This document shows, one piece after another, positions 1 through 64,000 of a DNA stretch of 64,000 bases; the first letter of the stretch is position 1; every line of letters begins with the position of its first letter. Under the pieces are notes generated by a model, which saw only the letters and a list, made by a program, of their open reading frames with translations, made no database searches and had not been told where the DNA came from. The stretch lies in the NCBI GenBank assembly GCA_028023455.1, contig JAQFVV010000006.1, forward strand, positions 7,626,001 to 7,690,000. The letters are read 5' to 3'. Source of the DNA: Epiperipatus broadwayi. Taxonomy: Eukaryota > Animalia > Onychophora. The position numbers and the translations under genes are program-made.

Positions 1-1076
1 CTGGAAATAAAGCAGTTGCTAATACCACCTTTGATTCATTTTTACTATTCAAGCTAACGGCCTCAAAATTTAAAACACCTTAAGGTTTTGAACCCAAGCC
101 AATCTGTTTGAATAGTAATATAGATCTGGATCTAGGTTAGTAGCTACATATTTTAATACCTCCAAATCATTATTAATTGTAGGCATAGTCTCTCATTAAT
201 AAAAGCAAAAGCCAGAAGCCTGTCTGAGGACTAGCATTTAAATGGAACAGCATATCTGGTAATCACTGATTACTTAATCTTACAATAGGTGGCGCTAGAG
301 TAGATAGTTGTTCTTGTTTTATCTTACATTGTGGGAGTTGGAGATTTAAATAATTGACTATTGCTATTGATATTTAATTTGCATAAGTTATTAATTTTTA
401 TTAGATTTTGCTATCAAAAATGAATATGAATCACATGACTTAATTATCATCTCTAGATATAATATGACAAGTTTTTATTATTAAATAGATTTTACTATCA
501 AATCCATCCACCTGACAAAAGTGTCTCCTCTGCTCCTACATTACAACTTGATTTTTATTTGACATGACTAAAAAAATTATCTTCTTTTGTTGTTTTTAAT
601 TAAAAACAATATCTTGCTTTTTTAAAAAACTATTAACCAATACCTTTTTTTTTTTAAAGGCTCTTCTTAAAATAAAACAATTGATTTGTTTAAAAATAAT
701 GCAATGTTTTAGTCTTGGAAAGTCACCAGAAGTTAATTTTTATTATAAAATGGTTAAAAGTGAGAGGAAAAAGGTACTGAGGGTAAACTCTTATAAATGG
801 TTTTTCAATTTATATGTTCTCCTACAAAAAAAAAAAAAAAGGATAAATTACATTAAGTCTAAAATTATTCTTATAAATTTAATGCCTATGGCAAATATTA
901 ACAAGTAAGGTAAAAAAAATCCAAAAAAAAATGATTAATTTAAAAATCAAACTGAAGATGTCACTTTGCACAGAATTGTGAAGACAGGTTGGGGTAAGTA
1001 GATAATAAAGTATAAAAATAGCACCTAACCCAGCTTACACAATACTTTTATGTAGCAAATTGATGTAATGCGATGC

Positions 1077-1253
1077 ACTATGGCTTCTTCTTTATTGGGT
1101 CAGGAACCTCTCGGCCACTATGCCCACAGATACCTGTTAGCCTCCTTACCTTCCCCATCCTAAATTTATTCCCATATTTTTCTCCATCCTGCTCCATCCC
1201 ATTTCTATAATATATTGATATTTCCCTAACTCCACTTCATCTAGGGTAAGTTT
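1077..1253 (-). mobile_element. 3' end fragment of LINE family B (same family as 33960-35530)
   Basis: Reverse complement aligns by eye with 35400-35530 (shared motifs include CTGTTAGCC, TGCCCAGAGA, TCAGGAA and GAAGTCACAGTG). Confidence 0.7.
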
Positions 1254-1924
1254 GAGTAATCAGTCCATGCCAGATAATAATACTAAATAAATCCTTATTT
1301 AGTGCAATCCAGTTCAAAGTTTCTAAATGCTGTAGATTCAGATCCAAAACTCCATAAGCTGGAAACAGTGCTGGATAAAGATTTTATTAAGAACTACTAT
1401 ACTATTTGTACTGATTACTTGAGAATACATTGGATGGCAAAACTGTAAAATGTGCAATAGATTTGCTGAATAGACAATAAGGTACATTGGCCAAATAATG
1501 GTGTATGATCATTATCACTGTTAACACCATTAAAATATCTGGGGGAGATATATATATATAGTCATTATGTTTTAAGTTTGTAGTTTATGAAAAAGCAGCT
1601 ATTTTCAGAATGTTTAAAGCTTAGACACAAAGATATAAGGCCTGGGGTACCATCATATTTTGAATATTTATCAAAATGCATGACCAGTCATTAGATCACA
1701 TAGTCACACTAAGAATATTAACATTGATAAGAGTGTATAATGTTTTGTGAATTGAAATGGAAATCTAAGGGAATAAAAAGGCATGGAACTTATTTTGCAC
1801 ACCTAATTTTGGCAGAGGATATATACTTGTTGTACAAATAATGTTTCAGAGTTGTAGAAAATGTTGCAAGACTAACAGGTAGAAAGTAAGCAAGTAAGAT
1901 TGCTAAAAAGACTAAAATAATGCT

Positions 1925-2560
1925 GTATGGATTTTCTCAAAAGAGGCAAATAAAGATTGATAATCAGGGATTAGAAGTCATCATCTACAAATATGTTAGT
2001 CAGATTATTAATACAGATAGAAAGTAATGGATGAAAATTAAACACAGAATTAAACTTGGATGAAATACTTTTGGCAGAAATAACTTAATATTAAAAGAAC
2101 ACATGCCAATATGTTTGAAAACAAAGATTTTTAATACAGGTGTTTTACCCATTTCTATTTATGGCTCTAAGACATGGACACTTAACATTAGCACATTGCA
2201 GAGATTTCTGTCCAATTATGGAGAGATGTGAGTTAGGAGTAACAGATTGAAAATGAAATACATAGATAGAAAGACACAATTATTACTCACATCATTGAAA
2301 GAATGAAGAGGTGGAAATGGACCTGGGGTTGAACCCACTGCTAAAAGATATGATAATAGATGGACAGGAAAAGTCTTAAAATTAAATCCCAAGAGAATTA
2401 AACTACCTAAAAAAGAGACCAGAACAGAAATGAGATCGATGATTTAAATAAGGGTGTTTGTCAATACGATGTGGAGAAGAGAGGCTATTCATCAGAGAAA
2501 TTGATTGGAACCTGGAGAACCTTCACCTTGCAATGAATCAAAAATGATTGAAAATAGTGA
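1925..2560 (+). mobile_element. Decayed RTE-clade LINE (family A), RT C-terminal region and 3' end
   Basis: Frameshifted translation gives YKY.QII.TD, IKLGW..FGRNNLILKEHMPICLKTKIFNTGVLP.SIYGS.TWTL and RWKWTWG motifs typical of RTE reverse transcriptases. Similar to 8940-9560 and to the reverse complement of 20810-21480. Confidence 0.8.
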
Positions 2561-2865
2561 TAGTTCTACTTTAAGGTCTGTAAAGAAATGTTTGACATGA
2601 AATGGATCAGATTATACAATAATAAATATTGTATCGTTTAATTCAAAAATGCTTCTTTCAACAAGTTTCACCTATCCTCTTTAATGTATAACAATATTTA
2701 GATTTATTATGGGTTGTCAGCATTCACGATAATATACATCCTGCACTGAGGAGAAAAATAAAACTTGACTAAAAGAAGCTTTTTATATTAAATGATAATA
2801 TGTGTTTTTATATAATCTTTTTCACTCTTATTTAATTATTTGTATAAGAAAATAATAAAACTGAT

Positions 2866-3119
2866 TAATAGTTTTAACAAGGCTGTAAACCTTAGCAATG
2901 AGCGTCTGAAAAAATCGTCACTAGGGACCTCTGTAGGTCTTTAAAACACATGCTTACGCTATGAAGAAAAGAGAGAATCCCAGAGAGAATCCCTTCTTTA
3001 CTTCGACCTACTTTTATATATAAATAGGTAAGCATGTGTTTTAAAGACCTACAGAGGTCCCTAGTGACGATTTTTTCAGACGCTCATTGCTAAGGTTTAC
3101 AGCCTTGTTAAAACTATTA
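2866..3119. repeat. Perfect palindrome: 92-bp arms (2866-2957, 3028-3119) with a 70-bp spacer
   Basis: Arms are exact reverse complements by base-by-base reading. Homologous to 28429-28573. Confidence 0.95.
2916..2958 (+). ncRNA. Degenerate hammerhead-like motif (family V)
   Basis: CGTCA-ctagg-GACCT ctgt AGGTC-tttaaaa-CACATG-c-TTACG. The stem I, II and III geometry is hammerhead-like but both core boxes are damaged. The spacer retains ttcgacctac (reverse complement GTAGGTCGAA). Confidence 0.35.
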
Positions 3120-3424
3120 CTGAAATAATAGTGAGCGTTTAATAAAATTTATAATAAAACTGATTGTAAAATACTCTCAGGACTATACTATATAAAAACA
3201 ACCAAGAGCATGCTTGTATAAAATAATTTCAGTTTCTTCTAAATTAAAAGTAGAAATATTAGAATATTTTTTATATTACACATGGTGGAATAAAACCTCT
3301 AATATAGCATACAATGTCCACATTACTTGTTTCCAATTATACCAATACCAACACCATGGTATAATTTTTGCTTCATACCCATCTTTACCACTAACTGCAG
3401 ACTTTAGTAACTAATAGATGCCAG

Positions 3425-3530
3425 AAGGTAATATTTAATAAATGCATATCCAGCATCATTCTATCCAACATCATCAGACTAGTTTATGGTTTTCATTAGT
3501 CAGGAGCTTTAGATCTTGAAACAGTGTGGA
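3425..3530 (-). mobile_element. Degenerate copy of hammerhead repeat family Y
   Basis: Contains GATGCCAGAAGG...CAGACTAGTTT...GGAGCTTTAGATCT, as in 48258-48580 and 49271-49591. Confidence 0.6.
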
Positions 3531-3604
3531 CCATTACAATATGATGCACCTTCTCTCCAGTAGCCACCATCTCTTCTCTTTTTAACTCTCAAGATATCAG
3601 TCCA

Positions 3605-3950
3605 AATTGAGAAATGTACTCAACCTAAACCAATTTCCTATAGAGTCATATAGATCTAAAATCTAGTCAATATCTATAGGTTGGACTGTTCCTTAATTTT
3701 TTTGAACAATTACAGGCATCTTTGGCTAGAATTGGTATAAAACCAATAAATTATTGAGGAGCAAGTTTAGGTCATGTGATAGTCATGCAATAATTTATTG
3801 GTTTTATGCCAATTCTGGTCATAGAATAAAACGGCTTACAGTTCTTCAAAAAATGACAACATAATATACAGATACTGAACTGATTTAAGATCTATATGTC
3901 TATAAAGGCAAATTGACATAGACTGAAAACATTTGTATGTTTTTTAATTT
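3605..3950. repeat. Old imperfect inverted repeat (foldback or MITE-like)
   Basis: Paired blocks ctagaattggtataaaaccaataaattattg / caataatttattggttttatgccaattctgg and catatagatctaaa / ttaagatctatatg, symmetric about ~3775. Confidence 0.7.
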
Positions 3951-4349
3951 GGGGCAACAGTTTGACAGTCAAAAAGTAAGGTAAATAATAGCTGACAGAG
4001 TGTAAGTGCTTTAGACCCTATTGATTTAATGTACATTAAAAATATATAAGGAAGTGACTTGCATATTATCACCCCTATTGTTTATCTACCACTAATCTGC
4101 CTACAGGCCAAGAAATGTATTTACACATATAGATGATAATGATTGTAATAGTAATATAATAATAATAATAATAAACAGCCATTCACAAACATGTACTGGC
4201 ATTCCAATTCAAAAAAAAAAAAAGAAAAAAGTGAAAGGGGTGGGTGGGTGCATAATTTAGAATAGTGTTTTGTGATGACTATACCAAACCAACATGCATG
4301 TCTATTTTTCTGTTTACTTGACATTTTGAGATGGTGTCTTTTAATTTCT

Positions 4350-6450
4350 TCAGCAGAAAACTTTGAAATATTCCAACACCATGCCTAATTGTACCTCTCC
4401 AAAGTATCCTATCCTTTACCATAACTGTTCATTGAAAAAACCGACACTGTTACATCTTTAAAAATGTCTTTGAGATAATCCTTATACTGCAGATAGGGTT
4501 TATCTTGCCCATGAAACCATGCTCAAGATCTCCATAAAATACCCTTTTTAGGAAGTGTTGTTTATTTGTCTAACAACAGTGGAGTCTATAGTATACCATC
4601 CAGCAAATGAAGAATATGGTGATTGGTGTTATAATCTTGCAGTACGTAGTTTTAAAATTTTATGAAGCATCCTTAACTGAAATTTTTCTAACAACTTCAT
4701 ATTGCATTGATAAGGAGTCCAAAAATTTCCCTTCCATGCCATAAATTGAAAATATTTATGCAACTAGATTAGTTGCAGTAATTATTACCATATGATGAAA
4801 TATTCCATTCTTAACTGGTTAAAATCACCAGCAACACATTGGAGTCTGTGATACCCTTTAGGATTTAACTCCACCTTTCTGCTCCTAAAACGACCAACGT
4901 ATTTAAACTGGTTTACATACTCAAGTTGATTATTATCAAAACTAAAGTTGCTGAGGATTTCTTCTATTACTGGCTCATAAAAAAATTTGAAATATTTGAA
5001 CATTAATTAATAAATCAAAGCCATTATATGTTACATTCAAAACATTAAGAATATTCTATAAATTGTCTCACAAAATATAGAAAAATCATCAGCATCTTAT
5101 AAATCCAAAAACCAAGAAGAAGTTCTTGTCACTTTTAATTGATCCAAAAAAATTCCACCAATCTGTATTATGAAAATGATCCCTGATTGATGAATCTGCC
5201 TATAAACAATTCCAAAGACCATAGACTTATGAAAACAATGTTGGGGCTGTACTTATCTGCGTTTAACACCAGTTTTCATTTCAAATGTCTCACATTTTCC
5301 ACCTATAATGTAGCTGTATAATATGAATATATTTTGGTGAACCAACTAATTTCAAACAATGCCATAGATCTGTCCTACTAATTGAAACAAAGGCCTTGAC
5401 TAAATCAATAACAACAATGTATAAAACAATCTTTGTTCCTGACATGTTCCTTGCATATGTCTTGCGAGAAAAACAATATCCACATTGTTTCTTAATTGTC
5501 TAAAATCACACTGAATCTCTGGTAACCCTTCATCTATAACTGCAAGCAATTTTTTTAGCAAAATTCTTGAAAGTAGCTTCCTATAGTGAATAATAACAGT
5601 GATAATTACTACAATCCTGTATACTTTCTTTATTTTTAAAAGTTGGAACAATAAATGCATCCCTAATTACAGGTGGCACAGCTTCATAGGTCCACATATT
5701 CCTAAAAAAAAAAACTAATATTTTTAAAGCTAATATATCACCAGTACATTTAAAAAAATTTCCTATTTTATCAGGACCTGCAACCTTTCCATTTTTATGA
5801 TAATGAGGAATTGTTTTGACTTTTGTCTAAATCTAAATGAATAGATAAAATATGGATAGATGATTAAAAGACATCATTTCATTTCTTGTATCATTTTTCA
5901 AGATGACTAAAATAATTCTTCCACCTATTCAAAAGACACATTGTCATCATATAAGAAAGTGCCGTTTCTGTATTTAATAGAATTGGATACCATTGCTAAG
6001 GTCCGTATGTTGCTCTTAATGCATCAAAAAAAGATCTAAAATGACCATGATAAGCAAATGTCCATATCACCCTTTCAATTTTAATACACCAATCATTTTT
6101 AGGCTTTCTATTGTTGAATTGTTGCCTTCAGATCTTTATATTTATTATAAAGTTCCATAGATAATTTATGATTTTGCCAAGAATAAAATATACGTTTCCT
6201 TTTAACCAAATTATCAATATTATAATCATGGTCAGAAAACCGATTATGATTATCCTTTTTAATGAACCCAAGAATAGATTTACTTGCATCCATAAAATAT
6301 TCCCTGCTCTAATAATAAGACAGACGTGAATATCCAAATTAGCAGTTTTAGTGTTTAATAGCATATGAAATTTAGTAATTTGTATAGTAGATTTTTCCTA
6401 AAAATGAACACAAATTTTCTCATGAATATAATTGCAATATCTCTTTTTTG
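4350..6450 (-). mobile_element. Decayed RTE/BovB-like LINE (family C), endonuclease end plus RT
   Basis: ORF 5400-5660 gives KLLSRILLKKLL..DEGLPEIQCDFRQLRNNVDIVFLARHMQ (RT domain 2), followed by DLVKAF. ORF 4785-5003 gives LEYVNQFKYVG. An SDH motif lies near 6230. Many stops and frameshifts. Confidence 0.8.
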
Positions 6451-6705
6451 TTCATGCAACTATCATTTTAATCTTGGAGCATAGTAATGTTTGACCTGAT
6501 CAACAATCTGAGCTCGTATATTTAACTACAATGTAATCTATTAAATGCCATTGTTTTGAGATTGGATGCATCCATGCTCCTTTATAATGATTAAAAGTCT
6601 TTAAATAGGCTATATCAGGGACAGTAAAAGACAATGCATTACTCTTTCTACTACTTAGCAAAAAATAGATAGACCCCATTTATTATTAGCATAGCTATCA
6701 TGAAG

Positions 6706-6848
6706 CAAACAAAGGTAATGTGTATGGAATCTTGGTCCTAGAGACCTTTTGTCAAACAAAGGTAATATGTATGGAATCTTGGTCCTAGAGACCTTTTATC
6801 AAACGAAGGTAATGTGTATAAAATCTTGGTCTTAGAGACGTTTTGTCA
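6706..6848 (+). repeat. Minisatellite, 3 x 47 bp
   Basis: Unit caaacaaaggtaatgtgtatggaatcttggtcctagagaccttttgt starts at 6706, 6753 and 6800. Confidence 0.95.
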
Positions 6849-7311
6849 GTCATTAAATATATAAAAAAGGCAAATATGTTTACTTCTCAGAATTCATAAG
6901 AAGATTAATAATCAAAAACAATGGAAAGAAATTGTGATACATGAATCTTGAGCACTAGAGTCCGCTACTATACATTGCACTAAACAATGAAAGGCGAATT
7001 AAAGGATACTAATAAATAACCTTTAATTTCGCTTACTAAGTATTTCTAGCATTTATATGATGAAATTTTTGTTATTCCTTTATTATAGATTCAAAAAAGT
7101 ATTAAGATTTGTAATAAATATTTTTATTTTGCTCAGGGGTTCAAATTCCACTGCCATTGGTTAGCTAGGATAAAAAAAAATATGACTCTGTTAAAAAAAT
7201 GTTCAACTTTACTCAGCTTAGATTTGAATTTAAGCAATGGGCATAGCAGGTGAATACATCATTATTTTTCCTTCTAAATCAATCGACTTCAGGGTGAAGG
7301 TCTTTCAATAT

Positions 7312-7990
7312 TTAACCCAATTTTCTTCTATCCCATTCATTGCAACTATTACACTCAACAATTCTCCTAACACAATCATCCCATCTTTTGTACAAGTATA
7401 CAGACAGTAATTCTTTATCCAAATCTTCTACATTCTGTACTACCTCTTTCACCCATCTTGTTTCCTGTCCTTTACTCATAACCCAATTAAATACTATTTT
7501 GGCTATTCTTTTATTATTCATAAATTGCAATCTACTGAACATTTTCATTTTACTTTTTGCATGTCTCATTTAAAAACTTACCATCCCATTTTCCTTGAAT
7601 TGACTCCTTTGCCAACCATTCATCTGCATCTAATGCATGTCTTCCTACTTGTCTTTGTACTTTTTCTAAGTAATCTAACACACCTTTACTAACACACAAC
7701 ACATTGTTATCATAAGTAACCTTGCTACTGCCATTTCCTTCCATACAATTCAACTACATCATATTTATTATATGAAATCACTGTTAATTTCTTTACCAGT
7801 CCCTTTCTTTTTTTCGCTTCATTTATTAATTTTTTTATCCCATCCATCCATGCAATTTCTCTGATTATTTAAGACACTTACCAAATAGTTATATCTATTC
7901 ACCATGTTTAACTTTATATCCCCCAATAAAAATTCTTTCTCTTCTCTTTTCCCAGCATTTATCATCATTACTTTTGATTTTACTTCATGC
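7312..7990 (-). mobile_element. LINE family B fragment (RT C-terminus)
   Basis: ORFs 7550-7753 and 7312-7569 (VLCVSKGVLDYLEKVQRQVGRHAL; RLQFMNNKRIAKIVFNW) are nearly the same as the 34242-35075 translation. Confidence 0.85.
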
Positions 7991-9600
7991 AGAAGGATCC
8001 CATTCAGAGGTATCTAGCTGCAAAAGCATGTACTACAAAAGGTGTGCCTACTGGGAAACAATTCCGATTATTTTTGGGTCCCCCCCCCATATAATCAATG
8101 TCTTAAAAGAAGCCAGAAAAGTAAATGAAAAATTGTAAGCTGTATACCAAATGTTTAAATGGAAAGATGTACTAGATGACTGGAAGAAGGATCCCAGCAA
8201 GAGGTATCTAGCTGCAAAAGCATGTACTACAAAAGGTGTGCCTACTGGGAAACAATTCCAATTATTTTTGGTCCCCCCCCCCCATATAATCAATGTCTTA
8301 AAGGAATCCAGAAAAGTAAATGAAAAATTGTAAGCTGTATACCAAATGTTTAAATGGAAAGATGTACTAGATGATTGGAAGAACAAGGTAGTAATAGTTT
8401 TCTTTAAGAAAGATGGTAAAAAAATACTAGTAATTACAGACCTATCAATTTTCTTTCCGTTATATGCAGAATATTTATCAAGATAACTACCACTTATCTA
8501 TAGTGAACTTTGTATCCTGACTAACTTAAAAAAGCTTGGACTTTAGTTTTATCAAGTATCAAGAGAAATTATAGAAAGGATCAATAAATATAAGTTCCCG
8601 CTATGCTTTGGGAATTATGAAAAAGCATTTGATTCTATAAGCATATCTAAGGTGATTAAAGCATTAGATTGTCAAGATATAAATCTGGGGAATATTGTTT
8701 TATTTTGAAGAATATACCTGGTGATCCTAATAAGATTAATGTTGAGCAGAATGCATAATAGGGTGATTTCATATCTCCAAAATTTTCCCCTGCAGTTTTT
8801 GCAAACGGTATTCTAAGGATTGAAAAAAACCCAAAAAGTAAATGGAAGTTATTGACATCATTTAGATTTTGCTGATACATGGTTATTTTTTCAAATAATG
8901 TTTCAGCGTTTCAGATAAACTGCAAGCATTACCAACTGAAAGTAAGAACATCAAACTAAAGATAAATGCTAAAAAGTCAAGTGATATTCGATGGATTTTC
9001 TTAGGAAAAAGAAAAGACTAACAATCAGTAATTAAATGAAGATAATAGCTACAAATACCTTTGACAGGTTATCAAAACAGACGGAAACAGAATGGATGAA
9101 ATCAATCTTAAAATTAAACTCGGATAAAGAGCTTTTTGTAGAAAGAACCTAGTATTAAAAGAAAATATGGATATGTGTTTGGATCAGAGATACAAACTTA
9201 TCAGAAGAGTCATATTGAGACTTGAGACCACTCAGCAAATGATAGCAAGAACTATATTAGGAGGAATAAAAAAATATTGAAAATGAAATACACAGATGAG
9301 AGAACAAACAAACACCACTGACACAAGTTAAAGAAATAAGGGACTGAAATGAATCTGGATTGGACATGTTGCCAGAAGAGATGATAATAGATGGACTATT
9401 AAAGTTTAAAATTGGATTACAAGAGATTTAAAAAGGCCCAGAGAAAGAAATTGTGTGAGATGGATGGATGAAATAAAGAAGTTTGTTTATAGCATGTGGA
9501 GAAGTGAGGTTAAGAATTGAAAAAAATAGGATTTAACTTGAAAAACTTTAATTCTATTATGGATTGATAATGTTTGAAAATGAATATAATCAATGTTCAC
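7991..9600 (+). mobile_element. Decayed RTE-clade LINE (family A), 5'-truncated, with a 194-bp tandem duplication at its 5' end
   Basis: RT motifs NYRPI (8430s), YEKAFDSI, GDFISPKFSPA and RFC/FAD. The 3' part matches 1925-2560. Duplicated units are 7991-8184 and 8185-8383. Confidence 0.8.
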
Positions 9601-9710
9601 ATATATTAGAATGTATGTAAGCGACATCTTTATTTTAACTTATTTTCTAAAATTTAAAAATTTTTGACTTCGAAGTTTTAACTTTTAAAAACATACATCT
9701 ATCACTACAG

Positions 9711-10495
9711 GAATAATATTTCTGTAGGGTAATTTTCACTACACCACTCTCATGCAAGGTAGGCCTGGTTTCTGTCCAGTTTTAATACTTTGTGGGGGGA
9801 TGTAATTATAAACATATGACTAAAGGCGGGTGAAAAAGATGCATAATTGCCAAGATGCACATTCTGTGCTGAACCAGCACTTATAAGTTGGACAGATCAC
9901 AATCTCTTGCACATACCTCTTATCATTGTTCAGTATATGTAGATAGACAATGGTGAGTGCTGATTCAGCATGAAATATGCATCTGGGGGATTATACATCT
10001 TTTTCACTTGTCTTGGGTCATATGTTTATGATTACATCCTTCCACAAGGTGTTTTATGCTGTTAGAACGTATTCACTACTTTGCATATGAGTGGCGTAGT
10101 GAAAATTACACTACACAAAGTGGATAATCTCTAGTCTAATGAATGACCAATAAATATTATTAATATACTTCCATTTAGTGGTTTGTTTTAATGTCGTGAC
10201 GGTAGTAAGTTGCACACATCAATTAAAGTGTAATAATTGGTTATTTTATATTTATTGATCAATGTTAAAGATATATATGAGAGATTGTGATCTGGGCCAG
10301 AGCTGATGAGTGCTTGGGGATCTTACGTCATTTTCACATTTTTGATCATATGTTTATGATTCCAACCCACCATAAGGTGTTAGGAGGATAGAAACCATAC
10401 CTGACTTTGGTGACAGTGGTGCAATGAAAATTACACTATTCATTAGGTGAATAATCTCTAGTCTAATGAATGACTAACAAATATTACTAATATAC
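9711..10495. mobile_element. Hammerhead repeat family W, locus A: inverted unit (9711-9950) plus two head-to-tail units (~353-bp period)
   Basis: The left arm is the reverse complement of the right-hand units. GAGTGC recurs at ~9955 and ~10308. Same layout as 46389-47257. Confidence 0.8.
9849..9892 (-). ncRNA. Degenerate type I hammerhead motif (family W)
   Basis: Minus strand reads CCAA-cttataa-GTGCTG gtt CAGCAC-agaa-TGTGCA-TC-TTGG. Stems intact, core boxes mutated. Confidence 0.5.
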
Positions 10496-10615
10496 AAATA
10501 TTTGATGGATAGAACATTATTATTATTATTAAAATGTTTAGCTATAGGGGCAGATCCAAAAAACTTTTACACAACCAACCCAATCCTTTATGCATTTTGC
10601 TACATTTTTATAAGT

Positions 10616-10710
10616 ACGAGAGATTAGCACAGCTGCCTAACAAGCAGTTGTCCCGGGTTAACGGGCTCGCTTCCCGACCGATGCTAGGACACATGAAAAA
10701 AAAAAAAAAA
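10616..10710 (+). mobile_element. Short tRNA-derived SINE (family S1)
   Basis: B-box-like GGGCTCGCTTCCC, then GATGCTAGGACACATG and poly-A. Matches the copies at 29355, 31231 and 53510. Confidence 0.75.
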
Positions 10711-11032
10711 ATCAATAATTTAAATATTTCATTATTATTCCTTTCTTTTTTTTTCATATAATTTTTAATTTTTTCCATATAATTATCTTTATTACAAAAA
10801 AAAAAACCAATAAATTATTTTCTTACTTATGTAGTATGCACATATATATATATATATCAATTAATAAAATATTTTAATTCTTTCTCTGCTCTATAAACAG
10901 ATAAAAATAAGAAGGGCTTTCTCAAAATATAATAAGGTGAGCAAAGTTCAATTTTATACTTTCTAAAGGAAAGAAAAAAAAATTCAAAAGCATTTCCAGT
11001 GAACAGATTTTGAATCGGAACGACTACTTTAC

Positions 11033-11151
11033 CTCGACCTTTCAGCCGTGCAATCCAAAAAGACATCACCCACCGTAATGTGAACAAGGCAATCTTTGAA
11101 TAAAGCTTTTAAAAGTATGATGTCAACATTGCAAGCACGAATACAAACACA
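11033..11151 (-). CDS. BLTP2: Internal coding exon, BLTP2/KIAA0100/hobbit-like lipid transfer protein (CVCIRACNVDIILLKALFKDCLVHITVGDVFLDCTAERS)
   Basis: 119-nt open exon with acceptor tttttttttcttttag and donor gtaaagt, phase 0 to 2. Resembles the recalled human KIAA0100 segment [34 protein letters not shown]. Joins the 28827-28968 exon in frame. Confidence 0.7.
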
Positions 11152-11329
11152 CTAAAAGAAAAAAAAAAGCACATATACATCAGAGCATTAAAAAAACAAT
11201 ATTATGCTTTAAAAAAACAACAATATTATGTTATTATAATAAATAATATTCTGACAATTCCTCAGGACGCCAAATGATACTCAGGAACAAAATGGTAATC
11301 GGATTATGGAGGGCATTTGTAACAATAAA

Positions 11330-11510
11330 TCAATTATTAAAATCATCATCACCACCATCATTATCCACTGCAGAATCTCTCTAAGTTTATTCCAGTTTCT
11401 CCAATCGCTAGCCTCTCTTCTCCACATCACACCAGCACATTTCTTCTTTTCATCCACTCATCTCACATGTGGTCTCTTTCTAGGTCTTTTATGATGTCTT
11501 GGAAATTATT
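11330..11510 (-). mobile_element. 3' end fragment of RTE family A
   Basis: Matches 20810-20960 (catttcttctttt/catccactcatctcacatgtggtctcttt). Confidence 0.7.
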
Positions 11511-12729
11511 AAAAGAAGAATATATATATGTAAAAAAATCATCAATTTCACTTCTTTTCATTATTAACATCTAGCAATATATGAAATTATTTAATGGAAA
11601 TAATATCATTTGTGGTGACAGACTCTGAATTCAAACCCCATGAATAAAGCCCATCTCCATCATTTCCAGAGCATACATCTGTCTTCATTCACTTTCAACA
11701 TCTGCACTAGAAGCATACCATCATTATATTCGCATTACCCCAGAACTATCTATGGCAAGCTTCAGTAATCAATAGAAGCAAGATGGTAATGGTATATCCA
11801 CATCTTGAAACTAATGTTCATTTAATATCTATCTTTAATGTGGCACACGATTTGATCTCAGGCATCTAGAAGCCACCTTCATTTATACTATTCAAACTAA
11901 ATAACCTAAGATTCAAAAAAATTCAAAGATTTTGTAATAGCACATTTGAGTGCAAACAAAATGTAGACATATTTAAATGGCATGTGCCCTACATACTTTA
12001 GTACAGTTGTAGAAGGGTGGTTCAAGAACTCAAGGTCCCTGAATCAAAGATCAACTTTGTCACTTCCAGTGCCCAAATATTACATGACTTTTTAAATTTA
12101 CATTTAGCATAAAAGATAGGTATAGCAACCAATTAGAGGGTTACGGGACTTTGCCTGTTTATTTTCATTATGTGCATTAGGAAAAGAAATTCATTCTATT
12201 TACTATTCTCCAAAACCATATATTGTAAACTTAAGCAAATAGAAGAGGCTAAATTATAATGCTACCTCCAATTTTCCTGACTAGTTTCTGGCTATCCTCA
12301 GTATCACTAACCTAAAAACAGACTGATATAACTATGCAAATAAGTTGACTTGTATTCCAAATCTTAGTGTTTTTAATTCTCAAATTATTAATTTGGATAA
12401 GATAAAAGACATAGATATAGCTGCTATATTGAGTGCTAAGACAAATTCTAAATCTTATTAAAGTAGCCTATATCAAAGAATTAATTTATAGGTATACACA
12501 TAGCACTTCCATACTGCAGCCATTGTCTATTAATAATTAAAGTTTACAATAGATGGCTCTGTAGTATAGAGTTATTGCCCTAATGCAGACTAATAAAATT
12601 AGTGCTAGCACTAAGAATGAGTTTCCAATTAAAAATATATAGACAATGTATATCAGACCCTTAACCTTCAACAGCTGCAATGTGGTTTACAAATTTGCAG
12701 ATGAAAAGTGGTATCTAAAACCACTCCTA

Positions 12730-13140
12730 AGAAAAGTATTTGTTTTATATAAACATTATTACAATTTGGCTTTTTATTATTATAAGCATTATTTACAATA
12801 ACTATTAAAATATTTGTATAAAAAAATTTTTTTAAATATAGTCATAAAATCATAAAAATGGAACAATAAAACTATTTATGTCTAGTTGATTGATTTCTTA
12901 CAATCAGTTATTATAATTAAATAAATTTGCTTCTTATTATTGTAATCATTAGTTGCAATGAATTTTTAAAAAGGTCAAAAAAATTACAGCTGCTTAAGGC
13001 TACAAGTGGTATGAGATATTGCTAAAAAAAGAGTGCCCAATATTTATACATCTAGAGTTAAATTCAAATTAATTTTATTTTTTCAAAAAAGAGACATAAC
13101 TAGGAAGATGCTGATAGAGACACCTATTTATGACACTTAA
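12730..13140 (+). repeat. Unclassified dispersed repeat, second copy at 59690-60090
   Basis: Shared tataagcattatttacaata...atcattagttgcaat...ctacaagtggtatgag blocks in the same order. Confidence 0.7.
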
Positions 13141-13859
13141 AAATTGAATGCAGTATTATATATCGTGTGTAACAGCTGAGATTTAAAACATACACTTTAT
13201 TTTTTCCTTCCGTTAAATAAAAAATAGACAAATGCTTTTGTTGTTCTGCAGTTCATAAGAAGTTCTAAGGCCAGAATGGCCAGAAATGGATTCAATCCAA
13301 GAACTTTACATCCAGATTTTGGCAATCTACTACTGTGCTAAACCATACAGGATTTCTTTCCATTCATATGTCTCATATTTGTATTATAAATCTATTATTA
13401 TACAAATTAGTTTGATTAATTAAGACAATATTAGTAATAATCTTTACTCTAGAGAAAAGAATTGAAAAGAATTTGTCTCATAAATACACTAAAAAATAAA
13501 TCACCCAAAAGCTATAATGTCAAAGTACAATGCCACTTGTATTCTGGATTTATATAAAATGGACTAAAGCATTTTTTTTTACTAAAGTAATGAAAGCAAT
13601 AACAATTGCAAAATGTATTTAAAAAAAAGTTCATAAAGATTACAATAAATTATTCTAAAAAAATCAATTCACAATAGTCCTATGTGATTTAATACAGTGT
13701 GTTAAAATCAGGGTCATTAATGAATATAGTTAATGTGCCTAACTTTTGACTTGAATGATCAAATGTCATATGATCTCCTAAAGAACAACAATAAGATTAT
13801 TAACACATCACAACAAACATTTCCTACGCTTACATAAGTTGTTAAAACAATAGCAAAAT

Positions 13860-14085
13860 CTCCATGCAGTAGTGCCATCCAGTGCAAGTCTTAGTAATCA
13901 ATGGATGCAAGAAGGTTCGTGCATAAAATTGCTATCTAATACTATTCATCCGATACCTCCAGTCTAGTTTCTAGTTTGTGGTTTTCATCAGTAAGGCGTG
14001 TTGGATCTGAGCGCATCTGAAGCTCCTCACTGTTAGAACCTAATCAGGGAATATTGGATGAGCATTGTAATGGTATACATTTATG
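13860..14085. mobile_element. Degenerate copy of hammerhead repeat family Y
   Basis: ctccatgcagtagtgcc...gtaatcaatggatgc...ctagtttc...ttcatcagtaagg. Minus strand gives CTGATGA...GAAACTAG. Confidence 0.7.
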
Positions 14086-15360
14086 CTGTTGCATTACTGT
14101 CAAATAATAAATGAAATATCGACAAATAAAACCAAATACAAATTTAAAAAAAATAAATTAATAAAGCTGTTTAAACCAATATATAAATTGCACAGATAGA
14201 AAACGATTCAATAATTATTTAAAAGTAAGTTAAAGTAAATAAGTAAAAATCTAAAGATACAAGATTAGTATTTTTTTTAAAGTAATGTAAAATAAAATAA
14301 TAAAAATGGTAATTAGTTTCTATTCAAAAAAAAGTATGTTTAAATCTTAAGTAGAATAAAAAATGATTGTTTTATTAAAATGTAATAAATGTAAAGCAAA
14401 CGAGCCCTTGGAGCATTTAAATGATGGAAAGTCAGATAACAGATAAAAATTAAAAGATTATGATGTTTCCCACTTTGGAGCAGACTACTCAATGCAGGTA
14501 CCAACAAATGCACGGACCAAAAAGAAAAACCATCATGGCCAATAAGATTGGAGCAACATCAGGAGCGATCGAACCGAAAATGTGGTGATAAGGAAGGTGG
14601 AATACTATAAAAACAAAAATAATTGAACAGAAAAATTGATTGATTATTGATTGTCTATTGATTGAATGATGGTGATCGGTTAGAAGTACTTCATAGCTCT
14701 ATTGTGGACTCCATAATGTAGGAGTCTCTCAATAGACTTCATTTCCTTTATTTGCGCCAGCTGAGGTGGTCTCCCAAATGATGGTTCCTAAATGAATGGC
14801 AAGCAATGGTTTCATCCCCAAGGAGAACAATCTACAATATGTGATAACTAGGATGGACTTCATAAATCTGCCACAATCCAGAGGGTTCATAAAGACTTAC
14901 CATGGGAAGTATAAACTTTAGTATTCAATATGAACTTTTAAATATCTTAAACTTAAGTAGTAACCTAGGCATAATTTCTAAATAAGCTTTTATCTGATGA
15001 GCAAATGAACTCTAAATTAATCATTAATATTTCTCTTTTATGTATAACTTTTGCTATCAATCATTTCCATTTTTGTTAACCAAATTATTAAATTTAAAGT
15101 TAAGTGTAGATGCCTGCATAGATTCATTAAATTTAGATTAGATTATGTGGGGAATGCATGGCCCAAAAATCTAGCCATCATGTTGTTATTGGTGACAGAG
15201 ATATTCCCTTCACCATTTGATTCCTTACACTCTATGGATTGAACTATAAGTCGGCAAGGACTGCTCTCCCTCCATATGGAGCATTTCATTCTAAATATTT
15301 TTATATATGATTCCTTCGCCAGACAGATGCACCTTCCTGTACTGGACAAGAATCACTTCT

Positions 15361-15534
15361 TTAATAATATCATGCTATAGACACATACATTCCTATCAGC
15401 ATGGTTTTATGCTAACATCTTCATGTTGTATTGGTTACATCTGTATATTAATAATATCATGCTATAGACACATACATTCCTATCAGCATGGTTTTATGCT
15501 AACATCTTCATGTTGTATTGGTTACATCTGTATA
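15361..15534 (+). repeat. Exact 87-bp tandem duplication
   Basis: 15361-15447 and 15448-15534 are identical by reading. Confidence 0.95.
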
Positions 15535-15639
15535 TCAGGAAGCTAGCATTGGTTTAACTGCAAACTTTTAGCCTGAGGTTAAATGATTTGAAAGTCTTTA
15601 AGTACATATTCTATGCAGTTTATCTGTGCTTAACATTAT

Positions 15640-16010
15640 AGAATATTAAATTATATAAAAAATTCCCATCTGGGCACATTAAGAAAATATCATAATTTAA
15701 ATCTTATAGAATAATGTTAAATAATCTAATCCTCAAAGCCGTTTTATATATGTTATGTGCGTAATAAATGTTTGTCTTATTAGTGCTGGCAGTAACTCAT
15801 TATTTTATCATTATTATAATAATTTGAATAATTAAAAATAAATTATATTATAAAACTCAGCTACCCCTTGAGCTAGTGACTAGGGCTAACTGTCAATAAA
15901 GATTGAATCTTACCAATATGTATTTGCCTAACTTTATAAATTTTCTATTTCTAATAGCCTAGTGGTGGCCTGGTATGGCAGATAAGTTTGAAAACATTGG
16001 CCTCACTGTT
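15640..16010 (+). repeat. Unclassified dispersed repeat (family Z), other copies at ~26050-26490 and partly 47540-47600
   Basis: Shared tatgtgcgtaa(a)taaatgtttgt, ctggcagt, gagctagtgac..gggctaa and gcctagtgg blocks. Confidence 0.65.
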
Positions 16011-17370
16011 ATAGTATACACTAGATAGGGATTTTATGTACAAACATTACATCCATTGATTATTAAGGCATGCACTGGGTGAAACTACTCTATGGAGAAT
16101 TTACTACTGTTTTAAACAATGATTTCAGCAAAACAACCACCCCACCCCCTCAAAAATGCGAGGAAATAGTCAACAGATATGGAATTCATTATAAATTTAA
16201 AAGAGAAGACAATTTAAAGATTATTCACTGAAATAAATGCAAAAGACAAATCAAATTTAATAATTCAAAATATTTGATACCTTTTATGTGTGAACATTCA
16301 AGTGGATATTAGTGAAAAGTTAATTGTTTCTCTCTCCAAGATACCTGCAGTGCCACTTATGAATTAATTAATGCATTGACACGTTCAAAATGATTCAGAC
16401 TATGTACGGCAGTGAAGTCATAAACTCTGTATGAATATTATTTTATATTAATATCTAGAATGGCAGCATACGGAAACATAATTACATATTATGAAGGTGA
16501 ACAGAATAGCTGACATTATACGACAGCATACAAAATAAGAAGGGAGATTATAACATTCTAAGCTAGGATTGATTTCTTTAGGAAATGCTTATATTATGGC
16601 ATTTACCCAAATAAAAATCTCTTATGTCAATAAGCAGTTATGATAAAGTGAAAGAATGAGTGCAGAAGCTGGATAGTAAAAAACATTAAACAAACGTTAA
16701 ATATAGTATTTACGGCCCAAAATAAACATAAGGAACAAAACACTGTTCTGCTACAAATAGACATAAGGTGTGCTTTATGGAGACTGACAATGAGTAAGAC
16801 ATGAAAATATTGAAAATATACTGGTACAATAATATTATTAAAAATTTTATATTCAAACTTTGTATGAATATTATTTTACATTAATATCAAAATTTGTGTA
16901 CTTATATACAATTTTAATATCACAGTAATTGAACATTTTATTAACAGTAAAAATATTAAAATTTCAAAAACAAAACTCTACTTCGAGATATTTAAATCTA
17001 ATGGTTTTTATAATAATTGATTTCATTTTATTTTACTAACAGTTTCGACTAATATACAGTCTTTATCAGAATTGTTAAAAATTTATTTGAACAATCAACG
17101 AGTATAATTACATATATAAATATTATAATATTTAAAAAGTGCTTTTATTTAATTTCATCAATAAGGCAGTGAAAAACAATATATAAATCAACTATAATTT
17201 TGGATTGCTATATGCAATTTGAAATAAAAGTGTGTGATATCCATAAATAAATTAATTCAATCACTTAATTAGTGACTGAATTAATTTATCGATGGCTCAT
17301 GATTTTATTTCAAATTTCATTAAAAAATGATATTACAAACTTAATTTTAAAGTTTGCATGTTTGGTTAAT

Positions 17371-17868
17371 ATTCTGTAATTCAATACGAGTGCTATAAAT
17401 GCATAAACACAAAGCTAATATTTAATGCCTTATTAAATCTTAGGCTGAGCACTTTCAAGAGTCATGGCTCTCATAATCATAGCTCTTAGTGAAGTCACTG
17501 CTTGTCTAACGTTATGCAAATCTATGCAAAGTTCAAGTATTTCATTTCCTGGATATAGAATAACACATTTCCTTTTTGTTGATGGTGTTGCTGTCTATTG
17601 CGATAAAGCAGGCCTCTTTTATCTTTCTTCTCAAATCGCAATTACCAGCAATGCCATTAACAGAAAGAAAACATGTTATTCTATATCCAGAAAATGGAAT
17701 ACTTGAACTTTGCATAGATTTGCATAACATTAAACAATCACTTACTTCACAAAAAGCTATGATTACGAGACCCGTGACTCTTGAAAGCGCTCAGCCTAAG
17801 GTTTAATAAGACATTAAATATTAGTTTGGTGTTTGTGTGTTTATAGCGCTAGTATTGAATTACAGAAT
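17371..17868. repeat. Long imperfect palindrome: ~234-bp arms with a ~30-bp loop
   Basis: 17371-17604 is the reverse complement of 17635-17868, with scattered mismatches that are mostly transitions. Confidence 0.95.
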
Positions 17869-20069
17869 AAAAAATGATACATGGTTTTATTGCTCGGAAG
17901 ATCATAAGAAGTTCAAGTGGCAGACCTGAGAGCACTAGAACCAATCATGGGGAGCCACCCTATCCCAAGTCGGATGCTTTACCAACTATACCAAATGATG
18001 CAGGTTATGTAATAACACAAAATTGTAGTTGAAATATATATATTATAAGACTAAATAAATTAAAGCGTTTTTATAAAAAATAAAATTTTCAATTTTTTTA
18101 TTTTTTAGTATTTGGATATTTTGTATTCAAATTTAAAAACTGCCAATCAAATCAATGCGATTCAGTCCACCAATACCATAGGGAGAACAACCTTAAAATA
18201 TTGCATTATCATCAATACCTAACATGCGTACAAAATTAGAAAAAAATTCATTTGATAGAAGTACGTTAAAAATCGGTTATAAGATTTTAGTGAAGCGATT
18301 CAGAAGAATTTTGAAATTGAATAAAAATATTTAAAAAGAACGAAATCCAAGTTCAAGGATTTTTTTTTTAAAATTTTAATGTTTGTATTGGTTTTAAATA
18401 ATTAAGTAATGCAAAAAGAAAAACAAGATCAGACAGTTTTAATAAATTACATATATTGTTTTAAAAACCAGGGCTAACGTGAACAACTGTATAGTGCTTA
18501 TGTATTTGCATATCTCTTAATCCCAAATTTACAAATACCACAACATACATGGAAAAAAAAATCTTTGTAATTCACGAATTTTAAATTTTATGAACCTTAA
18601 GAAAATTCGATTTCACTATCCGCTAAAAACTACTGTCTTTTGTTTCGTGCAAATGTAAAACACTTCATATTAAAGTATGATCGTGTAATTAAAAGTTCTA
18701 CTATTGTTACCATTATGTTGTGAAAATGTATGATTACATGAAAGGATACAGCTTCCACTGAAAGTTTTTATTTCCATTCACACTTCATAAATATCCAAAT
18801 CATTTTACCAGTCCTATACTCCTTCTTTCATTTCCTAAAATACTGAACTATAGAAAAACAAAACCATGATATGAATAAAATATACTAAGTCAAACTTACA
18901 GTGAAGGCAAAGCAAAAGCAACATCTGAAATAAATTAAAATTAAAAGTTCGTGATGAAGCATTATTTTCAATGTTTCCAAACATTCATTTCATTCCCCCC
19001 ACCCCTTAAAAGTAGAGCAAAGATTTCTACACAATGACTAGAGTAACTGATTCAAAATCATGAACATAATAAGCACATGTAGAGGTGCTTGTACTGAATT
19101 CAAATTTAAAGGCAAATGCAAATAACAATCCTTTATAGAGCATTCCAAGTCTTATCTTAGTCCAAATAAACAGATAAAGAGTAAAGATTGCTGTATGTCC
19201 GTTTAAAATTTTCTTTAAAAAACAAAAGCAGAAATCAAATATAATAAATAGAGGTGAAAGTAACACAAATGAATATATGCAGAAGCACTTGCAAAGAATT
19301 AAAAACTCAAATGAAGGACTACTCCATCAACATATTTCCCAGTCTTCATTTTGTCTAAAGAAAAGGAAAGAGTGCAAAAAAAAATATTTACATAGAAAAA
19401 CTTGATATCATGACTACGAATTGTCAATTATAGACGAAATAAAACCACAGTTCAAGGATTGATGGTGCCAAAATAACCTTATTTCTGATTCATTAGTTCC
19501 AGAACCAAAAAGATTGTATACGAAAAAGCAATACAAGGAAAAATAATAACACATGATGTCACTAAATTTTACATAGTAAAACCTTCATGAAAATGAAAAA
19601 ATATCATGGTTTCTCACTAAGCCAAAAACAGTACAGTATTGGGTGTGTTTTGGGTTTGAATATGGACATTAGCCCAAACTCACATTTGCTGATTATCTAC
19701 CAAGTTCTGTAGCTTCCATTCTGGTTTATAGCCAAGTTTAATATAAAATCAAAATAAGATTTAAAATACTTCTGAAATTGAACCCTTCCCCCCATACTCT
19801 GGCATTTGTAAATTTGTTTCTTACATTATATTGATATTCCTACACAAATATTTTCACCAGCTGTGTTTGCACCAATTCATTTTTCCTACTCTTTTTAAGA
19901 ATGTTATTTCAGTCTGGGAAAAGTTGTTTTGCTGATGAATCCATGAGTTAAAACAATTAAGATCCATGACGTGAGGATTAAAAAACCTTTTTCTTATCAT
20001 GCCCTCAAACACATGACTGGATTCCTTTTTAGCTTGCATCATATAATTTAAGATGATTCTTCTATTCAA

Positions 20070-20420
20070 GTTATACTATTAGTTCAACAGACACTGTTTG
20101 ATGAATTGAAATTGGGATTAAATTGGATTTTCTGGAATCTTCACAACAATGTTCCACAAGCTTTTGTCTACAGCTCTTACAATTAACAACCACTGATTTC
20201 AACTGCTTCATTAACTAGAATATCTAAATGCTCTAATCCAATTCTTGTAGACCAAACAGCAGTTAAATTACATTTTTGGAAGTCTTGTATTCTTCATTCA
20301 TTTTACATACCCAATCCAATAAAGATTAGATTTTGCAACAGTGGATTCTACAGGATCACACCCAGTAAGATCAAAAACATATTGATTTGTATTAAACTTT
20401 TTCGATGGCTTTATGTTGTA
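20070..20420 (-). mobile_element. RTE family C 3' fragment
   Basis: Minus-strand translation gives DLTGCDPVESTVAKSNLYWIGYVK*MKNTRLPK, the RTE C-terminal LRW.GH..RM...RLPK region. Confidence 0.6.
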
Positions 20421-20809
20421 GTGCTAGGGTCCAGGTTTCACTTCCATACAACAAATTAGATAAAATAACTCTATGTACAACTAGTTTGTTATGAAATATC
20501 TATCAAATTAGTGACAGATCAGAGCCTGATCTGATGCTCAATATCCAAGTCCAGGTTTTGATTATATAACTACCATAATATTTAAACTAGTTCTAATTAT
20601 GAATGCAAAATAACAATTTCAACATAATCGTAACTTTTAAATTGAATTGTTTTGGTTTTGCAAACCAAATATTTTATTAACAATTTATTAAGTGTATCTA
20701 AATAGTGTAAAGACGGTTAGGCTTATGTGTAGCTTTAAAATTGATATACCTGCGATGATGATCAAGTAATAACATTTAATTATATATCTGCTTTAAAGGC
20801 AGACTATTC

Positions 20810-21480
20810 ATCATCATCATCACTGTCAACCATTATCAGTTCATTGCAGGATGAATATCCAATTCAATCCACCTTCTCTGATCTCTAACCTCTCTTCTCC
20901 ACTCACTCCTTCACATTTTCTTATTTCATCCATTCATCTCACATGTGGTCTCTTTCTGTATTTTTTACAATCTCTTGGAGTCAAGTTTAAGATTTCAATT
21001 GTCAATTTATTATCATCTTTTCTATCAATATATTCAGCCTATCTCCCCTTCAGTCTTTTAATTCTTTCAACGATGTCAGTAACACCTATTTATTCTCTTA
21101 TCCATAAATTGTGTCTTCGATCTCTTCCTGTTATTCTTAACATGCCTCTCTCCATACTTTTTTGAGTGGTCTGATGTCTATGCATTGATGTCCAAGTCTC
21201 AGATCCATAAGTAAGAACTGGTAAAACGCATTTATTAAAAATCTTCCTTTACATACACCTAGGCATATTTCCTTTTAATATTAAGGTATTTCTACCGCAA
21301 ATACTTCAACCATGTTTAATTCTATGTTTAATTTCATCCATTATTTTCCATCTGTAGTAATAATCTGATCAAGATACTTGTAGTTGTTAACTTCTTCTAA
21401 CTCATTATAATCAATCTTTATTTTCATCTTTTGGGGAAATGCATTGAACCTCACTTTAGTCTTTTTAATATTTACCTTTA
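20810..21480 (-). mobile_element. RTE family A 3' fragment
   Basis: Minus strand gives NYKYLDQII, KIFNKCVLPVLTYGSETWT and RPHVRWMD motifs and a (GAT)n-like tail at ~20810. Confidence 0.85.
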
Positions 21481-24009
21481 GTGTATGCTATATTAAATGC
21501 TAGCCAATGAAGATACACATCAAAAATGTGAACAAGATTGTAATATTGATTCTACAAACATAAATTTTATCTCTCTCACCTCCGTTCTTTTAATTTTTTT
21601 TTTAAAATTAAATACTTCACAATTTTTTAAACTTTTAAACAAATTAAAAAATACATATTATAGCTAGTTGTTCAAGAAATCGTATGGCGAGATGTTTGAG
21701 CATCCAAATGCCAGACGAATCGAAGTCAGATCTTATTTAATATATGTTTAACGAACACATGGCTGAAGAATCTGAAAACAAAAAAGATGATGTACTAAAA
21801 AAATGTAATTCTTAATAATATTTCTAAATCATCACGTAATAAAAATAGCTATTTAAAAAAAAAAAAAAAATCTTTTTTAAAAAAGGAGGGAGAAGAAATT
21901 AATTTAATTTTTCAGACAAATCAAATTAAATCAGAAATTGTTTTTAGCTAACCATTAACAAAACTGAAGTGTCATAAAAAAAACAAAGAATCTCTCCGAC
22001 GAAATCTGTGAAAACCAATGTAAATGAATGCTTTTCAATTATCAATAAAATGAGATATTTCTAGAATCAACAAGGAGGGGAATGCGTTTTCCCTGGACCA
22101 TCTGCTGTCAGTTCCCATTTATGCAAAAACTCTGGAGTAGATGGCGCCCCCTCACATCTGTGGAACCAACTGTTAATGTAATCATATTTAAATCAACTGT
22201 CAGCGTGCATCGGTTTAAGCTGACCGATGACGTCAGACGATAGTTCAATTATTCGTATTAACTAAGTTAATTTTTAGAACTTAGGTGGCTTCTTTACGCA
22301 GACAAAAATCAACAGTTGATATAAGATTTAAAGTGATTTTCATTTGTTGCTGAAATAAATATAAAAAAATACTTGATTACATGTAAAACCACTAATATAA
22401 ATCACTAGATCTAAATCAAAAACAAGCACGCTGTTATTAGAAATAAGAGATTCGGGGGGGTAAATTTAATTCGTGATTTTCTAATTATTAAAAAAAATCT
22501 TTACACCAAGTACAATTATATCATGACAACAGGCAGTTAAAACATTCTTCATTATCTGCAGACATCTTTACACTGAATAACCCACTTATCTGTGTGACCT
22601 TGTGCCACAGAAAGGCGGATTCTAGACTTCAAAATCCACCGACTGTAGTTACAGCCTACCTCTTCCGTTGTTCGAACTTTTAGGCAGGAATGGTATAGAA
22701 AACAAAACATCACATGATACAGTAAGTGGGTGGCACTACTGTATGGAGAATTTGCTACTGTTCGACCTTCTGATCTCCTGCATAAAAAAAAACCTTTCCA
22801 TTATTTTTCAGCAAATAATAAAATGCTGTGTTGTTATGGGAGAGATTTGAGAACCCAACATGACAGATTGTGCTCCAATCTGTGGTCCTTTAGCTATCAA
22901 GTCTGCCCCTCTACTATAGTACTAAACCACACAAGTACCATTTAACAAAAAAAAAATTAAGATAACCCACAGGCTGTACAAGTGAAACACTCTTTCAACC
23001 AGTGATGAAGACTGCACCGCAAAACAATTGTATAATTAGCCTAAGAACATCAGATTAATCAATGACTTTTATCTTCTAAATCAGAACTATTCAAAATATA
23101 GCCCATAGTAAATATTTGCCCAGTAGGCCTAGAGGTTTTAATTTATTTAAGCCAAGAAATAAAAGAACAATTTGAATTGAATGCATGTTAGGTATTTTAA
23201 TGCTATCACTAATTGGAAATCTTGATGTTGATATTATCATCTAATCCCAAGATCGATTCTGGTGCTCAAAGGTCTGGCATTTGAACTTCTTATGAACTCC
23301 CGATCAAGAAACCATTGCCTTTTTCTTTTTTACTATATATTCATGTATTTTTCAAATGTGAAGTGTGCCAAAGAAATAGCTTTGCAATAGTAAATTATTT
23401 GTAAATACAAGTTCATAAAAGCAACGTTGCGCTATATGACTTAGTTTGTTGATAATTAAAATTTTATCTTTAAGGCTTTGGCTATGCTGAGGCTGAATTT
23501 GGTTCAGTCCCATATAGCTATTTAAGTTATACAGCTGGAGTAAAAGACATTTTCATGTCCAAAAACTTCAGAATTTCTACTTAAATAATACGTATAAAAT
23601 AAGTGTTGTGTTTGAGTTGATATTTTGGATCTAGTGTCTGAATATTTCTAGCTCCTCACTAAAGTGGGCCATAAGCTCGAAAGCAATTGGTCTGGGGGTG
23701 AGTGTATTTCAGACAGAGATTTTAGATATTTTCTCTTACCACACTTATCAATTAAGAGCTTGTTTGAGCTATTGGTACGCCCTCTGTATTGCATTTTTGT
23801 AACTACAAGTTTATAAAAGCAATGTCACATTATATATGACTTGTTTTAGTGATAAGAGTGAATGAAATAAAGTCACACATCATGTGACTTACTTGATAAG
23901 CTTGTAATTATAAACTAAAATAAAGAGTATGCTAATAGCTCTAACAAGCTTTATCAATAAATGCTGCAAGAGAAAGCATTTAAAATCTCTATCTAGAAAT
24001 TATCCCCAG

Positions 24010-24049
24010 TCGCAGACCAGTTTCTAGCTATTGACTTTCCTCAGTGAGG
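24010..24049 (-). ncRNA. Type I minimal hammerhead motif (Y'), catalytic boxes intact
   Basis: Minus strand reads CCTCA-CTGAGGA-aagt caata gcta-GAAA-CTGG-TC-TGcga. GUC cleavage triplet; stem I is weak. Confidence 0.6.
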
Positions 24050-24135
24050 TGCTATGATATTTAAGTTAGATAGCTGGATTTGAAGATATATAATTACCTG
24101 AAATTTTCAGATTTTCTACTCTATCTAGGAATTAT

Positions 24136-24175
24136 CCCCAGACCAGTTTCCAGCTATTGGCTTTCCGCAGTGAGT
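24136..24175 (-). ncRNA. Type I minimal hammerhead motif (Y'), core A6 mutated
   Basis: Minus strand reads CTCA-CTGCGGA-aAGC caata GCTg-GAAA-CTGG-TC-TGGG. Lies 126 nt from the previous motif in the same orientation. Confidence 0.55.
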
Positions 24176-25229
24176 CACTATGATATTTCGGACATTAGAT
24201 CCAAAATACCTAACTCAAAGCCAGCACTTATCTGATAGTTAGCTTTTAAGTAGAAAATCTGAAATTTTCAGACATCTATATATCTTCAAATCCAGCTATC
24301 AAACTTAAATATCCTAGCACCTCAATGAGGAAAGTCAATAGTGTAACGGTATATAACTATGCCATTACATTAACTTAAAATGAAAACTTTAAGTTTGCAA
24401 ATAAAAATAAATTTATTAAATACTAAAAGCTAAAAAAATTAAAGAGTTGTTCAATATATATATATATTCGCACAGATGCAAAACTTTAAAATTATTTCTT
24501 TTTTAAATAAAAAAAAAAAAAGGAAGATATTTGAACGTACTTTTTTAAAAAAAAGTACAAGAAAAAGATAAAATATTTTTGTAAATTGAAATGATTGTTT
24601 TATAAATTAATTGAAAAGCAAACTAGCCCTTGGGGCTCTTATAGGAAAAGTCAGTTAAAAGATATAGATAAGAGAATAAAGAGAATTAGCTTGACAAATG
24701 GAAGCACCAAGCCTCAGCTCGGACCGTAATGAAAATGATGGATTAGTGATGTTTTGTTCGTTGAATCCAGAGGATGATTATAAAAGGAAAAAGAATTCAA
24801 ATTAAAACAGTTTCCTGACAGTTCCAACTTGATTTTGTGAGAAGAGCGATAAGACCATTTGTCGCTCTCTCTCTTATTTTAAAAATGAAATAAATGTGAT
24901 ACCGGAATGGAACCAGCTAAGGCCACCTCCAGAATATCAGACTGGTCTTCCAATGGGGACATTGTGGGAATTGGCACCCCGAACCGTGACTCTTTTACTG
25001 TAAGCTATTGAACTGAACAATTTTAAAATTTAAAAGTAATTAAGAACTTTCATCAAGATTTGACAAGTTTAATAAACAAGCTAAATCTAAATTTTTGTAA
25101 AATGAACTATAATCTGACTTTTCCAAATCAATTATTGTTTAATAATCAATTATTGTTTAATTTTTTTACATCTAAGTTTGCTAAAAAAAATCATTTCCAT
25201 TTTTATTTTATTTCTATTAATATTTATTT

Positions 25230-25700
25230 CTATAAATTAATTAAATGCATTAAATTTAAGTGGGTATAGATGCTTGCATGGATTCGTTCACGTTTAATTA
25301 TGTTTTTGTTTTCATATTTGATCAAAATATATAGACATTCGGTAAATAATGATATCTTACGTTGAATATCTAAAATGTATTTATTCGGATGTCTTTTAGT
25401 TATTGGTGTCAATGCAGCATCTTATGATGGATGCCATTGGGTTTCTTGTGAATTCTCTCTGCAATTACATCAATGACTTTATATTTTGATCATTTATGTT
25501 TATTTTGAAATGTTTTTGAGTGTGTAATCTGTGTAGTCGATATATGCTCAACATAAAAAAACAAACTTTTATAAATCCATCTGTGCGAATTTATATAAAT
25601 GTTAAATTTAAGTCGGGCATGAATGGCTATATAGATTTGTAAAGTTATATTAGGGGAGGGTAATCTTAGGTTATTCATTCCGTAGTTGAATTAGGTCAAT
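25230..25700 (-). mobile_element. Possible decayed Penelope-like element, GIY-YIG endonuclease C-terminal region
   Basis: ORFs give IYIAIHARLKFNIYINSHR...YVEH and ILDIQRKISLFTECLYI...KNIIKRE...SIY, loosely matching the PLE endonuclease pattern. Locally CpG-rich. By-eye only. Confidence 0.4.
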
Positions 25701-27883
25701 GGATTGGATATATATTGGTATAATTAGTAGATGTAGTACAAGATTTGCTAAGGGTAGAATCGCTTTATACGCTGCACACCCCTGTTGACCTATGGAATGG
25801 GATGGTAAGATGGGAACTGCAGTCCCTTCCTATGGAGTTTTTTTTATTGCTCTTCTCAGCAGATAGATGTAGTATTCCTATCTGGATGAAAGTCAATTTC
25901 TTCTCTTAACCTATTTTGTGCTGCTGTATTCATGTTACATTGAATACATCAATGTATCAGATGGATTGACGCCAGTTTGACTGCGAACTTTTGGCCTAAT
26001 GTTAAATAATGGATAGAATATTTTCTTTTCAAATGCAAATCTATGTAGTTTATTCATACTCGACAATCTTAAAATAAATATAAAATTCATCTGTGTGGAT
26101 GATTTAAAATCTTAAAATAATAATTTAAATTAGAAGTTAATATTAAAATCTAAATAATAAATGTTATTCCTCAAATTTAAAATGATTATATATGTGCGTA
26201 AATAAATGTTTGTGTGTTAATTACTGGCAGTGGCTTATTTTATTCTTTTTTTAATATTAAAAATATTCTTAGAACTTATAAAATATATCATTATGAAAAC
26301 TTATAGAAATGTTTTAAATCTCTGCTACTCTGCTGAGCTAGTGACAATGGGCTAATGGTCTGAATCAACCAATATAAAATAAAAAAATTTTTTTTTATTT
26401 TTTTTTAACTTACGTATCTGCCTACTATATAAATTTTCTAGGTTCAAATGCCTAGTGGCTCCCTGTAGTGCAGATATGTTAAGACTTTTCTTTGGACCAT
26501 TATAATAGCTAGAAACTAGTCTGGGACTGGGGATAATTTCTAGATAGAGATTTTAAATGCTTTCTCTTGCAGCATTTATCGATAAAGCTTTTTAGAGCTA
26601 TGAACGTGCTCTTTATTTTAGCTTTGCAATGTTTTGACCCAATATACATGCTCAAAGCATCAATTTTATTAACTTATACTTTGCTTATAAAGGTAGTGAC
26701 ATTATATTAACTGTTGTCTCAAATATATACTGTGATCTATTTGTATATTCTTTTTAATAATAGATGTCTAAAAAATTTACTGCAAGTATTAAAACTGATA
26801 TAAGTACAGTGAAGGCGTGATTACATTATATTTTCATTTCATGTCTCCCTCACATTGTTTATTGCATATAACATTTTTTTGTTAACAAGCTTTGACTACA
26901 ATACAGTAAGTATTGTTTATTATACTGTAAGTGGACACAGTCCAATAATTTTCCACTATACATATATATTTTTATGTGTATAGTATCAATTTATAAATTA
27001 AGATTATAATATAAACAAAATTTTAGAAAATTAATAATGTAGCTACTAAAATAAATTGAGAAAGTAAATTTACATATATTTGTAGAACTGTGTGTGTGCT
27101 CAATTGAGTAAATTCATTTAAAAAAAAAATAAAACTTTCTGACACAATACAAGACTATCAATGTTCTTACAATTCATATCATTTAGCCATAGATTTAAGG
27201 CTTTTCCATTTTAACCAAGAAATTATTCCTTAATTTAGTTACAACATTAGCTGTTTTAGGTCACAAGCAATAATTACAATGACCTGCTTACCTTTATAGT
27301 TTCTCTGATTAAAAAATCATTCTTTTGCAACATAAACCACTCCAGAATATAACTTCCTATTTTTCTTTATGTTATTTTACAGCTTTTTTAAAATGTATTT
27401 ATTGCTTTTTGTTCTACACAATATTTTACCACAGTTATACAATATAAAACTTTTTTTTTTTTAAAAAAAAAGGGGGGGTCTGTACATTTGCTTACAATTA
27501 TACCACTGAATAATATTTAAATTGTAAAGGAAAGATTAAAAAAAACCACTTCCACTATCCAAGATAAAACATGATTAAATAAAATCAGGTTTGAGATTTG
27601 AGAATAAGATGTTTAGTGAAAAAAAAAAAAATGGCTGCCACTTTGCCAAGATTCTTTGAATTTAATAAATTTCAATGGTTTTTTTTTTTTGTTTATCTTT
27701 TTTTTTTTTTGGATAACATATAAATGAAGTCATATATATTGATACAACATAGTTTGTGGCTTTGCTGCAGTTTCAATACACAAAGATGAATTTCTATAAA
27801 ACTCTCACTAAAATGACATATTACATGAGCATCATTTCATATGGTTCGGTTACACATGCTGTTAATAAGAGTACTAAACTCTA

Positions 27884-28031
27884 CATACAGTAGTGCCTCT
27901 AAGTGCAAGCCTTCATAATCAATGGATGCAGGAAGGATGTTGGATGAGTATCAATTAGATTAGGATTTTATGCATAAATTTTTCTGCATCCATTGGTTAT
28001 GAAGGCTTCCACTTAGTGGCACTACTGTATG
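27884..28031. repeat. Family Y palindrome with internal deletion (~52-bp arms)
   Basis: catacagtagtgcc.ctaagtg.aagccttcataa.caatggatgcag and its reverse complement at ~27980-28031. Confidence 0.9.
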
Positions 28032-28428
28032 GAGAATCTGGTACTCTTATTAAAATGATATATTATAAACAATTACTATATCTTGTCTATTATTACAGGA
28101 ATAATATTAATAAACACTGTACCTTTTATTTATTTTTTGATGATATTTTTGAAATCCCTGTTAAACCTAACTTTCTAAGAATTGAATATGCCCCCTGTAT
28201 TGATTATTTTAGATGCAGTCGTTAGATTTTTTTTTTTAAATGCAGCCCTCATATTATTTAAAGTTGAATAGATTTATTCTAGATAATAAAAAATAAATCC
28301 TTTTACCAAATCATTACTGTATGACAACCAGGATTAGACATGCTGTGTGATTTACAAAAAAAAAAAAAAATTCCAAGTTTACCTTAACCTGTAATAATTA
28401 TAAATTTATTTAACACACATTGATTATG

Positions 28429-28573
28429 TAAGTAATATTTACTAAGGCCATAAACCTCAAGCAATGTGCGCTTGAAAATGCATAAGCTTGTGGTTAAGAC
28501 CTGTAGAGGTCCCCACCATCGCATTTTCAAGCGCACATTGCTTGAGGTTTATTGCCTCAGTAAATATTACTTA
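28429..28573. repeat. Family V hairpin: 53-bp arms (2 mismatches) with a 39-nt loop
   Basis: 28429-28481 is the reverse complement of 28521-28573. The loop contains GACCTgtagAGGTC, as in the 2866 family. Confidence 0.9.
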
Positions 28574-28826
28574 ACCTGTAATAAAACTTCAGGTTATAAA
28601 CAAGACAGACCGATATATTAACCATAATGTTATGAGACATTTAAATTAATTCAATTATAATTAAACAATTTTAAGTGCAATATAATTGGACGGTGAAGAT
28701 TGGGTACGTTATATACAATATTTCATAAAACCAAAACAAAAAGTACTGTAAATACAAAATAAACAAACAACAAACAATAATTCAAATTGTGAGAGTGATT
28801 TTAAAAAAATAGATAAAATAACTTAC

Positions 28827-28968
28827 GTGTAAAATAGAACTAGCTAAAGATACAACACTACTGTTGTTTTTACTTGGACTGCTACTTTCAATTTCTTTTG
28901 AGGTGGATATTTTTTCTTGTAAAGTTGTTTCAATCCGAATATCACTAGCGCAAATAGCCAAAACTTTG
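28827..28968 (-). CDS. BLTP2: Internal coding exon, BLTP2/KIAA0100/hobbit-like (KVLAICASDIRIETTLQEKISTSKEIESSSPSKNNSSVVSLASSILH)
   Basis: 142 nt, acceptor tttttctttttccag, donor gtaagtt; only one frame is open (phase 2 to 0). LAICASDIRIETTLQ resembles the recalled human KIAA0100 VALCFGEVRIRTDLQ. Confidence 0.72.
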
Positions 28969-29354
28969 CTGGAAAAAGAAAAAATCATTAAAACATTTTG
29001 AAATGGGAAGAGCTATTCTATAATAGATTAGTAAAAAGTAAGTAATTGAAAAGTTAGTCATGTGGGAAGTCATATTACATACGAATACCATAAATGACAG
29101 CAAGACTGTCATCCATAAATTTTAACAATCTGCCACTCAAAAAACCTATAATAAAAAAGCCTTAAAATACTGCAGATTTCAAGGTGTCATTAATATTTAA
29201 TATACATTTATAGTTAATATTTATTGTTTAATGTCATCAAAATTGGAAAAGAATAAATATCTTTATACTGTTCTTCCATAAAATAATAATCAGAAATAAT
29301 AAATTCTTTACAACAGTTATATAAATATCAAATTTTTTTTTATACGTAAAAGCC

Positions 29355-29471
29355 TTTTTTTTTTTTTTTCCATGTGTCATAGCATCGGCCGGGACGCGAA
29401 CCCACAACCGTCTGCAACCAACTACTTGCTTGCCTGGCAGCTGCGATACCTCTCGGCTAACAACGCAAGAC
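29355..29471 (-). mobile_element. Short tRNA-derived SINE (S1), well preserved
   Basis: Minus strand has A-box-like TAGCCGAGAGG and B-box GGGTTCGCGTCCC, then GATGCTATGACACATGG and poly-A. CpGs retained. Confidence 0.8.
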
Positions 29472-30949
29472 CTTTTTCAACACCTGATTTGGTGTAAAAA
29501 TGTCAGCCTTTAAATAGCAGACTGCAGTATGTTCTCTGTAGTTAACCATGTGTCTTGCCAATTGCTGGATTGTGAGGTTTCAAGTGTTTCCCTATCCATG
29601 TTTTATACTCTATCTAAAAAAAAAAAAATAGATACTCATTTACCAATTATTAATGGTTGATTAATCAGATTGAACAATTGAAAAAAAAAGTCTTGGCTTG
29701 TTGGGGAAAAGGCTTATTCATTCTAGAATCAAACCCTGATCATAGAAAGCGGCATGGATATATTGCAATTATGCTATAAAGTTATTCTCTGTAAATACAT
29801 AAATAGTATCACATATATAATGTTTCAAAGGGCTTGTGACATAAAACTTAGAGAATTTAGTTCCAATAACTACAAGTTGATGTTTGAACCCAGGCTGGGT
29901 AATATTTGAAAAGTTTTTCTCAAAATTTCAGGCAGGTTTAAGATTTTTCCTTAAAATAGCTGGCCCACATCCATGCTTAATGGTGATCAAATTATTAGTT
30001 AGTGAATAGAGATGTAGCTATAGAAATCTTAGATCCTCATCATCGGTAGAAACGGACAACATATGAGGTGGACAGGTGAGAAAAGAATGTTTGCTGAAGA
30101 GATATGTGATAAAAAAACTATGGATTCAGAGGTGCAAACTCAGAGAGGCACCCATCTAATGGTGAACTGACAGTGGTTGAAAATGATGACGACACTATCT
30201 GTATGTGTTAAAAACAGACCATCTAATTTATAAAAAAACATTGCATCTGTTTGTAAGATAGTCCCAGTATTTAGGCAGTAAGCACTAGAATTGAGAAATG
30301 GGATCATTACTAAAGATATTTGGCAATAGCTTGCCTCTTCTATTTTATCATCTAGTGCATCATACATTGTGATAATTACAGCTCTGATATTTAAAGCTTT
30401 GTTAATAAATAATATAGGAGTGAGCATTCTATCAAGATGTATATTTACTTAATTTTCCCAAATCCTTCAACTGACTACACCAGCAGTCCCTTTACATCCA
30501 TGTCATTTGATTTCAAACCTTAGTGCAAAAATATCTAAACTACCAAATAGTGTTAACACTCTACTCTTCCGCAGAGTAGCTATGCTTTAGTAATTAACAG
30601 ATGCTAAAAGAGTGCTTAATAAACCCTTAGTGTTAGTCTATCCAATATCAACAGAACTGTTATTAGCTTAGGTCAGTGCAGAACTTTGGATCTTGGAGCC
30701 GTGCACCTGAAGGGAAGGAAAACAGTATGCTGTGGAGTAATTTAATATACATTTTTAATGAGTGTGTGCACACTCACCCACATTAAATTTCTACTTACAA
30801 GTGTCCTGTAAAAAACAGTATTGCATACATCCATGTATAATTTAATTTAAAAACTTATACAAAAACAATAAAAAAAAGTAGAATACTACATACGATTTTA
30901 ACACACACAACACAGGCATTTTTAACATGCACATGCAATATGTTCATAC

Positions 30950-31140
30950 CTCTCCCTCCCTATCTCCCCATTCTCTTTTGTTCTCTCTCCCTTCCTCCAT
31001 CTCTCTCCATCTCTACCTCACCCTCTCTCTCTTCCGCCCTCTCAATCTCTCTCTATCACCCCTCTCTCTCTCCTTCTCTACCATCCCCTCTCTCCATCTC
31101 TATCCCTTTCTCTTTCTTCCTTCCTTTCTCTCTCCTCCTG
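30950..31140 (+). repeat. Degenerate (CT)n / polypyrimidine low-complexity tract
   Basis: Almost only C and T. Explains the low-complexity ORFs at 30927 and 30940. Confidence 0.9.
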
Positions 31141-31230
31141 AGATAAAGAGTAAAGATAAATATTTTCTTCTAAAATATGGTCTTATATTTTGGATTAAGA
31201 GTACTTCATTTACTTAATAAATCAGTAGCT

Positions 31231-31331
31231 GTCAAGCATTGTTGGCCGAGTGTTCAGCACAGCTGCTTTACAAGCAGTTGTCCCGGGTTAGTGGGTTCGC
31301 TTCCCAGCCGATGCTTTGACACATGGAAAAA
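31231..31331 (+). mobile_element. SINE S1 with target-site duplication
   Basis: Same body as the other S1 copies, flanked by aaatcagtag at 31219-31228 and 31332-31341. Confidence 0.85.
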
Positions 31332-31445
31332 AAATCAGTAGTTTGAGAATTAATCTCAAAGAGCATTATAGTGAAAATATTTCTAAAAACATGAAAATAT
31401 CTGTTCTATTTTATTTATGGAAAACTACAGTCAGATGATATAGAC

Positions 31446-31627
31446 TAGTGGCTCTCAACCTTCCTAATGCTGTGACCCTTTAATATAGTTATGTTGTGGT
31501 GACCCCCAACCTTAAAATTATTTTTGTTGTTACTTCATAATTGTGTTTTCCAATGGTCTTAAGTGACCCTTGTAAAAGGGTTGTTTGACTATTAAAGGGG
31601 TCGCGATCCACAGGTTGAGAATGGCTG
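31446..31627 (+). mobile_element. hAT/Charlie MITE closely resembling SPIN/URR1, internally deleted
   Basis: TIRs (t)agtggctctcaacc / ggttgagaatggctg and exact 8-bp TSD atatagac. Body cttcctaatgctgtgaccctttaat...atgttgtggtgacccccaacc.taaaattatttt...aaaggggtcgcga.ccacagg matches my recall of the URR1/SPIN MITE consensus. Confidence 0.85.
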
Positions 31628-32752
31628 ATATAGACTGATGAATAAAATAATAAATTGTAAACAATCCTTGTATCTATATATATGTAAATACATAAAAGCA
31701 GTCAATGCTTAAACAATACCAATATCAATAGCAATCAGCAATCTCAATCTGTTGTCAAGGCAACCTCCTTTTAACAATATATATACGAGTCCTGCTATTT
31801 TTTTTCTTAAAAGTAAAGGTTAATGAGTAGTTTCCAAAAATTATGGACACATTATTGATTTTCAAACAAGATTGACCTATCATTAATATTTTCCTTAAAA
31901 AAAAAAAAAAAAAAAAATATGAGAATCTTCATAGATAAGTATAAAAAATTTCAACTAATTTTTCTTTCATAGATTAGCCTAATTAGATAAAATGTCATCT
32001 TAAATTTAATATTCATAAATCTAGAAATACCAAATTCAATTCCTATGTTAATACTAGCACTATTCATGCCAATATCACCTGAAGGAGGAAAATAAATTAT
32101 ACCCCATTTTAACACCATGTTATATAATAACCTATTTGTTTTTAGACTATTTGAAAAGTTTAAATACATTCTATATTATGGAACACGCCAACATTTCAAA
32201 CTTTCAGACATTCAATAGACATATATTTTATTTTCAGAAATAGTACCAAATTATCCACTTCACTTTGAACACTTTTTAGCAAAAACCTTTTATTGTACAT
32301 ATATGCATATACAATCTTGCATTTCGACTGTCCTGCAGTCTTCTTCAGAATCCTTTTTACTTTAATTTGACTGCAGGACAATCAAAACATAATACTGTGT
32401 ATGCAAATATGTACAATAATAGGTTTTTGCTAAAAAAATTTCAAAGTAAAGAGAATAAATTACATTTATATTTTATTTTATAATAATAAAGATTAAAAAT
32501 ATCTAAGTACTATTTTTTAATGCATAACTTCTCTAATTTACGTGTAATTTTCAGTCTTATGTATTCTATGAAAACCTGCTTTTAAGTAATTTTTATCAAT
32601 GCAATCCCTATATTGGATTGGCTAACCTCATAAAGTGTATGGTTTTCATATGTGGTTCATAATGATTAATCTCTCGATATTTAAAATGTTAAATTAATAC
32701 ACACAGAAACATTGGAAATGCTCTTCACTTGATAAGATAAAGCTCTATAGAC

Positions 32753-33231
32753 CAGTGCTCTTCAACTCTTGGTCTATGGGCAGTAAAAAGTTTGTAATAG
32801 TAAATAATGAGAGTTTAAACTTTTAATTAATATAGCCAATTTTTATTTATTTTTTCATCTCATTTTTACCCAATTAAAAAAAAAACAAAACAGAACGAAA
32901 ACAAAATCTAATCAATCATTCATAAATTAATTTGTTCTTCTAGTTATCACAGATGTTTGGGTGGGGGTAGAATTAAATTTTTTATTACTTTTCTAAAAAA
33001 ATTAAAAAAAAAGTTTTTTATTATATAAATTCCATATATATATATATAAAACTTTATCTTATATATTTAACATTGTTGTTTTGATCAGTTATAACAATTA
33101 TGCTTATCTTTAAGAAAATCTATCTATAGACTTCTGCCGGTCTGCAAAATCTTATCCTTATTTTTGCTGGTCCGCAAAACCTTATCCTTATTTTTACTGG
33201 TCCGCAGGTATGAAAAGGTTGAAGACCCCTG
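32753..33231. mobile_element. Non-autonomous hAT (Charlie-like) element
   Basis: TIRs cagtgctcttcaac / gttgaagacccctg and exact 8-bp TSD ctatagac (32745-32752, 33232-33239). Contains a subterminal ~33-bp tandem duplication. Confidence 0.85.
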
Positions 33232-33959
33232 CTATAGACTAAATGGCCAAATATGGTTTTAATCATTGTCCACATGTTCATAAATTAAACAAACTTATAT
33301 GTGGTTGAATTGACTAAGACTATCACCTATGTGATATACATAATCAGATTAATGTAAATGGGCCACTACTATGATTTCTGGAATGGGAACTTATATGTCT
33401 TCAATTTCTGGTGATAACTAATGTCTTAATGTAATTGATATGAAATTAATTGTTTTTTGTTTATATATACAAGCACAACCTCTGATTTTGTTGACTGGTC
33501 TCTTTTGAAATTGATATGTAAATGTCCTTCTTTCTGTAAATGATTCTTATGTTTTGTGAATAAAATTTCCTTTTGAAAGATAACTTCTCTAATTTACAAC
33601 CAACATCCTTGTTATTCAGATAAATTCTTTTAAGAAGCATTCCAATTTCATCAGACAAATCTCATAAACATATGTTATGGTACAGTGTGGTTGCTTTCTT
33701 ATTTATCTAATAGATAGCACATAAATAAAGTTACCAATGTCATTAAAAATAGAATTTACTCAAAGACAAACAGTATTTTTTAAAACAACTACCCATTAAT
33801 CCTGTGGTTGCACCTTGTGAAATACTTCAAAGATGGGGGTAAACTTTGCACATATCCTAAAATACTTCAGATTTCCCAATTATTATGGTAATAATTAATA
33901 TAGTGGTAGAGTGATCGATCCTGGAGCATAACGTCTTTACATAATTCTAGTTATGACAT

Positions 33960-35530
33960 TTCTGGCACTCCAACCCATTATAAAATCTTGGGAATATCAA
34001 GGCTATTCAATTATTTATTGTTTACTACATGTTTGTGCTTCAAAATATATTTTGTAAAATGTTTTAAATTTTATTTTTTATTTCAATCAAAAGAAGGAGC
34101 CACTTGTATTTTTAAAATGTCACCTATTTTGTTTTTGCTGTATTTGAGTGAAATGAAAAAAGCAATAGAAAGATTAAGAAGAGGGATAAAAATATCGTTA
34201 ATAAGTGGCACGGGAGTATATACTTTGTTAGGTCTTTTTTTGTGGTTGATGTCTTTTTGTGTGCAGAAAGAAAAGAAGATATGGAAGTTACGCTGAGGAC
34301 ATGTGCAAAGGTGAGTAAAGAGATGGGAATTAAATATAGTGAGGAAAAATCAAATATAATGATGGTTAATACTGGGGAAAGAGAAGATGCAGACTTTTTA
34401 TTGGGTGATATAAAGTTAAGTGTGGTGGATAGATATAGTTATTTGGGAATCATCTTAAGTAATCAGAAAAATTGCTTGGTTAAATGGGAAAAAAAAAAGA
34501 TAAATGAAGCAAAAAAAAGAAAGGGATTGATAAAGAAATTAATAGTGTTTTCATATAATACATATGATGTAGCTAGAATTGTATGGAAGAGAGTTGCAAT
34601 AGCAGGGTTAACATATGGTAATGATGTGCTATGTGTTAGTAAAAGAGTATTAGATAATTTAGAAAAAGTATGAGGAAAGCATGCATTGGATGCAGATGTG
34701 TGGACAGCAAGGGGGGCAAATGAGATGGTTAAGTTTTTATATGAGAGATGCAAAAAATAAAATGAAAATGTTTGGTAGGTTGCAGTTTATGGATAATAAA
34801 AGAATAGGTAAAATAGTATTTAATTGGGTATGAGTAAAGGGCAGGCAACAAAATGGGTAAAAAAGGTAATGCTGTATACAAAAGATTTGGATAAAGAATT
34901 TATATCAGTATACTTGTACAAAATGTGGGATGATTGTGTTAGGAGGATTGGTGAGTGTTACAGTGGTAAAGAATGGGATAAAAGAAATGATGCATTAATA
35001 AAGAATAGGGGATTGGAGAGATGGAGAACTAGTATAGAGAGTAAAAAGAGTTTAAATATACATAGAAGTAAATGAAACATTAGGTACGAGTTAATTTATA
35101 ATAATAGCAAGGAAAGTAGCTTATTGTTTAAGGCTCGAATGAGATCTTTAGCAAAAAGAGAATATACATGTAAATGGAAAAATATGGATGACTTAGGCTG
35201 CAAATTGTGTAAGGATGGCATAGAAAATATTAGGCATTTGTTATTGATTGTAAATGTTTGAAAGCAGAAGGGTACAAATAATAAAGTTATGGTAGAATAA
35301 ATATGAACAAAGTGATTATACAGAAAGTGGGTTATTGGTTTTTATGCTGGGTTTGCAGAAAGATAATGTGATTTAGATATAAAGGCCATAGAGTTGACAA
35401 ATATTATGTTATGGAAATAGGATAGAGCAGATTATGGAAAAACTTAGGGTGGGGAATGGAAAGGGAAGATAAAGTGGCTAACAGGTTTCTCTGGGCACAG
35501 TTGTTGAGAGATTCCTGACTCCGTTTAAGG
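33960..35530 (+). mobile_element. 5'-truncated LINE family B (RT C-terminus, CxxC..H zinc-knuckle region, 3' UTR); clade uncertain, possibly RTEX-like
   Basis: ORFs 34242-34673 (YSYLGIIL...VWKRVAIAGLTYGNDVL) and 34824-35075, then YNNSKESSLLFKAR and CKLCKDGIENIRHLL. Confidence 0.85.
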
Positions 35531-35544
35531 AGAAGTCACAGTGT

Positions 35545-35925
35545 ATGACATCACATGCAAATGTTCAGATTTATGGAAAATAAAAGAATAGCCAAAATAG
35601 TATTTAATTGGGTTATAAGTAAAGGTCAGGCAACAAGATGGGTAAGAAAGATAGTATGGCATGTAGAAGACTTGGATAAAGACTTTATGTCACTATATTT
35701 ACACAAAAGTTGGGATGATTTTGTTAGGAGAATTGGTGAGTATTATAGTGGCAAGGAATAGGATAAAAGAATAGATGCATTAATAAAAAATAGGGAGTTG
35801 GAGAGATGGAGAACTAGTATAGAGAGTAAAAAGAGTTTAAATGTATATAGAAGTAAACAGAATATTGGATGCGAGTTAATTTGTGACAATAGCAAGGAAA
35901 GTAGTTAACTGTTTAAGGCTCAATT
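35545..35925 (+). mobile_element. Second partial copy of LINE family B directly after the first
   Basis: Repeats ~34770-35140 (RFMENKRIAKIVFNWVISKGQATRWV...). Confidence 0.85.
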
Positions 35926-36816
35926 AAAACAAAAATCTAAATTCACAGATTATTTTTTTAAAGACAATCTGACAAAAAAATTGTTACGCATTTTTCTGTT
36001 GATAGTTGGTTTAAATTCAGTAGTTTTATTTATTAATTTTAAATGATTGTAAAAAAAAAATCTTATCTAAACAATCTAATCATAAAAGACAAGGAAACTT
36101 TAATCAATCTCTTTAGTATACTTAATTTTTTTGAAAATAGTATTGTTAACTTTTGATTCTGGAATTTGCATAAGATAATTAAGATTATTTTTTCTTAGAC
36201 CAATTCCTTGAACTGATATTTTATAGCATGGATCACTGAAAAATCAAGGTCCTGGCACAATATGTTCCCACATGGATAGTTTATATATAAATAAATTTGA
36301 AATATGCAAATTACTTTGCTCATTATTAAATAATGTTATGCTAAGTACATTTTTATAAAAACTGATCACAAAAGATAAATTAAATATGTAGTAGATGTAA
36401 AATAATCACTTTAATTTTGCAAAAACCTTTCTATAATGATTGTAGTGTTAATAAATTCCTTGATTTTTTTTTTTAGATCCTAATTAAAAACATATGTTTT
36501 CATATCAAAATAATATTAATTTTCCTTAATTATGTCATTAGGCTGGAGTCAGGTCTAAAATTCTAATTCTAATTAAATTATTTAAATGACAATAATTATC
36601 AACATTAAAGAGAAAATAATTCAAGAAATTGTAGAATTTCTGATAATTTTTGATAAAAAGAAAATATGTTAATACAGTTGCATATAATTGTAGTTTGTTA
36701 ATACTATATAAACTTAAAAATAAATGTAAACATACTTTCTTTACTTACTTATAATTATTTTATTTGAAAAATCGTTAAATATTTCTTTATTAATAACTTT
36801 GAATATATTTATTTTT

Positions 36817-38136
36817 GGTTGTTTTCTCTTAGCATGTTGAAACTGCTTGCGGGCATAATTTCTATGCAAATGCACAGAAATATGCCATTTAAATGGCCGT
36901 GCTGCTATATAACATTCTATTCCAATGGTTGTCTGCAGCACCTATTTCTATGCTACAGCACAGAAATAGGACTTTATTCTGATGCAGAAGGATGCTGTCA
37001 TTTACGGTGAACTTTGTGTTACACAGTTTATACAATCCCATTTTAAATTTTGCTATGATATCTATTTGTATGCTACAGCACAGAAATAGGACGTATTATT
37101 CTGCTGTAGTTTATACAAACAATCCCATTATTAACAATTATGGTACAGGTAATTACAGCACAGAAATAGGATGTTTATTATCTGCAGCAGTGGACGTTGC
37201 TACTTATGGTAAACTTTGTGTTATGCAGTTTATACGGACAATCCCATTTTAAATTTCGCTACGGTATTTTGTGAGGGTGTCTGTAATTGAGATTGTCAAG
37301 GGTCTTAAAATTCGCATGCTCAAGTCATTATTTTCCAAATCCAATAATGTAGTATGAGGTAATAAAAATTATGGAAACTTTGCCCTGCTTCTCTAGACAA
37401 GGGTGACACTTTAATCAATTGTCAAATGAAAGGTGTAAGCATGATTTTTACGAAATCACACTAAAATTCCCGTTTGTGTGAGAAAATTTTCCAAATCCAA
37501 TGATGAAGTATGAGGTAATAAAAATTGTGGAAACTTTGCCCCACTTCTCTAGACAAGGGTTACACTTTAATCAATTATCAAATGAAAGTTGTAAGTGTGA
37601 TTTTTATGAAATCACATTCAAATTCGCGTTTGCATGAGATAAATCGTGAGACCAATCAAAAATACCGGTTTTATTTTTGGCCATGATGTTGTTTTGAATA
37701 AATTCTTTCTTTTTATTCTTGTTAAAATTACAACTTATATTTGTGTGGCCAGGTTGTTGTTTTGGGGGAAATTATTTCTTTTCATTCTTGTTAAAATTAA
37801 CAATTTTATTTGCATGGCCACAATATTGTTTTGGAGAAATTATTTATTTTTCTTCATGTTAAAATTTGATTTGCATCGCCACGATATTGTTTTGTTTTTA
37901 TTCTTGTTAAAATTACAAATTTCATTTTAGATAAATAAAAATTTAAAAAAAAAGGTCTATCCAATGTATTTTTTATTTCTTTTAGATAAATTTCATTATT
38001 TATGATTTTATTGTAAATCAAAAAAGCACTTTAAAGTTGAAAAAAAAAGAACAACAGCCTGGTAACATTATAATTCTGTTTGTTTACATAAAAATTATGC
38101 CCTCAAACAGTTTCAACATGCTAAGAGAAAACAACC
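36817..38136. mobile_element. Non-autonomous TIR DNA transposon (1320 bp) filled with internal tandem repeats
   Basis: Perfect outer TIR ggttgttttctcttagcatgttgaaactg / cagtttcaacatgctaagagaaaacaacc, extending imperfectly to ~70 bp. 8-bp flanking duplication ttattttt (low complexity). Confidence 0.8.
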
Positions 38137-38426
38137 TTATTTTTTAGTAGAAAATTAAGCAATTGAATGTTTATGAATGTCAAATAAAAAACACTTACAA
38201 ACAATAACTTTCTTACTGGAAACTGCTTACAATAATAATAAAAATTTTCTTAGTAGAAATTATATTTTATCTTAAATTACATTAAATATCCAGATTCAGC
38301 AGTCAATAATCTTTTTTCATGAAATTCGATAATTTACTTTTGCACATTGTTTTTTTGCGAAGTTGATATTTTATTTCCAGATTACATTCATTTTTTTAAA
38401 TATATATTTTAAATAAAAAATTTCAA

Positions 38427-38547
38427 AAATATAAATATAGATTGAAGATAATCCCCCCCCCCCCCATTAATATGAAAAATGTAGGCAAATTTATAATTTT
38501 ACATATGTTAATGGAAAAAATTGTCTTCAATCTATATTTATATTTTA
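38427..38547. repeat. Short inverted repeat around a poly-C run
   Basis: aaaatataaatatagattgaagataat / attgtcttcaatctatatttatatttt. Confidence 0.75.
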
Positions 38548-40029
38548 AAAAAAGGCACTCGGGTTTAAGTTATATAAAAAAAGAAACCAGTTCATTATAA
38601 TGCATGCAAATTTGACTTACAAAACAAAGGGAAAAATCAATATTACATAAGTATCACAATGCCCCACTGCAGAAGTAAAGAGTAGATTATATTTTTTAAA
38701 ATCAATTACTGCATCATTCTCATATCAAAACAAAAACAAAAATGTTTCTTTCCTCCTAAACAAACTTCCTGCTTTTGCACAAGGCTGATTAACAATGAAA
38801 GGGAGTAAAAATTAATCACCATCTAATATAAGTATTATTTGTCTTTAGGAAAAGTTAACATTATTTAAATACTTCCAAATACATTCAACTGTTAGTAATA
38901 GCACATAGGTTAGTATATGCACAATGTTTTGAGAGAGATATATTAGATGATAGAAATAGTCCAATATATAAATACAACTAAAATACCATCATCAAAAACC
39001 TTCAGTAATATACATGGATACAACTTTTATGACATTGTCATGAAAAAAGCATTTACGAACACTCAATTAGACATTATTTAAATAAAATGTAAAATATTGT
39101 GCATAATGTCAAAATTATGACTTGTAACTGGACAACACAGGATAAATTTCAAGGAAAGTATCTTTATAAGCTGTGCCAAAATTTAATATCAATATTCATA
39201 GATTGGAACAAGTTTAAATCTTATTTATCTTAACCAGATTTCACTTGATTTATTTTACAGAATGACAAAAATAAAAAAAAACATATCAAATATGATGAAT
39301 ATAAGAGAAACCCATGTTTTCATAATTCCTAAAATAATAATAAAAATTCTGATATATAAAATCTTATGTGACAATTGTTATTTATCAATTGACATTAGAT
39401 AGCTATATGTTTAGGACATAACTTGGATTTAGAAATAATATATTATATCCCACATACATTTTAAAAGAAAATATAATTTCTTAATTTATTTTTTTAAATA
39501 ATTACTATTTCCGTTAAAAATAATTATTGAAAAAAAATAGTTTGTAGAGTGTCCAAAAGTATTTAAGAGGCAATGTATTTTGACAGAACTATTAAAATAT
39601 AAATACTCTAAAGATATAGTAATGAAAAGATTCATAACAGATTAATCCCAGGAAGAGTTAGAGTATTAAAAAAAATCAAAAGTTAGATGTACGCATATGC
39701 TTTTGAAAGTGAAAATCAGAATAATTTATATTTTGCAATGTTGGCTTACATTCCATCACCATTTCAGAGTAATATTACTTTAGTAATAGTTACCAATTCA
39801 ATCTGATTTTGTCTACATTAACAGTTTATTTATAAAACTAATAAATGTATGTTTTTGTTTTCATTTTGGTAAATAGATGTCAGGTCTAACCAGGAAATAA
39901 GCAATATTTTGAATGGAGATTATTCATATTCTGCTTGTCAAGAAAAAATAAATAAATTTTATTCTAATTTGAAAGCTTATTTTTACATTGCAAATACATT
40001 TCCAATTATTCAAAAATGTTTTCAATAAT

Positions 40030-40540
40030 AAAAAGAAAACAAATTTAATTTCTATATGTGGTAAAATTTTTGAAAGAATTTAAACATGTGTAAAAAAAAA
40101 AAGTTAATTGGAAAATTCAATTGTAAGTTTTCTTTTTATTTCTCAATATAAATTAAATATGTAATAAATTTAAATTTTATTTATTATACCATTGCATAAT
40201 CTTTCTAAAATATTAATAATAATAATAATAATAATAAAATACTTTTTATATGTAGCAAAGTTTTTTAAGAATTTAAGCAACACCTGTAAAAAAAAAGTTA
40301 ATTGGAGAATTCAATCATAAGTTTTCTTTTTATTTCACAATATAAATTAAATATGTAATAAAAAGAAAATAAATTTAATTTCTATATTTTTTAAGAATTT
40401 AAACAACACCTGTAAAAAAAAAAAGTTAATTGGTGGTTTTAATCATAAGTTTTCTTTTTACTTCTCAATATAAATTAAATGTGTAATAAATTTAAATTTT
40501 ATTTATTATACAATTACATAATCTTTTAACATATTAATCA
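40030..40540 (+). repeat. AT-rich degenerate tandem triplication
   Basis: gtaaaaaaaaaagttaattgg...taagttttcttttta.ttc.caatataaattaaat.tgtaataaa occurs three times. Confidence 0.85.
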
Positions 40541-43500
40541 TTGTTGAGATATTTGAAATTTGATGTAGTATCTTTTCAAATTGAAGGTTACATATATAAA
40601 AATTAAAACTAAGTACCAATTCTTAATTATATTTAGTCTTCAGTGAAGACATTAGAACTAAGGTGTTTTCTTGGCTCTCCATGGTTGTGAAAGTTGGACA
40701 ATAAACAATAGCAATAAGAAAAATATTGCTTGGTTGTTTTTTTTTAACTGTAGTACTACTGCAAGAAAAAGCTTTTGATAACTCTAGGGCAGCAAATAAA
40801 AATAAATCTATGGATGTTTGTATAGATTAGACACAAACTCTCAGTGGGAAAAAAAGTCAGATTGAAATTGTCCCCTTTCGTTAATATCCTGAAAGAATTT
40901 AACTCATTAGATAAAGTGTTATTAGGACAAAGTCTGAGGTGGATGTGTTCCACATCATTAAAATAATAAATGAGCCTTAGAACGGTCTAAAAAATTAAAA
41001 CTATTCAAACAAATTAATATTGTATGACTGGAGAGAAAGAATTTTTCCCATCTCCAACATGGCGTCCATCTTTCTAGCAAAGAATGGGAAGAGCTTATAA
41101 TTGTGTAAAGAAAAAAGTCTCTAAAATATATAGAAACTGACTTGGTGTCAGATTTACATAATTATACAACGAATTGAGTTCAAAATCTTAGGGTTGTTGT
41201 TTTTTTTTTTAATTTCAGAACATTAACTATTGAGACAATTTCTTTGCAATATGTTTTGACTAACACATTATAAATTTAAAATATGAAAACTAAATATGTC
41301 TACTAATGTCAATAACTTCTTGGTTTTTATTAATTATCTTTTACATCAAATATCTATTGTTAAAATGGATATATTAAAAACGCTGCCTACATAACATCGA
41401 CATGGGGGAATGCTTCTAAAAAGTGTATTATATTTTTAAATAAATAAATCAAAATAATAATTTTATTTGTTTTAAATATTTCAGTTAAATTTGAAACTCT
41501 TTGCAACCAATGGGGTGACTTTAAAAAATGTGAATGTAGATTTTGTTAAGATTCTTTGCATATAACTTTAAAGTGGTGGTCGCAAATCTGAGTTCGGTTG
41601 ATACTTAATGATGCTATTAGATAATATTTACGGTTCTGCAACAGATACATAAATCACGACAACTTGAATCATTTGCAAAGAAGAAAATCAAACTTGTTAA
41701 AGGAACTGCAATATTTCGCGGCCACAAAGAGTGAATTTCTATAGACGGCTGTTTTCAGAAGAAGAAAAAAGTGTCTTGATTATTAATCAAAAGGAAGCAA
41801 CATTAGCTACAATGTCATTGACCTTAAAGTAATTTGTAACTTGTATGATATCAGATCATTTGTCCAATATCAGTATATTTAAAGAAGCTATTTATCTTCA
41901 ATGGGGGGGGGGGGGGCGATCGATAAAATTAGAAAAAAAAATTTTTTGATTGGTAGAATTTTAAAAAAAAAAAAAGTGAACAGAAGTTAAAGATTTATTT
42001 TACAACTAAAAAAAAAATAAAACATTAATTTAAAATTAGATTTAAAACAACAACAACAAAAAAAAACTTTGCAAGTAACCATGAATAAATAAAAGCAGCA
42101 ATTTTTTTTCTACAGCTGTTACTTTAAAAAAAAATCAACATTTACACTATACCAAACAAAACGTCAATAATGTTGAAAGTCGAGTTCTATACTTTAAAAG
42201 TTAAGTGATTGAGTTACAGATAATAGATATGTACTTACTAAAGTGTATTAACAATTCCCTCTTAGCATAATGGCAAGCGTACCTGCGTCTCATGTTTTTA
42301 CCTGAGTTTCATATCCATGATAAATAAAGCTTTAATTTATTTCTTATGGAAGCTTAAACATTTTTCTTTCAGGTAGTCAATCCATAATCGATCCAACTAT
42401 TTATCTGACATTGGTAGTCACGTATGTATGTACTCAGCTATTCTTAATCTCTTGCTCAGTAGGAGCTACAAGGTCTTTGATTTTGGTGCATTACTTTGGC
42501 TATTGCTTCGCCTTTCCTTCACTATTTTGTGATTATCTATAATCTTAGTCCACAACTATACACTTTTTTTTTTCTTATATAGAAATCACTTGCAAAACTA
42601 TTACTAAGGCAGTCTTTGTTGTTTGACCAAATACCTGCATTATGTGATTGTTTTAAAAGAATAAATATTATATGCAAGTATTTATAAGAGGATAGAGGTG
42701 GGTTCTGTTATTCTAACTTCCCTCTGGACACTTTATTGCATTACATTTCTATTTATATAATTCTTCATTTTGAGAACCGATGGCATCTAAGTATCAGACT
42801 TAGATCCTCTATGGTGCATTAATTTTTATTGATTAATAAGGTAATCGTTTTTATTTGATCAAATACCTACCACATGTGATTTTTCTTAAAGAATAATTTA
42901 TCTACTATTAATATTGTATGCAAGTTTTTTATAAAGAGTTGATATGGTTTCTCTTATAAACTGTCGCTTCTGTTTTCTCTCTGAGAACCTTTTTTTCATT
43001 ATGTTTTCCTCCACTGATCCAAATATTATGAATATTTATATAATTTGTCGTAATGATAATCCATGGATCATAATCCAGTCTTATCATTTCTGTTATCCAA
43101 ACATCTGATGAATTATCAAGCAATAATTCATTCAATAATCTCTTTTATCATAAGCATCATATCCTATTAGTTGCCTCTTTAGTACAATTGTTATAACGGG
43201 ATTATGTGTTTATGAAATCATATTTCCATATTCATTTACATTCACAGGCAATCTGACACCAATATTTTTTCCTATATGTAGTATATAATAAGTAATAATA
43301 ATAAACAGCAACTCAGACATGAGATAATTCAACACCATGTTTAACAGTAGTTCTCTAACATATTCTATTCTTTGCCATTGCTTTTTGACTTGGTCGTATT
43401 TTTATATTGGACTATTTCCATCATTTAATATGTGTATTGAATGTCTTTAGAAAAAGTTAACTTTATTTAAATATTCCATATACATTCAACTGTTAGTAAT

Positions 43501-43554
43501 AACACATCAAACAGGTTAGTATATGCACAACATTTTGAGAGGTATTATTCTCCC

Positions 43555-43678
43555 CTCTTCTTCAGGTGTTGCTGGCCTGACCAGTGACAGTACTCACATG
43601 GGATTCAAACCTAGATCCTTAGATTCTCGAGTATTGAATTTTTAAGATATCCCTTTAACCAACTGAGCCACCCTGCAC
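43555..43678 (-). mobile_element. tRNA-derived SINE (family S2)
   Basis: Minus strand reads GGGTGGCTCAGTTGGTTAAAG (A box) ... AGGTTTGAATCCCA (B box), then a non-tRNA tail. Confidence 0.7.
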
Positions 43679-43749
43679 TTCTTAGAATGTCTATTACAAA
43701 AACCTACATTCAAGTTGACTGTAAAACATTCTTTTAGGAAGTTTTGCAT

Positions 43750-45060
43750 TGTTTTGCTTTACATGTCAGATCCTATGAAAGATGTCCTTTTACAACCCAT
43801 CCAGTAAGCTGAAACACATATTGATTGGTTTTCAGATCTTGCCATTGTATTTTTAATATTTTACCCAGTATGCTTAAATGACACTTTTCTAATTCATTTA
43901 TATTGCAGTGATAGGGTGTTCAAGTTTCACAACCATTAAATAAATTAAGATAAAAGAGCAGCTCTACCTACAGCAAACTGAATTGCAATACTTATTTCCC
44001 TATGATAAAGAATTCTCTCAATTTCTTAAAAGCAGCAGTAGTACTCAGAAATCTGTATTGGATCTCAAAACTTTAGTCCGCCTTTTGACTTATAAAACTA
44101 CCAAGAATTATGATTTATTCTTTCAAGTTGATAACCATCCAAGCTAAAAGTTATTGAGAATTTTTCTTCCATCACTCGCTGATATGAATTTTTTGAACTT
44201 TAATAAATAAACCAAGATCTTTATAAGTAACATTCAAGACATTAAAAAACATTTTGTAGATCACCTTTTGAATTGTCAAAATGAGATCATTTTTAATTGA
44301 TTTAAATTACAACTTCCACCATCAAATCTGTACCATATCTTGATTGCTCGTTTGATTACGCTTCATATTAACCATTCCAAAAACCAATGTCATAGAAATT
44401 AAAAGCAATGTTGGAGCTAGAGCAAGTACAGATCCTTGTTTAACACCAGTTTTCAATTCAGACACTTTAGATTTTACATACCATCTCATAGATGCTGTAC
44501 AATGCACATAAATTTTGGTGATCAATCAATTAATTTCAAGCAATGTCATAGATCTGTGTGATTAACTGAATCAAATGCCTTGACTAAATCAATAAAACAG
44601 TATGTAAATTATCTCTCATCTCATCATGCAAAAGCTGTGTAATATGAATAAATTTTGGTGGACAATCAATTAATTTCAAACAATGCTATAGACCTGTGTC
44701 CTACTGATTGAATCAAATGCCTTGACTAAATCAATAAAAGAAATATATAAATCACTCCTTTGTTCCTACCACTCTTTTTTTGCATTTGACTGGTAACAAA
44801 AATCATATCCATAATATTTCTTGATTTCCTAATCCCACACTGCATATCTGGTATCATTCATCTGTAACAGAAAACAATGTATTCAATAAAATCCTTGAAA
44901 GTACTTTTGCGGTAGTGGATTCTAATCTTGTCTATTCCCTAATTTATTGAAAACTGCAACAATTAAACCATCTTTAAGAGTAAGAAGGCAGAAATGCATG
45001 GGTCCAGATATTCCTAATAGAAAATTTCAATATTTTTGAAGTTAACATATCATTATCCAT
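43750..45060 (-). mobile_element. Decayed RTE family C LINE with an internal 140-bp tandem duplication (44508 / 44648)
   Basis: DLVKAFDSVN and GVKQGSVLA.APTL motifs. Collinear with 4350-5700. Confidence 0.8.
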
Positions 45061-46388
45061 GAAGTTTGAATTCTACAACCTACTATTCTACTACTATAGA
45101 ATTTGTCAACAACAGTGACAATTAATGATAGCTATATATATATACATACTAAAAGTAATTGTGGTAAATAAATAAGATTTTCATTTTAAAAATAAATTTA
45201 CGTGAGATGGTTTTATATCAATCCAATATCAGTAAGCCTTTTTCTTTTTATTTATTTATTAATTTTTTTGGTAAGCCCGGTAACCTTTATTCCAAATAGA
45301 CAGATGCAGATATTACGCCAGCAAATTGACTGCCAAGATGCCAAGCTATTATAATTTATGTAAATCATAGCCATTGTTTTGATAATTCTATTAATACAAT
45401 AACTCAAAATGTTTACTATCGTACCATGCGTGTTTATATGCAGAGAATCTTAATTACAGTTCATTTCCAAGAGTAAATCATGCCAAATGGAACTTCATTT
45501 ACATAAAGAACTATAAACAATTCATCATGTTTATTCCCTTATTTATTTCATTTCGTAAATATTTACTATTTAAACATATTCACTATTTAAACATTAATTA
45601 CTACTACTCATAAAAATTAAAAAAAAAGAAAAAAGGATAATATTTAAATTGAGCCCACGTTAAAGACTATAGCGAAATGAATAAGAAATCAAATTACAAT
45701 AGTGCGTTATATAATATTATGGGGCGGGGGGCAATTGATGTAGTAATAAAAACCAAGAATTGAATGGTTAAGTTGCTTGAGAATTTATAAAAAATCTAAA
45801 GGCAGGGAATGTCAAAGCTAAATCCAATCCATGGAGTTTAAGATTCAGTACATCACTTTACCACCGCACTAAACTACAGTAACATGTAATAATAACAAAC
45901 TACTTAAAAAGTTATTAATTAAAAAAATTCACAGACAAGGAAAAGGCAATTGGATAGCATATACGTATAATCTAAAGGACTGGGAAGACTCAAAAATATA
46001 TAACCCAATTATTGCTTGATAAAATAAATTCAAACTACAAGAATGTAAGGAGAGTAATATTCTGCCAATGGTAAAGTATGGGGTTAATGTCTGTTGGAGC
46101 ATATAATTTCACTCACCAACGGTAAAGACTATACCATATTATAATTGTATCTTTTTTGTTTTCACAGGCAGTGCATTATCACTCATCTACCAACTCTTGG
46201 TGCGCTAAGTAATAATACGTAACACCAGTTTTACTAACCGATATTAGATTATTAATTGAAATGGCCATGCTCCTACAATCTGGAAAAATAAATCATAGAC
46301 CCACTTGAAGAAAAGCCTTAAAGACATACCTAATCAAGACTAATAATTTGTAATAGTCATGCATTAGACTAGATATTATCCATTTAAT

Positions 46389-47257
46389 GGATAATATTTC
46401 TGTAATATAATTTCCACTATACGACTCTGGTTGCAAAATAGTGACTGGTTTCTATCCACCTATGACACCTTATGGAAGGATATAGATCGTAAACATGTGA
46501 CCAAGGACATGTGAAAAGATGTATTATCCCCAAGATGAACACTTCATGCTGACTCTACCACTATCAGTTGACCCAAATTACAATCTCTTACACATATCCT
46601 TATCATTGTACAGTACATACAGATATCCAATTACTGCAGTTAAACTGAAGTGTCAAACTTGCTGTCCTCACACCTGTGACATAAACCAGTTAATGGAAGT
46701 ATATTTATAATGTTTATCAGTCATTCATTAGACTGGAGAGTGCTGATTCAGCACAAAATGTGCATCTTGGGAATCATACATCTTTTGCACATGTCTTCGG
46801 TCATGTGTTTGTGATTGTAATCCTCCACAAGCTGTTAAAAATGGATAGAGTCTCCTACCTTCCTTAGGAGTGATGTAGTGAAAATAACCCTATGGAAATA
46901 TTATTCAATAAATGGATAATCTATAGTCTAATGAACGATATATACTTCTCTCAGCTGGTTTGTGTCAAAATTGGGAAGGCAGCAAATATGACCCTCATCA
47001 ATTAAACTGTAGTAATTCCCTATTTATATATACTGAACAATGATAAAGATATATGTAAGAAATTGTGATCTGGGCCAACTGATGAGCACTGGTTCAGCAT
47101 GAAATGTGCATCTTGGGAAGCATACACCTTTTCCACACATCTATGGTCATATGTTTATAATTATATCCTACCATAAAATTTTAAAAGTGGATAGAAATCA
47201 GTCCCTAATTTGCATGAGAGGGGTGTAGAAAAAAATTATACTACAGAAATATTATTC
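46389..47257. mobile_element. Hammerhead repeat family W, locus B: full inverted unit (46389-46735) plus two head-to-tail units (~348-bp period)
   Basis: Both outer ends read ...gtag..aaattat..tacagaaatattat outward. Hammerhead motifs at ~46525-46575 (-), 46738-46778 (+, truncated) and 47075-47116 (+). Confidence 0.85.
47075..47116 (+). ncRNA. Type I minimal hammerhead motif (W), core boxes intact, stem II weakened
   Basis: CCAA-CTGATGA-gcaCTG gtt CAGcat-GAAA-TGTGCA-TC-TTGG, with an AUC cleavage triplet. Confidence 0.65.
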
Positions 47258-48257
47258 ATATTTTCTCTTCCTAGATAACTGACATCACAGAAAGGTGCAT
47301 TAAACACTGCTCTGAAAATCTAATTCTCATTCTATTACAACAATAAAAATCTTGATTAATAAGCACACTTCATAATAATTAGATTAAAAATATTTTACAA
47401 TAAATACTTTAACATACTGTGTATTAATTAAACGCCCCCCCCAAAAAAAAATTACTTTCTTCACAACAATTGGGGTTTTTATATTTAATTTAAAATACAT
47501 GTGGTGTGTCCAGAAATTAATTAATTTAATCCCTTGTTGTAAACATATGTGAATAAATTAACCGTTTTGGAATTATTACTGGGCAGTTGCTTTATTGTAT
47601 TCTCAATCTCATTTTGTTCACACCATACTCTTACATTTTGATCTTTGCATCCACAATATTCAGTAGTATTTAATGTAAGCTTAAGTTCTTTGAAGCATGG
47701 TATAGTATTCAGATACTAATTTATGAAATTTGATGTGGTGGCAATTTTAATTAATGGATATTTGATTTTTCCTGGACTCTCCCTGGTTTTCCTTTTATAT
47801 ATTGGAAGAGAACAAATGCAAACATAGTTATTATTCCTTTTTCATCAGCACTGTTTTTATTCACCATGACAAATAAGTTATATAATAATTATTTATGATT
47901 TTTTTTTTAAAAAAAAAATCAATAAAAAGAAGCTTCTCTTTATATTGTAGATTTTGATAATTAAAAAAAAAAAACACATTTTCCTACTGCAGATTTTGAA
48001 AGACCTGATATCTAACTTGCTAGAAAATGGTAGAATTCAAATGTTTTTGCTCTTATATCTATTATATTTTTTATATAAAATTGTAATGTGTATACAATAT
48101 CATTCAAATCTTTTGATTTATGTAAATTTTTATAATAGTGCATTTCAATAAATGATACTCCCCCCCCCGTTTTTCTACAGTAGATTTTGAAAACACATGA
48201 TCTTTCTTATAAATATCACATGACCATCACTTCTTATGCTTGCTTATAACTGTTTTA

Positions 48258-48580
48258 AAACAGGCAAAACTCACTATGCATATTGCAACACACAGCAAGC
48301 TAGAGTAATCAATGGATGCCAGAAGGCTTGTGCATAAAATCCCCATCTAGTGCCTACTCAACCAACATCTCCAGACTAGTTTCTGGCTTGTGGCCTTTGG
48401 TCAGGTGAAGTGCTCTTAGACCCAAAGCTCCTCACTGACAAAGGCCACAAGCCAGAAACTAGTCTGGAGATGTTGGTTGAGTAGGCACTAGATGGGGATT
48501 TTATGCACAAGCCTTCTGGCATCCATTGATTACTCTAGCTTGCTGTGTGTGACAATACGTATAGTGAGTTTTGCCTGTTT
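48258..48580. mobile_element. Family Y palindrome with a 112-bp perfect inner stem (48288-48399 / 48439-48550)
   Basis: Base-by-base complementarity; four mismatches, all in the outer ~30 bp. Confidence 0.95.
48430..48469 (+). ncRNA. Type I minimal hammerhead motif (Y), G8 mutated
   Basis: CCTCA-CTGACAA-aGGC cacaa GCCa-GAAA-CTAG-TC-TGGAG. Stem III is the palindrome ACTAGT; GUC triplet. Confidence 0.6.
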
Positions 48581-49270
48581 CTTACAAATATTTACACTTT
48601 GACATATATATAATACAAAATAAGATAAAAAAGCACAATTTTGATTATATAAAAAAAATATTAAACAGTTGTGGGGTTTAACTAATTTCCGAATACCCTA
48701 TGCTTTTATTTTAAGTCCTATGGAATTCCAATTGTGGATGAATACAACAACCACAATTTTTATATACATTATTTTTAAATTTTTCATGTTCAGATATGTT
48801 TTGTAATTATTTCTATTTAAAATGGGGAATGAAAAGAATGCTGTACTTTATATAATATTTAAAAGAAATTTCATAATGAATTAAAAATAGATTCCAAAAT
48901 TATTTTATATGTGAAAAAAAGATATTTTTTAAAAAACTTTTACAATCAGGAGAAATTAAGATTTGTTTTTATTTCTATTTAAATTTACTATTTAATTTTT
49001 TTAATATATATATATATCACTCTCTTCTGTGTATAAGGAAAAACATACTGAACCAGTATTAATACATTTGAAATTAGGTGGGCCAATACAGTTTCAGTAA
49101 ACAACCTAGAGAACAAGCATAAAATATTTCACTATTACATAGCATTGTCATTGATTTATAATATATGTATAAAATTTGAACGAAATCTATTTGATATGAA
49201 GTATATTAAAACTTGATTACAAAATTTATCTTAAACAAACAATAAAACATATTTCTAAGTTAAATAAAAG

Positions 49271-49591
49271 CAAGGCAAAACTCTCCATACAGTAGTGCCA
49301 CCCTGTGCCAACCAGAGTAATCAATGGATGCCAGAAGGCTTGTGCATAAAATCCCTGTCTAGTGCCTACTCATCTAGACTAGTTTCTGGCTTGTGGCCTT
49401 CATCAGTGAGGAGCCTTGGATCTAAGAGCACTGCACCTAGATCTTAGGATCTAATGCAACAAGCCAGAAACTAGTCTGGGGATATTGGATGAGTAGGCAC
49501 TAGATAGGGATTTTATGCATAAGCTTTCTGGCATCCATTGATTACTCTGGTTGGCACAGGGTGGCACTACTGTATGGAGAGTTTTGCCTTG
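49271..49591. mobile_element. Family Y palindrome: 104-bp outer arms with 3 mismatches
   Basis: 49271-49374 pairs with 49488-49591. The internal spacer is in the opposite orientation to that of the 48258 copy. Confidence 0.95.
49371..49411 (-). ncRNA. Type I minimal hammerhead motif (Y), core intact, 3' strand of stem I deleted
   Basis: Minus strand reads CCTCA-CTGATGA-aGGC cacaa GCCa-GAAA-CTAG-TC-taga. Confidence 0.6.
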
Positions 49592-50049
49592 TTTATTAAC
49601 AATTATGTGCTAGTATAAGAGATAGTGATCATGTGATTAAATAAAAGCATTTAAAGATTTACCTCTTCTAATGCTACAACTGGTTTCTTATGAAGTACCA
49701 TGAAGGCAATGCTATGCTATGGGTTTAAATGGCTTTTCCCTGACCTTCTTTACTACTAGTGCTAAACTTTGAATTAATGTAATTACAAAAGTATACACTT
49801 TAACTCAGGCTAATGTAATCAAAAATATATGAAAATCATATAGAGAAAAGCATAAGGTCTTTTTATTTTTATTACTTAAATAGTATGTGCTTAGCTGACT
49901 TTCAACTACTACAAGTCACAGACATAGCATGCATTGGAAAAAGGGAATGGACATATATATATTTGCTTCTATTGCTAATTTAGATAAAATTTAACTATGA
50001 ACACTAATTAGGGAGAATATGCACTTTTTTAAGGGGGGCACTTCTGATT

Positions 50050-51424
50050 CTTTTCTATGGATAGAGTTTTTGTCACCTGATATATGCCATGCTGCTTTAA
50101 TTTTTTGCTTAAAGTAGCTGCATTCACTGTACATAATATTAATAGATGAAGGAACACAGGGATGACCAGTTATAGAAAAATGTTCAAAAAAATAACTTTT
50201 TAAAGATTCACAATATCTGATCAAGAAAATTTGACCGTACCCAAAATTTCAAAAACTGATACAAATTATACATAAATATTGTGACTTTATAAATACTATT
50301 CAGTAGGAAATGAAATTCTAGATGATTTCCACCTGTCTTTTTTACATTGATGCTAGCTACTGAAATCTCCACAGATATGTGTACAGTGAATACTTCTATA
50401 TAAATGTGAACTGAGAAGAAATATCATGGTCTGAAGATTCATCACTTCCACCTAGGTGACCAACATTGTCATCACAGTAGTGATCCTGTAGGATGAAAGA
50501 CTTGTCATCACTTGAATGTAGGTCTTGGATTTTACAACTGCAGTCTTCTTCATCACTTTTGTCATAATGATTATAAATGCCATCACATTGAAAGTATTTT
50601 GGAATACAATATCCATTGTCATATTTAAATTCACCAGGAAGACATTCAAAGTCATGCATATGCTGTAATCCTTAACAAAAATAATCTGGTTTTATCCCAT
50701 CCTCCACATGGGCTATTACTCTGGAAATCTCAAGGAATAAAGCAAGATGGTGAGTTTATTAAAATCAAGCAGATTTAAGTCACTACACATTGGTTACAAG
50801 ATTTGCCTATTGGATGACATTTAAACTCTGAGGTTCCTATAGATAAGTATTACATTCCATCTTCACATGATCCTGTTGTGCAAAAACCTGAAAAATCATC
50901 ACCTTTACTCCCTAGTTAAAACCAATGTTATCAGTCATAGAAGAATCTTCATTCAACATTGCACTCACTGTTGCACTAAATGCAATACCTTCTAAATTAC
51001 TGGATAATGAAAGATTTGTGTAGGCAATTTATTATCTGTGCTATTTGAATATGTATTATCATTTACACTGTCCAGGATTGATTCTATTGTACCAGCAAAT
51101 GAACTAAGGTATATATTGATATATTAGTTACAAAAAAATCTGAAGCTGTTAATAGTCAACAGAGCAGTCTACAGAGAATAAAATGAAAAAAGTCTGTCAA
51201 AACTAGAGGTCACTGATTTTTTTCATTTTTGGAATATGAATGTTAAGAATATCTTAATCTATTTTTTTCAACAATAAGGACAAAAAATGCATTAAAAAAC
51301 GTGCACAAAAGAAATCGTACAAAAATAGACTTAACTTACCTTGGAAAATGGGGGATATGTTCCAGTAATTTTCAGAAATTGCATAAAAGCAAGCAACAAG
51401 GAAAAATTACTTTAAAATTCGCAT
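50050..51424 (-). pseudogene. Decayed gene for a secreted LDL-receptor class A repeat protein
   Basis: Signal-peptide-like first exon 51340-51424 (MRILKVIFLVACFYAISENYWNISPIFQ, donor gtaagtt). Acceptor ttattctctgtag near 51170 is followed by in-frame stops. ORF 50396-50659 holds two LDLa repeats (CLPGEFKYDNGYCIPKYFQCDG...DKSDEEDC; ...DHYCDDNV...GSDES) that have lost several cysteines. Confidence 0.65.
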
Positions 51425-52501
51425 TAAAAAAAAATAAGGAAATAAAGTATGAGTAATAAAAAATTTCAAATATTTAAAAAAAATTAATACAAGATAAACT
51501 TTTTTTATTAACTACAGTATTTAATTTTACATTTTTTCATACATATTTTAATTATTACCCCTATTTGACAATATGCGTTTGTTTGTGAACTGGTAAGAAA
51601 TCAGATTCATGATGTGATGTACAACTAGCACCACTTTCAGTCTTGTGCTGCATTAATGGTTTTATGTTTCTATATTAAAAAATGATATCGCAATCAAAAC
51701 AAAAAGATTATATATTATCATTAGAAAGATTATTTTCAGTTTAAAAAATCAATAAAATCTTCGTTATTTATTTTAACAATCTAAAAAATTATTTCTGTTA
51801 TATCTAACAAAATACGTTTTAAAAGTTTAAAATTTTTGAATAATTATTGTGATATTTTTATACGTAAGTATAATCTATTATTATTATTTACTCATTAGTA
51901 TAAGTAGGTTATTTACATAGAAGCTAAGATTCTAAATACAGCTTCAGACCATATTCAGATTAGCTGCTAATATAACATTATATTTTTTGGGGAAAAAAGT
52001 ATTTCAAATCAAAATAAGTTATTAATAATTTAAATTTCTTGATATTTAATAAATATAGTGAAATATGAAAGATATTAAGAATAAACATGAATTGCATAAC
52101 TTCAAAATTTAATTTTTTGCAATTATTTTTATAAAATGTATATTTTCATGATTACACTGGGTTTTTTTTTTTTTTTTCAAAAAAAAAAGTTCCATATTTA
52201 AAAATACAAGTTAAGAAACTTGAAGTAAACAAAAAGCAGCAATTATTATGGTCATAATACTCTGTCAAATAATTGTTAAACAACAATAGTTCTAAATTCT
52301 TGTGATACCTTATACAATTTTCCCTTTCAGAAAAATATTTCATAGATTGGTTATGACTTTATAATAATTCATTCAGGTTTAAAAATTAAAATTCATTCAA
52401 CAAATATTTTGTTAATTTCCCTTTTTACAGTAGCATTACAACAATATAAAGCCAATATATGTAAATTTGTTGGTCCCATTACATACTTCACATTTTATAT
52501 T

Positions 52502-52920
52502 TAATTATAAGGGATTAGAACACAAATTTTCAAGTTCTTTTCAGCTATCCACTCTATCTCATACAACCAATACACATGACTACATACATGTGAAAAACAT
52601 GAATGATCTCCAATATATATATATATATATGCTTTGTGAGTTGATCCGGATCATCATCTTCCTCATATATTTATAATCGGTGCTCATTTTATAGCAAATT
52701 TTCAAACTTTAATGGTCAAGCTTCAATCATACTCCACCCTCCAACACTTCAGACATCCACAACATTGCAAATAAGATGAAATGACCAAATCTCTTAATTG
52801 ATGTTAATATTGTTGTCATGCCTATATTGACTGGATAGCTAAAGAGCTGAAGGGTGGAGTAGATTGAAGCCTGTCCATTAAAGTTTGAAGATTTGGTATC
52901 TCAATATAATCTGAGCACTG

Positions 52921-52969
<49 letters not shown>

Positions 52970-53135
52970 GATATTATGATCTGGATCAACTGATAAATGT
53001 TAGTTCTGCACAAAATACATATTTGGAGATCAGTTATCTTTTTTCCCTAGTTTGTGATTATATGTATTGGTCATATGAGATAGAGTGGATAGCTGAATAG
53101 AGCTTGAAAGTCTGTGTTCAAATCCTTTATAATTA
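52502..53135. mobile_element. Family W2 palindrome, older, ~260-290-bp imperfect arms with a (TA)n expansion at 52923-52967
   Basis: Outer ends taattataa.ggatt.gaacaca / tgtgttcaaatcctttataatta. Degenerate hammerhead motif at ~52985-53030. Confidence 0.85.
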
Positions 53136-53509
53136 CATCTAAACTCCAAGTATATAAATTATACTTTCCCATGTTATATATTTATATTTAGAAAGTGCAA
53201 ATATGATTTTGTTTTTCTTTTATAAACTTAAATTTGTAACAAACGCAGCCCAATCTATTGAGTCAAAATATTACTTAATATTTTGACATTAAAATATTGA
53301 ACTATTAACTCAAATTCTCACTTGGATAAGTGGATAAATACTGCACTGTGAGAAGGCTAATAAAATTGTCTGACAGAAAGTTATTTACCTCGAGTAATAG
53401 AACTTGAGTTATTTTCACAATAGGATCCCAGAGACTACGAAGTCTTGAATTCATACTATAAAAGTAGTAATGATGATGTGAACATAAACTTCATCCATAA
53501 TACATCTTT

Positions 53510-53590
53510 TTTTTCATATGTCATAGCATTGTCCGGGAGGTGAACCCACAACCGTCTGCAACCAACTACTTACTTGCAAGGTGGCTGTGA
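53510..53590 (-). mobile_element. SINE S1, 5'-truncated
   Basis: tgtcatagcat.g.ccggga.g.gaacccacaaccgtctgcaaccaactactt matches 29375-29430. Confidence 0.8.
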
Positions 53591-54935
53591 TGACTTACAT
53601 CTTATCAAAGGTATTTATGTGAAAGAGTGTAATTGAACTTCTCTCTTTATAAAAATTTACGTATAATCAAAATAGAAATATATATATAAAATTAATACAG
53701 CTGCCACTATGGTAACAACGAGAGTAGAATTGAGTTTGGCGTGCTCATGTCTATTGCATGCACAATAAATAACCACCACAAATAATTATATTCATGAAAT
53801 ACATCTGAAGTCATCCTTCAAAAAAAAAATAATCCAGATCTATAAGTGATCTGAAATTGACTTGCTATAGTTAAAATATTTAGTCCCCTCCCCCATGCAA
53901 TTTAATACAGAGATAGAGTGACAGACTCAGAAGCTAAAGATTCAATTTAAAGTGAATCAAAATATTAAATACTCAAATTGCCACTAGGATGTTCAAGCAT
54001 CACACGACCCCCAAGCAACTAATAGTAAAAAAATTTTACATGTGTAAATATTAATAAAAATTTAATACAATATAAAAGTTATTTTATATTCTAATGGGCG
54101 TCAGAACGAACGGCAACTAACAGCTCAGGGTTGCACAAATTATGTTGCCGAAATTACCCCTGCCAAATTTTCATTTATTAAAAAATGTTAGTATACAAAA
54201 TTAAAAGCGTGTGAAGCACTTGAAAGAGAAGCTACAAAGTTTCAAAAATTATTAAATGCTAAGCACTTTCGAGGTCATTTGCGTCATATTCATAGCGATA
54301 ATGTGAGATGCAGAACAAGGAAACAAAAGTGATATACAAAGCGTATGCAAATGATTTAGATAGTCCAATGTTTGGAAATGTCAAAGCAGGCATCACGTCT
54401 ATTGATAGAGTTATTATTGCCATTAATGAAGTATGCTTCTCTGATTTTCTGTTTGATGTCGTTTTCCTCAATGCAAACTATTTTGGGGTTGGAGGGTTCA
54501 AACATATGGCCTGTCTTCTTGAAATGTTTTAAGAATGTTGATGAATTGTCATTATTTTTCTTTGCTCTATTATAGATGTATCTATGCTGTGCAGTGCTGT
54601 TGGTTATGCCTGCTTTGGTTTTCCCAAAATAAATGGCCCGGCAACCGGGTTGTGGGCATGAGATGCTATAAATGACATGGGGGGGGGTCTGAGAAGGTTC
54701 GATTCTGTCCTTAGAATTATTGATTAGACGATTGGTGCAAGGGTATCTGCCAGGTTAGAAAAAAAGTTTGCTTCAATATGTAAAAACTGAAACACAGGCT
54801 TCTTATATACCTGTGTCTATATATATGTAATATATAGGGTATATGAGCACAGACTTTCACACGACTCACCACTCTCTACTCTATCTAATAACACTGGAAC
54901 ACCCAAACACATATATGTTAAAAAGATAAATAATC

Positions 54936-54979
54936 ACCAATATAAGTATTTCATGCTAAACCAGCAATCATCAGATGGT
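54936..54979 (-). ncRNA. Type I minimal hammerhead motif (W2), core intact
   Basis: Minus strand reads ACCAt-CTGATGA-tTGCTG gtt TAGCAt-GAAA-TActTA-TA-tTGGT. Confidence 0.65.
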
Positions 54980-55294
54980 CCAGATTATCATCCCCACACA
55001 TATATACCATAAGTTCCAGTTACTACATTGTAGAGATGTCTGCCCATCCTTGCATATGTATTAAATGAATTGTGTCCTATACATGTGGGATTCATATTGA
55101 CCTTAAGTTAACATGGGTGTGACAAGAATCTTGGCCTCAGGGTGGCCTTTGAGCATTCCATCATCAGATTTTCAATTGGAGGGACAGTTGAAAAGTTGGA
55201 GTGGATCGAAGTCTGTCCATTAAAGTATGAGGATTGTCTATCTTAATATATATCTGAGCACTTATGGTATATAGGTGTGGAGATGATAATCTGG

Positions 55295-55338
55295 ACCAAC
55301 TGATGATTGCTGGTTTAGCATGAAATACATATATAGGT
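55295..55338 (+). ncRNA. Type I minimal hammerhead motif (W2), core intact
   Basis: ACCAA-CTGATGA-tTGCTG gtt TAGCAt-GAAA-TAcaTA-TA-TaGGT, with an AUA triplet and a T-T mismatch at the base of stem II. Confidence 0.65.
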
Positions 55339-58300
55339 GATTATTTATCTTTTCAACAGATATGTGTTTGGGTGTTCCAGTGTTATTAGATAGAGTGGAG
55401 AGTGGTGAGTCGTGTGAAAGTCTGTGCTCATATACCCTATATATTCGATATGTAAAGCAAATATTGCTAAACATTATCTGCATTTCATATTTTTCAAAAT
55501 TGCTTTCTCATTAAATATATATATTAAAAACCAGCTTAAGAATAATGATAAGGACCAATTGGTATGTACTCTGAATTACCAGGTTTAACAGGAATCAAAT
55601 GAATGGGAAAACACAAGCAAATTTAAAGACTGGATCAGCACAGCTGTTTTAGCCATACAATAGGTTAAAAAACAACAGCACATTTGCTTCTGTATATTTT
55701 GGGCATGAGAAAGAAATGGGTATATTGGATGAATCTATTGGTGCCAAAATCATTTGTCAGAAGAAAAATAATAATAAAAAATAGAAAAGACTTGGTGGAT
55801 AAAGCAAAATGTGTAAGAAGAATTGGTATTTTAATTTGTAACCAGTGTATGTTAAAATTTGCTATAATAAATTTTGCTCTCATGCATTATACTAAAAGCA
55901 TGCATGACTTAGCAATTTTTAAATTTCAATGCTGTACTTATTATGAACTCACACAATAACAGCCTGAGCTTATCTACACCATAAATCTTTGGTTATCAAG
56001 GCAGTCTAAAATCTTAATAATGACAAAGAAAGTTGAGACTTGTACTATAACAAATGAAGACTTTAAATAAATCACAATAATCAGTAAAATCTAACCTGTT
56101 TTGAAAGTAGACTTATAAAATAAGTCTTTTTTAACATTTTCAAACTCCATTTCTGTTCCTTATTTAGATAATAATCTGGATTTTGCATGAAGCTAGATGG
56201 TTCATAAATATAAATCACATGATAACAGCCCAAATTGAGATCTATATCAGGAATCTTCAATCAATAGCAAGACAACTTCTATAAGTAAAAGATGGATTCC
56301 ACCTTTCACTCTAATCTAAAACCATAATATAGAAAAAGAAAGTTGATACTTGGACTGTTACAGGCTGAGATTGTGAATTGTCCACATTCTCTTGCTTAAA
56401 TCATAGTGAAAATGCAAATTAGCATTTTGAATCACATGCAAGTACACAAACTCCTCTAAATAATAATCACTGCAAGACAAAGTCGCTTTTCAAACATATT
56501 CACCATCACATTACACCAGAAAAAATTTTTTTCTTCTTATCAATACAAGTCACTTCCTCACCACTTAATTTTCTTATTGTAAATAAATCGTTTCGAAATA
56601 ACTACATTCTCATAACATCTCAAAATAAATTTTTTGAGTAAGATAAAATCAGATTAATGATATTAATTTATCTGTCCACATTTCTGTGGACATGCAGACA
56701 GAAAAAAATTTGCCTAACAGGTTATGTAGGTTGAGCTTCATGCTCGGGATGTGTAATCCTAGAGCTATCCCTCTACTGCTGTGTTAAACTGCACAGTGCA
56801 ACCAACTGTTTTATGGTCATAGGAGCTGCATAAGACCCAAGCATTATGGTTGTCATAGTTGATCTTCAACCCAGGTAGCTCTTAAATTAAACAGCAACTA
56901 ATCTTTATCAATTAAAATATTGATCGAACCTGAGAACGCTCTAGATGGTATAATAGGCAACTATGTTACCACAGGCTTATTTCAAATTTCTGCCTCCACG
57001 CTTACACCTCTCAATACTTTTAACAAAAGCAGCCTAATCTCTGATATCTGTTTGTTTAATCTTAAGACTTGATTTACAGCTATGTATTTCCCGCTTTACT
57101 AACACTACTTGTAAATGTTTTTTTGTTAATATATGAAAATAAAATTGATAAAAAAAAAAAAAAATGATAAAGATTAAAAGTACATGTACATGTTGTATAT
57201 ACTTTTTCTTTTTTTAGAAAATAAGAATTATAAAGATTTTAATTTTTTTTAACAAGAGTTTCTTGCAATTCTCTTATTGATTTATGATTTGGTCCAACGC
57301 TAAAGTGCAAAACGAAAAACAATGTCATAATGTAAAATTATATGTAAAACAATATAAATTGTTCTTACATAAAATCAGCACTTGAATAGTATTAATAAAC
57401 TGTGACCGCACGACCACTATGCAATTATTTACACAAAATACATACGCAATGAGTTTTTCTCCCTGATATATATAATTTATTACTATATATATAATAGAAT
57501 TTTTTTTGTAACAGTATCAGTAAATAATCCTACAATTTATGGCTCAAATGTTCTTTAAAAAAATCAAGCGCCAGAAAAAATAGACCGAACCATGATTCAT
57601 GAACCTTGGGTTCTGGGGACTATCACTCAACTACCGCTCTAAAACATGGAGGGCATTTAACGATAACACTAAGCAAGAATCTCACGGTACAGTGAAGACC
57701 ATCTTTGCGCCACTCCAACGCTGCCCGATTATGATTCTAATCTAAGGAAAATATTTTTTTAAAAAACTCGTAAATAGATTTAGTCAATCTAAGTAACCAT
57801 TCTATAGCTGCTGGTAAATGGATGTCTAGCTATTCTTAGCTAGTGGATCAAAGTTCCAAGTTAATTTGAATTGGTCCAATAAATGCAGATGCGTTCACTG
57901 TAAATTAAAAAACAATCATTTGCAGCCTTACTAGTGAGAAAAGGGGGTCACAGTCAAATGAAAGAGGAGGGATTGAGCTTATGATCACCATTACCTTTAC
58001 AATTCACCTTACCGCATATAACTCGTAATGTGTATGTGTTTCCCCCTTTTTTTAAAAAGTATGAACTATAGCAAGCAGTAAAACATTCTAATCTTTATGA
58101 ATTTTTTAAAATGTCTGTCGTTAGATGAATATCATCTTTTGTTCTTTTTTTTTCATTTTTTCCTCTTCTTCGCTCATTACCATAATCTAAACCAATTATT
58201 TTTCAACAGACAAAACCAGAGGGCTCAAGTCATGACAGCTACGTAATAATATTTGTAGACAACAGTTTAACTCTTCCCTTTGGATACATTTATTCTGTTG

Positions 58301-61300
58301 AAGTTAATATGATAAGCTTCTTTCATGAAAAATTTACTACCAACGTTCATTCTTAACCCATGCAGACATAAATCTAAGATACAACGCGGCATCAACAAAT
58401 GGGTGGAGTTCTTTTCAATATCATATTTCATCTCATTCTTTTTAACTCTTATACGATTAGGTCTGTAAAACAATTTCATGAAACGGTTTTTAAATTAATT
58501 AATATACCTGTAAATCAAATATAATTTTTAATTTTTAAATTCAGGTAACAATAAAAAATCAAAAAAATTACTCCCTCCCCGCTTTTATGTAAATATATAA
58601 GAAAAAGATTAGTTCTAAAAATATAATGTATTTATAATAATGTAAGAGCTTATTTAAAAAATATGCTATTGTTCTAAAGCTTGGCTACAGTCTTCTACTA
58701 CTTAGTACTCCATCTGGGTTTTTGGGAGCGCAATCAACAAACATAGAAAAGGATTAGAATATAAATGCCTTCAAATGAATTCGAATTTTAGCATTTTAAG
58801 CACTCAAAAACTTCTTATGAACTCTCATCTCATGTAATAATGTTATTTCATAATTTGCTTTAAAGAAAATATTCAATTTTAACATAGCACGAAATGCCAG
58901 GCAGATTTATTAAAACCTGAAATAAAAAGGGTCTGTCACTCAGACTGAGTGAGAATTGAGCACTGAACACGATAACTTGGTCTTCAATCCCAGATTATTT
59001 AGCTTCAAAGGTCATCATTCTATTCCTGTTTTAAACTGCAAATGGCCACAAAATATAGGGACTGCAAAAGTAGGTCTACAGTTATAAGCTTTTTTTTCCG
59101 TATAATCATGGCAGGTAATTTAAATAATGATGAAAGAAAGTGGCTAATCAAACAGTACTAGATACCTACCTTTGCATCCTACTGTATATGAATAAGCAAG
59201 TAAAGAATATAGTCTTGCAACTTACTAAAAAGAAATGAAATAATTAAGCCAACTAGTTATCTTAGAATAGGCACAAAAGTATGAGATTATGATAAATAGT
59301 CTCGGATGTTAAAGAAATTATCTCACCCTCAAGTGATCACTTCTTGCCACTGTATGCTTTCAGCAAAATGCTCAAATGCATATAAATTTATTTCACTAAT
59401 ATCATTATAATGCATTATTTCAATTTATATTACTTGTTTAATACATCGTTCTCCTTTCAACATTTGGGCTATTTATTAATATCATCATCCAATAATAATT
59501 GAAAAAAAATTCCAATACAAACATTGTAAAATGCAGCAACAAAATTATTATCACTTTCTTAATTTATTTCTTTTGGTAAGTCACATACATTTCATGTATA
59601 TAATATAAAAATGTATTACTTCTAGCCTGCAATGACTATAGTGCTGGTTAATCATGTAAATACTACAAACAGTATCTCATACTGCTCCTAAAAGGAGTAC
59701 TTGTTTTATATAAATATTTCAAATTTTATTTTTTTAGTATAAGCATTATTTACAATAAATATTAAAATATTTGCATAAAAAAATTTAAAAAATACAGCCA
59801 TAAAATTGCACAAATGAAAAAATAAAATTATTTTTATCCAACTGGATTCAGCTGGTTGCTGTCATATAATCAGCTATTATAATGAAATAAAATGTCTTTT
59901 TATTATTGCTATCATTAGTTGCAATAGAAAAAGATAAAAAAATACTGTCACTTAGACTACAAGTGGTATGAGCTAGCTGAATCAGAAAAGATAGACATAA
60001 AATTTAAGCTATGTAAGCTAAATGCAAATAATTTGAATTTTTCAAAATAAATACATACTTAGGAAGGTACTGAGATGGAAACCTGTTCAATTTAAAAAAT
60101 AATATGAAAGTAAGGTATGTGAAAATTGATAAGCATATAAAAAACCACATATATCCATTGTGGGATAATTATAAATGCTTATTATGAGATCCTTATTCAC
60201 ATATTTTATATGCTGATAACAGTGATTGCATGTCAATGTAGCAAAAATCTTCATAGCTTTATGAAATAAAAGCTTTAACTCCTTAAGTGATGCTATTATC
60301 AAGATGTGTTGTTCTCTCTAATGATCAGTTAGTCATTACTTGAATCAATATTCTTTATATGATATTAATGGATTTCACTTATTCAACAGTTATTTATTCT
60401 AGTTTTAACTACTGTTCCCAGAAGTCAGCAATAATTGGGAATCAGAAAATAAAATGAACAAGTAGCTCTAATCAGGAAATAATACACTCCTACATTCATG
60501 CAGCATAACTAATTTTATCAGTTATACCATTTTGTTTACACACATGATAACAGTAATATATGTATATTTACTATTTATTTACCTTTTTATACTGAATTAT
60601 TAAACTGATTTTAAAAGTTATATTATTTTGTTTACATGGATGTTGAAAGTAATAAATATATATTTATAATGAATTATTAAATATTTATTTTTTAATAACT
60701 AAATGATATTCATATAGTTTTTAAAACATACATATATAAATACTTAATCTCTACAAGTATATTAATATTTCTGGAAAATTGTATGAAATCAAACACAAAA
60801 TACTTTGTATCATTAATATTCATTTGTAAAGTTGATTTTTTATTTCTAATAATATCTTAAATATTTGTATATATGTTTTAATATATTTAAAAAAATAGTT
60901 ACAATTTTTTAATTAAATATAACTGGAGGGCATTTATACAAAAACAATATATAGAAAGGTCAACTAGTGTGATTCATGAGAAATCAGTTAAGAGATTAAT
61001 ATAGCAGAAATTTGTTACTATCACAATGCACAAACTTCCTTGTACAAAATTGAAAGACTTAACTATACAATGAACAATTTTTAACTGTTTCCATGTCATA
61101 TTAACTGCAAATATTCCTATTGGTCAAGTGAATTAAAGTTCTATACTTTTGATTGGTCAATTGCAGAATCAGCAGTGTCTTTTAAAATTATACTCATTTT
61201 AGTTTAGTTTCTAAAAAGCAAATTAATAATTTGTCAGATTATTAAAACAAATAAAAGTTTTTTTCAAAAATAAATTTCTGTTTATAATTGATAAAAATAA

Positions 61301-61855
61301 TCTATAGGGATAAACATAAAACATACTTTTCTCAACAATTATAAAATTCAAGCTACATCACTGATTTCTTTCTTAATTTACTTTCATGTAAAAGTAAATA
61401 ACTTTTACTAAAATGTGAACTATTCTTCTAAAATAATTATATTTTCACACATATTTTATAAAAATAATAAATATGTAAAAAAAATACTCTAAAACAAATT
61501 TTCATTTTGAAAATCAAAACAAAGAACTTAGAACTGTCAAAATTGTTGACAAATGCTCCCTTGTGTAAAGAATGAGAAATAACCGATCAACACCTTGGAA
61601 GGCAGGCCTTAGTTCATTGTTTGAACTTCAAATTTAAATGTTATTGATTTAGTAGTTGTGAAATAATTATAAAGGTGGCAGTATCATATGGTACATTTTT
61701 CTTGATAAAATAACTGTAAAATTGGCAAAACAATTAGCAGTTTGAGAGAGATTTAAAGTTACACCTGAAAATCTTCAGTGAACTCACTCTACAAATTAAT
61801 ATAATATTAAAATACAAGTATAGTATATATATACTTAAACTAAATGTAATTAGAT

Positions 61856-62004
61856 TTGAACCCAGGTTTTCTAGCTCCATTCAGTCATCCACTCCATCTT
61901 ATAAAACTAATACATATGACCACATACATGAGCAATGTAGTCACATGTATTGGTTGTATAAGATGAAGTGGATGGCTGAAGGAACCTTGACAGTCTGGGT
62001 TCAA
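61856..62004. repeat. Short palindrome made only of family W2 3' ends (~70-bp arms)
   Basis: ttgaacccag...ttcagtcatccactccatcttata / tataagatgaagtggatggctgaa...ctgggttcaa. Confidence 0.85.
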
Positions 62005-63844
62005 TTTTCCTGTAATTTAATGATATTAATATATGCATTTTAACATCAACACCTGTCTACGTTGTAAGTGAAATATAAAATGAGATATCAAAGTCAAACA
62101 AAAGGTAGATATCATTCTTGCTATTTGCAAATACAAATTCCATATCAAAGGTAGAATTAATTATTAAATTACAAGATATAATTGAAAGCAAAAAATATTT
62201 TGTAATTGTAAATCATCAAGGGAAAAACAATAATAAATAAAAATGTATTATAGACTTATCTAGGTAAAATAAAATTTTGATCGATTGCTTTTGATGATTA
62301 TGTTCCAAAACAAATTTTTCAGTTATACAAAATAAAAAATGTCTTCACATAAAATTTCTTGAAGTTTTAAATAGGAGACTGTTCAAATAAAGCTTTCTTG
62401 ACAAAAAGGAACTTTTGAGTGCATTTGAAAATAGATATTCAGACCTAATTTTTTAATGTATTTGTTTTAAAAATGTAAATGTTGATTTTACTTCTAAAAT
62501 AATTATGATTTCCAAAATTAAAAAAAGAAAATAAAGAATCTACTTTAATTTGCCGAGTACTAATATAATATAATGATTTTTTAATGCATTTGGTTGAAGA
62601 TACAATTTTCACAAAAATATTATATTATATAATAATAAAGATTTTAAAAATGCTTTATAAAGATGGAAAAGTATAACCATAAACACAATACAAAAAATAA
62701 AGAATGTAAATTTTTTTAAAATTATTAATTTTAAATTTATTCATAAATTGAAAATTTTAGTATTAAGTTTCAAAATACAACTACTTTGTTGATTTTAAAT
62801 TATTCTACATATAGTTTCAATAAAAATGACATATAATAGCAAACTCCCATTATATATATATATTGTATGCAAAGATCATAACAATTCAGTATTTTATTTA
62901 AAATCCAAGTCGTAAATAAAAGATTTTAGTTCAGATGGTGAGATTAGCTAATAATTTCTATTCAAGTGTTTATTTAATAATAACTTTGCTAAGATGGAAG
63001 AGCCAATACACACAACTACCTCATTTTGCACATGTACATTGGAATACACTCACAAACATATATATTTATATGACCAATTTCTTTTACAAATCTGATATTC
63101 AAAATATAATTAATAATATTGTAATGAGTAACGATTTTGTTTTTAATAATTGAAAGAAGTTTTACTTGCAGAAAAATAAATTTGAAATAATTTATCTCGA
63201 GAGAATTCATTTTGACATTATATAAAAATGTATTTATTAATTTTGTACATACTTTTAAAAAAAACTACCAATTCATTTTAAAATCTCCATGCAGAAAGTA
63301 ATTCTCTGTGCGTTTCATTTTCTATTAAAAAGATTTGAAAAAAAGAAATGTAACTTTTATAAAAAAACTTTATTAAAAACTATTTCATATAGCCATTTTG
63401 AAAGTACTATTTTATGGAAAGACTGTTTACTAACATAATACTTATAACAGGCTTTAAAGTATATAGGTGAAGTTCATAAAAATGTTGACAGTTGAACGTT
63501 TAGCTTAGTGCTTTCGGAGTATGTTTACTCCATATTCATAGCCATTATTAACATAATGTATCATATGCATGCACAATATGTGTGTGTGTTTTTTTATATG
63601 TTTACTGAACGCAAATTTGCTTCATTTAGTTATCAAACCACTGATGAAATTTTGCCGGAGATAACGCTATTAAATGAATATTGAATATCAACCACACAAT
63701 TATCTATAATAATTGATCATGACTTATCAGTGATGGACTGACTGCAACTCTCAAGACAAAGTACCTATTACTTTTACTGTCATTTTCCCTAAAGGCAGTA
63801 TGTAATTTGCTTATATTGAATGTTTTTTACATGTGTAAACAGAA

Positions 63845-64000
63845 GGGTTTGAACTCAGGATTTTTCAGCCTATTCATCCCCCACTCTATCTCCAGCAACC
63901 AATAGAAATAACCACACACATGCAAAAAAGATAGATGATCCCCAATATACGTATTTTGTGCAGAACCAGCACTCATTAGTTGGGGCCAGATTATAATCTG
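63845..64000 (-). mobile_element. Left arm of another family W2 copy, cut by the window end; hammerhead motif at 63941-63985
   Basis: Minus strand reads CCAA-ctaatga-GTGC tggttct GCAC-aaaa-TACGTA-TA-TTGG. Stem III is the perfect palindrome ATACGTAT. Confidence 0.75.

What the first reader, a model, noticed from the sequence alone, without database searches (positions are those of the whole stretch)
31446..31627. SPIN/URR1-like MITE with perfect TSD in an apparently invertebrate genome
SEEN: intact TIRs, an 8-bp TSD and a body that follows the recalled URR1/SPIN MITE almost continuously except for one internal deletion. KNOWN: SPIN hAT elements spread horizontally among tetrapods and were also reported from a triatomine bug and a pond snail. 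INFERENCE: this host may be an additional, possibly unreported, recipient or vector of SPIN horizontal transfer.
Basis: partly seen in the sequence, partly recalled or inferred. Interest (0 to 1): 0.8.

Follow-up and report, generated by a model that had tools for sequence, protein, structure and literature searches.

The report
Decayed SPIN-type jumping-gene relic (MITE)
This is a worn-out 182-bp copy of the "Space Invaders" (SPIN/URR1) hAT transposon family, known for jumping between distant animal species, sitting with its insertion footprint in an AT-rich invertebrate genome that I could not name, so the element is ordinary and only the host could make it new.

Summary
The element is real. 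At 31446-31627 lies a 182-bp non-coding element flanked by a perfect 8-bp duplication, ATATAGAC. Each end matches the published SPIN terminal repeat CAGYGGTTCTCAACCT at 14 of 16 bases, so the ends are recognisable but not "intact".

The similarity goes beyond the ends:
- Four published fragments from mouse loci, which I take to be URR1 copies, match four separate parts of it.
- Its 31-mers occur in runs of at least seven other organism labels and a "mouse metagenome".
- A metagenome contig carries a 365-bp relative.

Contigs from the source sample confirm the left junction at single-copy depth. They suggest a family of several hundred copy-equivalents that share this copy's internal deletion. 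Where the family majority differs from this copy, the majority is G/C and this copy A/T, so this is an old, decaying copy.

The scan's first readers flagged at least 19 further SPIN-like elements elsewhere in this genome.

I could not obtain a SPIN consensus, and I could not name the host because organism names are coded. The host appears sparsely sequenced. Its LINE's only named relatives are tick elements. SPIN is already reported from Rhodnius, Lymnaea and Biomphalaria.

Verdict: a SPIN-family MITE fossil. A new host is plausible but unproven. Interest is moderate.

The parts
31438..31445 (.). Left copy of the 8-bp target-site duplication, ATATAGAC
   Evidence: Direct reading. It is identical to 31628-31635. 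Chance is about 5.5e-5. It fits 5 of the 6 constrained positions of the NYYTARRN target consensus given for SPIN-type hATs in PMC3014272.
31446..31461 (+). 5' terminal inverted repeat, TAGTGGCTCTCAACCT
   Evidence: 14 of 16 bases match the published SPIN TIR CAGYGGTTCTCAACCT. It begins with the hAT terminal motif YARNG (TAGTG). A pattern search finds it once in the window, against 0.09 expected.
31446..31627 (+). Whole non-autonomous element (MITE): 182 bp, 39.6% GC, no coding capacity
   Evidence: Four GACCC/GGGTC motifs lie at 31474, 31501, 31565 and 31598, against 0.17 expected from shuffles (0 of 5000 shuffles reach 4). Published mouse fragments match at 31455-31472, 31462-31491, 31553-31572 and 31609-31628. 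In run X1 the summed word depth over the element is 11,000-19,000, against about 30 on the unique flank.
31612..31627 (-). 3' terminal inverted repeat (reverse complement CAGCCATTCTCAACCT)
   Evidence: 14 of 16 bases match the published SPIN TIR. The inner 9 bases pair perfectly with 31453-31461 (inverted pair I4).
31628..31635 (.). Right copy of the 8-bp target-site duplication, ATATAGAC
   Evidence: Direct reading.
31476..31485 (+). Subterminal inverted repeat arm, CCCTTTAATA, pairing with 31590-31599
   Evidence: Inverted pair I3, 100% complementary. It extends the imperfect terminal inverted similarity to about 40 nt and appears as the inner helix in the DNA fold (z = -2.07).

Best explanation
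A fossil, non-autonomous hAT DNA transposon (MITE) of the SPIN ('Space Invaders') / URR1 family.

It carries only the cis sequences a transposase needs: 16-bp terminal inverted repeats and repeated GACCC/GGGTC subterminal motifs. It has no gene. It was mobilised in trans by a SPIN transposase through cut-and-paste and landed in an AT-rich spacer, where staggered cleavage and repair created the 8-bp duplication ATATAGAC.

It belongs to an internally deleted subfamily of roughly 185-205 bp that amplified to several hundred copies in this host lineage and is also present in at least one related species. Since insertion this copy has decayed towards A/T, has lost 4 bp, and has damaged termini. It is almost certainly immobile now.

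The family's presence in an invertebrate, with stretches identical to rodent copies, implies that SPIN entered this lineage by horizontal transfer. The direction and the partner are unknown.

Shown: the anatomy, the TSD, the multi-copy status, the decay direction, and the body-level kinship with murine copies. Inferred: trans-mobilisation, the role of the GACCC motifs as transposase-binding sites, and horizontal origin.
For: Anatomy:
- TSD and TIRs were read directly.
- The published SPIN TIR and the hAT hallmarks (8-bp TSD, YARNG ends, NYYTARRN target) come from PMC3014272.
- GACCC/GGGTC occurs 4 times against 0.17 expected.

Body-level kinship:
- A mouse Fem1b-locus primer matches 18/18 (PMC12319709).
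- A mouse Pqbp1-locus fragment matches 25/30 (PMC3713010).
- Two mouse Ate1-locus primers match 17/20 each (PMC2767504).
- Up to 4 of the 14 sampled 31-mers of the element are held by many runs of a heavily sequenced organism C, by organisms D-I, and by a 'mouse metagenome' run.
- Metagenome contig L008:1080-1444 is a 365-bp relative. It is 78% identical over the left 108 nt (E = 2e-17) and has its own near-perfect 8-bp TSD.

Family and age:
- An X1 contig at single-copy depth (31.7) bridges the left junction, 31308-31467, with 1 mismatch.
- Summed depth over the element is 11,000-19,000, against about 30 on the unique flank.
- At all five listed majority differences (31562, 31570, 31574, 31591, 31593) the family has G/C where this copy has A/T.
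- Some copies carry TTCC after 31488.
- Contigs of other copies, including from organism B, span the deletion point with few gaps.

The element's GC is 39.6% against 29.2% for the window. At least 19 first-reader notes flag SPIN-like elements elsewhere in this genome.
Against: - No SPIN or URR1 consensus could be retrieved, so overall identity to SPIN proper was never measured. My estimate of about 86% rests on a recalled sequence and is only a lead.
- I take the mouse fragments to lie in URR1 copies; the papers give them only as primers or locus sequence, and that reading also rests on recall.
- A large set of other hAT elements in metagenome contigs shares the same 31-bp terminus but has unrelated bodies. 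The termini alone are therefore not diagnostic.
- The right half of the element is only 67% identical to L008.
- The two TIR arms agree at only 11 of 16 positions.
- The identity of 'organism C' is coded, so it could be a relative of the host rather than mouse.
Confidence: 0.85

Rival explanations
1. It belongs to a different invertebrate hAT MITE family that merely shares the widespread CAG(Y)GGTTCTCAACCTGTGGGTCGCGACCCC terminus with SPIN. It would then say nothing about SPIN horizontal transfer.
For: 21 metagenome contigs carry that same terminus with bodies unlike this element. This shows the terminus is common to a broad clade. No SPIN consensus was available for a direct comparison.
Against: - Four spaced published mouse fragments match the interior as well as the ends.
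- Exact 31-mers are shared with a 'mouse metagenome' run and many other organism labels.
- In both left-arm segments where a comparison is possible, the window element is closer to the mouse fragments than to its nearest metagenome relative, L008.
Confidence: 0.08
2. The host is one of the species already known to carry SPIN (Rhodnius prolixus, Lymnaea stagnalis, Biomphalaria glabrata) or a close relative that inherited it vertically. The finding would then merely re-observe published biology.
For: B. glabrata is reported to carry about 1000 SPIN-like copies that are about 20% diverged and not recent (PMC5440852 and its supplement). This resembles the copy number and decay seen here. The earlier notes mention 11 assembly pieces, and from memory R. 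prolixus has 10 autosomes plus sex chromosomes. A mitochondrial genome of about 13.8 kb would, again from memory, fit a heterobranch snail.
Against: - Only six runs in three studies carry the host's species label, which is unlike those well-studied species.
- The only named relatives of the host's LINE are Ixodes tick elements.
- Other first readers judged the genome arthropod-like.
- The window's GC is 29%. From memory this is lower than in those snails, and hygrophilan snails have 18 chromosomes.
Confidence: 0.25
3. Rodent (or other vertebrate) DNA contamination or a chimeric assembly placed a URR1 copy in an invertebrate scaffold.
For: The element shares 31-mers with mouse-derived data.
Against: - A contig from the source sample bridges the left junction at single-copy depth.
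- A perfect TSD flanks the element.
- Hundreds of family copies share a lineage-specific deletion, and the family is also present in organisms B and D.
- This copy's substitutions run towards the host's A/T bias.
Confidence: 0.02

Closest known systems
SPIN ('Space Invaders') hAT transposons and their MITEs (SPIN_NA families; murine URR1A/URR1B)
   Same: - The 16-bp TIR matches CAGYGGTTCTCAACCT at 14/16 at each end.
- It has an 8-bp TSD with a central TA.
- It is a non-coding MITE of about 200 bp, with GACCC/GGGTC-rich subterminal regions.
- Its interior matches published fragments from mouse loci.
- It is multi-copy.
- It occurs in an invertebrate, as already reported for Rhodnius, Lymnaea and Biomphalaria.
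   Different: - It is shorter than the murine form as I recall it, by an internal deletion of about 40 bp that seems to define the local subfamily.
- It is heavily decayed towards A/T.
- Its termini are damaged (first base T instead of C; the 3' end reads GGCTG instead of CCRCTG).
- Identity to a SPIN consensus was not measured.
SPIN-like hAT of Biomphalaria glabrata (PMC5440852)
   Same: An invertebrate host, about 1000 copies, about 20% divergence, no recent activity, and interpreted as horizontal acquisition.
   Different: That report concerns an element of about 2000 bp that is 81% identical to SPIN. Here only a 182-bp MITE was examined. Whether the hosts are related is unknown.
hAT MITE on metagenome contig L008 (Ga0056111_1001750, 1080-1444)
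   Same: The same termini, an 8-bp TSD (ACCTAGTG / ACGTAGTG), and a left arm 78% identical over 108 nt, including the GCTACTTCATAACTG region.
   Different: It is 365 bp long and has an unrelated central segment of about 180 bp. Its right arm is only 67% identical. Its source organism is unknown.

Membership tests
hAT superfamily (non-autonomous member) | 8-bp target-site duplication | tested here: met
   ATATAGAC lies on both sides. Chance is about 5.5e-5.
hAT superfamily (non-autonomous member) | Short TIRs with the terminal motif YARNG (PMC3014272) | tested here: met
   The 5' end, TAGTG, fits. The 3' end, CAGCC, fits 4 of 5 positions. The TIR arms agree at 11 of 16 positions, with the inner 9 perfect.
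SPIN / URR1 family | TIR CAGYGGTTCTCAACCT | tested here: met
   14 of 16 at each end. This feature alone is shared by many unrelated-bodied hATs.
SPIN / URR1 family | Target-site preference NYYTARRN | tested here: met
   ATATAGAC fits 5 of the 6 constrained positions, including the central TA (and direct reading).
SPIN / URR1 family | At least 80% nucleotide identity over most of the length to a SPIN_NA or URR1 consensus | tested here: inconclusive
Indirect support comes from mouse fragments at 18/18, 25/30, 17/20 and 17/20 and from shared 31-mers with a 'mouse metagenome' run and many organisms. My estimate of about 86% rests on a recalled sequence.
SPIN / URR1 family | An autonomous partner encoding SPIN transposase in the same genome, now or in the past | not tested
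MITE | Short, non-coding, and present in many copies | tested here: met
   It is 182 bp with no meaningful ORF. Summed contig depth over it is about 370-640 times the single-copy depth at 80% likeness or more (the tool warns this is not a true copy number). At least 19 notes flag further elements elsewhere in the genome.
Horizontally transferred TE | TE identity far above host-gene synonymous divergence, a patchy distribution, and an incongruent phylogeny | tested here: inconclusive
   Exact 31-mers are shared across at least 8 organism labels, which suggests a patchy, cross-taxon distribution. Host identity, dS and phylogeny could not be computed.

The most novel reading that the evidence does not exclude
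The host is a sparsely studied invertebrate, possibly a chelicerate, outside the three published invertebrate SPIN carriers. SPIN entered its lineage horizontally and amplified there as a private, internally deleted MITE subfamily that is shared with sister species. This would add a new phylum-level or class-level node to the SPIN transfer network and a candidate link between vertebrate hosts.
Probability: 0.5. Interest if true: 0.55.

Novelty: new member of a known kind. Interest (0 to 1): 0.4.

Why it matters
SPIN is the textbook case of a DNA transposon spreading horizontally among tetrapods. A blood-sucking bug and freshwater snails are so far the only invertebrates implicated. Each further invertebrate carrier helps to map possible routes and timing of those transfers.

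A lineage-specific deleted subfamily shared by sister species would also give a dated marker. As a sequence feature, however, this copy is an inert fossil with no evident function. The phenomenon itself has been well described since 2008-2010.

Tried and rejected
Naming the host (all failed):
- Sequencing-run organisms are coded.
- Exact-protein look-ups of three window ORFs found nothing.
- Word-indexed homologue searches with the LINE RT, the Penelope GIY-YIG ORF and the LDLa exon were all blank.
- The full HMMER search with the LINE RT gave only 33-46% identity. The only named relatives are Ixodes elements.
- The ESM Atlas gave mixed Mollusca, Arthropoda and Chordata hints.
- Rfam and tRNA scans found nothing diagnostic.
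- A scan of prokaryote assemblies for the host's ultra-abundant SINE, as a contaminant marker, was blank.
- A paper search for the SINE sequence found nothing relevant.
- Word probes of earlier notes yielded only 'arthropod-type' guesses and a mitochondrial size of about 13.8 kb.

Obtaining a SPIN/URR1 consensus (all failed):
- Pace 2008, Gilbert 2010 and Gilbert 2012 are not held.
- The supplements searched held no sequences.
- The viral-contig scans and the genome-contig scan gave nothing or chance hits.
- The metagenome scan returned only relatives with the same termini.

Other points:
- Two of the paper hits for CACAGGTTGAGAA were chance primer matches.
- I rejected contamination and misassembly on the evidence.
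- I rejected the idea that the 11-bp flanking repeat means a non-hAT TSD. The three extra bases coincide with the element's own first and last bases, with about 2% chance. This is left as a minor oddity.

Full report
**What is in the sequence**

Reading 31300-31800 shows a 182-bp element at 31446-31627.
- Its 5' end is TAGTGGCTCTCAACCT.
- Its 3' end is AGGTTGAGAATGGCTG, whose reverse complement is CAGCCATTCTCAACCT.
- Immediately outside both ends lies ATATAGAC (31438-31445 and 31628-31635).

The repeat finder reports the exact direct repeat as 11 bp, TGATATAGACT (31436-46 and 31626-36). The extra TG and T are the element's own last two bases and first base. I read this as an 8-bp hAT duplication plus three coincidental bases (about 2% by chance) and note it as a small oddity.

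An 8-bp match at fixed positions has probability about 5.5e-5 at this composition. The two terminal arms agree at 11 of 16 positions, with the inner nine perfect. The termini are therefore recognisable but damaged, not "intact". The 5' terminal 15-mer occurs once in the 64-kb window, against 0.09 expected by chance.

**Is it SPIN, or only SPIN-like at the tips?**

The SPIN TIR is published as CAGYGGTTCTCAACCT. hATs of this group have 8-bp TSDs, YARNG termini and an NYYTARRN target (PMC3014272).
- Each end of the element matches the TIR at 14 of 16 bases.
- The 5' end fits YARNG.
- The TSD fits five of the six constrained target positions.

That is not sufficient. A scan of JGI metagenome contigs for the terminus plus the next 15 bases returned 21 loci. 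These have the same ~31-bp end but mostly unrelated bodies. The terminus therefore marks a broad hAT clade.

I could not get a SPIN or URR1 consensus. Pace 2008, Gilbert 2010 and Gilbert 2012 are not held, the supplements held none, and the collection scans were blank or gave chance hits.

Body-level kinship rests on four indirect but tool-derived lines of evidence.

(a) Published mouse genomic fragments. I take these to lie in URR1 copies; the papers give them only as primers or locus sequence.
- A Fem1b-locus primer matches 31455-31472 at 18/18 (PMC12319709).
- A Pqbp1-locus fragment matches 31462-31491 at 25/30 (PMC3713010).
- Two Ate1-locus primers match 31609-31628 and 31553-31572 at 17/20 each (PMC2767504).

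(b) Shared 31-mers. Of the element's 14 sampled 31-mers, up to four are held by many runs, dated 2010-2025, of one heavily sequenced "organism C". Others are held by organism D (from the same study as the host) and by organisms E-I. A run labelled "mouse metagenome" also holds some. A non-coding sequence that shares exact 31-mers across so many labels is the signature of a horizontally spread repeat.

(c) A metagenome relative. Contig L008 carries a 365-bp relative at 1080-1444 with its own near-perfect 8-bp TSD. It is 78% identical to the window element over the left 108 nt (E = 2e-17) and 67% over the right 79 nt. In both left-arm segments where mouse fragments exist, the window element is closer to mouse than to L008.

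(d) My recollection of the murine URR1/SPIN MITE aligns along the whole element at roughly 86%, with one gap of about 40 bp after 31543.

**What the reads add**

I laid Logan contigs of four runs on 29500-33500.
- In the source-sample run X1, a 160-nt contig at depth 31.7 spans the left junction (31308-31467) with one mismatch. The single-copy flank has depth about 29. The insertion is therefore real genomic DNA of this organism.
- Summed word depth over the element is 11,000-19,000, or several hundred copy-equivalents at 80% likeness or more. The tool cautions that this is not a copy number.
- At all five best-supported positions where most family contigs differ from this copy (31562, 31570, 31574, 31591, 31593), the family has G or C and this copy has A or T.
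- Some copies carry TTCC after 31488, which this copy lacks.
- This copy is therefore a decayed member of a GC-richer family. The element is 39.6% GC against 29.2% for the window.
- Contigs from other copies, including from organism B (X5) and from X6 and X7, span the deletion point with only 4-7 gap letters. The ~40-bp deletion seems to define the local subfamily, which implies amplification inside this lineage after the deletion arose.
- Earlier first-reader notes list at least 19 SPIN-like elements of 155-208 bp elsewhere in this genome, plus one of 2612 bp. I could not inspect that DNA.

**How it most likely works (or worked)**

The element has no coding capacity. It retains the cis features expected of a hAT substrate:
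- the TIRs;
- an imperfect terminal inverted similarity of about 40 nt, with an exact 10-bp inner pair (31476-85 and 31590-99);
- four GACCC/GGGTC motifs, against 0.17 expected. I infer that these are subterminal transposase-binding repeats.

As single-stranded DNA it folds end-to-end only modestly better than shuffles (z = -2.07).

The likely history has three steps:
1. SPIN transposase, supplied in trans, excised and reinserted the MITE.
2. Staggered 8-bp cleavage at ATATAGAC produced the TSD.
3. After activity ceased, the copy drifted towards the host's A/T bias.

With both termini mutated it is very probably immobile now.

**The host**

- Run organisms are coded.
- The window is almost all repeats. 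It holds a tRNA-derived SINE, LINE fragments, a Penelope-like GIY-YIG ORF and hammerhead-type repeats noted by others. Its only host-like exon encodes one LDL-receptor class A domain.
- Exact look-ups and homologue searches with window proteins were blank.
- The LINE RT finds relatives at only 33-46% identity. The only named ones are Ixodes tick elements.
- Two other first readers called the genome arthropod-like.
- Notes give a mitochondrial genome of about 13.8 kb with strand-switching blocks.
- Only six runs in three studies carry the host's species label. This argues against the well-studied Rhodnius prolixus, Lymnaea stagnalis and Biomphalaria glabrata.

Those three are the invertebrates already reported to carry SPIN: Rhodnius and Lymnaea as cited in PMC11614815 and the PMC5440852 supplement, and Biomphalaria with about 1000 copies about 20% diverged. 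I put roughly 25% on the host being one of these or a near relative. I put about 50% on the positive claim of a new host lineage with horizontal acquisition and local amplification; the rest is undecided.

**Verdict**

The assignment to the SPIN/URR1 family is well supported, though not by the canonical consensus comparison.

The element is a known kind of thing, doing what such things do, and it is dead. Its only claim to novelty is the host, which remains unnamed. The scan has flagged the same family many times elsewhere in this genome.

Noticed in passing
window 31230-31334 (other copies at 10617-10704, 29362-29409 minus strand, 53507-53553 minus strand): A ~105-bp tRNA-derived SINE with A/B-box-like motifs and a poly-A tail. 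It has a weak tRNA-Sec-like Rfam hit (E = 0.43). Summed contig depth in X1 is about 1.7 million against about 30 for single-copy DNA, or tens of thousands of copy-equivalents. It is also abundant in organism B.
   Followed up: partly
window 31436-31446 and 31626-31636: The exact repeat flanking the MITE is 11 bp (TGATATAGACT), not 8. The three extra bases coincide with the element's own terminal bases (about 2% by chance). The reason is unexplained.
   Followed up: partly
window 31671-31779, 32180-32447, 32716-33250: Three further very high-copy repeats lie just right of the MITE, with depths 2e5-8e5 in X1. The stretch 32295-32414 is a palindrome that hits the mir-5014 model on both strands, far below the gathering score (35 against 101 bits).
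   Followed up: no
window 33910-35258 (+) and 7315-8013 (-): Two decayed copies of one LINE family (the RT C-terminus and downstream). The best database relatives are only 33-46% identical, and the only named ones are Ixodes persulcatus and I. ricinus elements.
   Followed up: partly
window 54359-54754 (-): A 132-aa open frame with a GIY-YIG endonuclease signature, probably from a Penelope-like element. It lies inside the region other readers describe as hammerhead palindromes. The word-indexed search found no sequence homologue.
   Followed up: partly
window 50399-50671 (-): The only host-gene-like exon in 64 kb: one LDL-receptor class A domain (Pfam PF00057, E = 5.5e-8). The gene is unidentified.
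   Followed up: partly
window 17449-17806: Near-identical open frames on opposite strands (ALSRV...CKSMQSSSI...GYRIT), meaning an inverted duplication or palindrome of about 350 bp.
   Followed up: no
L003-L007, L009, L010, L014, L017, L018, L021 (metagenome Ga0081606) and L008 (Ga0056111): One JGI metagenome holds at least 13 contigs with hAT elements that share the 31-bp SPIN-type terminus but have different bodies. L008 carries a 365-bp SPIN-related MITE with an 8-bp TSD. These are eukaryotic DNA in metagenomes and show a wide clade of SPIN-terminus hATs.
   Followed up: partly
window 1-64000: An Rfam gathering-threshold scan found no hammerhead or any other family in this window, although first-reader notes describe several hammerhead-repeat loci here (9711-10495, 23654-24341, 46389-47257, 52502-55445).
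   Followed up: no
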